From Elusimicrobia bacterium RIFOXYA2_FULL_47_53 (lineage in GTDB: Bacteria > Elusimicrobiota > Endomicrobiia > Endomicrobiales > XYA2-FULL-47-53), in the NCBI GenBank assembly GCA_001800315.1, contig MGVE01000013.1, positions 2,238 to 66,237 of the forward strand: a stretch of DNA of 64,000 bases, in the 5' to 3' direction. Both the position numbers and the translations under genes were made by a program. Positions 1 to 64,000 of the stretch are shown piece by piece. Numbering within the stretch: position 1 is the stretch's first letter; each line of letters starts with the position of its first letter. The notes beneath the pieces were generated by a model. That model did not search any database. It saw nothing but the letters and a program-made list of their open reading frames with translations, and was not told the DNA's origin.

Positions 1-1776
1 GGTATAAGTGCCGGTTTCATCAAAAGCCCCCGTCTGGCCTATCTCGGCGTAGGTTCCGTCAGCGCCGGTTTTTCTTTCAACCTTGTACCCTGTTTCAATT
101 ACCGAGCTGTCCGTCCAGGTGAGAGTTGCCGCCGTAGCCGATGCCGCCGAAGCGGCGAGGCCCGACGGGGCCACCAGCGAGTACATACCCGCCGGCATAG
201 CGTTGCCGAGGTATTCCCATATATATTTTGTCAGAGTCGTGCCGTCGGCGCAGAAACCGCGTTTGCCGGTTAGATTGCCGCTGTCGTATGAATACTCTCT
301 CATGTGCCTCCGGATAGTGCTCTCATAAGGGAAAGGCCAGAGATCGTCCGCGGTCACATCGTTATATCCCGCCTCGCCATAGAGAGAACCCGAGACGCCG
401 ATTTTCTTAACAATAGTCGCCCCTATGGCTCCGCCGTCACTTGCCTTGCCGGAAAGGTTGGAACCCGACTCTACTCTGACAAGGTATTTCAGCCCCCCCG
501 AAGTGTTCGTGCTGAAATATAGGGGGTCAAAAGCATTCGCGTTCTGGGAACAGTAGTCGTTTGCGCCGGCGCTTCCACCAGTGTAATTGCCAGTGTTGTT
601 TGCATACAGGCAGTTATAATCAGAATCAACATATTTCAACGCATAGTATTCTAAACTATAAAGAATTGAATTCTTAGCTTCAGCACAATTGGCAATATCA
701 GCCTCAATGCCATAATCATGACTGTCAGAACTCGTGCCACCAAAGACGCATTTTGAAAATTTAATCAGTCCGCTTGTACTGGGAACCCTTGTCCAAAAAC
801 TCTTCGCAGTTTTCCAAAAAACAGAGTTAGAAATAGTATTGCTTGAAACATGGCTATCTGAACCGATGAAACCGGCAAATGAGTTAGCCGTACAATTCAG
901 AACGATACAACCATCAACAATATTGTTGTCACAATTATTCCCCGTTGAGAAGAAATTTGACCCAAACCATATCAGCTTTGGCTGGGCATAGGACTTAGGG
1001 GAATCAGCATCCAAAATATACTCTTTCTGGTCACAATCAACGGATATACAATTCTGCAAAATACAGTAATTTGCGCCGTACAATCTGAAAGAAGCCATAA
1101 GAGAACCATCCCCGTACCCTCTATCAAAGCGATCAACACAACGCCGCAAAATGACATGTTCTGAATCAAGGATGTAAAAACGATATTTGCCGTTGCCCCA
1201 GGTATAGCAATCCTCAATAAGTATGTAATCGCCCCAGCGCACTAAAAAATTATTAAATCTGGGATTTACAAAAGTACTGTTTGCTTCGCTAAAACCACAT
1301 CTCGTAATCTTCCAATAAGTGCATTTGCTTCCGGATGCACCTATCAGACGGAATACATCCTCGCTTGAATTCCGAAATATTATACCGTCAATGGCTATAT
1401 AACTTGAGCTGCCGCCAGAAAAAGGCATGCGCGTCATTTCCCCATCAATAATTACACCACCGGGAGTTTCCGCTTTTATTGTAGTGTAATTCCCACCTGT
1501 ACCACCCGGAGGGTATTGTCCCGCAACGGAAGAATTAAACATATTAGATGCGCCTGTATACATTCCATTCATCATCACAAGCGTATCGTTAGCCGACATC
1601 GAACTGAAACCCTTGTTCAGCGTAGCCCACGGATTTGACGATGAGCCGCTGCCGGATCCGTCGCTTCCTGTCGGCGACACATAATATGTAGCTGCGAAAA
1701 GCGCCGGCATGGATATCAGCCCGGACATAATCAGAGCCAGCATGGTTGACATGACGAATAATTTCACGCGTTTCAT
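1..1776 (-). CDS. Secreted right-handed beta-helix protein with C-terminal FN3-like domain (partial; C-terminus lies beyond the window edge)
   Basis: Own minus-strand translation. ATG at 1776-1774 has GGAGG 7 nt upstream. Signal peptide MKRVKLFVMSTMLALIMSGLISMPALFA is followed by ATYYVSPTGSDGSGSGSSSNPWATLNKG (typical beta-helix N-terminus), an Asn/Gly/Cys-rich repetitive body, and ...ATLTWTDSSVIETGYKVERKTGADGTY (FN3-like) at the edge. The 1776 nt = 592 codons stay open to position 1 (frame spot-checked, e.g. at 540). It is absent from the ORF track because no stop lies inside the window. Confidence 0.6.
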   Translation of the reverse strand, partial: MKRVKLFVMSTMLALIMSGLISMPALFAATYYVSPTGSDGSGSGSSSNPWATLNKGFSSMSANDTLVMMNGMYTGASNMFNSSVAGQYPPGGTGGNYTTIKAETPGGVIIDGEMTRMPFSGGSSSYIAIDGIIFRNSSEDVFRLIGASGSKCTYWKITRCGFSEANSTFVNPRFNNFLVRWGDYILIEDCYTWGNGKYRFYILDSEHVILRRCVDRFDRGYGDGSLMASFRLYGANYCILQNCISVDCDQKEYILDADSPKSYAQPKLIWFGSNFFSTGNNCDNNIVDGCIVLNCTANSFAGFIGSDSHVSSNTISNSVFWKTAKSFWTRVPSTSGLIKFSKCVFGGTSSDSHDYGIEADIANCAEAKNSILYSLEYYALKYVDSDYNCLYANNTGNYTGGSAGANDYCSQNANAFDPLYFSTNTSGGLKYLVRVESGSNLSGKASDGGAIGATIVKKIGVSGSLYGEAGYNDVTADDLWPFPYESTIRRHMREYSYDSGNLTGKRGFCADGTTLTKYIWEYLGNAMPAGMYSLVAPSGLAASAASATAATLTWTDSSVIETGYKVERKTGADGTYAEIGQTGAFDETGTYT

Positions 1777-1821
1777 TCAATTCCTCCCGCACTACAACTA
1801 ACTACGGCGTGTGTATCATTT

Positions 1822-2841
1822 CTACCTTCGCCTCTTCTTTGACAAAAGCGCTTTCTTTTCCAAAAATTTCATCATATTATCAGCGGTATGGCTAACAAAC
1901 ATATTATTATATGCGTAATCTAAAGATAGATTATCAAATAATGGCATTCTATTCCACACCATTTTCGCGAGATAAACAGGAGGCGGATCCGTAAGCAGAA
2001 CGGGGACTTTTCTTTTCATCCAGAGAGCCTCGGAAAAACCAGACGGCATCATGACAAGCAGGTCACAGCGGCTCATCAGCTCCATTTCGGCAGCAAAGCC
2101 GACACCTTTTAGATAGGTCACATTAGAGGGCGGCAGGTCAAGAACCATGTCCGTGTATTTACCTTTGTAACTTCCGGCATGAAAACCATATTTAGTCAAT
2201 GTTGCCAGTACTTCGGGGCTATGAACCTGTCTATGCATCCCGGCGACGAAAATATGCGCACCGTTTTCGTTTATCAAGCGCCGGAACAGTTCACTTTTAG
2301 ATTTAATTATCCAATCTGCACTCTTTTGGAAGTAATTCTTCACCGCGCCGGATTCACTCCTATAACGCCAAAGGTATCCCACGGTAAACTTCCTGCCAAA
2401 AATACTTTCATCAATGCCGTTCAGCTGCATGCTCACCGGAAGGAATTCTTTTCCAAGAGCACTCAGGGAAAGTTCCAGGCCGGACGACGCAAAATCGTGT
2501 TTTCTTATCCAGGCCCAAGGTTTATTGTTAGTCTTAAGATCAAACATCGCCCTTTTGTCTCTTGGCAGTTTATCAAATATATCCGCACGAAGCTCCGAGT
2601 CTTTAACCTGGAATTGAAAATATTCATCAACCTGTATTTCCTGTAAGCGCTCAACAGGATAACACTCTTCAAGCATATCAATATTGAAATGGCTTATGAT
2701 GCGAAATTCCCTCTCTTCCTTATAAAACCCGATCCATTTCTCTCCATTCCGAGATTCGCGCTCTATCCTTATCGCGAGCAACTGTTCGTAATAATCCCCC
2801 AGCGCCCCGTGCAGAATTGTCCCAATTACTTTTTCAGCCAT
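1822..2841 (-). CDS. Hypothetical protein, possibly a GT-B-fold (GT9/heptosyltransferase-like) glycosyltransferase
   Basis: 339-aa ORF that overlaps the upstream gene by 8 nt (2834-2841), so it is in the same operon. GALGDYYEQLLAI near the N-terminus and MMPSGFSEALWMKRKVPVLL near the C-terminus loosely resemble GT9 motifs. This is a weak assignment from memory only. Confidence 0.4.
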   Translation of the reverse strand: MAEKVIGTILHGALGDYYEQLLAIRIERESRNGEKWIGFYKEEREFRIISHFNIDMLEECYPVERLQEIQVDEYFQFQVKDSELRADIFDKLPRDKRAMFDLKTNNKPWAWIRKHDFASSGLELSLSALGKEFLPVSMQLNGIDESIFGRKFTVGYLWRYRSESGAVKNYFQKSADWIIKSKSELFRRLINENGAHIFVAGMHRQVHSPEVLATLTKYGFHAGSYKGKYTDMVLDLPPSNVTYLKGVGFAAEMELMSRCDLLVMMPSGFSEALWMKRKVPVLLTDPPPVYLAKMVWNRMPLFDNLSLDYAYNNMFVSHTADNMMKFLEKKALLSKKRRR

Positions 2842-3943
2842 TAGTATTTCCTTCCAGCTCTTTTATTTTTTCAAACATCTGCCTTGCCGTGACATAATGC
2901 AATTGGTAATGCCTGCCGTCATTGTATCTCTTCTCAAGATACGAATACATTTTATCGGCAGGATCTCCAAGAAGCGTCTCAAAATCATTCTCTTGGCAAC
3001 CATGTGTATGCACTTTTACAAAAACAACATCTGATCTGCCCTTCACATGAATGTGCTGCCGTATCCAAAGGTCTATCCTGTCAGGCGAGGGTGGATTATC
3101 GTGAGTTATCTCGCCGTTCTCTATTCTGGGCAGAATACCCCACTTTCTGTTTTTCCAATTCAGAGCAAGCGGCCCCTGAATTATCATCAAATCGCCTGAA
3201 GGCGCCCTGCCGGCCTGCACATCAACGCCGCTGTCATGGGATTTCGGCTTTCTTATATCGTCGACAGCGTAGTAAATGCTGTTTATCTTGCTTGTCTGAG
3301 TATCGCTGGGCGCGGAGGGCAAAGTGAAATCCGCGTAACAGCCGGTTTCTTTAAGAATTTTGAGCTCGTCGTTTACCCCGCACCAGCGGCCGTCGGGCCT
3401 TGAATTGTCAAGCGCCCAGTTGCCGTGAATAAAAGCGTAGGATATCTTGCCGTTTTCATTTTTCAGGAACCCGTGCGAATCAAGAACGGCGCAGAAATCA
3501 AGCAGTTTTTTTCTCAGTCCGTCAGAAGTATCGTTGTCGTGGTGCAGATGAACCTCAACATCGCCAAAACCCTTGGAGCACAACTCCTTTAAGGCGGTTA
3601 AATGCTCCGCGCGGTACTCTTCCTGCGGGAAGAAAAATGTGTGCTGGGGAGGTTTTCCATCGCTGTCGCGGTGCCTTGCCGCGAGAAGCGGATAGTCACG
3701 GGTCCATTTTTCCACCCGCGAGCGTTCAGCCGCGATATCAGCCTTATTCCACATAGGCTCAAAATGATCCACAAAACAAAAATACACATGAACAGTTTTG
3801 CCGGCGCGGGGTTTTTCCCTGCCGCCGAGAACGCTGTGAATATAGGGCAATATCCAGATGGCAACATTTTTTTTGCCCAGCTCGCGCGACACCACCGCCA
3901 GGATAATTAAAAGAAAAGCTACGGTTAAAATAATTAAAATCAT
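2834..3943 (-). CDS. Membrane-anchored polysaccharide-deacetylase-like / metal-hydrolase-like protein, paralog A
   Basis: 369 aa with an N-terminal TM helix (MILIILTVAFLLIILAVV). Motifs: VDHFEP, EVHLHHDND, FIHGNWALDNS, CGVNDELKILKETGCYADFTLPS, KVHTHG. About 45% identical by eye to the 9305..10405 product. The family assignment is tentative. Confidence 0.55.
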   Translation of the reverse strand: MILIILTVAFLLIILAVVSRELGKKNVAIWILPYIHSVLGGREKPRAGKTVHVYFCFVDHFEPMWNKADIAAERSRVEKWTRDYPLLAARHRDSDGKPPQHTFFFPQEEYRAEHLTALKELCSKGFGDVEVHLHHDNDTSDGLRKKLLDFCAVLDSHGFLKNENGKISYAFIHGNWALDNSRPDGRWCGVNDELKILKETGCYADFTLPSAPSDTQTSKINSIYYAVDDIRKPKSHDSGVDVQAGRAPSGDLMIIQGPLALNWKNRKWGILPRIENGEITHDNPPSPDRIDLWIRQHIHVKGRSDVVFVKVHTHGCQENDFETLLGDPADKMYSYLEKRYNDGRHYQLHYVTARQMFEKIKELEGNTNG

Positions 3944-5073
3944 CTCTCAACCCTCTGCCATGTAACTTTTTGGCCGCCCGAGATAAACCTGACAAAACCC
4001 GCCAAAAGGCTAAAGTTCATGGCGCAAAAATAGTAAACCGGATTAAACAGTTTTAAAGAGTTACCGACCGCCATTCTTATAAGCGCCAGGGAGTAAAATA
4101 CGCATTGAAGCGCGAACAAAGCTTTATAAATCGGCCCTGAATTGTAAAGCACGAAATTTAAAATTAAAACCGCCATCAGCATAAACGGAACCAGCCATCT
4201 TATAACTTTATGCGAAAAGTAAGCCCAGAAAGCCAGTCCCCTTAGCGGACTCAGCATTCCCAGCAGAAAAAATAAAGACTGGAAGTTGCCGGCGCCTATG
4301 CGCGTTTTTCTCGTGGATTCGTCTTTAATGCTTGCCGAGGTTTCCTCGTAAGCAAGCGCCCGTTCGTCATAGGTGACCTTAAAACCTTTTTCAAGAATTG
4401 TCATGGGCAGGACAAAGTCTTCCACTATCAGCCCGCCGGGCAGTCCGCCGTAGAGGTGTCTGCGCACGGCGTAGATGGCCCCGTTAGCCCCGAGCGTAAC
4501 ACCCAGCCTTCCTTCCAGTTTCTTTAGCAATGATTCGTAGGCCCAGTAAACCCCTTCGTATTCTCCGCCAACGCCCTTTTCGTGATCTTTAAGCACGAGA
4601 CGGCCGCAGACGCAGCCGGTTTTCTCATCAACAAAATCAGACACAAGGAATTTCAGGGCGTCTTTTTCAAAAAGCGTATTCGCGTCCGAGAATACCAGTA
4701 TGTCGCCGGAAGCGAGCTTTACGAGATCGTTTAAAACACTTATCTTTCCCCTGCGCTCTTCAAACTTTATAACCCTTACTCTCGGGTCGCGGAAACCCGC
4801 GGCTATCTCTGCGGTAGCGTCTGAGGACCCGTCCGAACCTATAATTATTTCGCAGAGGCCGGCAGGATAATCCATACCAAGCAGGTTTTCAACGCGGGAG
4901 GCAATGACTTTTTCTTCGTTGTAGGCAGAAATGACGACGCTTATCTTAAACACCTTGCCCGGTGACGGAGGTTTCGCCCCCCAAAGCAGAGCCGCGGCGT
5001 AAAGAATCGGAAGGTAACCCAGGTAGGTATAAAATATCAGAAAAAACAATATCCAGAACACGCTTTCAAGCAT
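3940..5073 (-). CDS. Family-2 glycosyltransferase, membrane-integrated synthase-like type
   Basis: 377 aa with an N-terminal TM. Motifs: VVISAYNEEKVI, IIIGSDGSSDAT, VFSDANTLF, GANGAIYAVRR, VEDFVLP and a TRKTRIGAGN (Q/RxxRW-like) motif. Several C-terminal TM helices follow. ATGA overlap with neighbours. Confidence 0.8.
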   Translation of the reverse strand: MLESVFWILFFLIFYTYLGYLPILYAAALLWGAKPPSPGKVFKISVVISAYNEEKVIASRVENLLGMDYPAGLCEIIIGSDGSSDATAEIAAGFRDPRVRVIKFEERRGKISVLNDLVKLASGDILVFSDANTLFEKDALKFLVSDFVDEKTGCVCGRLVLKDHEKGVGGEYEGVYWAYESLLKKLEGRLGVTLGANGAIYAVRRHLYGGLPGGLIVEDFVLPMTILEKGFKVTYDERALAYEETSASIKDESTRKTRIGAGNFQSLFFLLGMLSPLRGLAFWAYFSHKVIRWLVPFMLMAVLILNFVLYNSGPIYKALFALQCVFYSLALIRMAVGNSLKLFNPVYYFCAMNFSLLAGFVRFISGGQKVTWQRVER

Positions 5074-6247
5074 TTATTATATTCCCGTAAATTTCCAGCA
5101 CTTTAACGGCATTATGCTTCCACAGATATTTTTCCATTATTTCTTTCCGCGCGTTGCCACCGATAACCGCCCTCCCGTGCGCGTCCGTTACAAGGGCTTT
5201 CAGCGTCCTTACGAACATCTCCTTGTTCCCGGCGTCAAACAATACTCCGGTAACCTGATCGGTTATCACATCCTTAATAGGCCCGGTGCCGGGAGCCACG
5301 ACCGGTTTCGCCATGGCCATATACTCGAACATCTTTATAGGAGACCGGAAATCGTTGGATTGCGGTATTATGCATATATCCATTGACTTGATGACGGACG
5401 GTATGGTTTTGTGCGGCACTGCCCCGGTAAAGATTACGCTCCCGCTTATGCCCATCGCCTTTACCTGCTTTTCCACCTCACCTCTCAGCGGCCCGTCGCC
5501 TACAAGCATCAGCGCCATATCAGCGGTTGCCGTCCCGCGCAGTTCATTGAACGCGTTGAGCAGGAAACCAAAATTATGCCATTTGATAAAACTTCCCACA
5601 AACCCCAGCACAACCTTGCCCGCGAGGTTGTGCTCAGCGGAAAAACATTTATTTTCCACGCTGACATCAAATTCTTTGTCATTTACAGCGTTCGGCAGAA
5701 CATGTATCTTCGCGCTTTCAATTCCCATTGCGGATATCTGCTCTTTCAGAAAAGGAGAGACCACGATTATCGCGTCGGCGTTCCTGAATATCCATTTCTC
5801 CGCGCTTTTGGCAAGCCGGCGGAATGACTGGCCGCGCGCTCTTTTAATGCCGCTTATCTCATTGACTTCCAATATCAGCGGAACCTTTTTCCTCTTTTTC
5901 AAATACGCCGCGGCGCAACAGAAGAATGCATATCTCTCATATATAAAAGCTATTTTTTCCTTTTCAAGTATCCCGCCTATTTTTCGGTATGCCGCCAAAT
6001 TGTACGCCATCTCCATCAACTCGAATCCGAATTGAGGGATATACCTGCTGAGCCAGGACAACGCCGAAGAAACGAGCGACATCTGCCTTTCCGGGCCCGC
6101 GGAACTTTCATTACCGACCGGATCCACCCCCGGCGGCGACGCAACAAAAACCGCGTGTCCGGCGTTTCTCAGGGCTTTAACAACCTCGCGGATATGGACT
6201 CCTTCCGCCCCCCTGCCCTGCGTTCTGTGATGGTATATAATATTCAT
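5066..6247 (-). CDS. Family-4 (GT-B) glycosyltransferase
   Basis: 393 aa. C-terminal EX7E-type region FEYMAMAKPVVAPGTGPIKDVITD. Overlaps both neighbours. Confidence 0.8.
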   Translation of the reverse strand: MNIIYHHRTQGRGAEGVHIREVVKALRNAGHAVFVASPPGVDPVGNESSAGPERQMSLVSSALSWLSRYIPQFGFELMEMAYNLAAYRKIGGILEKEKIAFIYERYAFFCCAAAYLKKRKKVPLILEVNEISGIKRARGQSFRRLAKSAEKWIFRNADAIIVVSPFLKEQISAMGIESAKIHVLPNAVNDKEFDVSVENKCFSAEHNLAGKVVLGFVGSFIKWHNFGFLLNAFNELRGTATADMALMLVGDGPLRGEVEKQVKAMGISGSVIFTGAVPHKTIPSVIKSMDICIIPQSNDFRSPIKMFEYMAMAKPVVAPGTGPIKDVITDQVTGVLFDAGNKEMFVRTLKALVTDAHGRAVIGGNARKEIMEKYLWKHNAVKVLEIYGNIINA

Positions 6248-7440
6248 TCCCTGTTCCCCGCTGCCGCATTCAGTTCTTTTATAATCTTTTCGGCGTGTTC
6301 GCCCCAGCTCAAAACCGTTTCAGGGTTGTATATTTCTTTCCGCCCTTCGGACAATAGCCTTATCAACGCCCCGGCAAGCGCTTCCGGGTCGCGCGGAGGT
6401 ACAAGCAAACCGTATTCGGCTGAATTCATGATGTCCGGTATCCCTCCCACATCCGTGGCAACGACGGGCCTCCGGCATGATAGGGTTTCCAGTATGACGT
6501 TCGGCATGCCCTCCCTTATGCTCGGCAGACAGAACACATCGCAGCTGTTGATCCATAACGGGACCTCCGCGTGGGGTATCTCCCGTACAAAATCAACGAT
6601 ATCGCTTAATCCATATCCGGCGGTTTTTTCCTTTATTTTGTTCTCCAGCGCGCCTTTGCCTATTACAATCAACCGTATCTTCCCGACGCCACGGTCTCTA
6701 ATTTTCTTGAACGCTTCAATTAAATATTCTACTCCCTTCACCTCTTCGACAGTGCCTATGAACAGTATAATCTTTTCTTCCTTATTCAGCCCCAGTTTCG
6801 ACCTGCATTCGTTCCTGTCCATGGGTTTAAAAATGCCGGTATCCACCCCGTTCTGCACGACTATGATCTTTTCCGGTTCAATACCCAGTTTCACTACATT
6901 TTCCTTCAACTGCCTGCTTACCGTGATGATACTGCGCGCATTTTTGACCGCCCAGGTTATCATTTTTCTGCGGAGATAGAACCTGGTGTACTGGTTGATG
7001 TCGCATCCCCTGGCATGAAGCACGACAGGCACTTTCAAAATTTTAGCCAGAAGCGCCGAAGCGAAACCGTCAGGATATATCCAGTGGCCGTATATGACGT
7101 CAAAGTCAAACGACTTTCTGACTTTCAGGATTCCCGGAAGAATACACGCGAACATCAGAAAACCGTACATGGAACGCATCATCTTCGGTATGACAAGCCA
7201 TCTGGGATGGTACGTTTTAATTCCGGCTATCTCTTCTTCCGCGCTGACCAGGGAATTCACGGACCAATTTGAAAGGAATTTAATATTCAGTGGGAACCAT
7301 GGCACCGGAGCGACAACCCGTATATCGCATGGCCCGTTTATCCGCTGTAAAGACTGTTTAATGAATATACCGCGGTTCTTTTCGATATTGTTCGGGAACA
7401 GATTCGTAATAACCAGCACTTTCAAGGTTTCTGTTCTCAC
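6244..7440 (-). CDS. Family-4 (GT-B) glycosyltransferase
   Basis: 398 aa. Motif REGMPNVILETLSCRRPVVATDVGGIPDI. ATGA overlaps at both ends. Confidence 0.8.
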   Translation of the reverse strand: MRTETLKVLVITNLFPNNIEKNRGIFIKQSLQRINGPCDIRVVAPVPWFPLNIKFLSNWSVNSLVSAEEEIAGIKTYHPRWLVIPKMMRSMYGFLMFACILPGILKVRKSFDFDVIYGHWIYPDGFASALLAKILKVPVVLHARGCDINQYTRFYLRRKMITWAVKNARSIITVSRQLKENVVKLGIEPEKIIVVQNGVDTGIFKPMDRNECRSKLGLNKEEKIILFIGTVEEVKGVEYLIEAFKKIRDRGVGKIRLIVIGKGALENKIKEKTAGYGLSDIVDFVREIPHAEVPLWINSCDVFCLPSIREGMPNVILETLSCRRPVVATDVGGIPDIMNSAEYGLLVPPRDPEALAGALIRLLSEGRKEIYNPETVLSWGEHAEKIIKELNAAAGNRE

Positions 7441-9302
7441 GCGGGGCGCCCCAAATACTCATCCTGCCAGAATGACTGGACAAGAAGCATCATAAGTAGT
7501 TTGCTGTGGTCTTCCCGTCCGGCTTCGTGCTGCGACAGCATCTTATTGACGACCTTGCCGTTCACCCATGGCAGATGCCCCGAGGCCAGTATCTCTTTGA
7601 CCGATCCGAACAATTCTCCGCCGAACCAGTTCTTTGTCGGCACCGGAAAACCCATTTTCTTCCTGTAAATTATTTCCTTCGGCAAGCGGCTTTCCATCAT
7701 AGCTTTGACCAAATACTTTCCCTCTCCGTTCCGTATCTTGTAAGACGAGGGAAGCGACGCCGCCAGTTCCACGAGCCGGTGGTCAAGAAAAGGCACGCGC
7801 AGTTCTATCGAGGCCGCCATCGTCATCTTGTCGGCCTTTACCAGCAGGTCATCAACAAGCCATGTTTTAGTATCGACGTAAAGCATTTTGTTGACGACAT
7901 CCTTGTTATGCCTGACTTTCGAGAAATACGACTCAAATGTCTCTTCCAGATAGTCTCCTCTTTCGCCGCGGAAACCGTCCGCGTAAAATTCATCCTTCAG
8001 CGACGGCGTCAGGTAATTCGATGTGCCCATGTAGCGCTTTTCAAGCGGCAGAGAAAGCCAGTCGGCGTATTTGCGGTATTTCATCTTTCGCAAAACCGGC
8101 TTGAACATACCCGCCATATTGAGAAGCGGGCCCGGAATGAATCTACGCATGTTCTCTATTTTGCTCATGAACTGATAAAGATAGTAGCCGCCGAAGACTT
8201 CGTCGCTGCCCTCTCCCGATAACAGCACTATCGATTTTTCCCTCGCGAGTTTTGAAATATGGTACAGCGCTATGGCCGCCGGCTCGACTATAGGCTCTTC
8301 GGCGTACTTAACCAGCGTTTTTATGGATTCAAGGAAATTTTCGGGTTCAAGCCGGAATACGTTATGCTTCGTATTGAAGCGCTTGGCGACAATATCAGCG
8401 TAATATTCCTCCCCAACCTTGTATTTCTCGTCATAACCAACCGTAAAAGTATTTACCGGGCCGCTGACGATCTCATGCATGACGGCCGTGATCGCGCTTG
8501 AATCCAGCCCGCCACTTAGGAATACGCCGAGAGGCACATCGCTCATAAGACGTTTCTTCACGCTGTCATGCAGCAGTTCGTCTACCTGTCTTTTTGCGTT
8601 CTCAAAGCTTATTTCCGAAGGCGTTATGTCAGCGAAATCCCAGTATTCTGTTTCCTTTATTTCTTTCCCGGAAACCACCATGTGATGGCCGGGCTTTAAT
8701 TTCATGATACCCTTGAACATGGTTTCCGGGCCCGGAACGTATCCAAGAGTGCAGTACGCGTCCATTACCTTCGGATTTATCTCAGGTTTTACCTGGCCCG
8801 CGCTGAACAGCGGCTTTATCTCCGAAGCGCAGATGAAGGTATTTCTGTTCCAATAGTAATATACCGGCTTGATGCCGAGCCTGTCCCTGACAATCCACAT
8901 TATTTTCCTGCGGTTATCCCAGAGCGCTATTCCGAACATCCCGATGAACTTCTTAACACTCTCAGTACCCCACTCTTCATAGGCGTGTACAATGACCTCT
9001 GTATCGCAATTCGTCTTAAAAGTATGTCCTTTTGAGACCAGTTCCGCCTGAATATCCTTGTAATTATATATCTCGCCGTTAAAAACCACCGCTATCTGCC
9101 CGTCTTCGTTAAACATCGGCTGATGCCCAAGCGAAAGGTCAATAATACTTAAACGGCGATGCCCCAAACCTATATTATCCGACACGAACATACCGCTGTC
9201 ATCAGGCCCGCGATGGACCATAAGATCCGTAGCCCGTTTAACCGTCTCCGGATTGACCTTCTTAGAGGCGTCAGAATGATAAATTCCTAATATGCCGCAC
9301 AT
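7437..9302 (-). CDS. asnB: Asparagine synthase (glutamine-hydrolysing) family amidotransferase
   Basis: 621 aa. N-terminal MCGILGIY (Cys2 nucleophile of Ntn amidotransferases). PP-loop motif FLSGGLDSSAITA. Confidence 0.85.
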   Translation of the reverse strand: MCGILGIYHSDASKKVNPETVKRATDLMVHRGPDDSGMFVSDNIGLGHRRLSIIDLSLGHQPMFNEDGQIAVVFNGEIYNYKDIQAELVSKGHTFKTNCDTEVIVHAYEEWGTESVKKFIGMFGIALWDNRRKIMWIVRDRLGIKPVYYYWNRNTFICASEIKPLFSAGQVKPEINPKVMDAYCTLGYVPGPETMFKGIMKLKPGHHMVVSGKEIKETEYWDFADITPSEISFENAKRQVDELLHDSVKKRLMSDVPLGVFLSGGLDSSAITAVMHEIVSGPVNTFTVGYDEKYKVGEEYYADIVAKRFNTKHNVFRLEPENFLESIKTLVKYAEEPIVEPAAIALYHISKLAREKSIVLLSGEGSDEVFGGYYLYQFMSKIENMRRFIPGPLLNMAGMFKPVLRKMKYRKYADWLSLPLEKRYMGTSNYLTPSLKDEFYADGFRGERGDYLEETFESYFSKVRHNKDVVNKMLYVDTKTWLVDDLLVKADKMTMAASIELRVPFLDHRLVELAASLPSSYKIRNGEGKYLVKAMMESRLPKEIIYRKKMGFPVPTKNWFGGELFGSVKEILASGHLPWVNGKVVNKMLSQHEAGREDHSKLLMMLLVQSFWQDEYLGRPA

Positions 9303-9304
9303 AG

Positions 9305-10405
9305 TTATTTATAAGCGTATGGTTTTATGATAAAATCCCGGAACTCACCCGGATTCCCGCTCTTTCCCGACTCCGCAGCTTTGATAATATTGTACATTTC
9401 GCGCGCCGTCACATAGTGAAGAGAGTAAATCTTCCCGTCATTGTAATTCTTCTCAAGATATGAATACATCTCATCGGCAACTGCCCCGAAATTCGCCTCC
9501 CATGACTCTTCCGGAGCGCCGTGCGTGTGGAGTTTTATCAATTTCCATTCAGGGAGGCCTTTTACGGCGATCGCGTTGTTTATCCAGTAATCTATCCTTC
9601 CGTGAGCCGGAAGATCACTTTTTCCCAGGTTTGATGATTCAATTGACGGTTTGAACCGGTGAGTCCTTGATCTCCAGCGAAATCCGATTATCCCCGGTAT
9701 CATCATCAAATCGCCCCACGAACCACCCACTGCGCGCACTTCTTTCCCTTTATTATAGGACTTCGGTTTAACCGGATCGTCTTTACAGTAGTAAACCTTG
9801 TTTATCATCGCTGGCTGTGCTTCTCCTAACGACGGGAATGTGAAATCGGCGTAACAACCGCATTCCTTAAGTATCTTGATCTCATCGTTAACTCCGCATA
9901 TTTCCGGACCCCGGGAATTGTCAAGCGACCAGTCGCCGTGGATGAAACCGAATGTTCTGCTCCCGTCCGGCTGACAGAATATCCCGTGTTTTGAATAATC
10001 TTCAATGCATTTCAGTATCTTTGCCCTGAGCGTTTCTGACATGTCCGGGAACGGATCCATCCGGTTATGATGCATATGCATTTCTATCTCGCCGTACTCA
10101 CCCCTGCAAAGAACCGTCAGATCGTTTAAAAACCGCATATCATGATGAGGCGGGTAAAACCAGGTGTGTTGCGGCTTGACGCCGTCCGCGTCTTTATGTT
10201 TATCCGCCATTGACGGATAATTCCTCGCCCATGAATCCACCCTTGACGCAGCTGTACCGGGATCGGCCTTGCCGTGCCCCGGCTCAAAATGGTCCACCAC
10301 GCAGATAATGATATGGGATGTTCCGGACGCTCTCGTCCGTCCGCCGCGAAATAATCGCTGCAATGCGTATGGGACCAGCCATTTACCGTAACCCTTGGAA
10401 CTCAT
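9305..10405 (-). CDS. Polysaccharide-deacetylase-like / metal-hydrolase-like protein, paralog B (no TM anchor)
   Basis: 366 aa. Motifs VDHFEP, EMHMHHNR, FIHGDWSLDNS, CGVNDEIKILKECGCYADFTFPS, KLHTHG. Collinear with the 2834..3943 product. Confidence 0.55.
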   Translation of the reverse strand: MSSKGYGKWLVPYALQRLFRGGRTRASGTSHIIICVVDHFEPGHGKADPGTAASRVDSWARNYPSMADKHKDADGVKPQHTWFYPPHHDMRFLNDLTVLCRGEYGEIEMHMHHNRMDPFPDMSETLRAKILKCIEDYSKHGIFCQPDGSRTFGFIHGDWSLDNSRGPEICGVNDEIKILKECGCYADFTFPSLGEAQPAMINKVYYCKDDPVKPKSYNKGKEVRAVGGSWGDLMMIPGIIGFRWRSRTHRFKPSIESSNLGKSDLPAHGRIDYWINNAIAVKGLPEWKLIKLHTHGAPEESWEANFGAVADEMYSYLEKNYNDGKIYSLHYVTAREMYNIIKAAESGKSGNPGEFRDFIIKPYAYK

Positions 10406-10416
10406 TTACATTTTCC

Positions 10417-11352
10417 TTATTGTCCGGGCTTGCCGGCGCTCTTCGCGCCTGAGCCGATGATTCTTGCAATGATTATAGGAAGAAGGATCAATGTCTCTAT
10501 CCTTGAAATAAAATACAACGGATTCATCACTGCGGAAATGAACAAATATCTGAGAGCCGCGGCTTTATTGCCGGATGTCAGAGACGCATTCGCCGCGAAA
10601 AAATACCTGTCGCTGTATGCTTTTTTTCTGAGGAACCACCCATAGTCATTTTTGTTGTCTTTGAATACCTTTCCCAGCACAGCCAAAGCGTTGCGCAGCA
10701 TTCTTTCGGCATTGCCTTCCGAAGACATGCTATTCCCTGTTATTCTTATTTTTGTCAGCGGCTCTTCGATTATGGCAACTCCATATTCCATTGAAATCCT
10801 CAACCACATATCCCAGTCTTCGGAAGCCGTAAGGCTCTCGTCAAACATACCCGCTTTCTTGAAGCATTCCCTTCTCGCGACAACTCCGCTACCGCTTCCG
10901 CTGATCACATTCCGGATTATCAGGCGTTCAGCCAGGTCCTTACTATTCTTAAATTGGTTGCCCCTGGCAGTCCTTATGATATTACCGTCGTCATCAAAGT
11001 TTATGTACCCGCAGCCCACCAACCCAATATTCAAGTCATCGAAATACTTCATCTGCCGTTCCAGCTTTTCAGGCAGCCACATATCATCCGCGTCCAGAAA
11101 AGCCACATACTCAGCCTTAGATTCCCTTATTCCCATATTCCTGGCGGCGGACAGCCCCCGGTTATTCTGATATATATATTTGATCTTTCCACCGTACTTA
11201 CCAAGTGCCTCTTTAGTACCGTCTGCGGAACCGTCATCAACGACTATTACCTCGACATTCCCGTAACTCTGTCGCAATACGCTCTCAATGGCGTCGCAAA
11301 CGCACTTTCCATGATTATAGGTAGGTATCACGGCTGTGACCAGAGGCGGCAT
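10417..11352 (-). CDS. Family-2 glycosyltransferase (soluble GT-A type)
   Basis: 311 aa. Motifs VTAVIPTYNHGKCV, VIVVDDGSADGT, AFLDADDMW. Confidence 0.8.
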   Translation of the reverse strand: MPPLVTAVIPTYNHGKCVCDAIESVLRQSYGNVEVIVVDDGSADGTKEALGKYGGKIKYIYQNNRGLSAARNMGIRESKAEYVAFLDADDMWLPEKLERQMKYFDDLNIGLVGCGYINFDDDGNIIRTARGNQFKNSKDLAERLIIRNVISGSGSGVVARRECFKKAGMFDESLTASEDWDMWLRISMEYGVAIIEEPLTKIRITGNSMSSEGNAERMLRNALAVLGKVFKDNKNDYGWFLRKKAYSDRYFFAANASLTSGNKAAALRYLFISAVMNPLYFISRIETLILLPIIIARIIGSGAKSAGKPGQ

Positions 11353-12639
11353 CTATCCCCCCTCTTTCGCATAGCGCGCCGCCATCTTTGCGGCGACGCA
11401 ACAATTAACCGACAGAGCTTTAATTCTATCCGGGGTTATGTACTCCTTCTGTTCGTCTGCCTCGTTCACAAGCCTTATCAACTTATCGTAGCTTTCCCCT
11501 GCGTCAAACGCGTATTTGTCATTGTTGAAAACATTGTGTAGCCCCAGTGTCTTCAATTTGTAGTACTCGTCCTGGTAAATTCCGATGGTCGGAATGCACT
11601 GAGTGATCGCGAACAGATTAAAGTGGTAAGAGACCCCGATAGCCAGGTCAGCCATTCCTATAAGAGCCTTTATTTCCTGAGGGCTGTGTAACTTCCTTAA
11701 AATCCCTATATTGTTGTTATTACTCATACCCGCTTCGCTTATCAACTCCAAACCATTATCCGCGTCTTGGGAAACATTATCCCCAGCTTTAGCCATTGAA
11801 ATAAAAAGTATGTAACATTTTTTGGCGTTCAGCTCCTTTAACAGCTTTATCAGCATTTCTTTTAAATGCTGGTTCTGCCCTTTTTCCTTCCACCACGCCC
11901 TGGCGTTAAAAGCAACGATCTTTCCGTATTTTGCAATATTATCCGGGCATATACCTTCGCCTTTCAATATCTCGCGTACAGTTCCTTTCTCGGCCGATTC
12001 CAAAAGGAACGCGTCATCAACACAATCCTTTATCTGGGCGTTTCTTACCCTGACCTTGCCGGTGAGATATTCCCTGGAGAACAGGTTGTCCCTTACGGTA
12101 ATGAATGTGTCACGGAAAACTCTTCTCAGCATCATGAACGACCAGCCGCCTCTTAAGGGGCCTATACTCTGTGCCCCAAGGAAACATTTCTTTCCCAACG
12201 CCTTGGCAATTAGCAATTCTGATGCAATATGATAATAGTAATAATGATCCGTGAAGGTGCCGCCACCACACACAACAAACGCATCAGAGCTGTGAATATT
12301 AATGAGGAATTCCCTTTCGCTTTCTGAAACCCAAACAGGACTTTTATTCTTTGACATTCTTAGAGCGTTAATAATCATTTTAATTATAAATAAAACATAA
12401 AATGCCTGAGATAGCCTCCAACTCCACGCAAATTGACCTTTATTGATCTCCTTGAACAACCTGCCCAGATTAGGCAAAATATTCCCGTCATACAACTTTC
12501 TCGCCTTATCGGGATCCGGGGACAGTACGGCAATGTCGGTTATGCCGTTATCCAAAAATGTCCGCTTATTGGATATCAAAATAGCATCATCGCCTAAATT
12601 ACCGTGCCCGAGTCCTGATGTTATCGTAATCTTTGACAT
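11353..12639 (-). CDS. Polysaccharide pyruvyl transferase family protein (CsaB/WcaK-like)
   Basis: 428 aa. Motifs LGHGNLGDDAIL, VCGGGTFTD and VSYHFNLFA match the pattern I recall for the pyruvyl-transferase family. Abuts the downstream GT2 with no gap. Confidence 0.6.
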   Translation of the reverse strand: MSKITITSGLGHGNLGDDAILISNKRTFLDNGITDIAVLSPDPDKARKLYDGNILPNLGRLFKEINKGQFAWSWRLSQAFYVLFIIKMIINALRMSKNKSPVWVSESEREFLINIHSSDAFVVCGGGTFTDHYYYYHIASELLIAKALGKKCFLGAQSIGPLRGGWSFMMLRRVFRDTFITVRDNLFSREYLTGKVRVRNAQIKDCVDDAFLLESAEKGTVREILKGEGICPDNIAKYGKIVAFNARAWWKEKGQNQHLKEMLIKLLKELNAKKCYILFISMAKAGDNVSQDADNGLELISEAGMSNNNNIGILRKLHSPQEIKALIGMADLAIGVSYHFNLFAITQCIPTIGIYQDEYYKLKTLGLHNVFNNDKYAFDAGESYDKLIRLVNEADEQKEYITPDRIKALSVNCCVAAKMAARYAKEGG

Positions 12640-12673
12640 ATTCTCTTCCTATATACTACCTTTTCCGCAGCGT

Positions 12674-14203
12674 TCAGTTCCCGTGACGCGTAAATATAAA
12701 ATACATCCTCGCCACAGACCTGAAATAATCGCGCTCGTTTTTATTGAACCCAATAAAAAATGCCGTGATGACAAACACCGCTAACGCCGAAACCGCAAGT
12801 ACCATGATCCTTGTGTAATCTGGGGTGACGAAGCGTCTTAAAACAATCCACAAGACCGTTATTATTAACATTGACTTTATCATAACCGGCAAAAGCACAT
12901 TCAAATAGTAATAACTCACTTTCAACCGGATCGCTTTACATGTATATATTGGCTGTATGAATAGTTTAACCGTTATCATGGGGATAGCAGTCCCTAAGGC
13001 AACCCCCAATATCCCGTAATATTTGACAAGCACTACGCTCGCAATAAGATTTAATATCCCCTCTATCGAATTAGAGACAGTGAAAAACTTATGCTTCGAA
13101 ATACCGAACAGCATTTGTATGGATGGGACCTGCATCAGCGCGAATATCCTCGGTATCAGCAGTACAAGAATGACCGAATACGACACAAGATATTCAGGCC
13201 CGGCCCAGCGTATTATGAATTCTCTTGAGAATATCGCCAGCAGCCCGCCTACCAGAAATGAAAGGTATCCGTTGATCTTAGTCATGAAGAGATACTTCTC
13301 TTTCAAAAGATCATACTGTTCGGCCGCGTGATACTGGCTGAATACCGGAGCCAGCATGCCGGTAGCAGCGGATATGAATTCCGAAAAATAAGCAATAAAC
13401 CGCGCCCCTATAGAATAGGGCGTGACACTACTGAGTCCGATAAATACGGTAATAACAAGATTGTCTATATTGAAACGCAGCTGATCGGCGACTTGAGCCA
13501 CAAAGGTATATACGCTGTAGCCGAAAAGCGTGCGAATCCTGCTCTTGTCAAAATATCTACTTGACAGGACAATATGCTTATATAGCTTTCTAACGATGAA
13601 ATACTTTACGGAGTACGCGTAGATGTCAAGGGTTGCCGTAATAACAGCAAGGGCAATCACTCCGTAACCATCAAGCAGGAATATGTATATCAGCAAGGTT
13701 CTTATCGCAAGCTTGCTCAGGTCCACCATACTGCTCAACTCAAAACGGATATTGGCAGCAAGGATGCCCGCGAACACCCGAAGCGGAAACCCTATCGAGA
13801 AATTTATGCCCAAAATCAGGATCAGTTTCCTGAACAGGCTTACTTCTGTAATGTTAACAACCAGCAACGGCACAATAAAAGCAACTACAAACGACATGAT
13901 CAGCGCGAATCCGCCGATAACGGTGAAGACGCCCAATGCCGTGTTGCATATCCTGTTCTCTTCTTCTATATCATTCGTTCCGACTGCCTTTGAAATGAAG
14001 CGTTGAACCGCGGAGTTGAGGCCGAAATCCATCAACCCGTAATAACCCAGAAATGAACCGACAAATATCCAAAGGCCGTACATGTGATCGCCGAGAGAAT
14101 GTATGATAAACGGCATCATCACGATACCAATCACGGCGTTCGCGATAAACTCGGTGCTTCTTAAAAACGAACCGCTGATAAGACTTTTAGCTTTTTTTGA
14201 CAT
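12674..14203 (-). CDS. Wzx-type flippase (MOP/polysaccharide biosynthesis protein family)
   Basis: 509 aa, about 12-14 hydrophobic helices. N-terminus SLISGSFLRSTEFIANAVIGIVMMPFIIHSLG is typical of oligosaccharide flippases. Confidence 0.75.
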   Translation of the reverse strand: MSKKAKSLISGSFLRSTEFIANAVIGIVMMPFIIHSLGDHMYGLWIFVGSFLGYYGLMDFGLNSAVQRFISKAVGTNDIEEENRICNTALGVFTVIGGFALIMSFVVAFIVPLLVVNITEVSLFRKLILILGINFSIGFPLRVFAGILAANIRFELSSMVDLSKLAIRTLLIYIFLLDGYGVIALAVITATLDIYAYSVKYFIVRKLYKHIVLSSRYFDKSRIRTLFGYSVYTFVAQVADQLRFNIDNLVITVFIGLSSVTPYSIGARFIAYFSEFISAATGMLAPVFSQYHAAEQYDLLKEKYLFMTKINGYLSFLVGGLLAIFSREFIIRWAGPEYLVSYSVILVLLIPRIFALMQVPSIQMLFGISKHKFFTVSNSIEGILNLIASVVLVKYYGILGVALGTAIPMITVKLFIQPIYTCKAIRLKVSYYYLNVLLPVMIKSMLIITVLWIVLRRFVTPDYTRIMVLAVSALAVFVITAFFIGFNKNERDYFRSVARMYFIFTRHGN

Positions 14204-14250
14204 GATTTTTGATTTTCTTTTGATAAGTTACCGACTAAATACTGAAAAGC

Positions 14251-15447
14251 TCAACTAATATTTGCGTCTAACTCTGTCCATCCTGCCGGGTTTAACAGAT
14301 TTTGCTTTACCGCTACAGCCAGCGCTATCAGCACATACAGGATATAGAATTGGTACCTGTTTGAAAAAAAGGCGCAGACGCAGAAACCGGCCAGCGAAGA
14401 GCAGATGAATTTATAGAGCATCGCGGCAATACTGTTATTACTTTTCCCTGATATATTCTTCATTCTTATCAAATACACTAAAGGATAGGACACCAGAAGG
14501 AGAAAGAATACGCCGCCGAATATTCCCGATTCGGCAAATACCTGCAGCAGTGTGTTATGCGGCTGCATTCCAGGGATACCTCCGTATTGCCTCACATAGG
14601 TTGTGAACTCCCCTGGGCCGACTCCGAATACCGGATGATCCTTCAGCATACTTAATCCGACCTTCCATTGCTCAATGCGGTTTTCAGAAGAACTGTCGCC
14701 ACTGAGGGCATTGAGATCGCTTCGGCTAAGGACATTCGTTATACCAACAGCAAACACCCCTGCCAGCAACCCGGCAAATAATATGGCCCTAAACAGTTTT
14801 GGCATGCGTTCAGAAAAATACAAACTTAACACCCCGACAGCAAGCAATCCCAGCAAACCGTTTCGCGAACCCGTAAACAAAATATTGAACGCGAACATCC
14901 CTGCCAAACCCAAATAAATAGTTTTTGAGACGAACGACCCGGCCGTATTAGCGAGAAGAAGCGCGAGCGGTATTACCGAAACCAGTATGATTGCGATATC
15001 GTTGGGGTTTGAATACCACCCGAATCCTCCCGCCCTGATGCCAGGCATGTAAACAACCACATATTTGGATATGGAATAATACGACAAATATGCAACCGCA
15101 AACACTATAACAGCGGCAATGCTTCTTACCTTGTTTTCATCAACAACCGATTGAGTAATAAGAAAGTATACTATGCCCAGCCGCAGCCATAAGTTAAACG
15201 CCTCTATCCCACCCCCGAGCCAAAGCAAGGAAGCACTGAGTACCTGCATAACGACAAACAGAAGAAAATACCAATTCACTTTCTCCGCGAAAAACGGTTC
15301 CTTATTATGCTTTCTTGAAAATATATATCCCAAAAGCGCGAATATCGCGGAGTTTCTCAAAGGCTGATACTTTTCCAAAATCGGCCATACTTCCGCAGGC
15401 TGAAAAAACATTATGAATATGGTTAGACACAACAGAAAGAATGCCAC
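14251..15447 (-). CDS. O-antigen ligase / Wzy-like polymerase family membrane protein
   Basis: 398 aa, polytopic. TGSRNGLLGLLAVG loop followed by a large periplasmic-type loop (SSENRIEQWKVGLSMLKDHPVFGVGPGEF), as in Wzy_C domain proteins. Confidence 0.65.
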   Translation of the reverse strand: MAFFLLCLTIFIMFFQPAEVWPILEKYQPLRNSAIFALLGYIFSRKHNKEPFFAEKVNWYFLLFVVMQVLSASLLWLGGGIEAFNLWLRLGIVYFLITQSVVDENKVRSIAAVIVFAVAYLSYYSISKYVVVYMPGIRAGGFGWYSNPNDIAIILVSVIPLALLLANTAGSFVSKTIYLGLAGMFAFNILFTGSRNGLLGLLAVGVLSLYFSERMPKLFRAILFAGLLAGVFAVGITNVLSRSDLNALSGDSSSENRIEQWKVGLSMLKDHPVFGVGPGEFTTYVRQYGGIPGMQPHNTLLQVFAESGIFGGVFFLLLVSYPLVYLIRMKNISGKSNNSIAAMLYKFICSSLAGFCVCAFFSNRYQFYILYVLIALAVAVKQNLLNPAGWTELDANIS

Positions 15448-15462
15448 ATGACCGCCTTAGCC

Positions 15463-16608
15463 CTATTTCTCAAAAAATCGTAAGTACATTTTTTCGTATG
15501 TCCACACCATCTTATCTAGTGAATATTTCCTTTTAATAAGGCTTCTTGCTTCTCGGGACATCTCGTTCCTGGCACTTTTATCCTTGAACATAGCGTATAT
15601 TCTGTCGCATAAATCGTCCGTGTCATTATAATCAACTATATATCCATTCTTGCCGTCCGCTATAAGTTCCGATGTGCCTATTGAAGGGGTCGATATTACG
15701 GGAACTCCGGACGACATAGCTTCAAGTATAACATTTGACATGCCTTCCTTATCCGGTATACTGGTAAGAACCAGCGCATCCGCAAAGGATAATATCGCCG
15801 GTATGTCATCGCGGCGGCCAAGGAAGGCGACATATTCCTTTATTCCCGCTTCCGCGCTATATCTTTCCAGCATTTCCCGATCAGGACCTTCACCGACAAA
15901 GACAACATCAACTTCCGCGTCGGCGTACTTTTCATATAACCTCTTTACAGCTTTCAGCAGGAATATCTGGTTTTTCAGGGGTTTCAGGCTGCCTATACTG
16001 CTTATAAACATTGTTGTATCGGAAAATGAAATCCGGTTTTTCTCTCTTAATTCCTTCTTCAAAGGCCCGGTATCGGCTTCCCCGTTAAAAAGGTTGGTAT
16101 TTACGCCGTTGTCTATTACCGTGACCTTGCCGGGATCCATACCTATCTCGGTAACTATCCTTTTCTTCAACGATTCCGACACAGAAAGTGTAGCGTCGCA
16201 CAAATAGGACAGCATCCTTTGGATGAATATTTGATAAGGCCTATTGAATGTCGCCCCGTGTTCCCCGTTGACAACTACTGGAACACCAGCCAATTTCGCC
16301 CCCATTATCCCGTCAAAAGAACATGCGCCCCAACCATGCGTATGCACAACATCCGGCTTTTCCTTCATGAAATACTTTGCCACAAACAAAAAGCGAGACA
16401 AATACCTTCCTTCGCTATAACCCATATTATGAACCTTAATATCTGGTTTTATCCTGGATATCATGGGCCCGGTATCTTTTACGCAGAGAATTGATGGCAC
16501 GAACAATGACCTATTCAGATCATTGCAAATGTTAACAACTCCGTTTTCCATCCCCCCGACATCAAACTTACTGAGGACATGACATACTTTGTATTTTCTG
16601 TTTGCCAT
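15463..16608 (-). CDS. Family-4 (GT-B) glycosyltransferase
   Basis: 381 aa. Motif KEGMSNVILEAMSSGVPVISTPSIGTSELI. Confidence 0.8.
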   Translation of the reverse strand: MANRKYKVCHVLSKFDVGGMENGVVNICNDLNRSLFVPSILCVKDTGPMISRIKPDIKVHNMGYSEGRYLSRFLFVAKYFMKEKPDVVHTHGWGACSFDGIMGAKLAGVPVVVNGEHGATFNRPYQIFIQRMLSYLCDATLSVSESLKKRIVTEIGMDPGKVTVIDNGVNTNLFNGEADTGPLKKELREKNRISFSDTTMFISSIGSLKPLKNQIFLLKAVKRLYEKYADAEVDVVFVGEGPDREMLERYSAEAGIKEYVAFLGRRDDIPAILSFADALVLTSIPDKEGMSNVILEAMSSGVPVISTPSIGTSELIADGKNGYIVDYNDTDDLCDRIYAMFKDKSARNEMSREARSLIKRKYSLDKMVWTYEKMYLRFFEK

Positions 16609-16630
16609 ATTTTACCTTATATTACCTGAA

Positions 16631-17698
16631 TTACAGGTCCATTTCTGCGTCAAACAAGAACCAGCTTTTTTCATCTGACAATAACAGCGCAGTCTCAGCC
16701 GGAACTGCCTTGTCAATGAAAATCATGCAGGTCCTCGCGTAAGGGCGTCTGATAAAGTTAATATGCTCTATTTCTTTTACAAACTGTTTATTGCCAAGAT
16801 AGGATATCGATATTGAAGAGGCTTTCATCATTCTCATGGCAAGAGAGAAATTTAAAAGTATCCGGCGTGTCGTCTTAGGTTCAACCGCATTCATTTCCAT
16901 GACAGTAGCAATATTATCCCGTATGGTAAATACGACAAAAGCCTTAATATCCCTCTTTTCGCCGTCAAAAAGACAAAAATACCTAAACTCTCCGGTGGGA
17001 TAGTCGGAATAGCGCCAGTTCAGGTATGAGGAACTCTTGGTTCCCAATACCCTGCAATTCTTTTCTGTGTTCTCCCACAGCGCGTCGAAACGCTCATCGG
17101 CTCTGTCCAGGGTTTCACAGATCTCATTGTTCGAGACAAAAGCCGCGCGGCTCCTGTCCTGTATTTCAAGAATTCTGTTTACAACCGCAGCTATCAGCTT
17201 TACCAGTGTTTTGTTCTTTACATATCCCGATAGCTTACCTTCAGAATCTAGCAGTTTTACCCAGTTCCCTGCCTCACCTACAACGCGGTATCCAGCGCGC
17301 GTAAATACACCCCTTGACGCCTTGTTCGGATACGCGAACACGAAGCTGTAGCCAACTTCGGCGATCCCTTCCACCACCGACCGCTGCAGGCTTAACGCCG
17401 GCCCGAACACACGATATTTCTTATCGATAGCAAAGTTAACGGCAATCCCACCCTTTACCTTTACGCCGCCTACATCGAACATTCTGGGATATATCGAACC
17501 GCTTCCGATCATCTCGTTATTCTCGGGAAGTACCGCGACGCATGTTTTTGGAGCTCCCTCAGGATTCTTCCCGTAAAGCCAGATGAATCTCTGCGGGGCC
17601 ATACTTGAAAGGTTCCTTGACCATAGCGCCACAAGAGCGGTTTCGCAATCCGCAATGACCCTGCACGTCTGAATATCCTTTATCTCATAACCGCTCAT
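16631..17698 (-). CDS. GNAT-fold / FemAB-like acyl(aminoacyl)transferase
   Basis: 355 aa. N-terminal half resembles a GNAT domain (GGIAVNFAIDKKYRVFGPALSLQRSVVE...FAYPNKASRGVFTRAGYRVVG). Size and two-domain layout are similar to the FemAB-related proteins described for PEP-CTERM loci. Tentative. Confidence 0.5.
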   Translation of the reverse strand: MSGYEIKDIQTCRVIADCETALVALWSRNLSSMAPQRFIWLYGKNPEGAPKTCVAVLPENNEMIGSGSIYPRMFDVGGVKVKGGIAVNFAIDKKYRVFGPALSLQRSVVEGIAEVGYSFVFAYPNKASRGVFTRAGYRVVGEAGNWVKLLDSEGKLSGYVKNKTLVKLIAAVVNRILEIQDRSRAAFVSNNEICETLDRADERFDALWENTEKNCRVLGTKSSSYLNWRYSDYPTGEFRYFCLFDGEKRDIKAFVVFTIRDNIATVMEMNAVEPKTTRRILLNFSLAMRMMKASSISISYLGNKQFVKEIEHINFIRRPYARTCMIFIDKAVPAETALLLSDEKSWFLFDAEMDL

Positions 17699-17730
17699 AT
17701 TGCCCTTTGCGCCATCAGTTCATGTTAGCC

Positions 17731-18564
17731 TTATCTGCCAGCCTCTGCGCCTATGAATTCCAACAACCGCCTCGCTACGACCTCTCTACCGGTTTTATTC
17801 AGGTGTCCGCCGTCATCGGTATATATATGCGCCAGCGACGGATATATTTTTCCGCGCAGCTTGAAACCGGATGACTTTCCACCCGCATACTCTGCCTCGT
17901 AACGCGCGAGATCGAACAATCTACCGGTGGAAGCAAATTTATTTCTCATCATTTCGTTGTATTCCGTTCTCTTAATGTTGTCTTCGTCGCCCCAGACATT
18001 CAAACCCAGTATTCTTTTGAATCCTGCTTTTGGACCTCCGATCACTTCCCTCAGCGGGACAGTAAAGTGAATAAATCTTACTTTAGGGAACTTTGATTCC
18101 AGATACGCCATTACCTTGGCGTAATGGGCAAAAAGCGCTTTTGTATCGGTTTCAGCCGAAATATCAATATAGCATAATTTAAAGAAAGCAATCTCAACCC
18201 TGTTACCCACCCCGGAATCCATGGTCTTCTTGAATCCGTCCATCTTTGTCAGCGGCTCCTTGTTCCTGCCAATAGCGGAATGCGCAAATACCGGAGCGCC
18301 GAAATCCTTCACGCTTGAAGTTTCGACAATCCTGATTATTCCGCTGTCCGCCCCCCCGAGAAGTTCATTAATCCCAACGACTATATTGTAACCTACAGAC
18401 TGGTGGCCAAAAAATACTTTTTTTGAGGAGATTAATTCTATTTGCCTGTCTAAATTCACCTGCACCCCTTCATTGGCGGCCATACCCTGCCTCCCGCATG
18501 ACTGAAACAATAAAATGCCTGATAACACCAGAAGAAACAACCACGGCTTTTGATAGTTATTCAT
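17731..18564 (-). CDS. Secreted SGNH/GDSL-like esterase (tentative)
   Basis: 277 aa with a signal peptide. FFGHQSVGYN (block-I-like Ser) and C-terminal DDGGHLNKTG (DxxH-like catalytic block). Confidence 0.45.
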   Translation of the reverse strand: MNNYQKPWLFLLVLSGILLFQSCGRQGMAANEGVQVNLDRQIELISSKKVFFGHQSVGYNIVVGINELLGGADSGIIRIVETSSVKDFGAPVFAHSAIGRNKEPLTKMDGFKKTMDSGVGNRVEIAFFKLCYIDISAETDTKALFAHYAKVMAYLESKFPKVRFIHFTVPLREVIGGPKAGFKRILGLNVWGDEDNIKRTEYNEMMRNKFASTGRLFDLARYEAEYAGGKSSGFKLRGKIYPSLAHIYTDDGGHLNKTGREVVARRLLEFIGAEAGR

Positions 18565-18837
18565 ATTTGTTTAAGTTATAAGTTTTAAGTTGTAAGTCAT
18601 AAGTGAACGGCGAACTTCTGGGTCGTCATACCTTTTCCCAACAACTGAGATCCTTCTCTCCCTTCGGGAGATCAGGATGACGGCTTTTTTGGGGTCGTCA
18701 TACCAGCGGAAGCTGGTATCCAGTGGTTTTTCTGGATCCCAGACAAAACATTTCTGGGATGACAACGCTTTACGGACGCTGAGCAAGCTCAGCAGCTACA
18801 AAACCAACTAACTGCGAGATTCTGCGAAGCAGCAGTC
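18565..18837. repeat. Mosaic hairpin-repeat array A
   Basis: Chain of short stem-loops. Examples: ataccagc-ggaa-gctggtat (18700-18719), atcccaga-caaaacatt-tctgggat (18736-18760), tctccc-ttcg-ggaga, gctgagc-aa-gctcagc. The modules recur in arrays at 19.8-20.7, 25.8-26.4, 36.7-36.9 and 38.1-38.2 kb. Confidence 0.85.
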
Positions 18838-19833
18838 TCAGCGGGACGCAAGCTTCTTTTTTACTATCGCCATCGCCTTTTTGTTCTCGAATTTGCCGAG
18901 TTTGCTTAGCCCCTCTTTCCTTGACATAATTCCAAGACGGACCATGCCGGCTATCTCAAAGGCATATGGATGAAAACCATGGCGGTCCAGATGAACCTTG
19001 TTGGCAAAGGAATTGAGCAGACAGTTCGTGGAATTGGCGTCCATCTCGCCCGGCTCTCTCCAGCCAAGTTTTTTTATTTTAGAGATTATGCTTTTTTCAT
19101 TATAATCCGTGAAAGCGAAAGGGCTGACGGTGTACGGAAAGGCTTCCGGGGAGTCAAAAACTGAATCTTCAATAAAATACCTTGAGAGATCGGAGCCGGA
19201 GGCCTCTTCAAGCTGTTTTCTAAAAATACTCTGGGTTGATTTAAACAGGGAGGCGTTAATTTTCATAAGCGAAGACCTGACAGGCGCCTGCCCCGGAGTC
19301 CAGCCCCAGACCATGAGCGGAATTTTCTTTTCCAGGGCGGTCTTTAAAAATATGAATTTTGCCAGCCCTATGCAGGAAGTGCATATAGTGCTCGCCCGCT
19401 CCAGGGCCTTTAGCGGGAATATGGGTTCTTTAAGGCTTCTTTTTATCACATTTCTCATTACGCCGAAATCAGCCTTAATTATCAGGCTGTCAACACCAAG
19501 AGCCTCCGTGACAGTCCTGATATTCCTGAATGCCTCTTCGGATATAAAACCATTGTCAAAAGTAAGCGCGAGCGGATTTAGCTTAAAGTGTGTCTTAGCC
19601 AGGTAAAGGGCGAAAGTGCTGTCTTTGCCGCCGGAATACGCCACAGTGCAGTCGTAGGAGTACTTTCCCCTGATATTATCAAGCAGTTCCGTGAACTTGC
19701 CATATATTTCCTTTTTTTGGGCGGAGTAATCCTCAACCGCTTTTGAATCGGAGCAGTAGTTACACACGCCGTATTTATCAAAACTAATACCCGGGAAAGT
19801 TTCCGGCAGAACGCACCTTGAACATATTTTCAT
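18838..19833 (-). CDS. N-acetyl-sugar amidotransferase-like PP-loop ATPase (WbpG family-like)
   Basis: 331 aa. N-terminal Cys pairs (CSRCVLP...CNYC) and PP-loop VAYSGGKDSTFALYLA, as I recall for LPS/EPS N-acetyl sugar amidotransferases. Confidence 0.65.
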   Translation of the reverse strand: MKICSRCVLPETFPGISFDKYGVCNYCSDSKAVEDYSAQKKEIYGKFTELLDNIRGKYSYDCTVAYSGGKDSTFALYLAKTHFKLNPLALTFDNGFISEEAFRNIRTVTEALGVDSLIIKADFGVMRNVIKRSLKEPIFPLKALERASTICTSCIGLAKFIFLKTALEKKIPLMVWGWTPGQAPVRSSLMKINASLFKSTQSIFRKQLEEASGSDLSRYFIEDSVFDSPEAFPYTVSPFAFTDYNEKSIISKIKKLGWREPGEMDANSTNCLLNSFANKVHLDRHGFHPYAFEIAGMVRLGIMSRKEGLSKLGKFENKKAMAIVKKKLASR

Positions 19834-20741
19834 AAATGAACTCCATTTGTGTCGGTAAACTTCAGAAAGCAGTTCTGGGATGACAGCGCTTTACGGAACG
19901 CTGAGCAAGCTCAGCAGCTACAAAACCATTTAACTGCGAGATTGCTTCTCTCCCTTCGGGAGATCGCAATGACGGCCTTTTTTGGTCGTCATACACCTTT
20001 TCCCAACAACTGAGATCCTTCTCTCCCTTCGGGAGATCGCAATGACGGCCTTTTTTTATTTTGCGTCATCCCAGAGGTAGTAGTCTGGGATCCAGTCTTT
20101 AGTCTTACTTCTGGATTCCGGAGTGGCGGCCCAATGCTTTGAATAAAATCAGCCGGCCTCCCAGGCGAATGCGAAGCATTCTTCACCCGTCCAAAGACGG
20201 GAGATTTTTCGCCGCGGGACTGAACAATTCCGGAATGACAGCACGCTTCGCTCCAGGATGACGGCGCTTTACGGAACGCGCAGCAAGCTGCGCAGCTACA
20301 AAACCAACTAACTGCGAGATTGCTTCTCTCCCTGCGGGAGATCGCAATGACAACCTTTTTTGGTCGTCATACCCTTCCGAGCCGGTTATGAGCAAAAGTA
20401 TTTTTGGATGCCTTCAGTCTTGCCTGTTTGACCTGCCTACAAGGCAGGGAGTTTGCAAGACTGCCTAAAATACTTTTGCGAATGGCTCGCGGGGTCGCGT
20501 TTCTTTATTAACTTTCTTTGAGCGCTCAAAGAAAGTTAGAAAGGGGTGCAGGGGCAGCAGCCCCGCGACTTTGTTTCTTTCTGAAAGAACTTTAAAATCC
20601 TGGATCCCAGACAAAACATTTCTGGGATGACAGGCCTTGATGGATTCCAGACAGAAGCACTCTGGAATGACGGCGCTTTACGGACGCGCAGCAAGCTGCG
20701 CAGCTACAAAACTCTGACAGTGCAGAACCATGAACTGAAAA
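19834..20741. repeat. Mosaic hairpin-repeat array B (largest)
   Basis: About 900 bp, non-coding. It repeats the modules of array A and contains a 130-bp block (20090-20219) nearly identical to 26049-26177. It also holds two long composite hairpins at 20396-20565. Track ORFs inside it have low-complexity translations. Confidence 0.85.
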
Positions 20742-22241
20742 CTATCTGAGTTCGGCTCTTTTGACTTTGCCGGAAGCCGTCTTAGGCAGTGCCGGCGCCA
20801 ACACTATTGTTTTAGGAACCTTGTACGCGGCAAGGTTTTTCTTGCAGAAAATCAATATATCCTTTTCAGAGACGGACGCGCCCTCTCTCAGCACAACCAC
20901 CAGCTTAATGCTTTCTCCGAATATTTCGTCCGGAACGCCCACGGCCGCGCACTCCAGAACTTCTTTCATCATGCAAACCGCGTCTTCTATCTCCAGCGGG
21001 CTTATACGGTTTGCCCCGGACTTTATCATATCGCTTTTTCGGCTGGCTATGTAAATAAACCCATCGTCGTCCGTTCTGGCCAGATCTCCGGTATAAAGGA
21101 ATCCGTCTTTTAGCACCTTGGCGGTTTCTTCGGGCGATTTCCAGTAACCGAGCATAATATTGTCGCCGCGCGCCACTATCTCGCCGATTTCCCCGGGAAC
21201 CGCGGCTTTTCCGTTTTCGCCCACAACTGAGAGTTCCACGCCGGGAATAGCTTTTCCCACCGACCCCAGCTTGCTTTCCAAAAACCGCGGCGGCAGATAA
21301 CTGAGCCTTGCCGCGGCTTCCGTCTGGCCATACATTACAAAAAATTCAACCTTGGGAAGTATTTCCCTGAACTCTCTGATGTGCGACGGGCTCATGGCGC
21401 CGCCGGCCTGCGTCACATATCTCAGCTTCGGCAGTTTATAATTTCTGAGCGCTGACTTTCTTAAAAGTATCGCGAAATGAGACGGCACTCCGGAAAACCC
21501 GGTAACCCCCTCCCTTTCCATGGTGTCAAGCACCGTATTAGGATAGAGGAACCTGTTGTCAATCACCAGCTTTCCGCCGGCTTTAATATGAGTAGTCAAA
21601 AGCGATGTGCCGTAAGAATAAAAGAACGGGAGAACCACGGCCGCGCTGTCGTCATGGGACAGCTTCAAATATGAAACTATGGATTCCGCGTTAGAGCACA
21701 TATTCCGGTGAGAAAGCATTACACCCTTGGGCCTGCCTGTCGTGCCGGAGGTGTAAATCATAACCGCGAGGTCATTTTCGGAGACTGAACTCCGCGCGGC
21801 CTCAAGAGCCTCACCGTTTAACCCAAAGTTCTTTTCAAAATCTTCGCCCTGTGAAACAACTATCGGCTCCGGTAAACCGCCTGCTATATTTTCCCGCGCG
21901 GCATCCACAATATTTTTAAGCCGGGGCTCGGTAATTATCGCCTTAGGCGCGCAATCCGAGAGCACAAATTCAAGCTCACGGGGAACCATTTGAGTGTTCA
22001 AAGCCGCGACACAGGCGCCAGCCTTGAGCGCCGCAAAATACGATACGGCATATTCGCAGGAATTATCCAGAAAAAGAGCTACTCTGTCGCCTTTGCCCAG
22101 GCCGCGCGCGGCCAAGCCTGAGGCAAAGCAGTCGGAATACCTGTCAAGCGCGGCGTAGTCCATCCTCTGAGACAGGCAGACCACAGCCTCTTTTGACGGG
22201 TATCTGGCCGAGCTTTCTTTCAGAAAATCAAATAAACGCAT
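20742..22241 (-). CDS. AMP-forming acyl-CoA/acyl-carrier ligase (adenylate-forming enzyme)
   Basis: 499 aa. AMP-binding signature IYTSGTTGRPKGVMLSH, YGQTE, and C-terminal GKVKR. Confidence 0.85.
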   Translation of the reverse strand: MRLFDFLKESSARYPSKEAVVCLSQRMDYAALDRYSDCFASGLAARGLGKGDRVALFLDNSCEYAVSYFAALKAGACVAALNTQMVPRELEFVLSDCAPKAIITEPRLKNIVDAARENIAGGLPEPIVVSQGEDFEKNFGLNGEALEAARSSVSENDLAVMIYTSGTTGRPKGVMLSHRNMCSNAESIVSYLKLSHDDSAAVVLPFFYSYGTSLLTTHIKAGGKLVIDNRFLYPNTVLDTMEREGVTGFSGVPSHFAILLRKSALRNYKLPKLRYVTQAGGAMSPSHIREFREILPKVEFFVMYGQTEAAARLSYLPPRFLESKLGSVGKAIPGVELSVVGENGKAAVPGEIGEIVARGDNIMLGYWKSPEETAKVLKDGFLYTGDLARTDDDGFIYIASRKSDMIKSGANRISPLEIEDAVCMMKEVLECAAVGVPDEIFGESIKLVVVLREGASVSEKDILIFCKKNLAAYKVPKTIVLAPALPKTASGKVKRAELR

Positions 22242-22250
22242 ACCACTCCG

Positions 22251-24236
22251 TCAATTGACTGTCGTTATGCGGCCCTGAAATTTATCAAGCTTTTCTCGGA
22301 GCAAAGGCTCAAAACCGCTGATAAAATGCTTCTCCGTAAGAAGCGTCGTTATTATGGCCGTTACAGCCATATGATTTTTGTTGCTGACAAGCCCCGGCGC
22401 CGAGTTCCTGCATTTCGCCATCAGGCCTGCCACCGCGGAGGGATTAAATATCCCGGTGTTTTTTAAATTTGATTCAGACAACAACTCTTCCACATACTCC
22501 AGCTTTCCGGCGTTTAGAAAACTCTGGCTTTCCGGAGCCCTGTAGGCCTGTTTTTTTCTGGCGATGATATCCGCCGGCAGATAAGCCGCGGCCGCCTTTT
22601 TTAATAAATATTTTTCGCGCAGGCCCCGGATCTTGCAGCGGGGAGGCAGTGAAAGCGCGTAGCGCACAACTCTGTAATCCAGAAAAGGATATCTACCTTC
22701 AACCGAGTGAGCCATCGCGACCCGGTCGCCCTGCGAAGACAGCAGGTTGCCGGAAAGCAGGGTGAAAATTTCTATGTACTGGGCTTTCAACAGGCTGTCC
22801 CAGGACGAGAACCCGTCCGGCAGAAGGCTTTCAATTGTTTCATAGACGCTCTCGGAGGAAACGGCGCCTTTAAGATCGTCCGCGAAAAATGATTTTATGT
22901 AGGAAGTCGTATCCCATCTTGGAATATGCGAATACCAGTTTTTATCGGCGCCCGAAAGATGAGTCCTGTAAAATGCCTCAATAAACGCCGGCGCCGTTGA
23001 GGCCCCTCCGGAAATACCGGCATGAAGAATATTAAGCAGGGCGGGCCTGCATTTTGAATCCGGCTGGCGCGCCCAGAACCTGCGTATCTTCATTTCCTTA
23101 AAAAGATCGTAACCGCCCAGCATCTCGTCGGCGCCCTCGCCCGTCAGCACCACCTTGATGCCGGATTCGCGCACAAGGCGGGAAAGCATGAACATCGGCG
23201 CCGGCGCCGTCCTGACAAGGGGCTTTTCGGTATGCCAGATGACATCGGGCATGGCTTTGCCGATATCGGCGTAAGAACAGTCTATCCGGCTGTGAGCGCT
23301 GCCGATAAAATCTGAAACTGTTTTCTGATGGGCGCTTTCGTCGTAATATTTATCGCGAAAGGCAACGGAATATGTCTGTATGCCGGGATTATATTTCTGT
23401 TTTACCAGAGACGAAATAAATGATGAATCAAGACCGCCGCTTAAGTAGGAAGCCACCGGCACATCGGCCCGGAGGCGTATCCTGGCGGCATCGTCCAGAA
23501 GCGCCATCAGCTCTTCGGCGTAATCATCATCCTTCTTTTCCGGAGAGTGGCTCAGCCCGCCCGGCTCCACATCCCAGTAGCGGTTTATTTCCATCCTGCC
23601 ACCGCTGACTGTCATAAAATGTGCCGGAGGAAGCTCAAAAACATTCTTAAAAACCGTTTTAGGAGGCAGGGGCGTCCAGAAGGTAAAGAGCTGGCCGAGG
23701 CCCCCGTAATCAAGCTCGCGCTTTATTTTTCCGGAAGAAAACAACGCCTTTATTTCCGACGCGAACAGCAGAGATCCCGCTGAAACTGAGTAGTAAAGCG
23801 GCCGTATGCCCGTCCTGTCGCGCGCCATCAGGAATTTGTTCTTTTTCTTATCCCAGATAACAAACGCGAACTGGCCGTTTAGCTCTTCTAAAAGAGCCTC
23901 GCCTTTTTCTTCGTAGAGGTGGACTATAACTTCCGTGTCGGTTTTGGTGTAAAAACGGTGGCCCTGGCGGGCCAGGCGCTCGCGGAGTTCCGGATAGTTG
24001 AAAATTTCCCCGTTGTAGGTTATCCAGACGGACTTGTTTTCGTTATGAAGGGGTTGAAGTCCCCCTTCAAGATCTATTATGCTGAGCCGGCAGTGCCCGA
24101 GAGAAGCATTTTGCGAGGTGTGGATGCCCGCTTCGTCCGGGCCCCTGTGCGACAGGGACATGACCATATTCCCGGTGACTGTTGCGTCGGGGGTAAGGCC
24201 CGCCATAAGGCTTATCTGTCCGCAAATTCCGCACAT
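22251..24236 (-). CDS. Asparagine-synthase-family amidotransferase (exosortase-locus type)
   Basis: 661 aa. N-terminal MCGICGQ (Cys2 nucleophile). PP-loop SYLSGGLDSSFISSLV. Confidence 0.85.
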   Translation of the reverse strand: MCGICGQISLMAGLTPDATVTGNMVMSLSHRGPDEAGIHTSQNASLGHCRLSIIDLEGGLQPLHNENKSVWITYNGEIFNYPELRERLARQGHRFYTKTDTEVIVHLYEEKGEALLEELNGQFAFVIWDKKKNKFLMARDRTGIRPLYYSVSAGSLLFASEIKALFSSGKIKRELDYGGLGQLFTFWTPLPPKTVFKNVFELPPAHFMTVSGGRMEINRYWDVEPGGLSHSPEKKDDDYAEELMALLDDAARIRLRADVPVASYLSGGLDSSFISSLVKQKYNPGIQTYSVAFRDKYYDESAHQKTVSDFIGSAHSRIDCSYADIGKAMPDVIWHTEKPLVRTAPAPMFMLSRLVRESGIKVVLTGEGADEMLGGYDLFKEMKIRRFWARQPDSKCRPALLNILHAGISGGASTAPAFIEAFYRTHLSGADKNWYSHIPRWDTTSYIKSFFADDLKGAVSSESVYETIESLLPDGFSSWDSLLKAQYIEIFTLLSGNLLSSQGDRVAMAHSVEGRYPFLDYRVVRYALSLPPRCKIRGLREKYLLKKAAAAYLPADIIARKKQAYRAPESQSFLNAGKLEYVEELLSESNLKNTGIFNPSAVAGLMAKCRNSAPGLVSNKNHMAVTAIITTLLTEKHFISGFEPLLREKLDKFQGRITTVN

Positions 24237-24249
24237 TTGATTTTTTTGC

Positions 24250-24504
24250 TCAGGCTGTCTTTTTTGTAATATAATCCGCCAGCTTATCCACGGAGTCCAG
24301 GTTCTCGGGGGTCATTTCGGTATCCGTGACCTTAACCTTGAAATTCTCTTCAAGAAACGCTACCAGCTCAAGCACTCCGGTTGAGTCAATAATCCCTTTC
24401 TCAAGGAAAGAGTCGGAGTTGCCAAACTTCACCGCTTCGGCTCCGAGCAGAAAATTATTCCTGATAAATTCCACGACACTGGTTTTAATTTCTTCTTTAT
24501 TCAT
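24250..24504 (-). CDS. Acyl carrier protein
   Basis: 84 aa, acidic. GIIDSTGVLELVAFLE contains the DS(T/L) phosphopantetheine-attachment motif. ATGA overlap with the upstream VanZ-like gene. Confidence 0.75.
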   Translation of the reverse strand: MNKEEIKTSVVEFIRNNFLLGAEAVKFGNSDSFLEKGIIDSTGVLELVAFLEENFKVKVTDTEMTPENLDSVDKLADYITKKTA

Positions 24505-24878
24505 TTTCGCCTTTCCCTGAAATACATGATGGACAATCCTGCCGCCACACCTGCCGCGTTAAGGGCTAAATCGCTAAGTGAACTGCTCCTGTTGGCCACG
24601 GCGAACTGAGCCAGTTCCACCGCCGCGCCCACAGCCAGGGCGCTGAAAGCGCTGATAAAAAACCGGCGGCCGGCATTCAACCCGGCAACAGACTTTAAAA
24701 TACCGGATAACATCAGCACGAATACGGCATAAACCGGCGCGTGCATAATATTGTTAAACAGCCTGAGTTTTGCCGAATCCGTTCCCAGCGGAAGCAGGGA
24801 AACTGCAACAATAGTCGCCAAATACAGCAGAAACAACAACAGCCTGAGCTTCGCGGATACGGCAGGAAGCCGGAACAT
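24501..24878 (-). CDS. VanZ-like membrane protein
   Basis: 125 aa, 4 TM. ELAQFAVANRSSSLSDLALNAAGVAAG resembles the E..Q....R....D...N..G signature of VanZ. Confidence 0.6.
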   Translation of the reverse strand: MFRLPAVSAKLRLLLFLLYLATIVAVSLLPLGTDSAKLRLFNNIMHAPVYAVFVLMLSGILKSVAGLNAGRRFFISAFSALAVGAAVELAQFAVANRSSSLSDLALNAAGVAAGLSIMYFRERRK

Positions 24879-24879
24879 T

Positions 24880-25839
24880 CTAATCGGCTCCGAGCTTTAT
24901 AGTCAATGATAATTTGTGAAGGCCGCTGAGGGTGTCCCGGGGAATATACGCGTAGTCTAAATTCATTTCGTAAGCGTAGAAGAAGAAGACATCAACATTC
25001 TTAAGAATCAGGCCGGCCCCGTACGACAGCCCCGAATAATCCCCTCCGAGCGAATTATATCCGGCTCTTAGCGCGAATATTCTTCTTTCGCCCGGGAAAT
25101 ATTCCGCGCCGATGCCGTAGCCGCCCTGTGACTTGCTGTTGGTAGTATAATCGGCTCCGACAACCAGGCTGTCTTTTAACAGCACAGAGGCGAGGCCCGC
25201 GTTTAAAGTCCTGGGCAAATCGTAACTTCCGTCTTTATACGAGAAATAGTCGGCATAATTTAAAAGTGAAATGCCGGCGGAAAGCTTGTGCCAGGGATGT
25301 CTGATAAGAATACCTGAATCAAAAGAAAAATTATCACCCGAAGAACTTCTGAACTCTTCGGAGACGCTTTTAGCCGAAAGGCCCACGAAAACGCTGCCCA
25401 AAACGCTGTCCGAGAAAACCGGCTTAGCGTAAGTGAGCTGGGTTATCCTGTCCACGGGATGCGAAGGCGCGGCTCCCGCGGCTGACTGAAGGCCCCAGTC
25501 CAGGGCAGACATTGATACAGCCACCGCTCCGAGGTCATAGACATTGCCAACCCGGACATCCTCAAAATCATAAGCATAGGCCGCGTGCTGAAACGAGGCT
25601 CCCTCGTAAGGCCTGAAACTGGAAAATGAAAATTCATCTCTCGTGATAACGGACAGGCCCGCGGGATTTGAAAAAATAGAATCAATCCCTTCCGACATGG
25701 CGGCGCAGCGCGTTCCCATTGAGGCTATTCTGGCGCTCGGCAATACTTCAAGGGCGCGCGCCGAGGGCGTTTCTGAAAAAACCGGACGCGCGGAAGCCAA
25801 GAGAACCGCCGCTAAAAACAAACTATATATTCTTTTCAT
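24880..25839 (-). CDS. Outer-membrane beta-barrel protein (PorV/PorQ- or FadL-like)
   Basis: 319 aa with a signal peptide. N-terminal ARIASMGTRCAAMSEGIDSIFSNPAGL motif. Alternating amphipathic strands rich in Y/G/S. Aromatic-rich C-terminal strands. Confidence 0.5.
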   Translation of the reverse strand: MKRIYSLFLAAVLLASARPVFSETPSARALEVLPSARIASMGTRCAAMSEGIDSIFSNPAGLSVITRDEFSFSSFRPYEGASFQHAAYAYDFEDVRVGNVYDLGAVAVSMSALDWGLQSAAGAAPSHPVDRITQLTYAKPVFSDSVLGSVFVGLSAKSVSEEFRSSSGDNFSFDSGILIRHPWHKLSAGISLLNYADYFSYKDGSYDLPRTLNAGLASVLLKDSLVVGADYTTNSKSQGGYGIGAEYFPGERRIFALRAGYNSLGGDYSGLSYGAGLILKNVDVFFFYAYEMNLDYAYIPRDTLSGLHKLSLTIKLGAD

Positions 25840-26369
25840 TATTCACCGCCTGTTTTCCCCTGATTGGGCCGATTATGGAATTTTAAGTTATAAGCTGTAA
25901 GTTGCAAGTTTTAAGCTGTAAGTTATAAGTGAACGGCCAACTTCTTTGTCGTCATTTCTTAGCAACAGAGATCCTTCTCTCCCTGCGGGAGATCGCAATG
26001 ACGGCGCGCTTTGTTTTTTGGTGTCATCCCCGAGGACTCAGTCGGGGATCCAGTCTTTAGTCTTACTTCTGGATTCCGGAGTGGCGGCCCAATGCTTTGA
26101 ATAAAACCAGCCGACCTCCCAGGCGAATGCGAAGCATTCTTCACCCGTCCAAAGACGGGAGATTTTTCGCCGCGGGACAGAGGCTTTCCGGAATGACGGC
26201 GCTTTCACGGAACGCGCAGCAAGCTGCGCAGCTACAAAACCATTTAACTGACGCGCCGTTTCGGGGCCACCATCAAACCCGGAGAGGCTTTACGCCACTG
26301 AGTCTTTGGCGGGCTGTCCCGCCACTGAACCGTTGGCGGGCTGACGCGCCGTTTCGTGTTTGTGTAACT
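25840..26369. repeat. Mosaic hairpin-repeat array C
   Basis: Same module set as arrays A and B. 26049-26177 is nearly identical to 20090-20219. The hairpin at 26026-26049 covaries with the one at 20068-20091. Confidence 0.85.
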
Positions 26370-28493
26370 TTAACTGTAGTAATAATCGTGCATATAACGA
26401 GGCATATAGTGATCCTGCCTCGTCATAACAAACCCGAGAACCTTAGCCCCGACCTGCCTGAGCGACGACTTGATATTGATTACATCTTTCTGGTGAGTTT
26501 TCCCGGATTCAATTGCCACAACGACCGCGTCGGAAAACTTTGAAAGCATCATGGCGTCCGGCATATTAAGCACAGGCGGAGAATCCATCACAATTATCTC
26601 AAACTGGGACGAAAGTGAATTTATCAGTTCTTTAAAAGAAGGCGAACCCATCAACTCCGTAGGATTTCCCTTGGCCGCGCCGCACGGCAGGAACCAGAGG
26701 TTATTTACGGGAGTCTGCCTGCACGCTTTCTGCGGATCTATGGAATTGAGCAGTATGTCCGATACCCCGGGATTAACGGGCGCGGAGAAAAAAGCGTGCA
26801 GAAGGCCCTTTCTCAGGTCGCAGTCCACAAGCAGAACCTTGGAGCCGCCAGCCGCTATGGCCGCGGCCAGGTTGGCCGAGGTCGTGCTTTTGCCCTCGCC
26901 GTGAATGGCGCTTGTAATGAGAAGTTTTTTTATTTTTCCGGAATCGTTGAGCCCGTGGAAAATATTTGTCTTTAACATCCTGTAGTCATCGGCTATACGG
27001 GAACGGGGATCGTGGTAAACCACCAGCTCGGCGGCCACCGAGGGATCCAGGCGCTTAAGCGCGATGTGCGGCACGGCGATCCTTATTTTTGAGAAAAGTT
27101 TATTATTTCGCAGGAAATCCCTGACGGCGGCCCGGAACTCCTTTTTATCCTTATTCTGAGTTTCCATGGCTATAGTTCCGACACTGCCCAGGCCCGTAAA
27201 TCCGAGAACCGCCTGCGCCTGCTCGGGGGTATGGAATGTCTTAAAAATATTCTCCAGCAGGAAAACGCCTCCGCCGCCAAGCATCAGCCCTCCGAAGAAA
27301 CCAAACAGCAGTATTTTCATGAAGTTGGGTTTAACCGGCTTTAACGGCAGCCTCGCGTACTCAAGCACCGTGAATTGGTTTCCCTTTTCGGAATCCTGAA
27401 GCCGCTCGGAAACATAGGCCGACTCCAGCTGTCTTAAAAGCATCTGGTAGATATCCTCGTCAACCCTCTTATTCCTCTCCAGATTTGCCAGGCCTTCCTC
27501 GCCCAATTTCTTAGCGCCCCTGACACTCCGGGTCAAAAGGGATTCCCTTCTTTTCTCAAGATAGCTTATTTCCATATCCATCTGCTTTAGCTCCTGCTCG
27601 GTCTGCAGATACATGGGATTAAAAGTTGATATGCTTTCTTTTACAGTTGTTTTCTCCAGCTCACTGCTTATCCTTGCCTTAAGCCCGGTTAACTCCGTCT
27701 GCAACTCCTGAACTTTCGGGTTCCCCTCCTTGGCGTCTATCAAAAGGCGGGCAAGCTCGGACTCAATCTGACCGGCCCTCGCCTGAAGCTGAGAAACAAC
27801 CGGATTCTGTTCAGTCGTAACCTGAGAGGGTATTATCTTCTGAAGATTGGCCAGGCGGTCCTTGAGCAGTGTCCTGCGGTTTTGCGCCACCCTCAGGTCG
27901 GAATCTATTTTACTGACCGTAAAATTCTGTTCGGAGTTTTCCAGCTTAGCCCGGTAAATCTTCAGCTGTTCGTTTATGAAATCAATGGCGTTTTTAGCCT
28001 CTTCCCGCTTCCCCTGAGAGCTTTCCTCAATGAAGTTCTGGGTAAGCGTGTTGGCGACCATCTGCGCGCGCCTTGGATTTCCGTCCTGATAAACGACCTG
28101 TATGATCTCCCTGTTAACAAAGCGGACATTCACGCGCTTCCTCAAATTCGTTATGTAATCTTCCATCTGTTTCTGGGAGGCGTCAACGCTCACAAGGTTG
28201 AGCTGCAGGACAAGCTGTTCAAGCTTGGGCCAGGCCATAATCTGTTTGGAGAGCGTGTTTATTTCTTCCGCTATCTGGGGAGCTACGGCTATTTCGCTTA
28301 CCAGCGGGTCAATTATTTTTTTGCCGCGCACCTTAATAAGAGATGAAGCTTCGTAAACTCTCGGCATGAACAGCCCGGCCAGAACCGAGGAAAAAAATAC
28401 CACGGAAAAAAGAACAAGAAAAACATTCCTTTTCCTGATTAACAGCTCCAGCATATCGGACAGATTAAGTTGCTGCTGAGTTTCTTTTGTCAT
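26370..28493 (-). CDS. Polysaccharide co-polymerase (Wzz-type chain-length determinant) fused to BY-family tyrosine kinase
   Basis: 707 aa. N-terminal TM, long coiled periplasmic region, second TM (LLFGFFGGLMLGGGGVFLL). Kinase motifs: Walker A SAIHGEGKSTTSANLA, A' VLLVDCDLRKG, B IIVMDSPPV. C-terminal Tyr cluster HYMPRYMHDYYYS. Confidence 0.85.
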   Translation of the reverse strand: MTKETQQQLNLSDMLELLIRKRNVFLVLFSVVFFSSVLAGLFMPRVYEASSLIKVRGKKIIDPLVSEIAVAPQIAEEINTLSKQIMAWPKLEQLVLQLNLVSVDASQKQMEDYITNLRKRVNVRFVNREIIQVVYQDGNPRRAQMVANTLTQNFIEESSQGKREEAKNAIDFINEQLKIYRAKLENSEQNFTVSKIDSDLRVAQNRRTLLKDRLANLQKIIPSQVTTEQNPVVSQLQARAGQIESELARLLIDAKEGNPKVQELQTELTGLKARISSELEKTTVKESISTFNPMYLQTEQELKQMDMEISYLEKRRESLLTRSVRGAKKLGEEGLANLERNKRVDEDIYQMLLRQLESAYVSERLQDSEKGNQFTVLEYARLPLKPVKPNFMKILLFGFFGGLMLGGGGVFLLENIFKTFHTPEQAQAVLGFTGLGSVGTIAMETQNKDKKEFRAAVRDFLRNNKLFSKIRIAVPHIALKRLDPSVAAELVVYHDPRSRIADDYRMLKTNIFHGLNDSGKIKKLLITSAIHGEGKSTTSANLAAAIAAGGSKVLLVDCDLRKGLLHAFFSAPVNPGVSDILLNSIDPQKACRQTPVNNLWFLPCGAAKGNPTELMGSPSFKELINSLSSQFEIIVMDSPPVLNMPDAMMLSKFSDAVVVAIESGKTHQKDVINIKSSLRQVGAKVLGFVMTRQDHYMPRYMHDYYYS

Positions 28494-28498
28494 AAATT

Positions 28499-29194
28499 TC
28501 AGGGGATAGGCATTACCGCGGCTCTCGCGGCCGGTACTGTATTAGAAATCGGGCTTAAAAGCGTGGAAATCAGATCAGAAATCATGCCCAGGAAATTTTT
28601 TGGCACATAAACGATATCTCCGGGTTGAAGCTTCGCGTTGTTTTCAAGCTCGCCCCTGTAGAGTATCCTGTAAAGATTGACGACCTTCGTTGAAGGCCTC
28701 TGAGGGCGCGGAGAAATAATATAAACCCTCCTGTCGGCCGCGAACCTGCCCGGCAAACCGGCGAGAATTACGGCGTCCCGAAGCGTGATGTTCTTTCCTT
28801 CGGTTGAATACCTGCCAGGCCTTGAGACCTCGCCCATAACATATATCACCTGGCTGGCGTACCTTACTATATCAATCGTCACTTTCGGGTCTTTGACATA
28901 TTTCTCAAGCACCGAGGCAATGGCGACCTCGGCCCCGTCTTTAAGCAGGCCCTCAAGCTTAATCTCGCCTATGCTCTGTATGAATATTTTACCGTCAGGC
29001 CTTATGGTAAACTCTCCGCTCCACTCGGGATGCTGCTCCGCGATAATCCGTATAATATCATCGGGGCCCAGCATGTACCCCGAGGACGGCGAGGCCGCAG
29101 GGACAACCGGCGCGGCGCCGCCTGCTTTAAAGGAGGCGCAGGAAGCAAGGGCGGCTGAAGCGATAATAACAAGAATCATCTTGATTGAATTCAT
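28499..29194 (-). CDS. Polysaccharide export lipoprotein (Wza/EpsE-like, Poly_export + SLBB)
   Basis: Preferred start is Met31 of the track ORF (MNSIKMILVIIASAALASC, lipobox LASC). This removes the overlap with epsI. Motifs YMLGPDDIIRI, GEFTIRPDGKI, GEVSRPGRY, LQPGDIVYVP. Confidence 0.75.
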   Translation of the reverse strand: MNSIKMILVIIASAALASCASFKAGGAAPVVPAASPSSGYMLGPDDIIRIIAEQHPEWSGEFTIRPDGKIFIQSIGEIKLEGLLKDGAEVAIASVLEKYVKDPKVTIDIVRYASQVIYVMGEVSRPGRYSTEGKNITLRDAVILAGLPGRFAADRRVYIISPRPQRPSTKVVNLYRILYRGELENNAKLQPGDIVYVPKNFLGMISDLISTLLSPISNTVPAARAAVMPIP

Positions 29195-29201
29195 AACTCT
29201 C

Positions 29202-29837
29202 TCATTCGGAATATTGAGTAAGCACGGGCAAAAGCGCCTTAATAAAGTCCTCGCTGGCGCTTCTCGCGCTTTCCTTATCGTCAAATTTTATCTCGGTATA
29301 AACATTCACCGCCATACCTCTGGAGAACCCCTTGAACATCCTGTCCGTTACAATTCGCGTCTGCTGGAGATAAAAATTGCTGTAGTAGTCGCGGCCCGCC
29401 GCGTAAAAATTATGGACAAGTATGTCGTTGCCGTGGTCCGTTGAGAAAACCATCTCATTGACTTCCACAAGCCCGCCTTTAATTTCCGGAATGGCAATTG
29501 AAACGGCGCCCCGGCCGGCAAGCTCTGAGCCGGCGCCCGTCATGCAATACTCGGGCGGATGAAAAGCCGACCTGTTGTTGACTGCCTTGACGATTATAAG
29601 CTCCACGGTTCTGCCGGCTTTGTCCCGGTATATCCTGCCGATGACGGCATCGGTACCGAGAATATCAATGACTCTTTCCTGGAACTTGATATCTTCCGCC
29701 AGCTGCCAGGAACCTATTTTAGCGGGAAGCGTCTTAATATCAACCGAGCTGACCCGCGACCTGCCGCCGTATAAAACAAACAGCGACAACCCTGCGAAAA
29801 AAATAAAAATTAATAAAAGAACAATGCTTTTTTTCAA
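29202..29837 (-). CDS. epsI: EpsI-family exosortase-associated protein
   Basis: 211 aa. N-terminal TM, then LPAKIGSWQLAEDIKF...VIGRIYRDKAGRTVELIIV...AFHPPEYCMTGAG, matching the EpsI pattern. ATGA overlap with the exosortase gene. Confidence 0.7.
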   Translation of the reverse strand: MKKSIVLLLIFIFFAGLSLFVLYGGRSRVSSVDIKTLPAKIGSWQLAEDIKFQERVIDILGTDAVIGRIYRDKAGRTVELIIVKAVNNRSAFHPPEYCMTGAGSELAGRGAVSIAIPEIKGGLVEVNEMVFSTDHGNDILVHNFYAAGRDYYSNFYLQQTRIVTDRMFKGFSRGMAVNVYTEIKFDDKESARSASEDFIKALLPVLTQYSE

Positions 29838-30691
29838 GCGCCGCGTCCCTGCTGTTTAAATATATTATAAACCATCATAAACAAACCGAACGCGATTACC
29901 CAAAGGACTATACCTGCGCCGTCGTGAAGAATGCCGCCGGTAGCGGCCTCGGTTCCGTAAATATAGGCCGCGATGATAAGAAAAACTATCCGGGCCGTAT
30001 TCGCCAGAACCGCGATCGGCAGGGAAAACGCAACTACCGCCGACTTCCTTAACATACTGCCTTTCAGGAAATACGCGAATACCACGCTTAAGGTAAACAG
30101 CGATATGAGCGAGTTTATGCCGCTGCACTCATTTTCAACCGTCAACATACCGTTGGGAAGGTAAATCACGCTCCCTTCGCGCAGTATATTCAGGTTCATC
30201 AACCCCACGACCCAGACCGCGGCCTGCGAGGCCAGTAGCTTAAGGTTAAAGGTCAGCCATATAAGCATGACCTTCGGAACCGGCACCATGAAAATGAGAA
30301 AAGACAACGGAAAAAGCAGGGCTCTGGTAATCTGCCGTCCGAACAGGTACAAAGACGCGCCTATCAGCGCGAAAATCAGCGCGAAACCGGAGAAAAACTT
30401 TATCCCCAGCACAAGCCCGACAAGCACATGCCCGGCGAGCGCCGCTATCAAAAGAGCTATCCCGAAATACGATGTTTCCTGCCGCATATTTTTGAGGCGC
30501 GGCAAACTTGAATATATAATATACGCCGAGAAAAACGGTATCAAAAAACCGTGCGAGTAATAAGAATCCGGCTCAACAAACCTGGCATACATCCACTGAA
30601 AAGTGTCAAAAAATGTCGCCGCGACCGCCGCGGGAAGCAGAAAAAAGGGTATGAATCCGCCGTAACTTTTCTTAATTACCGCCTGGGACAT
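29834..30691 (-). CDS. Exosortase (EpsH/Xrt family transpeptidase)
   Basis: 285 aa, about 8 TM. Catalytic-type motifs ENECSGINSL (Cys), LANTARIVFL (Arg), ILHDGAGIV (His). Confidence 0.8.
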   Translation of the reverse strand: MSQAVIKKSYGGFIPFFLLPAAVAATFFDTFQWMYARFVEPDSYYSHGFLIPFFSAYIIYSSLPRLKNMRQETSYFGIALLIAALAGHVLVGLVLGIKFFSGFALIFALIGASLYLFGRQITRALLFPLSFLIFMVPVPKVMLIWLTFNLKLLASQAAVWVVGLMNLNILREGSVIYLPNGMLTVENECSGINSLISLFTLSVVFAYFLKGSMLRKSAVVAFSLPIAVLANTARIVFLIIAAYIYGTEAATGGILHDGAGIVLWVIAFGLFMMVYNIFKQQGRGA

Positions 30692-32109
30692 TATTTCCTT
30701 TTTTCAAGCGCCCTTATTCTGCCGACGGCAGACAACGAGAGGCTGCCCGCGGGATATTGCTTAACGAACTCTTTGTATGTTTCAGCGGCAAGCGCTTTAT
30801 TTTTCAGGTTGTTCTCGTAAATCATGGCGATTTTAAACAATGCGAACTCGGACTTTTTGTCCGCGGGGAACTTGCTCCTGATGGCCTTCAGTGTTTCCAC
30901 GGCCGCCGCGTATTCTTCCTTCATTATGTATGTCGCGGCCAAGAGCTCAAAAGCTTCCAGCGAAACAAGGTCAGCGCTTTTATCGTCTGTAAGCGACTTG
31001 TAGTATTTAACGGCTTCCTCAAACGAACGGTTGGCGCCGGCCTTATCGTTCTTTTTAACATAGTGGCCGGCGATTATCAGAGGCACCTGCATGGCGACCG
31101 GCTTGTCCGGAAATTCGGAGCGCAGTTTATCGTATTCAGGCAGGGCTTCCTGCCACCTGCCGGCTTTATCATAACTAACAGCCACGGCAAATTGAGCCGC
31201 GGCGCGCAGGGAACCGTCTTTTGGAAAAAGCTTGTTGACTTTGTCTCTCTCGGCGGCCGCGCCGGCATAGTCGCCCTTAAGCGCGTAAATATTGCCGATA
31301 GCCAGCTGGGCCTCGCCGGCGTATTTTGACTTTCCGTATTCCTTAACCGTTCTTGAAAAAATTTCAAGAGCCCTGGCGTTATTTTTCAGAGCTTCGGAAT
31401 ATATTTTAGCCGCCTCCAGCAGGGACTGAGGAGCGGCGAAAGCCTTGGGATATTTAGCGGCAAAGGAGAGAAGATATTCGGCGGTCTGGGAAGCCCGCCC
31501 CAGTTTACTGCCGGTTATGACCATAAGCGGGTGCACGGCGGACACTATTTTGCTGTAGGGATTCGTTTCAACTATGCTTTTATAGCCAGCGAAAGCATTT
31601 TCGTAGGCTTCCTTAGACTTGTCTTTCATGCCTGAGCGGGAATACAAGTCCGCCACATACACCGGCATCTGAAGGCCGAACTCGGAAGTAGGGTAACGGT
31701 CCATGATTTTTTCGTACTCAGCCACAGCCTCTTTTATTTTCCCGGCGTTCTCCTTAAGCTGTCCGAGAGCGTACCAGGCGCGAACCGTAACATCATGCCT
31801 GTCCGGGTAGTCTACAATTACTTTTTCAAACTCACCGGCGGCCGCGGAGACTCTTCCCCTGGCTGAGTTCAATTCACCAAGCATGAGCTGAAGGTCGGCG
31901 GCATTGCTCCAGGCGGGATATTTATCAATTACACCTTTTAAATCTTTTAGGGCGCCGTCAAAATCCTTCTCGGCGGCCCGGACAGGAGACCGCAGTGTCT
32001 GGCTGTGCAGCCTGGTAACATTATAAAGCATTCTCTCGGCGTCATAATCACCGCCGCAGGATGAAAGAAATAATACGGCTGTTAATAACAGAAGATGCGT
32101 TTTCCTCAT
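30691..32109 (-). CDS. TPR-repeat lipoprotein
   Basis: 472 aa. Lipobox LSSC at residues 15-18. Tandem TPR-like A/Y/L repeats throughout. Confidence 0.75.
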   Translation of the reverse strand: MRKTHLLLLTAVLFLSSCGGDYDAERMLYNVTRLHSQTLRSPVRAAEKDFDGALKDLKGVIDKYPAWSNAADLQLMLGELNSARGRVSAAAGEFEKVIVDYPDRHDVTVRAWYALGQLKENAGKIKEAVAEYEKIMDRYPTSEFGLQMPVYVADLYSRSGMKDKSKEAYENAFAGYKSIVETNPYSKIVSAVHPLMVITGSKLGRASQTAEYLLSFAAKYPKAFAAPQSLLEAAKIYSEALKNNARALEIFSRTVKEYGKSKYAGEAQLAIGNIYALKGDYAGAAAERDKVNKLFPKDGSLRAAAQFAVAVSYDKAGRWQEALPEYDKLRSEFPDKPVAMQVPLIIAGHYVKKNDKAGANRSFEEAVKYYKSLTDDKSADLVSLEAFELLAATYIMKEEYAAAVETLKAIRSKFPADKKSEFALFKIAMIYENNLKNKALAAETYKEFVKQYPAGSLSLSAVGRIRALEKRK

Positions 32110-32942
32110 AACCTGCCCTCTATTTCCTTGTTTTTCATAAAGAATACAGTTACTGAAACCGTGTAAAAAATATCTGCTAATAAAATAAAAAATATTTTAG
32201 CCGCGACAAACAGGATGGATATCTCAGGAAACGATTTTTCCATCATGCCGCGCATGTTAACAAACAAAAACGGCAGAACAATCAGATTGGGTCCCAGAAC
32301 AACTAACAGAAGCTTTACGGGATAATTCTTAAACAGCGCGACCGCGCGTTTAAAAGACTGGGGGAGCTTCCTGTTTTCAACTATTACGGCGGGGATTCCG
32401 AAAGCGAACAGGGCCTGAATAAGAACCCCGAACAAAAACATAAGAAGCACGACGGCCTTTACGGAAGTGGTCACATACTCAAGCAGAAGGTATGAAGTCC
32501 TGGAAAAAGCGTAGATGAGCACAAATACGGCAACCCACAGGCCGAGCATACGGAAATATCTTTTAACAGATTTGCCGAACCCGAAAAACCAGCTTGGCTC
32601 GCCCGACTGGAACAGCTGGGCCGTCATGGAAATAGTTATGCCGGACATTATCAGGCCGAAAGTGAAATCTATGGCATTTTTTGAATAATTAAACAGCGTC
32701 GGGAACAGAATCAGGTTAAACGGATAGTGCAGGAAACGATCGCCCCAGAAAGCTTTTACTATAGGAGAAAACACCGTGGAAAGAGGATACCGCGGGGAAA
32801 GATAGACTACACACATGCCGGCGATATAAAACAAAGCGGTAAACAAAAATGGCGCCGCTATAACCGGCTTTTTTTTAAGCAACTCATATGATTCTTTCCA
32901 AACGGAGAGAACGCTAAGTTTATTGCCCGAATTGCCACTCAT
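32106..32942 (-). CDS. Polytopic membrane protein of unknown function
   Basis: 278 aa, about 6-7 hydrophobic helices. ATGA overlap with the TPR gene, so it belongs to the exosortase operon. Confidence 0.5.
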   Translation of the reverse strand: MSGNSGNKLSVLSVWKESYELLKKKPVIAAPFLFTALFYIAGMCVVYLSPRYPLSTVFSPIVKAFWGDRFLHYPFNLILFPTLFNYSKNAIDFTFGLIMSGITISMTAQLFQSGEPSWFFGFGKSVKRYFRMLGLWVAVFVLIYAFSRTSYLLLEYVTTSVKAVVLLMFLFGVLIQALFAFGIPAVIVENRKLPQSFKRAVALFKNYPVKLLLVVLGPNLIVLPFLFVNMRGMMEKSFPEISILFVAAKIFFILLADIFYTVSVTVFFMKNKEIEGRL

Positions 32943-32975
32943 AGATAACCCTTTTTAGCTGCGGCGTTTTGGTAA

Positions 32976-33005
32976 TTATACTATATTTTCATTGCGTTTT
33001 TCAAC
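32976..33005 (-). promoter_or_regulatory. Sigma70-like promoter for the membrane-protein/TPR/exosortase operon
   Basis: On the minus strand: TTGAAA (33005-33000), an 18-nt spacer, then TATAAT (32981-32976), about 35 nt upstream of the ATG at 32942. Confidence 0.4.
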
Positions 33006-33042
33006 AAAAACTAAGCCTGGGCTTTGTAAACCAACCCAGGCA
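33004..33042 (-). terminator. Possible intrinsic terminator after the sugar-transferase gene
   Basis: 7-bp stem gcctggg/cccaggc (33016-33022 / 33036-33042) with a 13-nt loop, followed on the minus strand by TTAGTTTTTG. The loop is large, so this is weak. Confidence 0.35.
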
Positions 33043-33084
33043 TTCACATATTTATGTATTTCGCGCGGCAGGGCGCCGAATGTA

Positions 33085-34527
33085 CTATCTTGCGCCCTTG
33101 GAAAGAATGACCGTGCCGATAGTCTTGAAAAGTATCTGTATATCCATCAGCAGGCCCCTTTTCCTGGCGTAAAGCAGGTCATACCTCAGTTTTTTTCTGG
33201 TTCCCTCTACGGTATCGGTGTAGCCGTTCATAACCTGGGCAAGGCCCGTTATTCCGGGTTTTACATAAAAACGCGTGTTGTAATTCTCTATATCGTTGTC
33301 AAGTTGTTTTACAAAAACCGGCCTCTCGGGCCTGGGGCCTATTATGCTCATATCGCCCTTGAGCACATTAATAAGCTGGGGCAGTTCGTCAATTCTCGTC
33401 ATTCTGAGAAATTTACCAATGTGCGTTATCCTTGAATCGTTTTTCGCGGCCCAAACCGGGCCGGTGCCTTTTTCAGCGCCCATGGTCATGGTGCGCAGTT
33501 TGTATATTGTGAAAGGTTTACCGAGAACATCGTCGCTGCGCATTTCGCCCTGAGCGGGATTGCCGCGCGGAGCCCTGGATCTTCTTCTATTTTCGCCTAC
33601 CCGTTCCTGTTTATAAAACGCCGGGCCCGTGGAGTCTAATTTAACAAGTATGGCCGCGACCGCGACTATGGGAGCCGCGAGCACTATTCCGATGGAAGCA
33701 AGAAGAATATCTAAAAACTTTCTGAACTCGCTGTACCTGCTTCTCGCGAATGATGCCAGCGATCCCGCCAGGCCGAGCATTATCAGAACCATCGTGGAAG
33801 GTTCCGGAACCGGAGTGGGATTGATATCGGCCCTCAGCGTCAGGTAATCGTTGCCGCAGCTCATTGTCCAGTGCAGTTTGATATCCCTGCTGGTATGCCT
33901 GTTAAAACCAAACGCGGAGAGCGGAACGCTTGCCTCAAGCACATAGTGGCTGTTGATAGCCTCGCTGAAAGCAAAGTCAACGGGAGCATCCACTGCGCAA
34001 CCGGAGAGTATATTGTAGGGAGTGGAAGAATACAACCCGTTCTGCCACACGCAGTTCTTCTTTAGAACCGCGCTCTCCGAGCCGAGCACCTCAATGCCGT
34101 ATTCGTAAATATTGTCGCCGTCAGTATTGATGGCTATGTCGCCGGGCCATATATATGACGGAGAGAAACCCTGCGGCGAGGCGGCGCCGTTTACCGGAAG
34201 GCCCTGCACAACGGCCATGTAGAGGTTCTCGCCGTCATTATCAAAATAAAAAGCCTCGGCATCGCACATATTGCCAAAACTGTACTGGGGGCCGACAAAC
34301 CAGGCTCCGTGGCTGTAGGCCGGATTTCTGGTGTTATCCGCGTTGTCTTCAGTAATGTAATCTATGTCCGAGCCGCCCGCGGGTGTGTCGGAATCCAGGG
34401 CGAACCTGGACCCGGCCTGCAGAAGATTTACGCCCCAATCGTCCACCAGCCCATCAATAATGTAGGAATGGGCCGCGGAAGGAAGCAATAAAGCGCAGCA
34501 TAAGATTAACTTAATGTTTAAACGCAT
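33085..34527 (-). CDS. Fusion protein: secreted N-terminal domain + complete PEP-CTERM sorting signal + polyprenyl-phosphate sugar phosphotransferase (Bac_transf/EpsB-WbaP-like) domain
   Basis: Preferred start is MRLNIKLILCCALLLPSAAHS (34527). Track residues 34-250 form an extracytoplasmic domain. Residues 252-276 read VPEPSTMVLIMLGLAGSLASFARSR (PEP motif, TM helix, basic cluster; DNA 33736-33810). Residues 281-492 read FLDILLASIGIVLAAPIVAVAAILVKLDSTGPAFYKQERVG...YKLRTM...DELPQLINVLKGDMSIIGPRPERP. One uninterrupted frame. Confidence 0.75.
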   Translation of the reverse strand: MRLNIKLILCCALLLPSAAHSYIIDGLVDDWGVNLLQAGSRFALDSDTPAGGSDIDYITEDNADNTRNPAYSHGAWFVGPQYSFGNMCDAEAFYFDNDGENLYMAVVQGLPVNGAASPQGFSPSYIWPGDIAINTDGDNIYEYGIEVLGSESAVLKKNCVWQNGLYSSTPYNILSGCAVDAPVDFAFSEAINSHYVLEASVPLSAFGFNRHTSRDIKLHWTMSCGNDYLTLRADINPTPVPEPSTMVLIMLGLAGSLASFARSRYSEFRKFLDILLASIGIVLAAPIVAVAAILVKLDSTGPAFYKQERVGENRRRSRAPRGNPAQGEMRSDDVLGKPFTIYKLRTMTMGAEKGTGPVWAAKNDSRITHIGKFLRMTRIDELPQLINVLKGDMSIIGPRPERPVFVKQLDNDIENYNTRFYVKPGITGLAQVMNGYTDTVEGTRKKLRYDLLYARKRGLLMDIQILFKTIGTVILSKGAR

Positions 34528-34580
34528 ACAATTCTCCATAAAAATTTGCTCAGGCCTGAACAAACCTTACGATTCATTTT

Positions 34581-35195
34581 TTACAACAGCAGCTTCTTCC
34601 TTGAAGCCACAAGGCCTAATAAACCTGTTCCAAGCAACATTAATGTCGCCGGTTCAGGAACAGCTGTTGCGGTAGTCACCTTAAATGTAACCCCACTATT
34701 GCGATAATGGCAATCAGGATCAACACCAAACCCAAAATCATCATTAGTGGCAATGTAATTCTGAAGGTCATCAATCAATCCGAGAGAACTGAATGAATAG
34801 ACCAAGTCAAAATTACGCGCTACTCCGCCAAGAGGGTCACTCCATGTGCCGACAAGGACACCTTGTCCGGCAAACATATCATTAGTGTCTCCGTCCCAAA
34901 CCCCATCTGTCCCGCTAAGCGTACCTAACACTGCTGAGTCAAGCAAATGAGTGTAGAGCATGTCCCCATCTTCAACAGCCCAGTCATAAATATTCTTATA
35001 AGTAAGAACCGCTTCCTCAATGTACTCAGTGGGAGCAAGGTTAAGCTTAAGACCCCATGTGTAGAAATAAGAATGATTCAAATCCCCTAAATCATACGGG
35101 GTTGGCTGATAAGTATAAATAGCCGACTGAGATACTCCTGTGAGCACGGCCATGACAGCCGAGATTAACAACACTTTTACTAACGCTTTTTTCAT
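34581..35195 (-). CDS. PEP-CTERM sorting-domain protein
   Basis: 204 aa with a signal peptide. C-terminus AVPEPATLMLLGTGLLGLVASRKKLLL. Confidence 0.85.
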   Translation of the reverse strand: MKKALVKVLLISAVMAVLTGVSQSAIYTYQPTPYDLGDLNHSYFYTWGLKLNLAPTEYIEEAVLTYKNIYDWAVEDGDMLYTHLLDSAVLGTLSGTDGVWDGDTNDMFAGQGVLVGTWSDPLGGVARNFDLVYSFSSLGLIDDLQNYIATNDDFGFGVDPDCHYRNSGVTFKVTTATAVPEPATLMLLGTGLLGLVASRKKLLL

Positions 35196-35348
35196 TGTTT
35201 TTCACCTCCTTTGTTTGTGAAAGGGAAAACAGCACCCTGTGTATGATGTGCTCAGACCTGAGACTTTTTTATTATTTACACACTGCTTTTAAAAATGAGA
35301 AATAAACAACAACAGACCGCGCAACAATCTGTCCGAGATACTCTTAGA

Positions 35349-36020
35349 TTATTTCTTTATTTTTAGTGCCGCGATGCCGAACAATCCGGTTCCAAGAAGG
35401 AACAGGGTTGCCGGTTCAGGGATAGGCCTGGGAAAACCGCCGGCGCTGCTGGTCTTGGGCGAGAAATCGTCTTTCCAGTCAATCATTCCATTTTTGTTTG
35501 TATCGGCAAGAGCGAAGAAATGGTCTCCCTCGGTCATGATGCCGGTGTATGAAATAGGAGCCGTGAACATATAATAGGTTTTATTGTCCAAGTCGTTTGT
35601 GGTCTGCCAGAGGGACTGGGTTTTAGGAAGCAGAGTATTGTAATAAATGCAAGAGGGATTGTTGTATCCATCTATCTGATGATCCACATTCTGGGTAAGC
35701 GCAAGCTGCTGGTTGTTAAAGTAGAGAGGAAAATTGTCGCCGCCCGTGTTTGAAATAAAGTATATGTCGTTCAGCCATGGCACATAAGAAGTGAATACGG
35801 TAAGGTTTGAGCCGGAAGGCCCGATAACAAAACCATGGTAATCGGGGTTCGCGGCGGGAACTATGGTATCGGCGAAATACTGTATATAAGTCCAGTTGAC
35901 GGCATCCGCGTCAGCATACGCGTAAGTACCCGCGGCTACACCCAGCGAAGGAGTAGCGTTTACCGGAACCGTCAAAAATAATGCCGCTGCCGCAACCAAA
36001 AACAAAAAGATTCTCTTCAT
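35349..36020 (-). CDS. PEP-CTERM sorting-domain protein
   Basis: Preferred start is MKRIFLFLVAAAALFL (36020), with AAGGGGAAG upstream. C-terminus PIPEPATLFLLGTGLFGIAALKIKK. Confidence 0.85.
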   Translation of the reverse strand: MKRIFLFLVAAAALFLTVPVNATPSLGVAAGTYAYADADAVNWTYIQYFADTIVPAANPDYHGFVIGPSGSNLTVFTSYVPWLNDIYFISNTGGDNFPLYFNNQQLALTQNVDHQIDGYNNPSCIYYNTLLPKTQSLWQTTNDLDNKTYYMFTAPISYTGIMTEGDHFFALADTNKNGMIDWKDDFSPKTSSAGGFPRPIPEPATLFLLGTGLFGIAALKIKK

Positions 36021-36293
36021 TAAACTTCCCCTTTTAGACACATATTCCACAAGATGACAACCCATGATTTACAGCGGACACAGCAAAAACAAAAAACGAA
36101 CAGACTCCCCCGAAAGGAAAGGGCCGCTTAAAGCTGCGGCCAAATGTTACTTAATTAATCCAAATTTGTCAACGCCCTGCCAGACTGCGTACAATTTGAT
36201 AAATAATATTACAAAACAAGAAACCAGGTTGTCAACAAACCGGGTTTCTTGTTTATGCCACTGATAAGAATTTTTTATCGTCTGAGGTGTTTT

Positions 36294-36620
36294 TTATCTG
36301 AAATAGTACCTTACGGGTTTGCTATCGCTTTCAGCGGAATAGCTGACGCGGCTGGGGCGCGAACCATTGTCCGTTTTTATCACAGCGTAGACTCTCTTGA
36401 GCGAAATATTGAACAGTTCGGCTAATTCCTGAGCGGTTTTGCCCTGTTTGCTGAACTTTTTAATCGCGGCGTTTCTATGGACAAGAAATTGTTTATCCCT
36501 GAAACCATAATTGCCCCTTTTGGGTATCCAGATTCTCTTTCCCCCAAACTCGGCAATCAGTTTTTTATAGTTTTTCTCATCAAGCACCTCGCGCAAATGC
36601 TTCACGGGGATTACCTCCAT
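36294..36620 (-). CDS. Mor-like / HTH DNA-binding transcriptional regulator
   Basis: 108 aa. LIAEFGGKRIWIPK followed by a helix-turn-helix GKTAQELAELFNISLKRVYAVIK, the layout I recall for the Mu Mor activator family. Confidence 0.5.
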   Translation of the reverse strand: MEVIPVKHLREVLDEKNYKKLIAEFGGKRIWIPKRGNYGFRDKQFLVHRNAAIKKFSKQGKTAQELAELFNISLKRVYAVIKTDNGSRPSRVSYSAESDSKPVRYYFR

Positions 36621-36740
36621 TGTGTATTATGGTTATGGCAATTCCCATGGTAAAACAGTAAAACTAATTGTGAAATAGTTGTGAAATGCTCAACAACTTA
36701 CTGCATTTAGGGACATCACAAACCCGAAAAAACGAAGCCT

Positions 36741-36890
36741 GCCGTCATCCGAATGTTTCTGCATGGAATCCATCAAGGCCTATCATCCCAGAACCGTTCA
36801 GTCTGGGATCCAGAAAAATCTCTGGATACCAGCTTCCGCTGGTATGACGACACAGAAGCGCCGTTCACTTAAAGCTTACAACTTGAGTCA
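36741..36890. repeat. Hairpin-repeat array D (inverted orientation relative to array B)
   Basis: 36741-36815 aligns with the reverse complement of 20601-20675. It also carries the ataccagc/gctggtat hairpin and the cacttaaagcttacaactt module. Confidence 0.75.
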
Positions 36891-37039
36891 ATTGCGAGTA
36901 TTACACCCCCGGGGTGGAATTCGGGAACAGAACTGTTGTTCTTTTCCCGCATGGATTTCAGCGGCTTCAGTATGTTTCTGGAGTTTAGTGAGGCTGGAAT
37001 GCCTTAACTTTCATTGGCGGGAGATTACGAAACACCGAA

Positions 37040-37837
37040 TCAATTACGGGCGAGACGAATTATTCTGACAGAGCCGAGCGTCACGGCAACTGCGATAAAA
37101 AAACCAATAATCAAATCCGGCAGGTTGGATTTCAGCAAATACACAAGTATACCCGCCATTATAATGCCGGCATTTACCAGCACATCGTTAGCGGAAAATA
37201 TCCAGCTTGCTTTCATATGCGTCTCTCCGTGTCGGTGCGGGGTTATCAGGTAAAGGCAGTACGCGTTGGCAAGAAGGGCCGCGCATGAAACGGTAATCAT
37301 GGCAACGGATACAGGGTCGCTGCCGTATATGAATTTACCTATGACCTGAGCAAAAAGGACAACAGCCAGCGTCAGCTGGGCAAGCCCGCTGAATAGAGTC
37401 ACGCGGTTTTTCGCGCTTTGAGCCCTGCCTACGGCGTAGAGAGCGAGCGAATAAACGCTCGCGTCGGCCAGCATGTCCAGGCCGTCCCCGAACAAACCCA
37501 TAGAGTCAAAAATTATACCGGCTGCCACCTCAGCAAAAAACATTGCCGCGTTTATCGCGAGCAGAATTATCAGGGTGCGGCGCTGGGCCTCATCGGTCCC
37601 GGGAACAACAACTGCTCCGGTATACTGCGCGCTTGACACCAGTTGCGCGTCCAAAGACAGCTCATTAATCTTGTTGATTACGGTTTCGGCTTCTATTTCA
37701 TGATATACCGTGAGCGATTTGGCGGGAATATCAAACTCCAGAAGCTTTATGCCGGCGATTCCCGACAAAACTCCGCGGATCTGAACCTCTTCGGAGGGGC
37801 AGTCCATCTTGTTTACCAGCAAAGTTGTTTTAAGCAT
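37040..37837 (-). CDS. HMA-domain-fused cation-diffusion-facilitator-like metal exporter (TMD only)
   Basis: 265 aa. N-terminal ferredoxin-like HMA domain with the single-Cys variant NKMDCPSEEVQIR. Six TM helices follow, with DGLDMLADASVY (TM2 D..D site) and FSANDVLVNAG (TM5). No C-terminal cytoplasmic domain. Confidence 0.6.
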   Translation of the reverse strand: MLKTTLLVNKMDCPSEEVQIRGVLSGIAGIKLLEFDIPAKSLTVYHEIEAETVINKINELSLDAQLVSSAQYTGAVVVPGTDEAQRRTLIILLAINAAMFFAEVAAGIIFDSMGLFGDGLDMLADASVYSLALYAVGRAQSAKNRVTLFSGLAQLTLAVVLFAQVIGKFIYGSDPVSVAMITVSCAALLANAYCLYLITPHRHGETHMKASWIFSANDVLVNAGIIMAGILVYLLKSNLPDLIIGFFIAVAVTLGSVRIIRLARN

Positions 37838-38094
37838 TTATTTCCTTCCAAAAGTCGTAAAATACCGGAACGCTGAAGGGGTGGAGCGGAGAGGAGTTAA
37901 TAGCGCGCGCCGCGCTTAGAAAGGAGACATCGTCAATATGGAAAAGTTTGGCTATAAAAGACAGGTAAGCGGCAAGAGAATACAATACTATTGAGAGGAG
38001 AGGATGCTCTGTCAGCCATTTGTTTGACGAAACATATATTGTTGACTTTTTCATTGGCAATCCAAAATTTGATTCAATTGAAAAACCCTTAAAA

Positions 38095-38215
38095 ATGCCC
38101 TGTCGTTGCGATCTCCCAAAGGGAAAGAAGCAATCGCGATGTTAAGACGAGATTGCTTCCCGCCACTGAACCTTCGGCGGACTGTCGCGTCGTTGCACTC
38201 CTCGCAAAGACGGGC
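38095..38215. repeat. Hairpin-repeat fragment E
   Basis: gtcgttgcgatctcccaaagggaaagaagcaatc is the inverted form of the gattgcttctctcccttcgggagatcgcaatgac module. cgccactgaaccttcggcgg matches 26311-26335. Confidence 0.6.
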
Positions 38216-38500
38216 TGAAACACTTTTTCAACTGAATCAATATATTAATCATCACGGCGCGGTTGCGAAAGTATACGGGTAATTCACGAATAACAGACTC
38301 ATTATTCCCAGATCCTCAGATAGCGCCCAGGGGTTAACGGTGAAGATTTCACCGGACAGGCAAAGTCACCCTGAATGAAGTGAATGGGTCTCGCTTTTCA
38401 TCCCACGACGAGATTCTTCGTCCGCCGCGGCGGACTCAGAAGGACCGTGCCGCCCTGCCGGAGGATTAGGGTTATTGAACGCCGCGCTCAGGCCGGCCGG

Positions 38501-39802
38501 TTAAGCGCTGACCTGCCTGGAAATATCTCTTTTCCCGAGGCCGCCCGTAACCAGATTGCGCAAAAGATGCGGCCGACTGAGCAGCCAAACGGTACGCTCA
38601 AAAAGTTTTCCGGGAAGCCTTCTTTTGAAATATCCGGAAAGCGCTTCGTATGAGCCGCGCACGCCCTCTTCCAGCTCGGCGGGCGTCATGTTTTTCGGGA
38701 CAAACATGGCGTTAGACCAGCCGTAATGAGTCCGGTCTTTGCTTTCAAGCAGGCGGCCTTCGGCCTTAAATTGTTCAAAAAGCTTTGTTCCCGGATAGAG
38801 CGTGAGAATATACATATGCACATCGTCAATATCAATTTCTTTTATCACCTCAACGGTGCGGCTGAATATATCTTTATCGTCGGTGTCAAAACCGAACATA
38901 AAAAAGCCCGTCACAAGAATCTTGTGTCTGTGCAGTTTGGCTATAATGCCTTTATATTTTTCTATGCTGTTCTGCCGAATATCTGCCCACTCAAGCGATT
39001 TTGGATTGACGGTCTGAAAACCTATCTGAACATTAAAACAGCCCGCGTCCGCCATTTTTTTCAGCAAAACTTCGTTGTCGGCGATGGTTGTCGGGGCCTG
39101 AATGGACCAGTCCTTCTTTAAAGGCGCTATTCTGTCAAACAGCTCCATGGCGTAGCTCTGGTCCGCGAAAAGGTTATCGTCAACAAAAAAAATCGTTTTC
39201 TGCTTAATATTTTTGATTTCCTCATAGACCAGGTTTATATCCCTTTTCCGGTAGGCGCTCCAGGGCACGCTCGGCAGGTAGCAGTATTTGCATATGTTAG
39301 GACAGCCGCGCGTCGCCTGAACGCAGGCGACCCAGGATTTTTCGTTTAAAAGCTCTCTCTTGGGAAAGGGTACATCGTTCATATCCACTATTTTGTCGCT
39401 TCTATATATTCTTTTCAGCGTTCCCGCTCGCGCATCCTCTAAAAGACCTTTCCACACATATTCAACCTCGCCCGCGACAACTGCATCGCAATGCTCAAGG
39501 CATTCTTCCGGAAGCAGAGTCGGGTGAACGCCGCCGAAAACAACTTTCGCGCCCGTCTTTCTGAAAGCATCTGCTATCTTATAGGCCTGCTGGGAGGTAA
39601 AGGTAGTTACGGTTATGCCGACAAGGTCAAACTTATCCTTAAAAGGTATCTCATCCCAGTCGTTATCAATAACGGTTACCTTGTGGCCCTCGGACAAAGC
39701 CGCGATAATGCCCAGATGTATCGGGGTAAACCTGATGTTGTCAAGCATCCGGTATATCCCGCCCTTTATAAACCATTTAGGCTTGACAAGAAGAATATTC
39801 AT
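38501..39802 (-). CDS. B12-binding-domain radical SAM enzyme (class B)
   Basis: 433 aa. N-terminal Rossmann-like cobalamin-binding region (KVTVIDNDWD...VGITVTTF...VVFGGVHPT). Radical SAM cluster motif ATRGCPNICKYCYLP. Confidence 0.8.
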   Translation of the reverse strand: MNILLVKPKWFIKGGIYRMLDNIRFTPIHLGIIAALSEGHKVTVIDNDWDEIPFKDKFDLVGITVTTFTSQQAYKIADAFRKTGAKVVFGGVHPTLLPEECLEHCDAVVAGEVEYVWKGLLEDARAGTLKRIYRSDKIVDMNDVPFPKRELLNEKSWVACVQATRGCPNICKYCYLPSVPWSAYRKRDINLVYEEIKNIKQKTIFFVDDNLFADQSYAMELFDRIAPLKKDWSIQAPTTIADNEVLLKKMADAGCFNVQIGFQTVNPKSLEWADIRQNSIEKYKGIIAKLHRHKILVTGFFMFGFDTDDKDIFSRTVEVIKEIDIDDVHMYILTLYPGTKLFEQFKAEGRLLESKDRTHYGWSNAMFVPKNMTPAELEEGVRGSYEALSGYFKRRLPGKLFERTVWLLSRPHLLRNLVTGGLGKRDISRQVSA

Positions 39803-41025
39803 TTTCCCGTCAGGGCTCCCACCGCGCTTTTAAAATAATCTTTCATTTTATTTATGACGCGGCCTCGCTCCGGCAGGCTTTGAGCAGTTTTCTCAGTATT
39901 AAACAAAGAGCTCCACGGCTCGCGCCTTGAAATAAAATTAATGAACCTGTCGGCGTTTTTGTTCTGCATTTCCTCGTGTTCCGACCTGGTATTCTCGTCC
40001 TCGGGTTCAAAGAAGCAGTTCGGGTCGGATTCAAGGTAATCGCCGGTCTTGTAATATGCCACGGCGCGGCAGCCGCCGCAGGTGGACTTATACCTGCATT
40101 TGCCGCACTTGCCCTTCAGAGAGTTTCTTTCCCGAAGGCTTAAAAGCACGGCGTTGGTGTTTAATATGGAAAGAAGCGGCGTTTCGCGCACATTGCCGCA
40201 TTTGACTTCGCTGTCAAGCAGCTGCACGCAGGGCGCGACATCTCCCTCGGCGTTAATGCCGACAAAACCTTTCGCGGCCTGACAGCCGAACTGCCCTATG
40301 CTTACATTGAGCTGTTTTTGTTTGGCTTCAAGAAATTCAGGGCCGGCGAAGAAGGGAGCGTAGCTTACATAGGAAAGATGATAGTCCCGCAAAACCGGAT
40401 GGATGACATCTTTCATGTCCTGCGACGAGAACAGGAGTTCGGAATAGTCTTTTCCGGAACCGCGAAGCACGAAAGGCGACCTGAGCACCGGTATGCCTTT
40501 GCTCTTAAGAAACCCTATGGTCTCTTTAAAGGTATGCAGGTTGCTCTTGCTAATGGTTGAAATGAAGAAAAAATTTATTTTTTCGCCGGCGCAGAGTTTG
40601 GCGGCCTTAACAACGGTATTAAGGCTGTCGTCGCGGCTCCATTCATGTATTTTGGACTCAAGCGAATTGAGCGAAAACACAAAAATAACTTTATTGTCCG
40701 TGGCCTCTTTAATTTTTAGAAGCAGCCCCTTGTCAAGTTTGGTGGCGTTAGTGTTGATAAACGACCACATCCCTTTCCGCGCGGTATAACCGAGAATTTC
40801 AAGAGCGTCGGGCCTGAGCAGAAACTCGCCGCCCGAGAACGCCATCGCCGGATGCGAGCAGTAATCCTTAAGCTGGTCAATGACCAGGCGCTTAATCTCC
40901 TCCGTGGTAAGCTCGGCGCCGCGCGGCTTATTGGTTGTCCTGGTCATACAGTAGGGGCAGTTGAGATTGCACTCACGGGTAGTCTCAAAATAACATAAAA
41001 AGAATTTCTTTCGCTCTGACAGCAT
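39799..41025 (-). CDS. Radical SAM enzyme with C-terminal SPASM/twitch-type auxiliary-cluster domain
   Basis: 408 aa. N-terminal TRECNLNCPYCM (CX3CX2C). C-terminal cysteines GCQAAKG...APCVQL...CGKCRYKSTCGGCRAVAY, followed by a roughly 70-aa extension. Confidence 0.8.
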   Translation of the reverse strand: MLSERKKFFLCYFETTRECNLNCPYCMTRTTNKPRGAELTTEEIKRLVIDQLKDYCSHPAMAFSGGEFLLRPDALEILGYTARKGMWSFINTNATKLDKGLLLKIKEATDNKVIFVFSLNSLESKIHEWSRDDSLNTVVKAAKLCAGEKINFFFISTISKSNLHTFKETIGFLKSKGIPVLRSPFVLRGSGKDYSELLFSSQDMKDVIHPVLRDYHLSYVSYAPFFAGPEFLEAKQKQLNVSIGQFGCQAAKGFVGINAEGDVAPCVQLLDSEVKCGNVRETPLLSILNTNAVLLSLRERNSLKGKCGKCRYKSTCGGCRAVAYYKTGDYLESDPNCFFEPEDENTRSEHEEMQNKNADRFINFISRREPWSSLFNTEKTAQSLPERGRVINKMKDYFKSAVGALTGK

Positions 41026-41089
41026 AGTGTATAGGCCTCGTTAAATATATTTACGGAAAGGCCCGACAGCGGCCTCGCACAGAAAATAT

Positions 41090-41118
41090 ATTGTATCTTT
41101 TTGCCCTGTATTTAGCAA
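41090..41118 (-). promoter_or_regulatory. Possible sigma70-like promoter for the two radical-SAM genes
   Basis: On the minus strand: TTGCTA (41118-41113), a 17-nt spacer, then TACAAT (41095-41090), about 65 nt upstream of the ATG at 41025. Confidence 0.3.
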
Positions 41119-41179
41119 TTGACTTCTCGGAAAGTGCCCAGGCGGATGGGATAAAAAACATACTGGACGGCGGGGATCA

Positions 41180-41572
41180 TCATAACGACGCTATCGTGAC
41201 ATTTTTAATGCGCTCTCTAATGGTGCCTTCCAGCTCAAGAATTATACACCGCAGAGAACAAGAAGCGCGGTTACCGCACAATTTCTTTCCGAACAGGCAA
41301 TCGCCCAGGCTCACTGGCCCCTGAAACATAATCATAATATCAACCAGCAGTATCTTGTCCAAGGGAGTAGTTAAAACAAAACCTCCCCCCTTGCCTTTGG
41401 TAGATGTCAAGGGGCCCTTCCTGGCAAGCACCTGGAGGATCTTTCTTACAAAAGCCACCGGTATGCCCAGCTCTTTTGAAAGCTCAATAGAAGCCGCGGA
41501 CCTGCCTGGCTTTTCGGCTATCGCCTTCAATATTCTTATAGCGTAATCGGTTTCTCTGGTGATTAATTTCAT
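41180..41572 (-). CDS. Rrf2-family transcriptional regulator (Fe-S-type, NsrR/IscR-like)
   Basis: 130 aa. N-terminal MKLITRETDYAIRILKAI winged helix. C-terminal Cys cluster CLFGKKLCGNRASCSLRC. Confidence 0.85.
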   Translation of the reverse strand: MKLITRETDYAIRILKAIAEKPGRSAASIELSKELGIPVAFVRKILQVLARKGPLTSTKGKGGGFVLTTPLDKILLVDIMIMFQGPVSLGDCLFGKKLCGNRASCSLRCIILELEGTIRERIKNVTIASL

Positions 41573-41667
41573 AACATTCCCGTCTGTTATAATACAACTT
41601 GGGTACTATTTTGTCAATGCATAATATTTTACAAAAATATTCCCTGCATAAATATTTTTACTGCACC

Positions 41668-41697
41668 TTGACATAATAATACTATTTTGGTATTATT
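41668..41697 (+). promoter_or_regulatory. hcp promoter with overlapping 23-bp palindromic operator candidate
   Basis: TTGACA (41668-41673), a 17-nt spacer, then TATTAT (41691-41696). The 11-1-11 imperfect palindrome AATAATACTAT-T-TTGGTATTATT (41675-41697) covers the spacer and the -10 element. RBS AGGAG lies upstream of the ATG at 41747. Confidence 0.45.
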
Positions 41698-41746
41698 CAA
41701 ATGAACTTTAAAATGCCCTGAAGCTTCAGGGAACAGGAGAAGATTA

Positions 41747-43405
41747 ATGGATATGTTTTGCAGGCAGTGCGAACAAACAGCAAAAGGCGGAAAATGCGTA
41801 CAGCACGGGGTTTGCGGAAAAAGCCCCGCGGTATCTACTTTGCAGGACCTTACGGTGCAGGCCCTCATAGGCCTGGCGAGCTACGGCAAGATGGCGCGCG
41901 AACTCGGCATAAAGGACAAGGCAGCGGATAAATTGATCGTTGAAGGCCTTTTTACCACGGTTACGAATGTCAATTTTGACGAGGAACGCCTCTCAACGAT
42001 AATTCACGCGATAGTAGCGGCAAGAGAGAATGTCAAGAAAGCATTCCTTGAGGAATATCAGCGGAAAAATAAAAAGGCTTTCACCGCGAAACTCAGCCCC
42101 GTCGCGGACTGGCAGCCGGCGAGCACCATTGACGGCTTACTGGAGCAGAAAAGCGAAACGGAGCTATTTTTCAGCGACAACGAGGATATCCGCAGCCTTC
42201 TTGAGATAATACTCTACGGGCTCAAAGGCATGGCGGCCTACGCCGACCACGCTTTTATCTTAGGTAAAACCGACGAAACGGTAATGGGAGCGCTCTACAA
42301 AGGCCTCGCGGCCATGCAGGACAAGACGCTTTCAGCAGATGCCCTTGTCGCGCTCGCGATGGAGCTGGGACAGGCGAACCTGAAATGTATGGAACTTCTT
42401 GACAACGCCCATACATCAACTTTCGGAAACCCGACCCCAACAAAAGTGACGACCGGAGTCAAAAAGGGCCCCGCCATAATAATTTCGGGGCACGATCTTC
42501 ACGACCTTAAACAGCTCCTTGAGCAGACAAAGGGAACCGGGGTAAATATCTACACGCACGGCGAGATGCTTCCCGCGCACGGATATCCCGAACTGAATAA
42601 ATACCCTCACCTCGCGGGGCATTTCGGAACGGCGTGGCAGAACCAGCAGAAAGAGTTTGACGGAGTGCCGGCCGCGATACTTTTCTCAACCAACTGCATA
42701 CAGCGCCCCATGCATTCCTATAAAGACAGGCTGTTTACTACCGGCCTGGTGGCGTGGCCGGAAATTGAACATATTGAAGAATCCAACGGCAAGAAAGATT
42801 TCAGCGCCGTAATCAAAAAAGCCGTAGCCCTCGGAGGGTTCTCAAACAGCACTACGGGCAAAGAGCTTCTGGTGGGATTCGGGCACAACACCATATTAAG
42901 CTTGGCCGACAAAATAATAGCGGCGGTAAAAAACAAAACCATCAGGCATTTTTTCCTCATAGGAGGCTGCGACGGAGCAAGGCCCGGCCGCAACTATTAC
43001 ACCGAGTTCGCTCAAAAGGTGCCCGCCGACAGCATAATACTGACGCTGGCCTGCGGAAAATTCCGCTTCAACGACCTGGACTTCGGCACTGTGGGAGAAT
43101 TTCCGAGGCTTCTTGACATAGGCCAGTGCAACGACGCATACTCGGCGATAAAAGTCGCGGCCGCTTTGGCCAAGGCTTTCAACTGCGGGCTAAACGAACT
43201 GCCGCTCTCGCTGATACTGTCGTGGTACGAACAGAAAGCCGTTGTAATTCTCCTCACACTGCTTTCGCTCGGGATAAAAAACATACGCCTCGGGCCGACG
43301 CTTCCGGCGTTTATTTCCCCCAATGTGCTTAACATTCTTGTTGAGAAGTTCGCGATAAAACCCATAACAACTCCGGAAGAGGATTTAACCCAAATTTTGC
43401 AATAA
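41747..43405 (+). CDS. hcp: Hybrid-cluster protein / hydroxylamine reductase
   Basis: 552 aa. N-terminal MFCRQCEQTAKGGKCVQHGVCGK Cys motif. Overall length and internal motifs (GHDLHDL, GQCNDAYSA) are typical of Hcp. Confidence 0.9.
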   Translation: MDMFCRQCEQTAKGGKCVQHGVCGKSPAVSTLQDLTVQALIGLASYGKMARELGIKDKAADKLIVEGLFTTVTNVNFDEERLSTIIHAIVAARENVKKAFLEEYQRKNKKAFTAKLSPVADWQPASTIDGLLEQKSETELFFSDNEDIRSLLEIILYGLKGMAAYADHAFILGKTDETVMGALYKGLAAMQDKTLSADALVALAMELGQANLKCMELLDNAHTSTFGNPTPTKVTTGVKKGPAIIISGHDLHDLKQLLEQTKGTGVNIYTHGEMLPAHGYPELNKYPHLAGHFGTAWQNQQKEFDGVPAAILFSTNCIQRPMHSYKDRLFTTGLVAWPEIEHIEESNGKKDFSAVIKKAVALGGFSNSTTGKELLVGFGHNTILSLADKIIAAVKNKTIRHFFLIGGCDGARPGRNYYTEFAQKVPADSIILTLACGKFRFNDLDFGTVGEFPRLLDIGQCNDAYSAIKVAAALAKAFNCGLNELPLSLILSWYEQKAVVILLTLLSLGIKNIRLGPTLPAFISPNVLNILVEKFAIKPITTPEEDLTQILQ

Positions 43406-43436
43406 AGAGCAGGCGGCTTATTGTGGAAGCAAAACA

Positions 43437-43485
43437 ATACCCCGAAAGAATCCTTCACAGGATTTCTTCGGGGTATGCGTTTTTC
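43437..43485 (+). terminator. Intrinsic terminator after hcp
   Basis: 10-bp stem ataccccgaa/ttcggggtat (43437-43446 / 43467-43476) with an inner gaatcc/ggattt stem, followed by GCGTTTTT. Confidence 0.6.
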
Positions 43486-43538
43486 AACGGTACAGGCGAG
43501 GCAAAACCGGCATATGTTCCGCTTCGCCGATTCCGCGA

Positions 43539-45215
43539 TTACAAAGAAACCAGCCTGCGCGCCAGTTCAATACCTTCCTGAGTGGTTTTACAAAAGTTTT
43601 CCTTCGGAACATATTCAAGCAGCCCGCCCCTTTCAAGTTTATGCTGCCTTTGAGCGTGAATCCCGGTAATAATAAAATTTGTTCCGTATTTTCTCAGCCG
43701 CTTAAACGACTCTCTAAGCGCATGTATTCCGGAGTCGTCCACAACAGGGACATTCTGCATCTCAATAATCAGCACTTTGGGCGGCTTACCTATCTCCGCC
43801 ATCGCTTCCCTGAACTTATAAACGGCGCCGAAAAATAGAGGCCCGTCAATTTTATACATAACGGAACCTTTGGGGAGATCTTTGCGGAACTCCTGCTCTT
43901 TAACGAAGCCTTCTTCGTCCGACAAAGAATCCTCTCTAAAATCTTCCATCTCCAATGCTTTTACAAAAGAAATATTTGTTTTTATACTCATGCGCCTGAC
44001 AAACAGCATAACCGCGACGATAAGACCGACTTTAATGGCCACCGTAAGGTCAACAAATATGGTAAGCGCGACGGTTACTAGCGCCGTAACAGCGCTGCCT
44101 CTGGAAATCTTTAAAAGAGAGACCAGCGTTCTCCACTCGCTCATATGATACGCGACCAGCATTAAAATGCCGGCAAGGCAGGCGAGCGGGATGTAGGCTG
44201 CGAGTTTGCCGAAAAACAGCATAATTAGAAGCAGAACAACGGCATGAATTATTCCTGCGACCGGAGTGCGCCCGCCGCTCTTAACATTGGTGGCCGTACG
44301 CGCGATGGCACCCGTGGCAGGCATACCGCCGAATAACGGGGAGGCAACATTGGCAAGGCCCTGGGCTATAAGCTCGGTGTTGGACCTGTGCTTGCCGCCT
44401 ATCATTCCGTCCGCAACAACCGCCGACAAAAGCGACTCTATCGCGCCTAATATCGCGATTGTAAATGCAGGGCCGATCAGGGCTCTGACGGTTTTGTAAT
44501 CAAACGACGGCAACCCCGGAGCGGGAAACGAATTGGGAATATCACCGAACCGGACGCCGATAGTTTCAACCGGGAGCTTGAAAAAATATACGGCCGCCGA
44601 GGCCAAAAGCAATGCTATAAGCGAACCCGGGATAAGGCGGTTTATTTTTGTCAAAACCCAGACAAGCGCGATTGTGCCGGCTGTTATCACTACGGAATAT
44701 GGATTTATCGCGTAAAGATGCTGCGAAATCGCATTTAATCTGTCAACAAAATCCGGCGGCAGGTTAGTCAGCCCGATACCCAGAAATTCGCTGATCTGCC
44801 CTGTAAATATCAGCACCGCGATACCGAAGGTAAAACCGACCACGACGGAGTGCGGCACATATTTAATTATGGCGCCAAACTTTGCCAGGCCGAAAATAAC
44901 AAGTATTATGCCGGACATGACCGTGGCAATGAGCAGGCCGTTATATCCGTATTGGTGGATTATACCGTAAACAATAATTACAAAGGCTCCCGTTGGGCCG
45001 CCAATCTGCACACGGCTTCCGCCCATCACAGAAACAATCAATCCCGCGACAACTGCCGTAATTATCCCGTTTTCGGGGGCGGCCCCGGACGCGATAGCAA
45101 AAGCTATCGCAAGGGGCAAAGCGACTATGCCGACAATCACACCGGCCATCGCGTCTTTTGAAAAAGCTCTTAAGGAATATTTTTTAAGTGTTTCTACTAT
45201 TTTGGGTCTGAACAT
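43539..45215 (-). CDS. SulP-family anion transporter with C-terminal STAS domain
   Basis: 558 aa. AGVIVGIVALPLAIAFAIASG and GGSRVQIGGPTGAF are signatures of SulP. Soluble C-terminal roughly 120 aa (STAS-like). Confidence 0.85.
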   Translation of the reverse strand: MFRPKIVETLKKYSLRAFSKDAMAGVIVGIVALPLAIAFAIASGAAPENGIITAVVAGLIVSVMGGSRVQIGGPTGAFVIIVYGIIHQYGYNGLLIATVMSGIILVIFGLAKFGAIIKYVPHSVVVGFTFGIAVLIFTGQISEFLGIGLTNLPPDFVDRLNAISQHLYAINPYSVVITAGTIALVWVLTKINRLIPGSLIALLLASAAVYFFKLPVETIGVRFGDIPNSFPAPGLPSFDYKTVRALIGPAFTIAILGAIESLLSAVVADGMIGGKHRSNTELIAQGLANVASPLFGGMPATGAIARTATNVKSGGRTPVAGIIHAVVLLLIMLFFGKLAAYIPLACLAGILMLVAYHMSEWRTLVSLLKISRGSAVTALVTVALTIFVDLTVAIKVGLIVAVMLFVRRMSIKTNISFVKALEMEDFREDSLSDEEGFVKEQEFRKDLPKGSVMYKIDGPLFFGAVYKFREAMAEIGKPPKVLIIEMQNVPVVDDSGIHALRESFKRLRKYGTNFIITGIHAQRQHKLERGGLLEYVPKENFCKTTQEGIELARRLVSL

Positions 45216-45547
45216 TTTTAACTCCTGCTTATATATTTACACCCTGTTAGAGAATATTTCCCACGGACAAATATTACAACGCATGAAAGGGCGTAATATT
45301 TTAAAAACCGTTTTAACAGAATTCCCGTTACATGATAAGAAAAATTGGGGTTTCAGCGGTTATTGCCTGCGGTCATCAGGAAGTACGGCGAGATTCTTGC
45401 GGGCAACTGCGTTATGGTATTTAATTCTACAACTTTTTTTTGCTATTAGCAATTCCCAAAACAATAACCGGCTATCATCCGCTCTAATAGTCACGGAAAA
45501 TCGCCGGTTATAATAAATACAAATAATGCAAAATTCTACAGCAACCC

Positions 45548-45970
45548 CTATACCGCCGTGGTCTCCTTTTTAGCAAAATACTCTTTTGCTTTTGCCACCA
45601 ATTGAGGCATTGTCATCATTCCGGCAGTCTCAACAGCAGAGATGCGCGTCGCCGGCCTATTCTTTTCCATTTGTTTTACAAACTCACCTTTTGCCTCTCC
45701 GGGACCAAGAACATATAGCGAGCCTGCTTCGCTAATGCTTGACAAAACATCGCCAAAGTAGGTTTTCAGGTGTTCCGTATTAATTCTCTCCTTAACATCA
45801 TCAGAAACGGCGCCTCTGTGCCCATTGGGGTTGCCCAAAGGCAGACTGTTATCTGAATCCGTAACTTTTTCAATACCCGATTTAACAGTCATTGTTTCAA
45901 TATTGTTATTTCTCAATGATACTATTATCGCCTCCCTGTGGTCTATCCATAAAACAGTTTTATTACTCAT
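45548..45970 (-). CDS. Hypothetical protein (140 aa)
   Basis: Clean ORF in the minus-strand gene series with no motif I can assign. It vaguely resembles the small host-attachment / release-factor-like fold family (LWIDHREAIIV...LYVLGPGEAKGEF). That resemblance is speculation only. Confidence 0.45.
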   Translation of the reverse strand: MSNKTVLWIDHREAIIVSLRNNNIETMTVKSGIEKVTDSDNSLPLGNPNGHRGAVSDDVKERINTEHLKTYFGDVLSSISEAGSLYVLGPGEAKGEFVKQMEKNRPATRISAVETAGMMTMPQLVAKAKEYFAKKETTAV

Positions 45971-46283
45971 AAAATCCTCCTTACAGGCAACGATTTTTCC
46001 AATAAAACCGGCTCAATACTTTCGCGTTTCCTCCCCAACTACATGCTATCTCTTTATGCGGAATAATGCAACACTAATTCAGTCTTTTTCAGCGTACCGA
46101 GAACCTGACTCGCCGTCTTCGCCTTCCTTTCAGGAAACTCAGAAATGGCTCCGCCCTTCAAATCTCAACTATACCAAAACCTGCTGTGGATAAATTTCAC
46201 CTGAGCTTCATTTTATAGCTGCAAAACCATTAAACAAGCATCAGCAAAAGCAAACTGAAATCAAAATCCAATAAATATTTAAA

Positions 46284-47192
46284 CTATTGTCTGGGCCCGA
46301 TCTTTTTAAAAGCTTCCGCGATTTTTTTCTTCATATCAACGGCAGATCTATCTATTGCCTGACAGTAGGCGTTCACGCCTTTATCAGTAAGATGAATCGC
46401 GTTTTTCCGCAAAAGGCCGACCTTGTCGCCTTCAAAGCGTGTGCCCTGTCCTTTGGAAATAAGCGCGGTTTTAACCGCAAGCTCACCGTCCTTATTTACC
46501 ACAACCAAAGCCGAGCTGATATTAGGTATAGCCGGATCATCGCCGATCAACTTAAGCGACATCATGGGTTTCTTGTACCCCATATCTAATTCCACTATCG
46601 CAACCGCGTCAACCTTGAGATCCTTGCATAGCTTAATGAGCGCCTTGCGCATATTTTCTTTAGGATCTTTTGCATCGCCCGCGTAAACATGGGTTCCGCT
46701 TTGAGCCACGCTTTCAATGGGGATATGTATCATATTGGGGGCGACAAAGTAGTTTGCTGACGCCAAAACCGAACCAACTTTTACCAAAGCTCCGGCCGGA
46801 TTTTCTCTTGCCGTGAGGTTGACAAAATTTTTATAGACGCTGCTCTGCAGAACACTTGAAACCGGAAGCCATTCCCAATCACCAACATCGTTAAGCTGTT
46901 CGGAATAGGCCTTAACCGCGTAAGATACAATCATCTTTTGTTTTTCCGCGAAAGCATTGTCCAGCATATCCATCACACCCGTTGCCTTTGCGGTGGCCCG
47001 GCCCAATGTTTTTAGCGCTGCCGCGCCCTCAGACGCCTTTGGAGCTTTAACATCATAAAACTCCCTATTCATATAAACGCTTATCAGTGCGACCTTCTTA
47101 ACTTTATCAACCGCGGGCCTGATAAGTATACTGCCGCAGCCGCCCAAAAACACTAACGCACCAACCACTAATACTGGCACCAGCTTCTTCAT
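46284..47192 (-). CDS. Lipoprotein of unknown function
   Basis: 302 aa. Signal peptide with lipobox LGGC (MKKLVPVLVVGALVFLGGCGS). Confidence 0.55.
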   Translation of the reverse strand: MKKLVPVLVVGALVFLGGCGSILIRPAVDKVKKVALISVYMNREFYDVKAPKASEGAAALKTLGRATAKATGVMDMLDNAFAEKQKMIVSYAVKAYSEQLNDVGDWEWLPVSSVLQSSVYKNFVNLTARENPAGALVKVGSVLASANYFVAPNMIHIPIESVAQSGTHVYAGDAKDPKENMRKALIKLCKDLKVDAVAIVELDMGYKKPMMSLKLIGDDPAIPNISSALVVVNKDGELAVKTALISKGQGTRFEGDKVGLLRKNAIHLTDKGVNAYCQAIDRSAVDMKKKIAEAFKKIGPRQ

Positions 47193-47280
47193 AATTACGC
47201 TCCCTTTATTAAATTCCGTCCGGTGTCAGGATTGACTTAATGACACGCGGACGCATCCTGAAAATATTACTGAACATCAT

Positions 47281-47563
47281 TCAAAGCTATTGAATTTCAA
47301 ATATTGTTGTTTTGTTGAGAATATTTTTATCCTGCTCCATTTTAAAACTAAACTGAAATGCGCCGCACTATGTAGGCTTTATTTTGAAGGTTAAATTTTT
47401 CAGGAAACTGTTTTAAGGCAACAACTTTTCTATTTTTAACCAGCAGAAGGAATACGCCATCGTTTTCCTGGTTATATTTAGCAATTTTTTCTGCCAAACC
47501 CTGATCTATCTTGCTTGCCTGCTTGCATCAGGAATTGTTCACTTAACGAATAACCTTCCGTCT
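47281..47563 (-). pseudogene. Truncated, frameshifted copy of the 3' part of the 52725..53216 gene
   Basis: About 283 bp aligning with 52719-52997 at roughly 85-90% identity by eye, including the stop and the last codons (KTTIFEIQ*). A 2-nt deletion relative to the intact copy (ctgaaatgcgccgcactatg vs ctgattttgactttgcactaca) breaks the frame. Homology ends exactly at the stop codon of the flavodoxin-like gene. Confidence 0.7.
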
Positions 47564-48366
47564 TATTCTTTTTTAGCTAACTCTTTTTTCTTTTTATCTG
47601 ATATGTAATTTCCGATTATTTCCGCCATAAAACCTACAGCCCGCTTTGATAAACCCAACTTGACTGGATAATAATACGAGCTTTCAAACCAGCCATTTTC
47701 ATTAAAATATTTATAATCTTTCAATGTATTTTTAATATTTTTTTTGATTGATGTACGGACAAGCCTGAACAAGAACAACTTACCAAACGAGGGAACCATA
47801 TTTTTTGAATGATTCAAAACTCCATGAAATCTTTTTACGGCCTTTGAAATGTTGTTTTCAATTTTCTGCTCTTCCGACAAGGTTCTATCATTTGTCTCCG
47901 GCAAAAATGTAAGAACCAGTGCCTGCGCATTTGTAAAACCCCAAAAACTTGCGACTTCCTTAAGATATTTGGCTATATTATCTCCTCCGTAAACTGCCTG
48001 AGTTATTATTGCAAGGAATGACTTATTGAAAAATCTGGGACGATGAAATACAAATGCCAGCCTATCAAGGAAATTCTTCATTAGCGCAGGCACCTGCAGA
48101 GCATAATTTGGGACTGCAAAAATAACTCCATCCGCGTTATCCAATAAAGCGATCAGCAAATCCCTATCATCCTTATGCGGGCAATATTCCTCGCCTTTTG
48201 TAAGGCAGTTAAAACACCCGACACATGCATGCAAGTTTTTTTCCTTTAAAATTATGTATTCAAATTCAGTTTTTTCAAATTCATCAAGTTTCTTCTGTGT
48301 CCTTTCAAGAACCTTAAATGTTTCACTTTTTCTGGGACTTCCCATTATTGCGACTATCTTTTTCAT
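47563..48366 (-). CDS. Flavodoxin-fold NAD(P)H-dependent FMN reductase / iron-sulfur flavoprotein-like protein
   Basis: 267 aa. N-terminal KKIVAIMGSPRKSETF (flavodoxin-like P-loop for FMN), a CVGCFNCLTKGEEYCP Cys motif, and VIFAVPNYALQVP. Confidence 0.65.
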   Translation of the reverse strand: MKKIVAIMGSPRKSETFKVLERTQKKLDEFEKTEFEYIILKEKNLHACVGCFNCLTKGEEYCPHKDDRDLLIALLDNADGVIFAVPNYALQVPALMKNFLDRLAFVFHRPRFFNKSFLAIITQAVYGGDNIAKYLKEVASFWGFTNAQALVLTFLPETNDRTLSEEQKIENNISKAVKRFHGVLNHSKNMVPSFGKLFLFRLVRTSIKKNIKNTLKDYKYFNENGWFESSYYYPVKLGLSKRAVGFMAEIIGNYISDKKKKELAKKE

Positions 48367-48653
48367 GACCTATCCTTTTACACAATAAGCCCAGCGTCAC
48401 CTGCGAAAGAAAAAGTCAAGGCGACACCGTTTATTCAGCGGTACTTTAATGTAAATCTTTATAACCTTTCGGCTTAGTATTATGGTTTTCAAAAATACTT
48501 CTTTTTCATTTTAAACAATGGCACCAAATAGGCATGTTCATTTTCTCTAATAATTGACATTTTTTGGCCTTTATACTTTTCTTGGTTCGGATGTTCTATC
48601 ATTTCAAGGATATATCCCTTTTCAATGCATAGCATTACAATATGATAGATGTG

Positions 48654-49523
48654 TTAATTTATCTGTTCTTTATAATTTCTGACAACATATACAAAACCGG
48701 CCGCAATTATCGCGGCAAGGGCAAGAAATACCACAAGGTCCCGCAACAGGAAGGTCGGGTCATGATTTATATACATAACAATCCCCATTGCATTGACCGC
48801 GATTATCATAGTAAGAAAGAAACCATAAAACAAAAACTGCACCGAGTAGGTTGTCTTTGGCCTTGTCCAGAGCAAATATACGCTTATCAATCCCAGGGGA
48901 ATTGAAAAACCGAGATCAAAGATCCTGACAAGCCAGAAAGCTGCCGGCGCAAGCCCGTATCCGCGCGCGGTTCCGGTTGTAATTACCTCATTAACTTCCT
49001 TCAGCCACATTGAAGCAAATATAAGAAGAAAAACCGTAAACAGGGCGGAGTATACTATCAGGCTGTTTTTCTTAAAACATGTTTCCGCGTTTTTGGGAAA
49101 AATTGATAAAGAGTATAGAAGGATTATGAGCGAAGATATCAATACGAAGAGGAAGTGAAAAGTAAATGCTTCACTATTCCCCAAATATTGCGGCGAACTC
49201 CATTCCCATCCTATTGTATAGCTTAACGCGTAGTAAATAAGGAACAACGGGGTTGAAATCAGGAGATATCTTGAAATCGGTTTTTTCAGGTAAAGCGTAA
49301 TCCCGCCAAATATTAAAATGGGGCTTATCAGAAACATGTTCACGGCATCCTGCCCGATCAGCTGATTATTAATGATTTCAGCTGTTTTGTATTTGATAAG
49401 GCCAAAAAACAATGGGCCGTTTGCCGCCAGATAGACGAGAGTTACCCCAGCCGCGACCGAAATCAGCGACACGAATATTCTTTCAAAATTACTGCCGAAA
49501 ATATCAGCGTATTTATCGCTCAT
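48654..49523 (-). CDS. Polytopic membrane protein of unknown function
   Basis: 289 aa, about 8 hydrophobic helices, AT-rich codon usage. Confidence 0.55.
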   Translation of the reverse strand: MSDKYADIFGSNFERIFVSLISVAAGVTLVYLAANGPLFFGLIKYKTAEIINNQLIGQDAVNMFLISPILIFGGITLYLKKPISRYLLISTPLFLIYYALSYTIGWEWSSPQYLGNSEAFTFHFLFVLISSLIILLYSLSIFPKNAETCFKKNSLIVYSALFTVFLLIFASMWLKEVNEVITTGTARGYGLAPAAFWLVRIFDLGFSIPLGLISVYLLWTRPKTTYSVQFLFYGFFLTMIIAVNAMGIVMYINHDPTFLLRDLVVFLALAAIIAAGFVYVVRNYKEQIN

Positions 49524-49626
49524 CAGACATCCTTTTCAGTCTTTGATTGGACAACCCCGCAGCGGTGTCAGACTGCCTGACACCGGTACGATATTTCAGG
49601 ATCTCCTGGCTGGCCCCAGTGTTCGG

Positions 49627-49743
49627 TCACTTGTTTTCAGGCGAACTCTTATCGTCTTTCAAAATCCTGAAGAAACAATAAACCGCGGCGCCAAGTATCA
49701 GTGTCCATGAAACGGCGAAGAAAATCCAGCCCGCGAGTGTCAT
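49627..49743 (-). CDS. Small (38-aa) single-TM protein translationally coupled to the NSS transporter (MetS-like small subunit candidate)
   Basis: Own translation: MTLAGWIFFAVSWTLILGAAVYCFFRILKDDKSSPENK*. Its ATG overlaps the transporter stop codon (ccATGAca at 49740-49743). Below the 60-aa track cut-off. Confidence 0.45.
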   Translation of the reverse strand: MTLAGWIFFAVSWTLILGAAVYCFFRILKDDKSSPENK

Positions 49744-51317
49744 GGCTTTACCCCCTCGGCGGGAAGGCCCTTGTTTCTGTTCCTCCACGCCACATTCACG
49801 AAAACCCCAAGAAGCGCTATCATGCCGAACAGCATAAACCGCGTCATCAGGACATACGGCTTATTCGCGGCAGGAACATTCTTCATCAGTATGGTGGAGA
49901 TGCCGTCCTGATAGAACCAGCTTGCAAGAATAACAATGAGGAAAACCGGAGTGACATATTTGACAATGAATTTATATATCTTTGGTATCTTCATGGCGGC
50001 GCCGTGATGTATCTCCTCCCAGGCCTTGTCTATGCCGAAGACCCACGAGAAAAGCACGGTTTCTATCGTCGCGAAAAGCACCAGGCAAAAGGTTCCGCCC
50101 CAGAAATCCAGTTCATCCACAACCCCGTTTGCCAGCAGGAAGACAGCCGGCTGACAGAGGATGAAAGTAATGGTTCCAAACAGCAGAACCGCGTCTCTTT
50201 TAGACACACTGAACTCGTCTTCAAGAAACGAAACCGCCGGCTGAGCGAGGGAAATGGACGAAGTTATTCCCGCGAGGAAAAGCAGCGCGAACCACAGGAA
50301 GGAAAAAAACTGGCCCAGCCAGAGCTTTTCAAAAATCAGCGGCATAGTGACAAAGCCAAGATTAAAAGAACCGCTTTTGGCTATATTCATTATTTCACCC
50401 GGGCCAAAAAAAACGAAGGCCGCGGGGATGATTATGCTCCCGCCGAGTATCACTTCGGCAAACTCATTGGTGGCCGATGAAGCAACCCCTGAAAGCACGA
50501 CATCGTCCGATTTATCAAGGTAACTGGCGTAGGTGAGGATTACGCCAATGCCGACGCTTAAGGTGAAGAAAATCTGGCCGGCCGCGGCCAGCCACACCCT
50601 GGCGTCAAGAAGCCTGCCGAAATCAGGGTTCCATAAAAACCCAAGCCCGTTTAAAAGGTTCCATTCAGGTTTTTCCAAATCAGGCGTGCCGAGCGTCAAT
50701 ACCCTGGCGGCAATGATTATACCGAGCAGAAACAACACCGGAAGCGCTTTTGTGCAGAATTTCTCAATGCCTCCCTTCAACCCCTTGTAAATGACGGTTA
50801 TGTTTAAAATAAAGGTTATTATGAAGAAAAAATATGCAGTGCCTATTCCTGAGAAATGGCTGTTTGATTCTATACCCTGGTACCCCCTCAGGAACGCCTG
50901 CATCCCGTCGGTTCCGGCTACCTTTCCCAGGGCGCCGGTCAGCGAGAAAAACGCGTAGCCGAGCAGCCATGACTCTATATATGTATAGTAAATCAGTATG
51001 ACTATCGGCCCGAATATTCCCACAATGCCGAAGTATTTAATAAAACGGTTCTTGCTCCACATGGAATGAAAAATGCCCGGCGCGGTCCCATGCCCGAAAC
51101 CGCCTCCAAACCTCCCCAAAGTCCATTCTATCCACATAAGCGGCAAACCCATTAGAAGCAGAGCTACGAAATACGGAATCATGAATGCGCCGCCGCCGTT
51201 ATTGGCCGCCTGCACCGGAAACCTTAAGAAGTTGCCCAGCCCAACCGCACTGCCAGCCACTGCTAAAATGATACCTAACTTGGATCCCCACTTCTCGCGT
51301 TTTTTAGTTTCCGCCAT
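49740..51317 (-). CDS. Neurotransmitter:sodium symporter (NSS/SNF, LeuT-like) family transporter
   Basis: Preferred start is MAETKKREKWGS (51317), with AGGAG 6 nt upstream. Hallmark motif AVGLGNFLRFPVQAANNGGGAFMIPY. 11-12 TM. Confidence 0.85.
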   Translation of the reverse strand: MAETKKREKWGSKLGIILAVAGSAVGLGNFLRFPVQAANNGGGAFMIPYFVALLLMGLPLMWIEWTLGRFGGGFGHGTAPGIFHSMWSKNRFIKYFGIVGIFGPIVILIYYTYIESWLLGYAFFSLTGALGKVAGTDGMQAFLRGYQGIESNSHFSGIGTAYFFFIITFILNITVIYKGLKGGIEKFCTKALPVLFLLGIIIAARVLTLGTPDLEKPEWNLLNGLGFLWNPDFGRLLDARVWLAAAGQIFFTLSVGIGVILTYASYLDKSDDVVLSGVASSATNEFAEVILGGSIIIPAAFVFFGPGEIMNIAKSGSFNLGFVTMPLIFEKLWLGQFFSFLWFALLFLAGITSSISLAQPAVSFLEDEFSVSKRDAVLLFGTITFILCQPAVFLLANGVVDELDFWGGTFCLVLFATIETVLFSWVFGIDKAWEEIHHGAAMKIPKIYKFIVKYVTPVFLIVILASWFYQDGISTILMKNVPAANKPYVLMTRFMLFGMIALLGVFVNVAWRNRNKGLPAEGVKP

Positions 51318-51416
51318 TTCAAGCTCCTGATGTGCCAGTGGATTTGCTTTGTCAGAGAGCATTATATTTATTTTATCGCGCCGAAGCAAATAATCCAAAT
51401 GAATTTAGGGGGCTTG

Positions 51417-51657
51417 AACCCTGCGGGTTGTAGTCAAGGCTTGTCACTTGAGTTTTGGTTTCGGGGGTTATTCGCGTAGCATTTCATGCGAAACAAAAAG
51501 AAACTTTGCCGCATGGCATAGGGGGGAGCATTTGAATGCTCCCCCACTGGGATGGTAGTAGAGGGGGGTGCCGGCAACGCTACGAAAGGCAAAGTTTCTT
51601 AAAGTTGCAGCTGAAAGATTAATCTCGCAGTAGAGAATAATCCCCGAAACCAAAACT
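51417..51657. repeat. Repeat X, copy 1 (19-nt core + long foldback hairpin)
   Basis: Core aaccctgcgggttgtagtc lies at 51417-51435. The outer stem agttttggtttcgggggttattc (51451-51473) pairs with gagaataatccccgaaaccaaaact (ending 51657). The inner stem is gaaactttgcc/ggcaaagtttc. Homologous to 56426-56622. Confidence 0.8.
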
Positions 51658-51768
51658 CCCATCATGGGACGATGTTCGAACTTATTTCAAGACAATCATT
51701 TGCAGACAACACATTGAATTTGCAATTAATAAGAAGTATTCCTAATCAGCAATTATCTGAGTTGCACA

Positions 51769-51999
51769 TCAAGCGGCATGATGCATGACATAATAATCAA
51801 TTATTTTCCTTATCATTGTCTGATAATGCCCATGTGATTTTTTGGCATATTTCTTGAAAAAATCAACGCTGTTTTGGCTAAGTGTAATCGTTACCTTAAC
51901 ATTCTTTTCCTTGAACGCAAAATGCTCCGGAGCCGGCAAAAAGTCCTTCACTTCTTTAAAGTTCATTGGCTCATTTGTGTAGCTTATTTTTTTCTTCAT
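51769..51999 (-). CDS. brnA: BrnA-type antitoxin (RHH/CopG-like)
   Basis: Preferred start is MKKKISYTNEP (51999), with GGGAGG 8 nt upstream. Pattern ...LPAPEHFAFKEKNVKVTITLSQNSVDFFKKYAKK... Lies directly downstream of brnT and overlaps it. Confidence 0.7.
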   Translation of the reverse strand: MKKKISYTNEPMNFKEVKDFLPAPEHFAFKEKNVKVTITLSQNSVDFFKKYAKKSHGHYQTMIRKIIDYYVMHHAA

Positions 52000-52261
52000 A
52001 ATATGACCTCCCTTTTCTCCAATAACCGGCTCCAATTATCCTTATTATATTGCCCCTATAAGTGAAACGGACCGTTATGATGCCTTTGTCTACCTTCCCA
52101 ATGCAATAGTATCTCTTTTCATCTTTACTATGCTCTAAGTCCTCAAGAATAACGCGATGAGGATCGGCAAACGCAAATTGCGCGTCAAAGAAAGATATAC
52201 CATGCTTGCTAAGATTTACTTCGTCTTTCTTTGGATCCCAATCGAATACCGTCTTATTCAT
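51971..52261 (-). CDS. brnT: BrnT-family (DUF497) toxin
   Basis: 96 aa. FDWDPKKDEVNLSKHGISFFDAQFAFADPHRVILEDLEHSKDEKRYYCIG...IRIIGAGYW matches the BrnT pattern. Confidence 0.8.
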   Translation of the reverse strand: MNKTVFDWDPKKDEVNLSKHGISFFDAQFAFADPHRVILEDLEHSKDEKRYYCIGKVDKGIITVRFTYRGNIIRIIGAGYWRKGRSYYEEKNKLHK

Positions 52262-52331
52262 ATGGGTATATTACCATACCTTTATACATATGTCAAGAGT
52301 ATTCCAAATGAAATATCCCTATAATATCATC

Positions 52332-52530
52332 AAAACCCTGGTAGCAGGATTCCCTCTCGCCCATCCTCTTGGGGGCTTCGGGGCGGGGCGCTCACCGACT
52401 CCCCTTCGGGCGAGGGCTCGTGCCGACACTCTCCCGCGCCTGTCTTATCCTGACCTATTCGTCAGGATAGGCGCCCCACTGCTACCACGAGCTCGTTATT
52501 CCTCGCTCAGCAACCCTGCGGGTTGTAGTC
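52332..52530. repeat. Repeat Y, copy 1
   Basis: About 200 bp, highly similar to 56235-56444. It starts with a degenerate copy of the tRNA-Asn 3' end (aaaaccctggtagcagga) and ends with the 19-nt core. Internal hairpin tatcctgac-ctattc-gtcaggata. Confidence 0.8.
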
Positions 52531-52724
52531 TCGCACCCTAACAACAAAATAGTCCGAAAGAACCCCTTTAGGGGGTTTCTTCGGACTATACTCCCATTAT
52601 AAAACGATGTTCGAACCTATTTTAAGAATACTATACGATAAAACACCTTAATAATACAATGTATCTGCAATGTTTGAATATATATTTCACACAACCGGAA
52701 AATAATAATGAAGATCTTTCAAAG

Positions 52725-53216
52725 CTATTGAATTTCAAATATAGTTGTTTTATTGAGATTATTTTTATCCTGTTCCACCTTAAAACTAAACTGATTTTGA
52801 CTTTGCACTACATAGGCTTTATTATGAAGGTTAAATTTTCCAGGGAACTGTTTTAAGGCAACAACTTTTCTATTTTTAACCAACAGAAGGAATACACCAT
52901 CGTTTTCCTGGTTATATTTAGCAATTGATTTTGCCAAACCCTGATCTACCTTGCCTGTTTGCATCAGAAATTGTTCACTTAATGAATAACCTTCTGTCAA
53001 AATCAAATATTGAATATTAAATCTATTTGGTATCGTAATTGTAGTGCCCGTTCTTACTGCGGCAAGATTTTGCACAATTTCGTTAGCATAGTCTCTATAT
53101 TTTGTATTTGAATTATGCTCTATTTTCCTTAGCATGAATACAATAAGGATACATGCTATTGAAAATATAATGAGCCAGAAAATACTTTGGACGATATGTT
53201 TGATAATAATTTTCAT
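52725..53216 (-). CDS. Membrane-anchored hypothetical protein (163 aa)
   Basis: N-terminal TM (IVQSIFWLIIFSIACILIVFML). AT-rich. Its 3' part is duplicated as a pseudogene at 47281-47563. Confidence 0.55.
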   Translation of the reverse strand: MKIIIKHIVQSIFWLIIFSIACILIVFMLRKIEHNSNTKYRDYANEIVQNLAAVRTGTTITIPNRFNIQYLILTEGYSLSEQFLMQTGKVDQGLAKSIAKYNQENDGVFLLLVKNRKVVALKQFPGKFNLHNKAYVVQSQNQFSFKVEQDKNNLNKTTIFEIQ

Positions 53217-53447
53217 AAAAATCCGTTTCTCTTTGATAAAATATTATTTATTTAAGCTTTTTAAGTTTATCCAACTTACCCATTATTTCATCTGAAATTC
53301 TATCCTCATCAGTTATGTCATTATTTTTGAGATCTTGCCATTGAATATATCTGACACATGAATCAAAAAAAAGGCTTACCGTAATTACAATGGCAAGCGA
53401 AATTCTACATTGAATATTTTGAATCCTTAACTACTAAATGCTTTAAC

Positions 53448-53900
53448 CTAAGGTATTTTAAATGTCACGATATCGCTTATTCTCTTATATCCATCACCAA
53501 AATAACAACTCATATATGCTTTATACTTACCAGGGCTTGGAAACCTAAACTGAGTACTAGTTGCAGCATTCCTAGTGAGTCTATGAGCGTCAGTTTTTGC
53601 ATCAACAATAACCCAGCTAATACTATGATTTATTATATCCTCATCTAAGACATCTCTATTCAGGGTTCCTTCATCATCTACCCAAAGACGAATAAATGGC
53701 GCTGGATCATGCAACTTTTCAAGTATTTTCCTTTCTATGCCAACTTGCTTAACTTTTTGCCATTTAACTTTTATCTCTATTTCCGTCACTCTATTTTCAA
53801 GCTTCTGTATTTGAGTATCAAATGGTTTATTACCCTCATAGCATTTGACAGATAATTGGCTCAATATTATAACAGCAATAACCAAGAATGTCTTCTTCAT
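53448..53900 (-). CDS. Secreted coiled-coil protein with C-terminal beta-sandwich-like domain
   Basis: 150 aa. Signal peptide, heptad region IQKLENRVTEIEIKVKWQKV, and a C-terminus ...GKYKAYMSCYFGDGYKRISDIVTFKIP related to the C-terminus of the next gene's product. Confidence 0.55.
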   Translation of the reverse strand: MKKTFLVIAVIILSQLSVKCYEGNKPFDTQIQKLENRVTEIEIKVKWQKVKQVGIERKILEKLHDPAPFIRLWVDDEGTLNRDVLDEDIINHSISWVIVDAKTDAHRLTRNAATSTQFRFPSPGKYKAYMSCYFGDGYKRISDIVTFKIP

Positions 53901-53907
53901 AGAGAAC

Positions 53908-54621
53908 CTATTTAATCTTATAACTCACAACATTACTAATTACTTTATAACCACCATCGATAAACTGTTCCAAATATACAGTGTAAACACCTTTTTTATC
54001 ATTTTTGTACTTAAATGATTTCGCTACTCCACCGGATTCGTAAACGGTATTCCCATTGTAGATAATAACCAACATGGCATTACTTCCTGTATCATTTTTG
54101 ATATCACCCATATGAATAGTGTTGTCTTTATCAACCCATATTATGACTGAAGTCTGGGTTGGCTTGTAATTTTCCTTCAGCCTCTTCCTTCGATCATCCT
54201 TTTCTCTATTTGGTTTTTCGATTTCGGCTTGGTGAATTTCAAGACCATATAATTGTTTTTCTAATTCTGACACCTTGTCTTCCAATACCCTGATTCTCGA
54301 TGCGGATTGAGATTGCTCCTGCTTATCTTCAAGAGTGACAATATTTACAATGATATCCTTTTCCCGACCCGACAACCTACTATCACTAAAGTTCTTGTCA
54401 GGTTTATACCAAACCTGGCTAGAAAAATACTGATTTAAATCACTATTATCAAACATCTTTCCATGCCTTGCATAAATTTCGTTTTTCAAAAGACGAAGTT
54501 CTTCGATACTTTTTTCTCCAATGTTGTCATATTTCGCAAGCCAATCCTCAGCATATAGTCCTTGCAAGACGAATAAACTTGCAGCGAAAAGATACCACAG
54601 CACAATGTTTTTTTTATTCAT
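53908..54621 (-). CDS. Secreted YARHG-domain protein with coiled coil and C-terminal beta-sandwich-like domain
   Basis: 237 aa. Signal peptide. ELRLLKNEIYARHGKMFDNSDLNQYFSSQVWYKP (YARHG motif). RIRVLEDKVSELEKQLYGLE coil. C-terminus ...GVYTVYLEQFIDGGYKVISNVVSYKIK. Confidence 0.6.
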   Translation of the reverse strand: MNKKNIVLWYLFAASLFVLQGLYAEDWLAKYDNIGEKSIEELRLLKNEIYARHGKMFDNSDLNQYFSSQVWYKPDKNFSDSRLSGREKDIIVNIVTLEDKQEQSQSASRIRVLEDKVSELEKQLYGLEIHQAEIEKPNREKDDRRKRLKENYKPTQTSVIIWVDKDNTIHMGDIKNDTGSNAMLVIIYNGNTVYESGGVAKSFKYKNDKKGVYTVYLEQFIDGGYKVISNVVSYKIK

Positions 54622-54642
54622 ACATTCCTACCCATAAATACT

Positions 54643-56055
54643 CTAATCTGCAAAACATAAACCTTCAAAATAGTCCCCGGGATATTCCCTTAAATAGTTT
54701 ATACTAAACCAGCCTTTTTCACCATTAATATTTTCAACAAGGCACCATTCTTTATCATCTGTCATAGTAATTGTAGCCTTGTCTCCAGGCATTAGCACCA
54801 AACTAATTCGAGAGTCATATGGCGTTTTTTGAAGCTTAAGCTCTTTTAATATAGCGACCTTTGTATTCATCTCAATAACACCTTGCTGAATTGGTTCAAC
54901 CTTATGATCTTGATTTAGCCTATTTCTTTGTTTATAGAACCATGTATGCAGTATATTTCCTCTTTCATGGGAATCAAAAGTACCCGAACCATCAATAACT
55001 ACTCCGTATCTGAGTAAACCACCAACTGTGCCCATGGGAACAAATTCACTATCATTGTAATAATAGAAACTTGTGCTGTAATCATCACTGGGCCCCTCAT
55101 CATCCATTGCTACTTCTATATATTTATCACTTTTATCTATATCAACAAAGCCCCAAGTGGAACCAGTCCCAACCACCGGGAGATAGGCATTATTAACAAC
55201 AAGGATGTCACCCTTAGCCTCGATAATATAAACATTTTCTTCTTTTCCATCACCATTTAAATCTACACTCTTCATTTTATATAAGCCATCAAATACTTCT
55301 GCAGTGCTCATTCCTATACCCCGAATAATATGAAACTTATCGATTGCAAACCATCCCTTCAAGCCATCCGTGTTTTCTATCATACACCATTCAATCTTAT
55401 CCGTTTTAATAATTTTTGCTTTATCTCCTGTCTTAAAAGTACAAGCTATGCGAGCATCTATAGGCGAAACTTGAAGCTGAATCGGTTTTTTCAACACCAC
55501 ATCAATGTCAACATCATATTGGTTACTATTTGTCGTAATTTCTTCAAGTAAGTGTTCTTTTGTAAGCCTATACATCGGAGTAAACATCTCGCCAGATAAT
55601 AAATTCGCCCTAATAGCTCCCTTTACTATCCCTGTACCATCAGCCACAATCTTATACGATTTTTCAATAGCCCCCATATCGACTATTATATTTCTATCGA
55701 ATGACAACAATTTTACTGTATTATCATAGCTTTTACCATAACAATATGTCTCTATTTCCACAAATTTGTCATTTTTATCAATATCTATTATTTTGTAGAA
55801 ACTGTAAGGGTTCCATACGATTTTTGCAGCTTTTTTGTCATTTATATATAGAAATGTAACATTCCGGTTTTCCTCCTGCTCATAACTGACTCTTATTTTT
55901 TCATTCCTACCATCCCCATCCAAATCAATTTCTTTCTTGAATTTATCAGTAAATTGAGTGGGATCAAATTGATTGACTTCAGCGCCAGCGTTCACATACA
56001 TCAATATAGACAATAATATTACAAAAACGACATTCTTTCCTATTCCAAATCTCAT
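54643..56055 (-). CDS. Secreted protein with an internal tandem duplication: DxDxDG Ca-binding-like loops plus SH3b-like domains
   Basis: 470 aa with a signal peptide. Two roughly 215-aa repeats, each with DLDGDGRNE / DLNGDGKEE, IDIDKNDKFVEIE / VDIDKSDKYIEVA and GDKAKIIKTDKIEWCMIENTDGLKGWF / GDKATITMTDDKEWCLVENINGEKGWF. Confidence 0.6.
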   Translation of the reverse strand: MRFGIGKNVVFVILLSILMYVNAGAEVNQFDPTQFTDKFKKEIDLDGDGRNEKIRVSYEQEENRNVTFLYINDKKAAKIVWNPYSFYKIIDIDKNDKFVEIETYCYGKSYDNTVKLLSFDRNIIVDMGAIEKSYKIVADGTGIVKGAIRANLLSGEMFTPMYRLTKEHLLEEITTNSNQYDVDIDVVLKKPIQLQVSPIDARIACTFKTGDKAKIIKTDKIEWCMIENTDGLKGWFAIDKFHIIRGIGMSTAEVFDGLYKMKSVDLNGDGKEENVYIIEAKGDILVVNNAYLPVVGTGSTWGFVDIDKSDKYIEVAMDDEGPSDDYSTSFYYYNDSEFVPMGTVGGLLRYGVVIDGSGTFDSHERGNILHTWFYKQRNRLNQDHKVEPIQQGVIEMNTKVAILKELKLQKTPYDSRISLVLMPGDKATITMTDDKEWCLVENINGEKGWFSINYLREYPGDYFEGLCFAD

Positions 56056-56234
56056 TGCAAACCCTTTTTTTGCTATATCTTATTACCAGCTCGTTCTGTT
56101 CGAGAATTGTATCAGTAAAATAGCACGAAATCAAGTTCAATAAATATTACTATATCCACATATAAATTTCCCAATAAATACAAAAAAAAGAAAACCACAC
56201 ATATTCAATCGTTTTATCGACGGACTTAAAAGTC

Positions 56235-56444
56235 AAAACTCTGGTGGTAGGAGTTTCTCCCCTCACCCATCCTCTTGGGGGCTTCGGGGCGGGGCGCTCA
56301 CCGACTCCCCTTCGGTCCAGGGCTCGTGCCGACACTCTCCCGCGCCTGTCTTATCCTGACCTATTCGTCAGGATAGGCGCCCCACTGCTATCACGAGCTC
56401 GTTATTCCTCGCTCAGCAGCCCTGCAACCCTGCGGGTTGTAGTC
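56235..56444. repeat. Repeat Y, copy 2
   Basis: Starts with aaaactctggtggtagga (an exact copy of the tRNA-Asn 3' end, 56239-56252). Ends with the 19-nt core (56426-56444), which runs directly into repeat X copy 2. Confidence 0.8.
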
Positions 56445-56622
56445 AAATCTTGTCACTTGAGTTTTGGTTTCGGGGGTTATTCGCGTAACGAGAGATTAAG
56501 ATTTCAAGCGAAACAAAAAGAAACTTTGCCGCGGCGTAGCAACGCTACGAAAGGCAAAGTTTCTTAAAGTTGCAGCTGAAAGATTAATCTCGCAGTAGAG
56601 AATAATCCCCGAAACCAAAACT
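56426..56622. repeat. Repeat X, copy 2
   Basis: Same outer stems as copy 1 (56460-56482 / 56598-56622). The apical region is shorter, and the terminal hairpin is cgtagc-aa-gctacg. Confidence 0.8.
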
Positions 56623-56960
56623 CTGGTGGTAGGATGCCCGCCGTTGGCGGGGACTCGGTCACAAGTAAATTTGCTGACGCAAATTTCTCGCGGGCACCCC
56701 TTCCATCACATATCCCAGCGGGACACCGCTCCGCGGTTTCCCCTACCCACTTCTCGCGGTTTGAGCCTTTCGCTTCGCTCAAACTCAAACATCGCTCCGC
56801 CTTTCGAATCCTACCGCCTTTCAATTGCATTATTTTAGTTAGCAATTGAAAGCCCGGGTTCTCACGAACTCGAACCCGCGCATTATCTCGCCTCCAGTTC
56901 CCAAATGCCATTCAGGCATTTAACTCTCGGCATGCGCCCAAGCAGTTGGCTTGCTCCACC

Positions 56961-57011
56961 AGAGAAATAAATATCCCAAGTTCACTCCGATTAGGAGTTA
57001 ACTTGGGATAT
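56961..57011 (-). terminator. Intrinsic terminator downstream of tRNA-Asn
   Basis: 12-bp stem atatcccaagtt/aacttgggatat (56971-56982 / 57000-57011) with an inner actcc/ggagt stem, followed on the minus strand by TTATTTCT. Confidence 0.55.
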
Positions 57012-57012
57012 A

Positions 57013-57084
57013 CTCTGGTGGTAGGATTCGAACCTACAACCCTCCCGTTAACAGCGGGATGCTCCACCGTTGAGCTACACCAGA
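57013..57084 (-). tRNA. tRNA-Asn (anticodon GUU)
   Basis: Hand-folded cloverleaf on the minus strand. Acceptor TCTGGTG/CACCAGA, D arm GCTC-AACGGTG-GAGC, anticodon arm TCCCG-CTGTTAA-CGGGA, variable loop GGGTT, T arm GTAGG-TTCGAAT-CCTAC, discriminator G. CCA is not encoded. Confidence 0.95.
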
Positions 57085-57241
57085 ATGTTTGCAACGATAT
57101 TTATTTTAACCGCTCAACGGTGGAGTAAACTCCACCTGCCGTTGAGCCGGGCGCTCACTTCTCGCGCCCGCCGCTGTCTCGCGCTCGTTATCCCTCGCGC
57201 TGCGGCTACCAGAATGTTTGCAACGATATTTATTTTAACCG
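57074..57241. repeat. About 37-39-bp direct repeat flanking a 92-bp hairpin insert just upstream of tRNA-Asn
   Basis: gctacaccagaatgtttgcaacgatatttattttaaccg (57074-57112, includes the tRNA 5' end) is repeated as gctaccagaatgtttgcaacgatatttattttaaccg (57205-57241). The intervening 92 bp contains the hairpin ctcaacgg-tggagtaaactccacctg-ccgttgag. Confidence 0.7.
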
Positions 57242-57249
57242 GCACGGAA

Positions 57250-57516
57250 TTACCTGAAAATCAGAGGATAATTCTCTAAATTTGAAAGTGACTTGATACT
57301 CAAATCAATATCTAATTTAGGCCAGTACAAATGCTGTGAATGAACAACCTTAACTTCAGCTATATCGCTTACCCTTGCATCTTTAAACCACGGGAAATCC
57401 TCGTATCTCAAAAAATACTCATGGCCGGCGCATAAAAGCCACAACCCCCGCGGAGTAATATCCAGGACTTCAGCGCCTGAAATGTTTTTTCCAGCTACTC
57501 CTGATTTCACTTTCAT
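57250..57516 (-). CDS. DUF2442-family small protein
   Basis: 88 aa. ...VLDITPRGLWLLCAGHEYFLRYEDFPWFKDARVSDIAEVKVV...LYWPKLDIDLS fits the DUF2442 pattern. The exact start is uncertain (47-nt overlap with the upstream gene). Confidence 0.6.
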   Translation of the reverse strand: MKVKSGVAGKNISGAEVLDITPRGLWLLCAGHEYFLRYEDFPWFKDARVSDIAEVKVVHSQHLYWPKLDIDLSIKSLSNLENYPLIFR

Positions 57517-57721
57517 GCTCCTTGACTATTTCCTGAATTTTCAAAAGCTCCCGCGCAGACAGCCCGTAATTCTCGGCCAGGGAAACGATCGGATCAATCC
57601 AAAATTTCGCCTCGCCTTTTGAGGACTGCACATGAACATGCAGCCTTTTCTCTTCACGCGAAAAGAAAAAGAAACGATATTCACCTTTTCGGAACACGGT
57701 TGGGCTCATAAAAGTTTTCAA
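57470..57721 (-). CDS. DUF4160-family small protein
   Basis: 83 aa. YRFFFFSREEKRLHVHVQSSKGEAKFWIDPIVSLAENYGLSARELLKIQEIV fits the DUF4160 pattern. Confidence 0.65.
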   Translation of the reverse strand: MKTFMSPTVFRKGEYRFFFFSREEKRLHVHVQSSKGEAKFWIDPIVSLAENYGLSARELLKIQEIVKEHESEIRSSWKKHFRR

Positions 57722-57781
57722 GACAGCATAACTGCGTTTCCAGGGAAGCAGTCAAATTTCAATCTAATTTAAACTTACCGC

Positions 57782-58708
57782 TTATGACGCCTGGCCGCAC
57801 AATTTTAGCAATTTTTCCCACTTGCGGTCAACCTCTATCTGCATTGCGTCAAGGATTCCCTTATTCTCGGGTTTGAACAAATGCTTAAATCTGCCCTGGG
57901 GTTTAAGGAATTCAACGATGGGCTTTTTCTCTTTCGGCTTCATGCTGAGCTTGTATTCGCCGTTAACGACTTCATAAACCGGCCACATGCATGTCTCAAC
58001 TGCCATTCTGCCGAGCACCATGGTATCTTCGGGTTTGTAGGCCCAGCCCAGGCGGCAGGGCTGAAGCACATTTATAAATGAAGGGCCGTCGGTAGCGAGA
58101 GCTTTCTGAACTTTAGAAATAAAATCATTCCAGTGCCCGACGACAGACTGCGCGACATAAGGTATCTCGTGGGCAACCATTATCGCGGTCAGGTCTTTGC
58201 GGTTCTGTTCCTTGCCCTGTTTAACTTTTCCGGCCGGAGCGGTCGTTGTGTGGGCTCCCAGAGGCGTTGCGCCGCTTCTCTGAATACCGGTGTTCATGTA
58301 GGCTTCGTTGTTGTAGCAGATATAAAGCATCTTGTGTCCGCGTTCCATGGCTCCGGAAAGGGACTGGAGGCCGATATCGTAGGTTCCGCCGTCACCGCCG
58401 AAGGTTATGAACTTTATGTCGCCTTTAAGCTTGCCCTGTTTGAGCAGGCTTCTGTAGGCCGATTCCACTCCGCTCATGGTCGCGCCGGCGTTTTCAAACG
58501 CCGAGTGAATGAAAGGGACTTTCCACGCGCTGTAAGGGAATATTGTGGTGGAAACCTCAAGGCAGCCTGTCGCGCTTCCGATAACTACGGGCGTATCGGC
58601 GGCAAGCAGCACCTGACGGGCAATGGCGCCGGCTCCGCAGCCTGAGCAGAGGCGGTGTCCGCCGGTCAGCAAATCTTCTTTTTTACATAATTCTTTTAAA
58701 TTAGCCAT
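57782..58708 (-). CDS. porB: 2-oxoacid (pyruvate):ferredoxin oxidoreductase, beta subunit
   Basis: 308 aa. N-terminal CSGCGAG. TPP-binding GGDGGTYDIGLQSL. Confidence 0.85.
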   Translation of the reverse strand: MANLKELCKKEDLLTGGHRLCSGCGAGAIARQVLLAADTPVVIGSATGCLEVSTTIFPYSAWKVPFIHSAFENAGATMSGVESAYRSLLKQGKLKGDIKFITFGGDGGTYDIGLQSLSGAMERGHKMLYICYNNEAYMNTGIQRSGATPLGAHTTTAPAGKVKQGKEQNRKDLTAIMVAHEIPYVAQSVVGHWNDFISKVQKALATDGPSFINVLQPCRLGWAYKPEDTMVLGRMAVETCMWPVYEVVNGEYKLSMKPKEKKPIVEFLKPQGRFKHLFKPENKGILDAMQIEVDRKWEKLLKLCGQAS

Positions 58709-58754
58709 CTTTCTTCTCCTTGCCCGCCGAAAAGACGGGCTTGACGATTAAGTT

Positions 58755-59954
58755 TTATCGCAGATTAATATATTTCAGAATTTCGCCGACCTTAGCTCCG
58801 TCTTTTATCTCTACAAGCCTGTCAAAGACTTCGCCGACATGCTCAAGCGTTATGTCTCTGCCGCCGAGGCCGTAAACATAGTTTACAACCTTGGGAGCCT
58901 TGCCGCCTGAATGGGTGAAGAGCGCCGATGTAACCTCGGCGTAAAGAGGGGCGGTGCTTGCCGCGCAGGAATCCGAACGGTCTAAAACAGCGACGGCTTT
59001 AACATTGGCAAGGTCTTTCGCAAGCTCCTGATGCGGGAACGGGCGGAAAACCCTTATCTTTATCAAGCCGGCTTTAACGCCTTTCTCTCTGAGCTCGTCT
59101 ACTACGACTTTGGAGGTGCCTGCCGCGGAACCGATAATGACAAGCGCGACCTCGGCGTCGTCCATGCGGTATTTTTCGTACAAGTCGTATTTTCTGCCGA
59201 ATTCCTTTTCAAAATCTTTGGCGACATCAAGTATTATCTGTTTTGATTTGTTCATCGCGTCCGCCAGCTGGTAGCGGTGTTCAAAGTAGTAGTCCTGAAG
59301 GTCAAGTGCTCCGAGCGTATAGGGCTTTTTAACATCAAGAAGCGCTCTCTCGGGCTTGTATTCACCCACGAATTTCTTTACCATATCATCCGGCATGGTT
59401 TCAACGACTTCCATGCAATGGCTGATGATAAATCCGTCAGTCGTGACCATCGTGGGAAGCTTTGCCTGCTCGGCTATTTTCATGCCCTGAATCATATTAT
59501 CATAAGCTTCCTGCGAGTTTTCGGAATATATCTGAATCCATCCCGCGTCGCGAGCGCCCATGGTGTCCGACTGGTCGCCGTGAATGTTTATAGGGCTTGA
59601 AAGCGCGCGGTTAACAACGGCCATCACTATCGGGAGCCTCAGGCCGGCGGCTATGTAAAGCATCTCCCACATAAGCGCAAGGCCCTGCGAGGAGGTGCCG
59701 GTCATGGTGCGTGCGCCGGCGGCTGACGAGCCTATACAGGCCGACATCGCCGAATGCTCGCTTTCCACGGCCACATACTCCGTAGGAACCACGCCGTCTG
59801 CCACAAACTGCGAAAAAATCTGAACTATTTCCGTTGCCGGTGTAATCGGGTAAGCCGCGACGACATCGGGAGCGATCTGGCGCATAGCTTCGGCCATGGC
59901 TTCATTGCCGGTCTTGGCTACTATTTTTCCTTTTGGATTAGTTGTAAGAACCAT
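58755..59954 (-). CDS. porA: 2-oxoacid (pyruvate):ferredoxin oxidoreductase, alpha subunit
   Basis: 399 aa. GNEAMAEAMRQIAPDVVAAYPITPATEIV is typical of POR alpha subunits. Confidence 0.85.
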   Translation of the reverse strand: MVLTTNPKGKIVAKTGNEAMAEAMRQIAPDVVAAYPITPATEIVQIFSQFVADGVVPTEYVAVESEHSAMSACIGSSAAGARTMTGTSSQGLALMWEMLYIAAGLRLPIVMAVVNRALSSPINIHGDQSDTMGARDAGWIQIYSENSQEAYDNMIQGMKIAEQAKLPTMVTTDGFIISHCMEVVETMPDDMVKKFVGEYKPERALLDVKKPYTLGALDLQDYYFEHRYQLADAMNKSKQIILDVAKDFEKEFGRKYDLYEKYRMDDAEVALVIIGSAAGTSKVVVDELREKGVKAGLIKIRVFRPFPHQELAKDLANVKAVAVLDRSDSCAASTAPLYAEVTSALFTHSGGKAPKVVNYVYGLGGRDITLEHVGEVFDRLVEIKDGAKVGEILKYINLR

Positions 59955-59965
59955 TTAATTTCTCC

Positions 59966-60271
59966 TTATTTCTTTTCTGCTTCCATAATAATCGCTTTTA
60001 CGGGTTTTACCGGGCATTCTTTCGCGCAGATTCCGCAGCCCTTGCAGTGTTCAAAATCTATACCTGTCATTTTGCCGTCTTTGACTATGATTGACGAGTC
60101 GGGGCAGGCGATCCAGCAGAACATGCAGTTTATGCACTTGCCGCCGTCCCACACCGGTTTCTCGGTGCGCCAGTCGCCCGTGATAAACTTCGCGGCCGTA
60201 CCGGCTTCAAGAAGATCGCCATCCGGTAATTCTTTCCATGATAGTTTCTTTTCTTTTTCCCTGGTTTTCAC
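59966..60271 (-). CDS. porD: 2-oxoacid:ferredoxin oxidoreductase, delta subunit (2x[4Fe-4S] ferredoxin)
   Basis: 101 aa. Motifs CINCMFCWIACP and CKGCGICAKECP. Confidence 0.85.
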   Translation of the reverse strand: MKTREKEKKLSWKELPDGDLLEAGTAAKFITGDWRTEKPVWDGGKCINCMFCWIACPDSSIIVKDGKMTGIDFEHCKGCGICAKECPVKPVKAIIMEAEKK

Positions 60272-60343
60272 TTTTCATTCTCCTGTATTAATTTGGCATC
60301 GCCTTCCCCGGCTTTTAAAAGGCCGGAGCGCGCTTGTATATTA

Positions 60344-60928
60344 TTAGGCGCCCTGCACTTCGTTGAACGCCCTGCGGATAGACTGAAGGTTGCCCTCTAT
60401 AACCTGGGGTTTGTGGCGGAACTTCAGCTCAAGTTTTTTCTTAGTGTCGTCTAAAACGCTCTCAAGGTTTAAATCTCCGACTACTTTGACAAGCGCTCCG
60501 AACATCGGGGTGTTGGGTATGTTCATGCCGATAGTTTCAACCGCTATCTGGGAGGCGTTGACCACATAAACCTGGCTGGAAGGAATGCCCAGATGTTTGG
60601 CGGTATCTTCAACGGAGAAAGATGTATTGACAATAACTTTCCCCTTTCCGCCGATCCCGTCTGTTACCGGCACGGAATCCATGAGGCTTGGATCCAGAAT
60701 AACAACAAAATCCGGCTCCGTAACCGCGCAATGAACCGTAATGGGGCTGTCGCTTATGCGGTCAAAAGACTGCACCGGCGCTCCCATTCTTTCCGGTCCG
60801 TACTCCGGGAAAGCCTGCACATACTTACCAGTCGCAAGCACTGTCTCCGCAAACAACAACGCCGCTGTCTTGGCGCCCTGTCCGCCGCGTCCGTGCCAGC
60901 GGATTTCAATCATCTTTTTCTCTGCCAT
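60344..60928 (-). CDS. porG: 2-oxoacid:ferredoxin oxidoreductase, gamma subunit
   Basis: 194 aa. Motif IEIRWHGRGGQGAKTAA. Confidence 0.85.
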   Translation of the reverse strand: MAEKKMIEIRWHGRGGQGAKTAALLFAETVLATGKYVQAFPEYGPERMGAPVQSFDRISDSPITVHCAVTEPDFVVILDPSLMDSVPVTDGIGGKGKVIVNTSFSVEDTAKHLGIPSSQVYVVNASQIAVETIGMNIPNTPMFGALVKVVGDLNLESVLDDTKKKLELKFRHKPQVIEGNLQSIRRAFNEVQGA

Positions 60929-60941
60929 GTGGCCGCTCCTT

Positions 60942-61571
60942 TTATTTAATTTGTTTTTTTTGTTTTTCTTTTGCTTCTTTGATGGCGGCTAAAATCGCTT
61001 CGTCCTTTGTTGAAGACTCTATCCGCGAGAGCGATTCTTCCGAAAACCTGCCGCCTATGCCAGCTATCGCCTCAACGCAGGTTTTATTGAGCGCCGGGTA
61101 CTGGCTGGCCGCGGCGGCTTCCAGCGAAGGAATCGCGAGCTCGTCTTTTATTATTCCAAGAACTCTAGCTATCTGAATTCTCACATAGGTTCTTTTATCT
61201 TTCAGCAGATAGTCGTTCAGGTGCGGCACCGCTTTTGAGCCGAGCTTTACAAGCTGGTTTTTTCCGAAAGTCTGATCAGATATCTGAGCTGTTGACCCGA
61301 GCTTGTTGACATAAAGCTTTACCCTGCCCGCGAGGTCCTTGGGCGCTCCGCCGGCCGGCTGGGGCTGGTCTGACTGAATCATCGGAATGGGCTGCGCGGC
61401 AACCGTTGAACTGGATTTGTCCGTATAGCCGTACTTCTTAATGTATTCCTGAATCTCGGCGTTAGCGTCGGCAGGCGGCTGCTGCTGTTCGCCCTGCTCA
61501 GCGCCGTAAATTTCAGTTTGAAGCGTAATAATAGCGGCAAAAATCAAGCAAACAAAAATTATTCTGCTCAA
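60942..61571 (-). CDS. Secreted HEAT-repeat-like protein, unknown function
   Basis: 209 aa, TTG start. Signal peptide, Gln/Pro-rich linker, and HEAT/PBS-lyase-like repeats (VRIQIARVLGIIKDELAIPSLEAAA...CVEAIAGIGG). Confidence 0.5.
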   Translation of the reverse strand: MSRIIFVCLIFAAIITLQTEIYGAEQGEQQQPPADANAEIQEYIKKYGYTDKSSSTVAAQPIPMIQSDQPQPAGGAPKDLAGRVKLYVNKLGSTAQISDQTFGKNQLVKLGSKAVPHLNDYLLKDKRTYVRIQIARVLGIIKDELAIPSLEAAAASQYPALNKTCVEAIAGIGGRFSEESLSRIESSTKDEAILAAIKEAKEKQKKQIK

Positions 61572-61601
61572 AGGTAACCTCTGAAGGCATTCAAATTTGA
61601 T

Positions 61602-62201
61602 TTACAGCATTTCGCGGCGGCCTTCCAAAGCCCGGGAGAGGGTAATCTCGTCTGCGTACTCCAAATCCCCTCCGACAGGAAGGCCGTAACCAAGGCGGGT
61701 AACTCTTATTCCAAGTGGTTTAATCTGTTCTGCCAGGTATAAAGCCGTGGTTTCGCCTTTTGAGTCCGTGTCCGTTGCAATAATGAGTTCCTGTATTTTA
61801 TCTTTTTTTAATCTATTAATCAACTCCCGGACCCGTATCTCGCCGGGACCGACCCCGTCAAGAGGCGAAAGGGCGCCGCCAAGCACGAAATAAAGCCCGT
61901 TATAGTTTTTAACCTGCGAGAGAGCCAGAAGGTCCTGCGGGGTCTCTACTATACAAAGAATGTCCTGAGCCCTGTTAGGGTCCGTGCATATAGCGCAGGG
62001 GTCTTTCTCGCTTAAATTGTAGCAACGGGCGCAGACGCGGAGAGAATCTTTTGCCTGCCTTATAGCTTCAATCAACTCGTTGACTTCAATCTGCGGTGAT
62101 TTCAGGAGAAAATAACTCAGGCGCTCGGCCATTTTGGGGCCAACGCCCGGGAGCCTGCGGAGCGACTCTATTAATCTTTCAATTGCCTGCGGCCTGTTCA
62201 T
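61602..62201 (-). CDS. recR: Recombination protein RecR
   Basis: 199 aa. RLPGVGPKMAERL helix-hairpin-helix, C4 zinc finger CARCYNLSEKDPCAIC, Toprim domain. Confidence 0.9.
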   Translation of the reverse strand: MNRPQAIERLIESLRRLPGVGPKMAERLSYFLLKSPQIEVNELIEAIRQAKDSLRVCARCYNLSEKDPCAICTDPNRAQDILCIVETPQDLLALSQVKNYNGLYFVLGGALSPLDGVGPGEIRVRELINRLKKDKIQELIIATDTDSKGETTALYLAEQIKPLGIRVTRLGYGLPVGGDLEYADEITLSRALEGRREML

Positions 62202-62204
62202 ATT

Positions 62205-63893
62205 TTATGCCGGTTTTTCGCTGCTTTTTTTAACTACCTTGCCCGGAAACTTGTTTAAAACCTTATTTATTCCCTTAGGGAGCTCGCCTTTGGTGTCGGT
62301 CAAATCGGCTTCAACCTGAAAAACTTCTTTAATAGGGGCCTCAACCGCCTCATCTTCAACAATGACTTCTTCTTCAACCACGGTTTCCTGAGGTTTGACA
62401 CTGACTATCTGGATTTGGAGGCCGAGCCTGCGCCCTGCCTTTTTCTCAACAGCGTCTTCAATGACAGCCTGATTATTCTTAATGCCGTCCTGCTGAAAAT
62501 TGCTGACCGCGCCGATAATAAAATTGTTTCCAGTGATGCTTTTAGCCAAACTGCCGTCAAGCATGTTGCCTATCCTGGGCCTCTCCGCTTTAAGCTCGCG
62601 CACTATATCCTGCCACATCCTGGCTATATCGGACGGCGCGGCCGACTGAGTGGCCCGCGCGGGCGGTTGGGAAGGTTTGGGCTCGGAACCCGCGGACGGC
62701 GCGGGAGCCGCGGCCTCGTATTTCTCTTCAGGGGCGGGTTCGGAAACGCTGTAGCCGCCCGCCGAAACATTCTTTTCAAGAGATTCAATTCTCTCAATTA
62801 ATTCCTTAACCGACTCAAACGGCTGGGCAAGCCTTAGCATATGAAGTTCCAAAACAAGCCTCGGCTGTTCGCTCCAGCGCAGTTCGTCAAGCGCGCGGGA
62901 AAGCATGTGCCCCGAACGAATAAGCCAGGGAACCGAAAAAATTGTTTTTCTCTTCTCAAGCTCTTTTAACTCGTCAGGGGTCACTTCAAGGACCGAAGAG
63001 TTGAGGCTTAGGATCATCAGGTATCTTAAGTGTTCGCGCAGGTCTCTGGCGTACTGCAGAAGGCTGTAACCCTGTTCGCTTATCTCCTTAATGATTGAAA
63101 GCAGTTTCGCACTGTCGTTTTTTGAAAGCGCGTCTATGGTGGAATAAATTATTTCTTTAGGAAGGAAACCGAGCAGGCTTTGCATGTCTCCGAGCTTTAC
63201 TTCGCCCGACACGAATGAAACCGCCTGGTCAAGCATGCTCAAAGCGTCTCTTAAAGAACCGCCGGCCGAAGTGGTGATGGTCTGCAGGGCCGCGGGCTCA
63301 ATGCGGAAACTCTCGGCCTCTACGAGCCGCTGAAGCGAATCCATTATCTCTTTGGAAGACAGGAGCCTGAAACGGTACCGCTGGCAGCGGGAAAGTATGG
63401 TAAGAGGAATTTTCTGCGATTCGGTCGTGGCCAGAATGAAAACAACATGCTCCGGAGGTTCTTCAAGCGTCTTAAGCAGGGCGTTAAAAGCCGCGTCGGT
63501 TATCTGGTGGGCCTCGTCTATTATATATATTTTGTATTTTGAAGAGGCCGGCGCGAATTTGACATTATCACGCAAAGCCCTTATCTCGTCAATGCCGCGG
63601 TTTGAGGCTCCGTCTATCTCCTGAACATCCACACTTGTTCCAGCGGCTATCTCAACGCAGTTCGGGCAATGGCCGCAGGGATCGTGAGTAGGGCCTTGCT
63701 TGCAGTTTAAGGATTTGGCAAGTATCCTTGCCGTAGTGGTCTTGCCGACTCCCCTGGGCCCGGAAAAAAGATACGCGTGCGCGACACGATTTTCAGAAAT
63801 GGCGTTTTTCAGGGTTTTGGATACATGTTCCTGGCCGACAATCTGGTCAAAGTTTTTGGGCCTGTATTTTCTGGCTAAGACTACATATGACAT
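62205..63893 (-). CDS. dnaX: DNA polymerase III subunit gamma/tau
   Basis: 562 aa. LARKYRPKNFDQIVGQEHV, AHAYLFSGPRGVGKTT (Walker A), zinc module CGHCPNC, IYIIDEAHQ. Confidence 0.9.
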   Translation of the reverse strand: MSYVVLARKYRPKNFDQIVGQEHVSKTLKNAISENRVAHAYLFSGPRGVGKTTTARILAKSLNCKQGPTHDPCGHCPNCVEIAAGTSVDVQEIDGASNRGIDEIRALRDNVKFAPASSKYKIYIIDEAHQITDAAFNALLKTLEEPPEHVVFILATTESQKIPLTILSRCQRYRFRLLSSKEIMDSLQRLVEAESFRIEPAALQTITTSAGGSLRDALSMLDQAVSFVSGEVKLGDMQSLLGFLPKEIIYSTIDALSKNDSAKLLSIIKEISEQGYSLLQYARDLREHLRYLMILSLNSSVLEVTPDELKELEKRKTIFSVPWLIRSGHMLSRALDELRWSEQPRLVLELHMLRLAQPFESVKELIERIESLEKNVSAGGYSVSEPAPEEKYEAAAPAPSAGSEPKPSQPPARATQSAAPSDIARMWQDIVRELKAERPRIGNMLDGSLAKSITGNNFIIGAVSNFQQDGIKNNQAVIEDAVEKKAGRRLGLQIQIVSVKPQETVVEEEVIVEDEAVEAPIKEVFQVEADLTDTKGELPKGINKVLNKFPGKVVKKSSEKPA

Positions 63894-63914
63894 GCTGGCT
63901 CCGATGGCAAGTAT

Positions 63915-64000
63915 TGAATTGTGAGCTTAAAGTTTACAAGTTGTAAGCTTTAAGTTATAAGACAAAAAAACAGTTTATTGAAGTCTGATTCACAACCTTG
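63915..64000. repeat. Start of another hairpin-repeat array
   Basis: gcttaaagtttacaagttgtaagctttaagttataag matches the taagttataag/ttgtaag modules at 18575-18600 and 25885-25930. Confidence 0.5.

Follow-up and report, generated by a model that had tools for sequence, protein, structure and literature searches.

A PEP-CTERM sorting signal joined in one polypeptide to a predicted phosphoglycosyl transferase in exosortase loci of Elusimicrobiota and Omnitrophota

The window studied here is a stretch of 64,000 nt from the genome of Elusimicrobia bacterium RIFOXYA2_FULL_47_53. Its minus strand carries an operon that begins with two PEP-CTERM genes, followed by a gene in which a PEP-CTERM signal with its transmembrane (TM) helix is joined to a phosphoglycosyl transferase (PGT) domain (PEP-TM-PGT), and then by genes for a 278-aa membrane protein, a TPR lipoprotein, an exosortase and EpsI. 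Downstream of EpsI are a Wza-like exporter, a Wzc-like kinase and further exopolysaccharide (EPS) genes, encoding asparagine synthase, AMP-ligase, glycosyltransferases, a Wzy-like polymerase, a flippase and a pyruvyl transferase. Judged by its predicted gene content, this operon is typical of exosortase EPS loci. A tblastn search of the 64-kb window for Bac_transf enzymes found no second PGT of this type.

Both genes upstream of the fused gene encode ordinary C-terminal PEP-CTERM proteins recognized by HMMs, one of 204 aa directly upstream (34581–35195) and one of 238 aa (35349–36065). Downstream, the 278-aa protein (32106–32942) is a conserved multi-pass membrane protein that always adjoins this PGT clade, its homologs being adjacent in other loci; an HMM search gave no Pfam or NCBIfam match for it, and one of its homologs has a weak match to GPDPase_memb. 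The TPR lipoprotein of the cassette (30691–32109) was assigned by HMMs and by its presence in other loci. The exosortase (29834–30691) starts 2.4 kb downstream of the PGT open reading frame (ORF) and contains the motifs ENECSG, NTARI and LHDGAG. It passes the generic models (PF09721, 203 bits; TIGR02602, 158.8 vs. 105.55; TIGR04178, 63.3 vs. 23) and falls below the cut-off for XrtA (TIGR03109, 170.6 vs. 208 bits), and is considered here as XrtA-like and unclassified. Adjoining it is its EpsI-family (DUF3485) partner (29202–29837).

The fused gene (33085–34527) is a single ORF of 480 codons plus stop which, as seen from the ORF, HMMs and homolog alignment, encodes in order a putative signal peptide, an ectodomain, an internal PEP-CTERM signal and a PGT. 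A preliminary description, made from the letters and a list of ORFs, had placed these four parts in one uninterrupted frame, with two ordinary PEP-CTERM genes upstream and an exosortase 2.4 kb downstream on the same strand, and all of this stands. The ATG start is preceded at a distance of 6 nt by a GGAG Shine–Dalgarno sequence (34534–37, read from the sequence); a TTG at 34563 is an alternative, less likely start. The putative Sec-type signal peptide (aa 1–21, 34465–34527) reads MRLNIKLILCCALLLPSAAHS with Y as the next residue and has, by eye, a basic n-region, a hydrophobic core and an A-H-S cleavage site (AHS↓Y); in the alignment, the pattern A-x-A↓Y(V/I)(I/V)DG at this site is conserved among homologs.

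The junction between the signal and the PGT is spanned without a stop or frameshift by 18 full-length homologs of 43–62% identity. The same or a near-identical 480-aa protein is encoded on at least eight contigs (up to 164 kb) from independent Elusimicrobia “RIFOXY...” MAG assemblies, the 90% identity cluster of the window protein contains 480-aa members from several independently assembled MAGs, annotated as hypothetical, and a short form of PEP-TM-PGT is present in two single-cell genomes. The junction is genuine and not an artefact of assembly. The AlphaFold2 (AF2) model of the full-length protein is poor (pLDDT 61.9) and therefore was used for secondary structure only. The predicted topology is directly readable: a type I membrane protein crossing the membrane once by the PEP-CTERM helix, with PEP at the periplasmic and the PGT at the cytoplasmic face. 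The preliminary description had supposed this arrangement to be topologically coherent, and the position of the basic cluster, which abuts the PglC-like part from its residue 8 onward, bears this out.

The internal signal (aa 240–264, 33736–33810) is supported by HMMs, translation and its register in homologs. Translation of the minus strand yields exactly VPEPSTMVLIMLGLAGSLASFARSR, which has the tripartite form VPEPST-MVLIMLGLAGSLASFA-RSR, that is, Pro-Glu-Pro, a hydrophobic helix and a basic cluster. The Pfam PEP-CTERM model (PF07589) matches residues 239–259 with 26.2 bits (gathering threshold 20.7, E 7.8e-6) and TIGR02595 gives 19.5 bits (cut-off 16), so that the segment read as PEP-CTERM in the preliminary description passes both profile models. 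With the upstream neighbors at 35.0 bits (34581–35195) and 27.4 bits (35349–36065), the internal signal scores like a bona fide neighbor. The exosortase that should accompany such a signal in the same genome is present. The C-terminal location of the domain is lacking: 216 residues, the whole PGT, come after the signal, while 87% of PEP-CTERM signals are followed by fewer than 10 residues (Haft et al., 2006, PMC1569441) and true PEP-CTERM proteins have a median tail of 3 residues.

Outside PEP, the fused signal is 0.32 identical to the cargo signals of its own locus and likewise 0.32 to those of other loci, whereas cargo signals show 0.49–0.57 identity among themselves; in its TM part, the fused signal has thus moved further from cargo signals than these have from one another. 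Leu8, Gly12 and Gly15 of the fused signal occupy positions that are also conserved in the same-locus cargo signals. Gene conversion with neighboring cargo genes was considered as a cause of PEP retention and rejected, since the same-locus and other-locus values are equal.

The C-terminal part (aa 265–480, 33088–33735) is a complete small monotopic PGT of the Bac_transf, PglC-like type, as concluded from HMMs, alignment with PglC and WbaP, and motifs. Bac_transf (PF02397) matches it with 201.4 bits against a cut-off of 27, in two stretches because of an Arg-rich insertion, and its matches to the structures of PglC and WbaP have E values of about 1e-25. The alignment with PglC (8e37) runs from PglC residue 8 and starts at EFRKFLDIL right after the basic cluster; hence the whole PglC-like monotopic PGT, the full sugar transferase domain of the preliminary description, starts directly behind the signal with no linker. 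The re-entrant membrane helix (aa 273–298, 33634–33711) shows in alignments an Asp that never varies, together with the (S/A)-Pro break, and lies within an AF2 helix spanning residues 265–298. D273, P286, D380-E381 and G397-P398-R399-P400 (the IDELPQ dyad motif and GPRPERP) are invariant across 18 homologs, and the proline at +46 is found in 97 of 97 family members.

The Arg-rich insertion, identified by comparison and AF2 at aa about 312–337 (33517–33594), separates strands one and two of the PGT fold. The preliminary description had called it unusual, and it is real: PglC lacks these 26 residues, as do 67 of 97 family members, while the other 30 have them; AF2 models them with pLDDT below 50. 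The protein misses the whole-protein cut-off of TIGR03013 (EpsB_2; 243.3 vs. 393.35 bits), matching well only profile positions ~300–443, and also that of TIGR03025 (EPS polyprenyl glycosylphosphotransferase; 271.4 vs. 295.55 bits). The PGT is the predicted priming enzyme of exopolysaccharide synthesis.

The periplasmic ectodomain (aa 22–239, 33811–34464), studied with AF2, Foldseek and Pfam, comprises 218 residues modeled as a beta-sandwich (pLDDT 78.9, pTM 0.75). Its Foldseek matches are weak (4jpq, 2ivf_C and 7b04_C; best E 7e-4, TM 0.30–0.37), as are the matches of Pfam CBM9_1, seen in two of 20 family members tested, and for this reason the domain can only tentatively be described as CBM9/DOMON-like. 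A search with the window ectodomain alone retrieved 12 stand-alone proteins (P0121–P0132) of 249–285 aa with 36–56% identity, all of which end in a C-terminal PEP-TM-basic signal, 11 of them being annotated with Pfam PEP-CTERM.

In another elusimicrobial locus (L006), the ectodomain fused to the PGT shares 41.5% identity with the window neighbor encoded at 34581–35195, and the ectodomain type of the window PGT is found there in the next, stand-alone PEP-CTERM gene, so that the two are swapped relative to the window. The ectodomains behave as exchangeable cargo modules, shared and swapped between loci, and the swaps fit recombination between a PGT gene and a neighboring PEP-CTERM gene within the stretch of signal-coding sequence that both possess. 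The gene-fusion origin put forward in the preliminary description gains support from both the stand-alone relatives and the exchange.

The family was sampled as the best 120 homologs; for 116 of them, the invariant Asp opening the PGT domain served as the anchor of the alignment. P-E-P is present in identical register in 96 of these 116, at –32 to –30 relative to the Asp (a register of 33 residues), which also answers the suggestion that databases be searched for proteins with both domains in this order; four more have PEA, PEV or PEL at this position. No indels between PEP and the PGT occur in any member aligned. T/S5, L8, G12 and G15 are at least 92% conserved, and so is the Arg-Lys/Arg pair at +22/23, positions N-terminal to PEP have almost no information content in the family alignment, and the PGT domains of the P-E-P-bearing proteins are only about 45–50% identical. 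The Pfam PEP-CTERM model is passed by 20 of 20 members tested. Some relatives retain the TM helix in register and have lost PEP. The conservation in register indicates that the PEP motif of the fused signal is under selection.

About 70 of the 96 proteins are short forms of 264–330 aa, with a putative signal peptide and 20–60 unconserved residues ahead of PEP; all of those with a named organism belong to Candidatus Omnitrophota/Omnitrophica. Long forms like that of the window number about 25 and carry at least three unrelated ectodomain types. As most members have only a short unconserved stretch before PEP, the conserved unit is the PEP-TM-basic cluster-PGT and not a cargo domain, and the distribution suggests that the family was short-form in origin and remains predominantly so. 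Hence the preliminary notion of an exosortase substrate fused to the enzyme holds for the long-form window protein and fails as the description of a one-off: the alignments point to a layout common to roughly 100 related proteins of Omnitrophota and Elusimicrobiota, both uncultured phyla, some 70% of the P-E-P-bearing ones being short forms.

A 53-column junction profile searched against 1.84 billion representatives gave 726 matches, a number unusable as the family size because the list is dominated by “proteins” of 270–2500 aa with 2–10 PEP-CTERM signals, apparently tandem PEP-CTERM genes read through as one; among the top 150 matches, true fusions or fragments thereof number only about 40. 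A genome search yielded 12 loci, 11 of them from Omnitrophota, and under-samples the taxonomic breadth, as it was limited to the peptide FARKRFxEF. NCBI names for the members vary between “hypothetical protein,” “sugar transferase” and “PEP-CTERM sorting domain-containing protein,” the last being the name of one member. Pfam matches to both domains are precomputed in databases, and NCBIfam has no model for the family.

Genomic context was compared across loci. Nine Omnitrophota loci share the order exosortase, EpsI, PEP-TM-PGT, one or more PEP-CTERM genes, a homolog of the 278-aa protein and TPR, and the gene order of the window is found in three loci, the window included. Counting only distinct loci with usable flanks, an exosortase is encoded within 10 kb in 13 of 16 loci with a PE(P/A/V/L) motif on the PGT and in none of four loci with a motif-less PGT (one-sided Fisher p about 0.007, hand-computed from a small sample); in three motif-bearing loci no exosortase was found within the DNA retrieved. 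PEP-CTERM genes are absent near the motif-less relatives in all four loci, of which two keep the 278-aa partner (by tblastn) and two keep the TM helix in register. All three PEA, PEV or PEL members with context examined sit inside exosortase loci. In the loci compared, the PEP motif on the PGT goes with the presence of an exosortase.

Compared with the PEP-CTERM/exosortase system as originally described (PMC1569441), the window shows a tripartite signal above curated cut-offs, a putative N-terminal signal peptide, and exosortase, EpsI, TPR and EPS genes in one operon with ordinary PEP-CTERM neighbors. It differs in that the signal is internal, with 216 enzyme residues after it, the TM segment forms its own sub-class and the exosortase is below the XrtA cut-off. 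The Bac_transf priming enzymes of EpsB_2 type share the genetic tie to exosortase loci, and epsB2 of Aquincola is needed for floc formation (PMC9850573). Those enzymes are long, WbaP-like and linked to sorting by gene neighborhood or phylogenetic profile only, while the window protein matches them in its C-terminal catalytic part alone and has the sorting signal within the polypeptide.

Small PGTs of PglC type (8e37, 8g1n) have a catalytic unit as long overall as the window domain and agree with it in the DE dyad, the PRP motif and a re-entrant helix broken at (S/A)-Pro. Unlike the window PGT, which is preceded by a putative signal peptide, an ectodomain and the PEP-CTERM TM helix and has the 26-aa Arg-rich loop, PglC has its N-terminus in the cytoplasm and no TM helix ahead of the enzyme. 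The large PGTs WbaP and WcaJ (8t53 and WbaP entries) also have extra membrane-spanning segments before the catalytic domain, but these form a four-helix bundle with a cytoplasmic domain, and there is no signal peptide, periplasmic domain or sorting motif. There is no mention of PEP-CTERM or exosortase in a proteome-wide survey of monotopic PGTs from 2024, and none of the full texts searched describes a PGT fused to a PEP-CTERM signal. The two-domain annotation is silently present in databases.

It can be read from the architecture that the putative Sec signal peptide exports the N-terminal part, that PEP lies at the periplasmic face, and that the PEP-CTERM helix crosses the membrane once, the basic cluster leading straight into the PGT at the cytoplasmic face. 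We propose that the co-encoded exosortase would still recognize the PEP-TM helix as it does cargo signals, and that the helix would thereby bring the maker of the first lipid-linked sugar into the vicinity of the exosortase. Cleavage at PEP by the exosortase is probable in addition for long forms, the ectodomain then following the normal PEP-CTERM route and the TM helix with the PGT staying behind. For the short forms of Omnitrophota, the main role of the helix would be that of an address tag or pseudo-substrate. Long forms may arise by recombination between a neighboring PEP-CTERM gene and the PGT gene at their common signal-coding segment.

The core of this proposal, an exosortase-binding helix that couples the PGT to the sorting enzyme, with release of the ectodomain in long forms, is one that we are about equally inclined to accept and to doubt. 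It is favored by the architecture and HMM scores, selection on the motif, the tracking of the exosortase by the motif, the exclusion of gene conversion, and the swapped ectodomains. Against it stand the divergence of the fused TM part (0.32, compared to 0.49–0.57 among cargo signals), the PEA, PEV and PEL members within exosortase loci, the three motif-bearing loci with no exosortase in the retrieved DNA, and the relatives with the TM helix in register and no PEP, in which an anchor alone is evidently viable. Moreover, the PGT and the exosortase work on opposite faces of the membrane, cytoplasmic and periplasmic, respectively, and if the cleavage is sortase-like, the TM-PGT fragment would be the leaving group, so that co-localization would be merely transient. 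Exosortase cleavage of PEP-CTERM and a possible transpeptidation have themselves been inferred mainly from archaeosortase work and floc genetics.

A stronger version, which we hold only tentatively and would sooner doubt than adopt, is that the PGT is a genuine exosortase client: binding or cleavage of the PEP-TM segment would license or position the initiation of the polysaccharide, and cargo and lipid-linked glycan, a possible attachment partner, would arise at the same membrane site.

The most serious alternative, in our opinion unlikely on balance, is that a past fusion provided a small PGT with an additional N-terminal TM segment, which is kept as an anchor or topology determinant and which the exosortase neither binds nor cuts. 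Such a relic is favored by the PEP-less relatives that keep a TM helix in register, the divergence of the TM segment from the cargo consensus and the tolerance of PEA, PEV and PEL inside exosortase loci; N-terminal TM segments occur also on large PGTs such as WbaP, and PEP-CTERM regions with long tails have been suggested to be possibly non-functional (Haft et al., 2006, PMC1569441). However, a mere anchor agrees poorly with the retention of P-E-P in 96 of 116 homologs despite PGT identities of about 45–50% and unconserved upstream residues, and with the retention of the hallmark residues L8, G12 and G15. Further, in all four loci where the motif is lost, exosortase and PEP-CTERM genes are missing as well. 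The PGT gene also tightly adjoins those of the exosortase and EpsI.

It is improbable that the fusion serves simply to make and release the outer domain, the PGT being left behind. The window ectodomain does exist as a stand-alone PEP-CTERM cargo, and another cargo type is fused in L006; but the same cargo can come from a separate gene, and about 70 of 96 members have just 20–60 unconserved residues before PEP. With about 70% of members having such short unconserved ectodomains, cargo release cannot be the general function of the family: the release idea of the preliminary description fits the window protein and fails as a rationale for the family, most members having no real cargo.

The chance that adjacent PEP-CTERM and small PGT genes were merged through loss of a stop codon or through a frameshift in assembly is practically nil, this explanation, for which speaks solely the prior expectation of C-terminal PEP-CTERM signals, being effectively refuted by the recurrence of the ORF in independent assemblies, the 18 homologs crossing the junction and the indel-free 33-residue register in 96 homologs from ENA, JGI, NCBI and Logan, single-cell genomes included.

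To our knowledge, co-occurrence has been the only tie between the PEP-CTERM/exosortase system and exopolysaccharide loci since 2006. A sorting signal covalently joined to the enzyme that commits a sugar to the lipid carrier is Rosetta-stone-type evidence that both processes meet at the membrane, and if the PGT is indeed an exosortase client, there would be a direct molecular coupling of PEP-CTERM sorting to EPS synthesis, hitherto inferred from gene neighborhood only. The family also shows that a “C-terminal” sorting signal can stay under selection in an internal position, which affects the annotation of such signals. PEP-TM-PGT offers a simple experimental handle, comprising one protein, one motif and one protease, and its main interest is that the long-standing question of how sorting and EPS synthesis are related becomes directly testable.

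Comparison of two Elusimicrobiota genomes, at locus L006 (10001–12878) and in the window (33085–35195), shows a reciprocal swap of ectodomains: the PglC-type phosphoglycosyl transferase (PGT) has exchanged its own with that of the stand-alone PEP-CTERM protein encoded next to it, which implies recombination between the PGT gene and its PEP-CTERM neighbour at the segment coding for the signal.

Outside the window, the profile of the PEP-CTERM–PGT junction also matched, in the representative library, about 90 predicted “proteins” of 270–2500 aa (among P0133–P0273) with two to ten PEP-CTERM signals each, every signal being followed by a fresh signal peptide. These look like tandem PEP-CTERM genes run through as a single ORF, for example, due to the wrong stop-codon table in gene calling, and are less likely to be real polyproteins.

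The PGT domain itself contains an Arg-rich loop of 26 aa (residues about 312–337; 33517–33594, minus strand), inserted between strands 1 and 2 of the fold and probably disordered. The loop is present in 30 of the 97 family members, among them every long form (those with a large ectodomain) and some short forms, and in every case starts with NRRR or NKR.

The multi-pass membrane protein of 278 aa encoded beside the PGT (32106–32942, minus strand) looks like its conserved partner: homologs adjoin this PGT clade in most loci of sufficient extent, and are retained beside motif-less PGT relatives in two loci (L019 and L020) that have lost both the PEP motif and the exosortase. No family was assigned to it in Pfam or NCBIfam; one homolog weakly matches GPDPase_memb.

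Two further minus-strand regions deserve mention. Just upstream of the PEP-CTERM genes, a 108-aa protein (36294–36620) gives a borderline match to the Mor transcription activator (24.6 bits versus 24.9) and might regulate the operon locally. Within the exopolysaccharide operon itself, 20742–24236 encodes an amidotransferase of the asparagine-synthase type together with an AMP-dependent ligase; similar enzymes accompany exosortase A (XrtA) systems, and the pair could modify the polymer, or an acceptor for sorted proteins.

The exosortase (29834–30691, minus strand) has XrtA as its best match (170.6 bits), but scores below all curated subtype cut-offs; a subtype of its own, as yet unclassified, may exist among the exosortases of these cassettes in Elusimicrobiota and Omnitrophota.

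Follow-up and report, generated by a model that had tools for sequence, protein, structure and literature searches.

The arrangement of repeats around the brnT/brnA toxin-antitoxin operon (brnTA) in the 64-kb stretch of Elusimicrobia DNA analysed here (the window) raises the question of whether two genes enclosed by identical short repeats are the cargo of a small mobile element or old residents of the place in which they are found. The first-pass annotation had favoured the former: a 19-nt core and two longer repeats, X and Y, stand around brnTA in an order that is circularly permuted at a second site, and the two sites were interpreted as the linear and the circular or tandem form of one element that recombines at the core. 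An apparent circular permutation of this kind can also be produced by partial copies of a repeat that lie in the same orientation around a resident gene, and the present work considers the anatomy of the repeats, the tRNA gene near which they lie, the history of brnTA and the distribution of further copies.

Anatomy of the core, X, Y and D7 repeats

The core 19-mer AACCCTGCGGGTTGTAGTC has exactly three exact matches in the window, as had been stated, and no fourth copy is present in the window at up to 3 mismatches, where the chance expectation is 0. The hairpin described for it is also correct, copy 1 being preceded by G and copies 2 and 3 by C, and so is the order of the modules, which is core-X...brnA brnT...Y-core at 51.4-52.5 kb and Y-core-X at 56.4 kb. 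The core contains a 15-nt palindrome (CAAC-CCTGCGG-GTTG) with a 3-nt centre. Its identity at 19 of 19 positions is unexceptional, as no more than 1-2 differences are found in the flanking 40-60 nt of X and Y.

X is a strong foldback of ~200-240 nt which is present twice. The two copies align from 51417-51658 and from 56426-56623, with the right 85 nt 100% identical, and X1 differs from X2 by an additional hairpin of ~55 nt in the apical loop and by the loss of 11 nt; the fold z-score, measured on X2, is -11.6. Y, of ~200 nt, is likewise present twice (52330-52530 and 56233-56444, 91-94% identity), and Y2 carries 8 additional nt (AGCCCTGC) immediately before the core. The left end of Y1 (52331-52349) copies the 3' end of tRNA-Asn in inverted and degenerate form, while its right end (about 52470-52511) is a hairpin with the loop CTCGTTATTCCTCG that belongs to a wider family. 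To the right of core copy 2, a short hairpin, hp, sits where X sits in the other two composite copies. Searches of Rfam at both gathering and permissive thresholds matched the tRNA alone and left X, Y and Z unmatched, and BLAST of Y2-core-X2-Z against phage and plasmid sequences matched nothing.

The statement that the sequence outside the two cores of the brnTA unit is unrelated holds in one respect, in that homology stops exactly at the outer core edges, 51417 and 52530, but it fails in another, as one of two D7 motifs (D7b) lies outside the right core. D7b is 84% identical to D7a over the 38-nt motif and is orthologous to a motif upstream of brnT in the related L015. The sequence GTTCGAAC occurs only 2 times in the 64 kb, in the D7 motifs on the two sides of brnTA, and what the lineages have in common is the brnT promoter together with the GTTCGAAC-containing D7 flanking brnTA on both sides. 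The terminator-like hairpin of brnTA is made of the 3' part of D7a and the start of X1. The outer flanks of the two cores are imperfect mutual inverted repeats (TTAGGGGGC / GCACCCTAA, 8/9). Joined at a single core, as in a hypothetical empty site, these flanks would read ...TTAGGGGGCTTG-core-TCGCACCC...; the idea that such a reconstructed site is a strong hairpin was rejected at a z-score of only -1.75.

Table 1. Window coordinates of the repeats, genes and motifs between the SNF transporter gene and tRNA-Asn
Feature	Position	Strand	Remarks
Core copy 1, hairpin gaaccc-tgc-gggttg with G-G mismatch	51417..51435	+	~55 nt upstream of SNF transporter gene start
X1, long foldback, arms GAGTTTTGGTTTCGGGGGTTATTC / GAATAATCCCCGAAACCAAAACTC, additional ~55-nt apical hairpin	51436..51658	.	
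D7a, 38-nt motif with palindrome GTTCGAAC, minus-strand reading TCTTGAAATAAGTTCGAACATCGTCCCATGATGGGAGT	51655..51692	-	Adjoins X1, inside unit
brnA, antitoxin, 76 aa	51769..51999	-	PF14384, E 2.5e-6, 28.2 bits (cut-off 26.1)
brnT, toxin, 96 aa	51971..52261	-	PF04365, E 1e-22, 80.7 bits (cut-off 34.5)
Predicted brnT promoter, TTGACA-17-TAATAT	52268..52296	-	Conserved upstream of brnT in L013, L015, L031
Y1, GC-rich structured repeat	52330..52511	+	
Core copy 2	52512..52530	+	
18-nt linker and hairpin hp (52549-52589, 18-nt arms)	52531..52589	.	
D7b, second GTTCGAAC motif	52590..52627	-	60 nt outside right core
Low-GC island (GC 0.25-0.38), 4 genes: ORF163, ORF150, YARHG-domain ORF237, SH3-domain ORF470	52725..56055	-	
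Y2	56233..56425	+	Left end CTCTGGTGGTAGGA is tRNA-Asn 3' end in inverted reading
Core copy 3	56426..56444	+	Y2/X2 seam
X2, foldback	56445..56623	.	
19-nt repeat CAAAACTCTGGTGGTAGGA	56616..56634	+	Perfect direct repeat of 56234-56252
Z, GC-rich, tRNA-Asn-end-like inverted termini GGTGGTAGGAT ... TTCGAATCCTACCGCC	56616..56830	.	
tRNA-Asn (GTT)	57012..57085	-	Anchor of whole variable region

tRNA-derived ends and the wider Y family

An intact tRNA-Asn gene stands at the end of the array, and the syntenic array of L014 and L015 begins with this tRNA too. The low-GC island of 3.7 kb that lies between it and brnTA likewise has a core at either end, together with Y on the 5' and a hairpin on the 3' side, and the island and brnTA units are parallel in layout (core, Y, genes, D7, hairpin, core). 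Y2-core-X2 is itself bracketed, as a 382-nt unit, by a perfect 19-nt direct repeat, 15 nt of which match the 3' end of tRNA-Asn. Because this copy is flanked by a direct repeat of its own, the permutation has two seams, each a possible recombination site. In the brnTA unit the only exact direct repeat is the core, and the tRNA-end-like flanks there (the Y1 end and D7a/D7b) are degenerate.

The resemblance of these ends to the tRNA was evaluated against shuffled sequences. The terminal ~35 nt of Y2, read on the minus strand, align with the 3' 35 nt of tRNA-Asn at a score of 36 that none of the 2000 shuffles reached; for the Y1 end the corresponding count was 10/2000. More tRNA-end copies, direct and inverted, are present in Z and immediately downstream of the tRNA. 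The core itself shows no significant resemblance of this kind: its derivation as a palindromised tRNA-Asn fragment was rejected, as the 9-nt match GGGTTGTAG was equalled in 224 and 488 of 2000 shuffles.

Y is a member of a wider tRNA-associated repeat family, most members of which have no core. The family hairpin, with the loop CTCGTTATYCCTCG, is found in Y1, in Y2 and in a 95-nt insert upstream of tRNA-Asn, and it is found again at two tRNA-Ser genes, on the downstream side of tRNA-Ser(GGA) and on the upstream side of tRNA-Ser(CGA); at the latter it adjoins a duplicate of the 5'-end fragment of that tRNA. Across the tRNA sites of the family, a duplicated tRNA 5'-end fragment adjoins the hairpin in 2 cases and duplicated tRNA-flanking sequence in a third. 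The stem covaries, with both sides changed in 4 of 10 pairs and 90% of cells paired. A covariance model recovered its five training members together with a weak match in L027 at 15440 (E 0.02) and a weaker one at 20662 (E 0.15), and the hairpin has no match in Rfam or in phage and plasmid collections. The copy number of the Y-family element seems to vary between assemblies. The occurrence of family members at tRNA genes with duplicated fragments speaks for tRNA-directed events and against random scattering, and the hairpin could mark an undescribed process of tRNA-directed insertion or duplication. This by-product of the analysis, a covarying hairpin with a conserved loop at tRNA-Asn and two tRNA-Ser genes, may be of more use than the question with which the analysis began.

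brnTA, its orthologues and the search for other copies

BrnT and BrnA are the only genes between the two cores, as the first-pass annotation had it. They overlap at 51971-51999 and form a two-gene operon with both domains of a BrnT/BrnA type II toxin-antitoxin system. In a related species (L014-L017) the gene order is porA, porB, tRNA-Asn, a three-gene island different from the one in the window, brnT and brnA; X, Y and the core are absent from this orthologous locus. The brnTA sequences of the window and of L014-L017 are 74% identical over 520 nt, a divergence like that of the neighbouring por genes (72%), with the tRNA at 91%. Because the orthologous operon has the same synteny without the repeats, brnTA is older at this locus than X, Y and the core, and from sequence comparison it looks like a long-standing resident of the tRNA-Asn-linked variable region and not like genes carried by a new mobile element of 1.1 kb, contrary to the role of mobile payload that had been proposed for it. 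Homologues in other lineages occupy differing contexts, lying between direct repeats of ~210 nt in L013 and in an array of toxin-antitoxin cassettes with repeated spacers in L031.

The proposed element also invites a survey for empty sites and other contexts. Such a survey found neither: the arrangement is the same in all contigs read, 24 for BrnT and 23 for ORF163, and these contigs contain no empty site, alternative context, polymorphism or recombinase, so that the arrangement is fixed across the population covered. Synteny through the SNF transporter was discarded as an empty-site test, the relatives having a PALP-SNF operon that makes it uninformative, and an apparent insertion of +430 nt in strain L007 proved to be scaffold Ns. 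The earlier claim that the window encodes no recombinase stands, in that the called genes of the 64 kb include no recombinase Pfam family; no integrase, transposase or resolvase family matched a called gene in the window or ~18 kb beyond, and no tRNA-Asn-specific integrase was seen in the ~84 kb of genome surveyed.

Within those ~84 kb, X, the long form of Y and the core always occur together, and only in the tRNA-Asn region. No further copies of the core with X or Y were found in public genome, metagenome and viral collections. Exact scans with the 19-mer gave 3 matches in genome contigs, 1 in metagenomes and 0 in viral sequences, none with X or Y in its flanks; these matches were rejected as copies of the element, being chance matches in unrelated sequence, with L002 and L004 representing the same stretch. 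Searches of the viral collections with 20-24-mers of X and Y returned nothing, and a protein search for other copies, which used a spurious ORF across Y2-core-X2, returned only the ORF of Y1 itself.

Competing explanations and known systems

The explanation tentatively preferred here, at somewhat less than an even chance, is that gene islets form an array linked to tRNA-Asn and that a composite repeat occupies their spacers, once in full and twice in part; these repeats would probably be what remains of the att sites and arms of elements without an integrase. The 6 kb between the SNF transporter gene and tRNA-Asn would be a tRNA-linked variable region which reads, on the minus strand, tRNA-Asn, variable low-GC island and brnTA operon, and its spacers would hold three same-orientation copies of a non-coding, strongly structured composite, Y-core-foldback. 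The complete copy would be Y2-core-X2, 390 nt downstream of the tRNA; the copy upstream of brnTA would be Y1-core-hp, in which the short hairpin replaces X, and the copy downstream would be core-X1, in which Y is missing. Because these same-orientation partial copies flank brnTA, core-X...brnTA...Y-core would mimic a circular permutation of Y-core-X. The composite is tied to tRNA-Asn by the terminus of Y, a copy of the last 18-35 nt of the tRNA, and every composite copy adjoins a tRNA-3'-end-like motif, which is D7a, D7b or the start of Z. Small integrase-less elements may thus have accreted in tandem at tRNA-Asn-like sites with the help of a recombinase acting in trans, in the manner of CIMEs, and X and hp may now serve also as terminator-like hairpins. 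Such an origin would have been integrase-driven, with the crossover at one of the two seams, the core or the tRNA-like 19-mer, and is an inference, whereas the anatomy, synteny, tRNA-derived ends and fixation were observed. Against the array stand the non-significant similarity between core and tRNA, a likeness of D7 to the tRNA T-arm that extends over just 10 nt and the want of a tRNA-Asn-specific integrase in the ~84 kb surveyed. In addition, the array requires it to be a coincidence that both partial copies are broken exactly at the core edges, which a single crossover at the core would explain at once; the parallel layout of island and brnTA resembles that of core-bounded cassettes; and the inverted repeat in the outer flanks lends weak support to a once-contiguous empty site.

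These last points belong to the case for a non-autonomous element of ~1.1 kb, core-X-brnA-brnT-Y-core, which would move by site-specific recombination at the 19-nt core with a recombinase encoded elsewhere, the Y-core-X at 56.4 kb being an attP-like or tandem-junction form and the island (core-hp...Y2-core) a second cassette. Such an element is unlikely. Its geometry is the one expected from a Y-core-X circle integrating at the core, with three exact 19-mers, homology that ends precisely at their outer edges, an island unit of parallel architecture and outer flanks complementary at 8/9; its arms lie inside the unit like the attL and attR of an element with a long attP, and the 15-nt palindrome is a plausible recombinase core. 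The brnTA homologues of other lineages are repeat-flanked in contexts that differ (L013, L031), and Acinetobacter plasmids have brnTA modules between recombination sites (PMC7885321). What survives of the circular and linear forms first envisaged is a geometry that fits a core crossover, but the permutation has two seams, with the supposed junction copy carrying a perfect direct repeat of its own at the other one, and brnTA predates the repeats: its orthologue, which is syntenic but has no X, Y or core beside it, has diverged like its housekeeping neighbours. Furthermore, the 24 and 23 contigs include no empty site or alternative context, the genome, metagenome and viral collections and the predicted proteins no second core accompanied by X or Y; the two D7 motifs lie on opposite sides of the supposed boundary, the island cassette has hp and not X, and conservation is no higher in the core than around it. 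A bolder form of the idea is very unlikely. It posits a cassette system of Elusimicrobia that would resemble integrons yet work independently of IntI, in which brnTA and the four-gene island, each bounded by the 19-nt hairpin core and long structured arms (Y 5', X or hairpin 3') and arrayed downstream of tRNA-Asn, would be exchanged as circles by a putative recombinase in trans, with the tRNA-linked Y-family hairpins as minimal members; if true, it would place a gene-cassette system with a recombinase in trans outside the integron paradigm. Generic mosaics of the REP/BIME type, with X, the core hairpin and Y as independent modules stacked in spacers and the permuted order as a by-product of shuffling, unlinked to integration or to brnTA, are somewhat unlikely. 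Intergenic mosaics of hairpin modules do occur in the window (18.5-20.7, 25.9-26.25, 36.7-36.9 and 38.1 kb) and in L027 (14.5-15.6 and 19.3-20.1 kb), module order is permuted there too (18621-18724 then 18745-18821 resemble 19866-19943 then 19984-20096), module junctions overlap by variable microhomology of 4, 8 and 19 nt, and Y-family hairpins occur without the core. However, the confinement of core, X and long Y to the tRNA-Asn region, always together, the significant tRNA-Asn 3' copy in Y and the duplicated tRNA fragments beside other family members argue against independent modules. An assembly artefact, whether a repeat-driven mis-join or a chimeric contig, has next to no probability: N-gaps or copy-number differences affect a nearby 129-nt tandem unit and tRNA-Ser in certain assemblies, but 47000-57101 is 100% identical in independent assemblies from different pipelines and samples (ENA, JGI and NCBI MAGs), with contigs that reach 157 kb. 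If the conservative explanation, the tRNA-linked array, holds, the locus would be nothing out of the ordinary: a variable region linked to a tRNA gene, with junction repeats in decay, in a lineage of uncultured Elusimicrobia.

Several known systems share features with the array. Integron cassettes and CALINs also consist of gene units that point the same way and have a structured, imperfect palindrome behind each of them, their circles are permutations of the linear form, and toxin-antitoxin cassettes are frequent in chromosomal integron arrays. An attC site consists of R'' (RYYYAAC) and R' (GTTRRRY) around an imperfect palindrome of about 57-141 nt. Inspection of the core, X and D7 found no such consensus pair, the X repeat of 200-240 nt exceeds attC sites, brnTA has its own predicted promoter and orthologues without repeats, and neither the window nor the ~18 kb beyond it holds a match of the IntI or Phage_integrase type; the consensus, the size of X and the want of IntI led to rejection of attC identity. 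REP/BIME elements resemble the locus in being short hairpin modules in variable order in intergenic spacers, and REP heads carry GTAG, which likewise follows the core hairpin here, whereas core, X and long Y are low-copy, confined to a single locus and provided with tRNA-derived ends, and no RAYT transposase is seen. IS200/IS605 elements and their non-autonomous PATE derivatives have a subterminal hairpin at either end on one strand, and the core hairpin stands at both ends of the unit in direct orientation. This reading was set aside as doubtful, as there is no Y1_Tnp or TnpB in the window and there are no further copies in ~84 kb or public collections, and the junction copy at 56.4 kb has one hairpin where a joint of right and left ends would have two. 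A MITE was rejected as well: X is a foldback, but in only two copies and with no flanking target-site duplication found. The pdif (Xer) modules of Acinetobacter include a brnTA module (PMC7885321; PMC6449649), and they resemble the brnTA unit as small, recombinase-less modules between short recombination-type sites whose mobility is deduced from comparative genomics alone. A pdif site, however, has 28 bp (11-6-11), in inverted orientation and on plasmids, while the unit described here is chromosomal, with 19-nt direct repeats and long structured arms, and GC skew is negative throughout the region with no switch marking a dif site or terminus; Xer modules (IMEX or pdif) were rejected on the direct orientation of the 19-nt core and the lack of a terminus.

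The closest comparison is with decayed elements that lack an integrase and have accreted in tandem at att sites (PMC5704250), including CIMEs, which are cis-mobilizable elements (Pavlovic 2004 and Bellanger 2011, as cited in PMC5704250); tandem accretion of genomic islands at tRNA/tmRNA genes is a related case, for which the ssrA islands of Dehalococcoides may be cited (PMC3146451). Unlike those elements, the units at the present locus are tiny (0.38, 1.1 and 3.9 kb), their repeated junctions are long, GC-rich and strongly folded, the 19-nt core seam is not demonstrably tRNA-derived, and no cognate integrase or parent ICE/IME is seen. Other features are shared. Units whose gene content includes neither integrase nor transfer genes lie head-to-tail downstream of an intact tRNA gene; direct repeats separate them, some of which copy the tRNA 3' end, and those around the 382-nt Y2-core-X2 unit contain the target tRNA's 3' end; one variable island is not the same in related species; and the presence of a toxin-antitoxin pair would be compatible with a putative stabilising role.

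Anatomy of the repeats around brnTA

The first-pass annotation had described three copies of a 19-nt core, two-copy repeats X and Y in permuted order around it, and brnT and brnA as the sole genes inside, and all of these are present as described. The core, AACCCTGCGGGTTGTAGTC, occurs exactly three times in the window, where no additional copy is found with up to 3 mismatches allowed and none is expected by chance. Self-comparison aligns X1 with X2, which are identical over the rightmost 85 nt, X1 having an additional apical hairpin of ~55 nt with 11 nt missing, and Y1 with Y2 at 91-94% identity, Y2 having an additional 8 nt (AGCCCTGC) directly ahead of the core. X folds back very strongly (RNA fold z = -11.6), while the folding of Y is less striking (z = -3.3 to -4.2). 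On the outer sides of the cores at 51417 and 52530 the homology breaks off precisely at the core edge, and brnT and brnA, the only genes between these two left-hand cores, have their own promoter (TTGACA-17-TAATAT, 52296-52268). The absence of an encoded recombinase is borne out by the precomputed Pfam annotation of all called genes, which contains no integrase, transposase or resolvase in the window and ~18 kb beyond.

The sequence is named as that of an uncultured Elusimicrobia bacterium, and the closest homologues of its SNF transporter are in Endomicrobiales MAGs (76-77% aa). Nearly all window genes are on the minus strand, whose order the table follows. The island between tRNA-Asn and brnTA encodes four secreted or unknown proteins, including SH3 and YARHG domains.

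Features of the locus in minus-strand order, with other members of the Y-family hairpin and the hairpin-module mosaics
Feature	Coordinates	Remarks
porA, porB		
DUF4160/DUF2442 pair	57250-57721	overlapping genes; putative TA-like module
tRNA-Asn(GTT)	57085-57012	
GC-rich non-coding repeats		~750 nt; tRNA-end hairpin region, Z, X2, core, Y2
X2	56426-56623	core start 56426
Y2	56233-56444	
Low-GC island	56055-52725	four genes; GC 0.25-0.38
D7b	52590-52627	38-nt motif, followed by hairpin hp
Core	start 52512	
Y1	52330-52530	
brnT, brnA		
D7a	51655-51692	38-nt motif
X1	51417-51658	
Core	start 51417	
SNF transporter gene		
Y-family hairpin, upstream of tRNA-Asn	57113-57207	95-nt GC-rich insert; perfect 34-nt direct repeat on both sides
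Y-family hairpin, downstream of tRNA-Ser(GGA)	L025 6893-7500; L026 7565-7900	past window's right end; insert in L025, not L026; N-gap in L025 there
Y-family hairpin, upstream of tRNA-Ser(CGA)	L025 285-590; L026 957-1262	beside duplicates of the 5' end of this tRNA
Hairpin-module mosaics, window	18570-18825, 19866-20715, 25898-26250, 36741-36884, 38091-38145	
Hairpin-module mosaics, contig L027	14550-15600, 19290-20050	

The brnTA locus in related genomes

The exact BrnT protein is found in 47 assembly blocks of the index, from which 24 contigs were read. Its context is the same in all 24, as is that of the island gene ORF163 in 23 of 23 contigs, and neither an empty site nor a second brnTA location occurs among these two sets. 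An ORF163 pseudogene fragment lies 5 kb away between two unrelated genes, where 47251-47562 matches the 3' half of the gene and 36 nt downstream (52689-52998) at 87% identity.

In a related species (contigs L014-L017) the order is porA, porB, a small gene, tRNA-Asn, a different three-gene island, brnT and brnA. Its BrnT is 73% identical to that of the window at the amino acid level, and the nucleotide identities (72% for the por genes, 91% for the tRNA, 74% for brnTA) form a pattern of vertical co-inheritance. X, Y and the core are absent from these contigs, while both species have in common the brnT promoter and, on each side of brnTA, a ~34-nt D7 motif that reads AAATAGGTTCGAACrTCGT...GGGAGT in the brnT sense; the two D7 copies of the window are 84% identical and contain the only two GTTCGAAC octamers in the 64 kb. 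Because the orthologue has the same synteny, promoter and D7 motifs without X, Y or core, brnTA appears to have been in place, with a D7 motif on each side and preceded on its strand by tRNA-Asn and a replaceable island, before these repeats arose in this lineage. In the related species the island slot holds DUF6973 and other genes, and a YgaP-like small membrane protein replaces the DUF4160/DUF2442 pair.

This ancestral position is the main evidence against the proposal that brnTA is the payload of a mobile element, but it is not absolute. On contig L013 (BrnT 81%), brnTA has another genomic context, between ~210-nt direct repeats (449-664 and 1236-1441) that are ~80% identical and each end in a GTTCGAAC-like motif and a terminator hairpin, and on contig L031 (BrnT 71%; 2800-8300) it is one unit of an array of TA cassettes in the same orientation with lineage-specific repeated spacers. 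The brnTA operon is mobile over long times and habitually bracketed by repeats. The other pairs in the L031 array are HEPN/NTase (twice), HI1420-type, HicB and ParE/Phd; its spacers, of 70-230 nt, have ends (ATTTAAC ... GTTACAT) loosely like attC core sites, and its surroundings include an rve fragment and a Y1_Tnp gene. The GTTCGAAC-containing motif stands at gene-unit boundaries in two species (D7a and D7b in the window; 1884, 4866, 5592 and 7272 on L015), generally has a terminator-like hairpin after it, and has TAGGTTCGAA in common with the tRNA-Asn T-arm; it is a putative att remnant of some age, terminator module or protein site.

Sequence related to tRNA at the second seam and in the Y family

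On both sides of the Y2-core-X2 copy, at a distance of 382 nt, stands the 19-nt sequence CAAAACTCTGGTGGTAGGA as a perfect direct repeat (56234-56252 and 56616-56634); 15 of its 19 nt correspond to the tRNA-Asn 3' end in inverted reading. The last ~35 nt of Y2 on the minus strand align to the last 35 nt of tRNA-Asn with a score of 36, reached in 0 of 2000 shuffles, and at the end of Y1 the copy has degenerated further (10 of 2000); the 9-nt similarity between the core and tRNA-Asn is not significant by the shuffle test. The GC-rich element Z starts with 13 nt of the same tRNA-end-like sequence and ends in T-loop/acceptor-like sequence of opposite sense; the termini of Z (within 56616-57011) resemble the tRNA-Asn end in opposite senses. 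An inverted copy of the tRNA-Asn 3' end lies directly downstream of the tRNA, and a larger inverted repeat at 56952-57020 (CCACCAGAG ... CTCTGGTGG) has the tRNA 3' end with its terminator hairpin as one arm. Sequence ending in GAGT precedes both copies of X on the minus strand, from the tRNA-like Z end at X2 and from D7a at X1; the real tRNA-Asn end (...CCAGAGT) is immediately followed by an 18-bp hairpin, and D7b likewise by the 18-bp hairpin hp.

Given the CAAAACTCTGGTGGTAGGA repeat, a Y-core-X circle has two seams at which it can open, each with a perfect 19-nt repeat: opening at the core gives the arrangement at brnTA, and opening at the tRNA-like 19-mer gives the 56.4-kb copy. If the tRNA-like seam is an att site, then the junction of Y with the tRNA end would be of attR type and that of the tRNA end with X of attL type, and brnTA would lie between two elements rather than within one.

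The right end of Y is a hairpin with a conserved loop (CTCGTTATYCCTCG) which recurs at three further places. Of the 10 stem pairs, 4 show changes on both sides among the five members, with 90% of cells paired, values reached by only 2-16 of 500 column shuffles, and slid controls collapse; a covariance-model search of 163 kb gave no other strong member. Where the hairpin lies upstream of a tRNA gene (tRNA-Asn and tRNA-Ser(CGA)), its 3' side abuts the reverse complement of the 5' end of that tRNA, and at tRNA-Ser(GGA) it abuts the repeated tRNA-downstream sequence. The core abuts it only in Y1 and Y2. Y-type elements are thus tRNA-associated and mostly core-independent, a distribution which fits tRNA-directed insertion or duplication events and is at odds with a dedicated X/Y/core element.

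Just upstream of tRNA-Asn (57079-57241) a 129-nt unit comprises the 34-nt repeat (six nt from the start of the tRNA and 28 nt upstream) and the 95-nt insert, which contains a palindromised copy of the tRNA D-arm and the hairpin; one insert is present in the window and two tandem inserts in L009 and L025, and L007 has N-gaps at the site. The ~287-nt insertion at tRNA-Ser(GGA), whose exact structure is uncertain owing to the internal N-gap, consists of a Y-family element starting with the tRNA's CCCTCCCT and, after it, a second copy of the ~210-nt tRNA-downstream segment. At tRNA-Ser(CGA) the first 18 nt of the tRNA (GGAGAGGTGGCCGAGTGG) occur twice as pseudo-copies, one running straight into the hairpin on the opposite strand and then into tRNA-like sequence again.

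Readings of the locus and known systems

The repeat pattern of the first-pass annotation is confirmed, but its interpretation, an element of roughly 1.1 kb recombining at the core, is supported only in part. The reading tentatively favoured here is a tRNA-Asn-linked islet array with brnTA as ancestral resident, whose spacers hold a composite structured repeat, once complete and twice in part, that would be derived from attachment-site arms. Recombination at the core is doubtful, given brnTA in the same synteny without X, Y or core and the mostly coreless Y-type elements; it retains some credit because one crossover there is more economical than two partial copies each broken exactly at a core edge, because the island and brnTA units have the layout core-Y-genes-D7-hairpin-core in common, and because the flanks just outside the two left-hand cores are 8/9 complementary, though the site reconstructed from them has no significant fold.

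Generic module shuffling is somewhat unlikely as the explanation, yet permuted repeat modules are not unusual in this genome. Long intergenic mosaics of short hairpin modules, whose order differs between loci, occur in the window and its flanks (18621-18724 then 18745-18821 corresponds to 19866-19943 then 19984-20096), so the X/Y permutation carries less evidential weight in this genome. Several short-hairpin families (e.g. GGGATGACGGCGCTTTACGG... and GTCGTCATACCAGCGGAAGCTGGTATCCAG) are stacked there in variable order and number. A broader cassette system with its recombinase in trans is improbable, and an assembly artefact is extremely so, because 47000-57101 is 100% identical in independent ENA, JGI and NCBI MAG assemblies with contigs of up to 157 kb.

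X, Y and Z have no match in Rfam or in phage or plasmid collections, and the tRNA-linked Y-family hairpin may be a more novel item than the X/Y permutation. The islet array resembles REP/BIME mosaics in its modularity and differs from them in its low copy number and tRNA linkage. The pdif modules of Acinetobacter include a brnTA module (PMC7885321); these have 28-bp inverted Xer sites and are on plasmids. Integron cassettes have the permutation logic in common with the window, which is without attC core sites and IntI. The closest analogue is the accretion in tandem, at the att sites that tRNA-type genes provide, of decayed, integrase-less cis-mobilizable elements (CIMEs; PMC5704250), although the units in the window are very small, the junction repeats are long and structured, and one seam is not demonstrably tRNA-derived.

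What the first reader, a model, noticed from the sequence alone, without database searches (positions are those of the whole stretch)
52332..56444. AT-rich four-gene islet bracketed by direct copies of repeat Y, each starting with a copy of the tRNA-Asn 3' end
Y1 (52332-52530) and Y2 (56235-56444) are about 200-bp direct repeats. Y2 begins with aaaactctggtggtagga, identical to the 3' end of the tRNA-Asn gene 0.8 kb away. Y1 begins with a degenerate version (aaaaccctggtagcagga).

The DNA between them (52.6-56.2 kb) is much more AT-rich than the flanks, roughly 25-37% GC on the lines I counted against about 50% elsewhere. It encodes four consecutive exported proteins with no housekeeping role. 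This is the classic footprint of a tRNA-targeted genomic islet, but without an integrase.
Basis: partly seen in the sequence, partly recalled or inferred. Interest (0 to 1): 0.6.

Follow-up and report, generated by a model that had tools for sequence, protein, structure and literature searches.

The report
Islet between tRNA-derived repeat modules
A block of four foreign-looking genes sits beside a tRNA gene between two copies of a structured repeat that appears to be a rearranged partial copy of that tRNA, and because similar modules flank tRNA genes elsewhere in this phylum where no gene block is present, the repeat cannot be only the scar left by the block's insertion.

Summary
Y1 and Y2 are direct repeats, 94% identical over 181 nt. 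Each carries a copy of the tRNA-Asn 3' end: Y2 matches 15 nt exactly and Y1 is degenerate. The 3.6 kb between them is the strongest compositional outlier in the window (GC 0.29-0.38; GC3 0.27-0.35 against 0.54-0.61).

Y is not a simple att scar. Read on the tRNA strand, Y appears to be a rearranged 3' portion of tRNA-Asn interrupted by a roughly 60-nt two-hairpin element I call E, which has tandem G-A motifs and strong covariation.

- E also lies in a 129-bp unit upstream of the tRNA, and weakly in the element just downstream.
- E recurs inside partial tRNA-Ala and tRNA-Asn copies in other Elusimicrobiota that have no islet.
- Repeat units capped by a tRNA 3' end, joined within the T loop, also follow tRNA-Ser, tRNA-Ala and tRNA-Asn genes in other genomes.

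The islet and the neighbouring BrnT/BrnA pair each start right after a module's tRNA-like end and finish with a shared 38-nt motif.

Best reading: cargo carried in a tandem series of integrase-less mini-elements at tRNA-Asn, fixed in the population. No integrase, empty site or excision evidence was found. E matches no Rfam family.

The parts
57012..57085 (-). tRNA-Asn (GTT), the intact gene at the head of the array
   Evidence: ARAGORN. Rfam tRNA model, 69.9 bits.
57079..57241 (-). 129-bp tandem unit upstream of the tRNA. A 34-nt repeat (putative promoter region plus tRNA nt 1-7) occurs at 57079-57112 and 57208-57241. Between the two copies lies the 95-nt 'B' segment, which holds element E (57146-57206) and a D-arm-like hairpin.
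   Evidence: Repeat D8. E model hit, 74.7 bits. Assemblies carry 2 or 3 copies of the 34-nt repeat, i.e. one or two full 129-bp units.
56971..57011 (-). Hairpin followed by a T-rich tract directly after the tRNA; a terminator by inspection only
   Evidence: Inverted repeat I13, 18-nt arms, 94% complementary. The terminator scan did not list it.
56635..56970 (-). Element A. It opens with a tRNA-Asn 5'-like start (CTCTGGTGGAGCA). It carries a weak E variant at 56853-56937 and further GAGA..GTGA motifs. It ends in the tRNA 3' copy.
   Evidence: The minimum-energy fold pairs its two ends, z = -5.5. E model hit 21.8 bits, E = 0.005. Local alignments to the tRNA.
56616..56634 (-). Exact copy of the tRNA-Asn 3' end (att_a); 16 nt are identical to the tRNA
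56426..56623 (.). X2, a roughly 200-nt near-perfect hairpin (MITE-like). Its last 19 nt in minus-strand (tRNA) order, window 56426-56444, are shared with Y2.
   Evidence: Repeats D2, D4 and D9 and inverted repeat I1. Fold z = -10.8.
56235..56444 (-). Y2. On the tRNA strand it reads: anticodon-stem/variable/T-stem-like start, then E (56289-56420, with an ~85-nt insertion in hairpin 2), then GGGTGAGGGGAGAAAC, then the tRNA 3' end (56238-56252).
54643..56055 (-). i470, an exported protein with SH3 domains
   Evidence: Nearest homologue 39% identical.
53908..54621 (-). i237, an exported protein with a YARHG domain
53448..53900 (-). i150, a paralogue of the C-terminal 130 aa of i237
   Evidence: BLASTP E = 6e-11.
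52725..53216 (-). i163, a membrane-anchored ORFan
   Evidence: Only itself found among 5.8 billion proteins.
52549..52627 (-). Z2 (52590-52627) plus the hairpin at 52549-52589; the distal boundary of the islet
   Evidence: Repeat D7 and inverted repeat I17. Z occurs exactly twice, 0 expected. A 10-nt match to the tRNA T arm was reached by 2 of 500 shuffles.
52332..52530 (-). Y1, the second copy of the module. Its tRNA-like end (52331-52349) is degenerate.
51769..52261 (-). BrnT/BrnA toxin-antitoxin pair, a second cargo block. It starts right after Y1's tRNA-like end.
   Evidence: Pfam BrnT 9.9e-23, BrnA 3.8e-6. Promoter-like site at 52296-52268.
51417..51692 (.). Z1 (51655-51692) plus X1 (51417-51658); the distal boundary of the BrnTA block
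   Evidence: Repeats D2, D4, D7 and inverted repeat I5..
47251..47562 (-). Truncated ~90% identical copy of the 3' part of i163, abutting the flavodoxin gene's stop codon

Best explanation
**What it is.** In this groundwater Elusimicrobiota species, the tRNA-Asn gene heads a co-oriented series of short GC-rich structured modules. These appear to be rearranged partial copies of the tRNA itself, interrupted by a conserved two-hairpin element, E. Y1 and Y2 are two copies of one such module: an E-bearing arm ending in a tRNA 3' fragment joined within the T loop.

**Where the cargo sits.** The AT-rich four-gene block is horizontally acquired or fast-evolving cargo. It lies in the slot immediately after Y2's tRNA-like end (...CCAGAGTTTTGA|). 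The BrnT/BrnA pair lies in the equivalent slot after Y1. Both cargo blocks end in the same 38-nt Z motif.

**How it most likely arose (inferred).** Elements were added serially at the tRNA 3' end, with crossover in the T loop. Each addition displaced the previous tRNA-end copy further downstream. Y is then the att-adjacent arm shared by two related members of the series: one without cargo (X2-Y2, ~370 bp) and one with cargo (islet plus Y1, 3.9 kb). The recombinase acts in trans or has been lost, as for a CIME (cis-mobilizable element: att-flanked, no integrase of its own). Unequal crossing-over between modules then amplifies and homogenises them.

**Shown:** the anatomy, the composition, the conservation and covariation of E, and the recurrence of such modules at other tRNA genes.
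**Inferred:** the recombination mechanism and the order of events.
**Current state:** the array is fixed in all sampled populations, and nothing indicates that it is still mobile.
For: - **tRNA-end copies.** Four co-oriented copies against 0 expected. Identity to the tRNA starts inside the T loop: 16 nt for the copy ending A and 15 nt for Y2. The same T-loop junction appears in modules after tRNA-Ser, tRNA-Ala and tRNA-Asn in L001, L062, L065 and L095.
- **E in the window.** Y, B and weakly A share element E.
- **E is structured.** 87% of cells are paired. 11 of 16 pairs show changes on both sides. 0 of 500 shuffles reach the observed covariation score, and slid controls collapse.
- **E elsewhere.** It lies inside partial tRNA-Ala copies flanking intact tRNA-Ala in L026, L031 and L050. 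It lies in a partial tRNA-Asn copy in L065. None of these has an islet.
- **Unmodified loci exist.** porB-tRNA-Asn loci in L020 and L073 have no modules. The array is therefore an addition in this lineage.
- **The islet looks foreign.** Composition. i470 has no homologue above 39% identity and i163 is an ORFan.
- **Shared cargo boundaries.** Both cargo blocks start after ..AG(A/G)GTTTTGA and end in Z, which occurs exactly twice. Each has its own promoter-like site.
- **Ongoing amplification.** Modules differ in tandem copy number between assemblies.
Against: - **No recombinase.** None was found in the Pfam-screened window ORFs or in the ~5 kb of flanking DNA beyond the window end that related contigs provide.
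- **No evidence of mobility.** No empty site, circular junction or presence/absence polymorphism of the islet was found. Every population contig spanning the region has the same layout.
- **Y1's end.** Its tRNA-like end is the most diverged part of the repeat. This fits poorly with an att core.
- **E is not tied to tRNA fragments.** It also occurs free-standing (L050 6073-6146; L106, L110, L111). At tRNA-Ser it lies in antisense orientation. It could therefore be an independent dispersed repeat that merely accumulates near tRNA genes.
- **Weak tRNA matches.** Matches to the tRNA other than the 3' ends are short and individually weak.
- **Recombinase not required.** Tandem arrays could arise purely by unequal crossing-over at T-arm-like microhomology.
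- **Local paralogy.** i163 has a decayed paralogue 5.4 kb away, and i150 and i237 are paralogues. Part of the gene content therefore arose by local duplication.
Confidence: 0.45

Rival explanations
1. A single integrase-mediated insertion of the islet into the tRNA-Asn 3' end created Y1 and Y2 as attL and attR, and the integrase gene was later lost.
For: Direct repeats bracket a compositionally foreign block next to a tRNA, and each carries a tRNA 3' fragment. This matches the Islander definition of tRNA-gene islands (PMC4383910).
Against: - Y's core element E also lies upstream of the tRNA and in other genomes without islets.
- Two more tRNA-end copies and elements A and X2 lie between the tRNA and Y2.
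- The tRNA-like end is the least conserved part of Y.
- No integrase was found.
Confidence: 0.15
2. The modules (B, A, Y and E) are functional structured RNAs co-transcribed with the tRNA: tRNA mimics or K-turn-bearing leaders and trailers that act in processing, termination or insulation. Y1 and Y2 are tandem duplicates kept by selection or gene conversion. The islet simply landed in the spacer between them by illegitimate or homologous recombination.
For: - Covariation in E with conserved unpaired GA/GA and GAGA..GUGA motifs.
- A variable terminal stem is tolerated in hairpin 2.
- B, Y and A are on the tRNA strand.
- Partial tRNA copies track the species-specific sequence of the adjacent tRNA.
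- A and X fold far better than shuffled sequence.
Against: - E is antisense at tRNA-Ser.
- The G-U against A-C count does not pick a strand.
- Folding of Y's 3' end does not support a terminator.
- No Rfam family matches.
- No expression data are available.
Confidence: 0.2
3. No horizontal transfer is involved. The islet is a native, lineage-specific family of fast-evolving envelope proteins, with low GC for functional reasons. The Y duplication is an ordinary segmental duplication among the genome's many intergenic repeats.
For: - The genome is rich in modular hairpin repeats.
- i150/i237 paralogy and an i163 pseudo-copy nearby.
- A second low-GC patch at 47-49.5 kb.
- Distant i470 homologues exist in other Elusimicrobiota-like contigs.
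- The islet is fixed in the population.
Against: - GC3 is 0.27-0.35 against 0.54-0.61 in neighbours on the same strand.
- The islet has no orthologues in relatives.
- The boundaries coincide exactly with tRNA-end copies and the shared Z motif.
Confidence: 0.12
4. An integron-like system. X, Y and E are folded single-strand recombination sites (attC analogues), and the islet and BrnTA are cassettes in an array anchored at the tRNA.
For: - The sites conserve structure more than sequence and have a variable terminal structure.
- A toxin-antitoxin cassette is present.
- No integrase is nearby, as in CALIN arrays (clusters of attC sites lacking an integron integrase).
Against: - No R/L box or GTTRRRY core on inspection.
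- The islet has four genes and its own promoter-like site.
- No intI.
- Only two cargo blocks.
Confidence: 0.08

Closest known systems
Genomic islands integrated in tRNA genes (Islander definition, PMC4383910; integrase sublocation classes of Williams 2002, cited from memory)
   Same: An intact tRNA heads the region. Displaced 3' fragments lie downstream in direct orientation. Identity to the tRNA starts in the T loop. The cargo is compositionally foreign, a toxin-antitoxin pair sits beside it, and elements are stacked in tandem.
   Different: No integrase is present. Three of the 'islands' are only 240-390 bp and carry no genes. The repeat is 200 bp of conserved structured sequence rather than a short att core. 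The same modules also occur on the 5' side of the tRNA.
CIMEs, cis-mobilizable elements (att-flanked, integrase-less derivatives of integrative elements; PMC5704250, PMC6323972)
   Same: Cargo is bracketed by att-like repeats, has no recombination or transfer genes of its own, and sits in a tandem accretion at a tRNA 3' end.
   Different: No cognate integrative element or integrase has been identified, and no mobilisation has been shown. The flanking repeats are structured elements conserved across the phylum.
REP/BIME and MITE-type intergenic structured repeats
   Same: The modules are short, GC-rich, hairpin-forming, multi-copy, non-coding and modular. X has ~24-nt terminal inverted repeats and a variable tip. 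E occurs as free-standing intergenic copies.
   Different: No target-site duplications and no associated transposase were seen. Many copies are fused to fragments of the adjacent tRNA, at loop positions of the cloverleaf.
Kink-turn / K-loop RNA motifs (own knowledge)
   Same: Hairpin 2 of E reads stem-GA...(3 nt)GA-stem, and extra helices are tolerated on the far side. This is the k-turn sequence pattern. Hairpin 1 has tandem GA/GA next to a covarying pair.
   Different: This rests on sequence pattern alone. No structure or binding protein has been tested, and the strand that folds is not established.
Integron cassette arrays lacking an integrase (CALINs)
   Same: Co-oriented cargo units are separated by structured sites, a toxin-antitoxin unit is present, and no integrase lies nearby.
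   Different: No attC consensus is present. One cargo unit has several genes and its own promoter-like site. The array is anchored on a tRNA gene.

Membership tests
tRNA-gene genomic island (Islander-type) | Intact target tRNA gene at one end | tested here: met
   tRNA-Asn at 57012-57085.
tRNA-gene genomic island (Islander-type) | Displaced tRNA fragment in direct orientation at the other end | tested here: met
   Copies at 56616, 56234 and 52331 (the last degenerate), 0 expected. Several copies are present, and they are embedded in larger modules.
tRNA-gene genomic island (Islander-type) | Integrase gene within the island | tested here: not met
   No recombinase domain in the islet, its neighbours or the other Pfam-screened window ORFs. 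None appears in the precomputed Pfam lists for related contigs, which reach ~5 kb beyond the window end.
tRNA-gene genomic island (Islander-type) | Foreign composition or gene content | tested here: met
tRNA-gene genomic island (Islander-type) | Absent (empty site) in some close relatives | tested here: inconclusive
   All population contigs that span the region carry it. The nearest other genomes are only ~77% identical in PorB and SNF and share nothing downstream of the tRNA.
CIME (cis-mobilizable element) | Flanked by att sites and lacking integrase and transfer genes | tested here: met
   Whether the repeats are functional att sites is not shown.
CIME (cis-mobilizable element) | Mobilised in trans by a cognate integrative element that uses the same att | not testable with these tools
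   The rest of the genome is not available here. The viral scans found nothing.
Integron cassette array / CALIN | attC sites with R''-L''...L'-R' boxes and a GTTRRRY core | tested here: not met
   Inspection of X, Y and E: the junctions read GAGTTTTGA/G, and no R box is present.
MITE | Terminal inverted repeats plus target-site duplication, in multiple copies | tested here: inconclusive
   X has 24-nt terminal inverted repeats that are 96% complementary, and two copies. No target-site duplication is present, and no copies were found in other loci.
Any Rfam RNA family | Covariance-model match at or near the gathering score | tested here: not met
   Only tRNA matched in the window. In related loci only tRNA and one group I intron matched.
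Kink-turn motif | C stem, 3-nt bulge, tandem G-A/A-G pairs, NC stem | tested here: inconclusive
   The sequence pattern fits in the extended forms of hairpin 2 in L026, L031 and L050_E3. There is no structural test.
Anti-phage defence island / prophage remnant | Proteins matching PADLOC or PHROGs families | tested here: not met
   No hits.

The most novel reading that the evidence does not exclude
E, Y and X belong to an undescribed class of tRNA-derived structured modules carrying tandem G-A (k-turn-like) motifs. They copy or capture the ends of the adjacent tRNA gene and stack in tandem at tRNA loci across Elusimicrobiota. They serve as landing pads, recognised either as folded DNA or as RNA, for integrase-in-trans gene cassettes. 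That would be a tRNA-anchored counterpart of integron cassette arrays.
Probability: 0.12. Interest if true: 0.8.

Novelty: new variant of a known kind. Interest (0 to 1): 0.55.

Why it matters
tRNA-end duplications are routinely taken as proof of integrase-mediated island insertion. In this lineage, copies of tRNA ends belong to conserved structured modules that decorate tRNA genes even where no island exists. Automated island callers would therefore over-call or mis-delimit islands here.

Element E is a phylum-wide non-coding motif with good covariation and no Rfam family. Its fusion to cloverleaf-loop positions of partial tRNA copies has no ready explanation. It could be a new mobile mini-element, a new recombination site or a new tRNA-linked RNA. 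If the modules do capture cargo, they would be a compact, integrase-independent route for gene gain in small-genome, uncultivated bacteria.

Tried and rejected
**Searches that led nowhere**
- **Metagenome scan.** I used a degenerate Y/B hairpin pattern. It returned 11 stretches, of which 3 (termite-gut contigs) were real E copies. It did not return the Rifle contigs known to carry Y, so that collection cannot answer whether Y is dispersed in this genome.
- **Viral scans.** Four scans, for the att motif, the Y/B pattern and two E patterns, gave 0 hits.
- **Rfam.** Gathering and permissive thresholds found nothing but tRNA. Related loci added only a group I intron.
- **PADLOC and PHROGs.** Nothing for the islet proteins or their neighbours.
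- **Literature.** Two searches for Elusimicrobia tRNA repeats and for tRNA fragments with k-turns found nothing relevant.

**Empty-site test.** I tried PorB loci in GTDB, SNF homologues and their contigs. Relatives are too distant (~77% identity) and share nothing downstream of the tRNA.

**Ideas tested and not supported**
- **Terminator.** Y's 3' end as an intrinsic terminator: fold z-scores of -0.1 to -1.7 give no support.
- **Strand assignment.** The G-U against A-C count was 3 against 4, which is uninformative.

**Ideas considered and dropped**
- Diversity-generating retroelement repeats, a retron ncRNA, a CRISPR-transposon homing guide, and a TnpB/IscB guide RNA (structured scaffold plus tRNA-derived guide). 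No reverse transcriptase, Cas, TnpB, IscB or transposase appears in the Pfam-screened ORFs or the precomputed Pfam lists.
- tmRNA and split-tRNA readings. ARAGORN finds none, the modules are not tRNA-Ala-specific, and the two E copies flanking a tRNA are homologous to each other rather than complementary.
- A primer-binding-site reading. The complement of the tRNA end lacks the TGG that would pair with CCA.

Full report
tRNA-Asn(GTT) lies at 57012-57085 on the minus strand. Y1 (52332-52530) and Y2 (56235-56444) are direct repeats, 94% identical over 181 ungapped nt. The gapped alignment shows an interior with only 3 differences in ~155 nt, one 8-nt indel, and a much more diverged first ~28 nt. 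With the shared CAAAAC prefix, the motif occurs four times on one strand (52331, 56234, 56616, 57008) against 0.00 expected. The interval between the Y copies has GC of 0.285-0.378, against 0.46-0.56 outside. It has the largest tetranucleotide distance in the window (0.033-0.040; mean 0.021, sd 0.0046). Its GC3 is 0.27-0.35 against 0.54-0.61 for core genes. It holds four co-oriented ORFs with hydrophobic N-termini. Pfam finds SH3 domains in i470 and YARHG in i237.

**2. Anatomy on the tRNA strand (minus), in transcription order.**
- porB, then a DUF4160/DUF2442 pair.
- A 129-bp unit made of a 34-nt repeat (putative promoter region plus tRNA nt 1-7) and a 95-nt GC-rich segment 'B'.
- tRNA-Asn, then a hairpin.
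- Element A (336 nt), ending in an exact tRNA 3' copy.
- X2, a ~200-nt hairpin.
- Y2, ending in the second exact tRNA 3' copy.
- The four islet genes, then Z2 and a hairpin.
- Y1, ending in a degenerate tRNA 3' copy.
- BrnT/BrnA, then Z1, then X1, then the SNF transporter.

X1 and X2 are 97-100% identical except for a ~50-nt difference at the hairpin tip, and X folds with z = -10.8. A 19-mer forms the 3' end of X and the 5' end of Y on the tRNA strand. It occurs three times (repeat D6).

**3. Y contains a conserved structured element, E.** Y and B share a region whose stems differ while its loops are conserved (repeat D3). Using that as a degenerate pattern and then a regular expression, I found the same ~60-nt element in other Elusimicrobiota:
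- three copies in L050;
- one copy each in L026, L031 and L065;
- three termite-gut metagenome contigs.

On the 12-sequence alignment, three helices are 87% paired. 11 of 16 pairs show changes on both sides. 0 of 500 shuffles reach the observed covariation score, and sliding the partner columns collapses the signal. For six of the twelve sequences I had trimmed variable inserts by hand. Helix 2 is a 4-bp stem, then tandem GA/GA, then one covarying pair, then a GRAUAA loop. Helix 3 (GGGCGC/GCGCCC) closes a GAGA..GUGA loop. That loop accepts an extra stem in L026, L031 and L050_E3, and an ~85-nt insertion in Y. The pattern fits a k-turn or K-loop. That is an inference from sequence alone.

A covariance model (R1) recovers B at 74.7 bits and Y2 and Y1 at 44 and 41 bits. 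It gives a weak hit inside A (21.8 bits, E = 0.005) and another weak hit in L042. No Rfam family matches.

**4. The modules look like rearranged pieces of the adjacent tRNA.**
- In L050, L026 and L031 the intact tRNA-Ala(CGC) is preceded by its own promoter region plus tRNA nt 1-20, then E in the D-loop position, then about nt 22-35.
- In L050 and L031 it is followed by an anticodon-stem hairpin with the loop removed, then E in the variable-loop position, then the T arm, acceptor 3' strand and duplicated trailer.
- The pseudo-halves track each species' own tRNA sequence: CTTCG in L050 and CATCG in L026.
- L065 has the putative promoter region plus 21 nt of tRNA-Asn plus E, upstream of its tRNA-Asn.
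- In the window, B reads tRNA nt 1-7, then E, then a D-arm-like hairpin. A opens with CTCTGGTGGAGCA and closes with CCACCAGAG, and its minimum-energy fold pairs the two ends (z = -5.5). Y opens with CCCGC-AGGGTTGCAGG, which resembles the anticodon stem, variable loop and T stem 5' strand.

Apart from the 3' ends, these matches are short and individually weak.

Independent of E, copies of tRNA 3' ends also sit downstream of tRNAs in other genomes. L062 has four ~76-nt units. L095 has two 123-nt units that include CCA. L065 has one after tRNA-Ser. In every case the identity starts inside the T loop (..GAAT|CC..) and follows a GGGTGAGGRGRAA-like motif.

In this same species, just beyond the window end:
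- tRNA-Ala(CGC) has a 5' partial duplicate with a different hairpin-repeat family in the D-loop position.
- The tRNA-Ser(GGA) trailer is tandemly duplicated in three scaffolded assemblies, and the junction carries a T-loop-to-acceptor copy plus E in antisense orientation.

By contrast, L020 and L073 have plain porB-tRNA-Asn loci. Copies of tRNA ends are therefore a general property of these modules, not a specific footprint of the islet.

**5. The islet itself.**
- i470 has only itself at 100% identity and then 39% or less. Those homologues are often YARHG/SH3 proteins of Bacillota and of Elusimicrobiota-like contigs, in unrelated contexts.
- i163 is an ORFan. A ~90% identical truncated copy lies at 47251-47562.
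- i150 is homologous to the C-terminal 130 aa of i237.
- There are no PADLOC or PHROGs hits.
- No integrase, transposase or reverse transcriptase was seen among the Pfam-screened window ORFs or in the precomputed Pfam lists for related contigs, which reach ~5 kb beyond the window end.
- Every population contig that spans the region has the same layout. These come from Rifle, other groundwater projects and two NCBI MAGs. Only the number of 34-nt repeat copies upstream of the tRNA differs (2 against 3). The extra copies appear only in scaffolded assemblies containing Ns, so repeat collapse cannot be excluded.
- The organism is an Elusimicrobia bacterium according to NCBI's name for i163. Its nearest PorB and SNF relatives are ~77% identical, and nothing downstream of the tRNA is shared with them. 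The empty-site test is therefore impossible with present data.

**6. Cargo boundaries.** The islet begins right after ...CCAGAGTTTTGA, which ends Y2. BrnTA begins right after ...CCAGGGTTTTGA, which ends Y1. Both blocks end in the 38-nt Z motif, which is 84% identical between its two copies and occurs exactly twice against 0 expected. Z1 runs directly into X1 as GGGAGT-TTTGG, which mirrors tRNA-end-TTTGG at X2. Z2 is followed by GAGTATAG and a hairpin, which mirrors the GAGTATAT and hairpin after the real tRNA. Z2 shares TAGGTTCGAA with the T arm, a match reached by 2 of 500 shuffles. Each cargo block has a promoter-like site just inside its proximal boundary.

**7. Interpretation.** The simplest account is serial accretion at the tRNA-Asn 3' end with crossover in the T loop. 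This covers the co-oriented tRNA-end copies, the T-loop junctions, the shared arm (Y) next to two of them, the shared Z ends of both cargo blocks, the foreign composition and the tandem copy-number variation.

On this account Y is the att-adjacent arm of a family of mini-elements, one of which carries the islet. The recombinase acts in trans or has been lost, as for a CIME. Later unequal crossing-over or gene conversion homogenised the interior of Y. I give this 0.45.

The main weaknesses are four:
- there is no recombinase and no evidence of mobility;
- the att-like end of Y1 is its most diverged part;
- E also occurs free-standing and, at tRNA-Ser, in antisense orientation;
- microhomology-driven duplication alone could build such arrays.

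The rivals and their weights are:
- the modules are functional tRNA-linked RNAs and the islet landed between them incidentally (0.20);
- native fast-evolving genes plus an ordinary duplication (0.12);
- an integron-like folded-site cassette system (0.08).

**8. Comparison with known systems.** It works most like a tandem array of tRNA-integrated elements (PMC4383910) whose members lack integrases, i.e. CIMEs (PMC5704250, PMC6323972). It cannot be filed as an Islander-type island because the integrase criterion was tested and not met. It cannot be filed as a CIME because no cognate element is known. It is not an integron array: there is no attC consensus and one cargo unit has several genes. 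X resembles a MITE but has no target-site duplication.

E is not in Rfam. I found no literature on it.

**9. Verdict.** The finding is real and worth a second look. The reason is less the islet than what brackets it. The islet is a small, fixed, probably immobile cargo block of orphan envelope proteins. The brackets are a phylum-wide, covarying, tRNA-fused structured element family whose origin and function remain unexplained.

Noticed in passing
window 57079-57241: A 129-bp tandem unit lies upstream of tRNA-Asn. It consists of a 34-nt repeat (putative promoter region plus tRNA nt 1-7) and a 95-nt segment with element E. Assemblies carry 2 or 3 copies of the 34-nt repeat. Several contigs break here, and one scaffold has N gaps.
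   Followed up: partly
L001 2104-2560; also L002 and L007 (same species, just beyond the window end): The 230-nt trailer of tRNA-Ser(GGA) is tandemly duplicated. The junction carries a T-loop-to-acceptor copy of the tRNA plus E in antisense orientation (62.7 bits). It is absent from the N-free MEGAHIT contigs L003 and L009. This is either a real polymorphism or a collapsed repeat.
   Followed up: partly
L003 4077-4310 (same species): tRNA-Ala(CGC) is preceded by a duplicate of its putative promoter region plus its first 12 nt. About 100 nt of CCGCCACTGAA..GGCGG hairpin repeats sit at the D-loop position. The same repeat family occurs in the window at 26290-26353 and 38158-38194.
   Followed up: partly
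L095 11018-11267; L065 11153-11475: A group I intron (RF00028, 79.9 bits) lies directly after porB in L095. L065 reads as a tRNA-Asn(GTT) split in the anticodon loop by ~250 nt, but that insert did not reach Rfam's gathering score.
   Followed up: partly
L062 11305-11430 and 13959-14235; L095 2443-2690; L065 1931-2125: Tandem structured units, each ending in a copy of the adjacent tRNA's 3' end, lie downstream of tRNA-Asn, tRNA-Ala and tRNA-Ser in other genomes. All are joined inside the T loop. They carry GAGA..GTGA loops and a GGGTGAGGRGRAATCC-like motif.
   Followed up: partly
window 47251-47562: A truncated copy, ~90% identical, of the 3' two-thirds of islet gene i163 abuts the stop codon of a low-GC flavodoxin-like gene. 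The 47-49.5 kb region is a second compositional outlier.
   Followed up: partly
window 53448-53900 and 53908-54621: i150 is homologous to the C-terminal 130 aa of i237 (E = 6e-11). The islet therefore contains an internal gene duplication.
   Followed up: yes
window 18570-18820, 19850-20720, 25900-26360, 36740-36850, 38090-38200: Several families of modular GC-rich hairpin repeats, many ending in ATGAC, fill intergenic regions. Similar GGGAATGAC hairpins occur in L050 at 6220-6330.
   Followed up: no
window 51417-51658 and 56426-56623: X is a 200-240-nt near-perfect hairpin with 24-nt terminal inverted repeats. It has two copies that differ by a ~50-nt insertion at the tip. No copies were found in other fetched loci.
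   Followed up: partly
window 57250-57721: A DUF4160/DUF2442 gene pair, toxin-antitoxin-like in arrangement, lies between porB and tRNA-Asn. In relatives (L020, L041, L063, L072, L073) the tRNA follows porB more directly.
   Followed up: no
window 26370-36065: An exopolysaccharide locus with an exosortase (EpsH), three proteins carrying a PEP-CTERM motif (one of them the sugar transferase), a chain-length-determinant kinase, a polysaccharide export protein and a sugar transferase. Two asparagine-synthase paralogues lie at 7437-9302 and 22251-24236.
   Followed up: no
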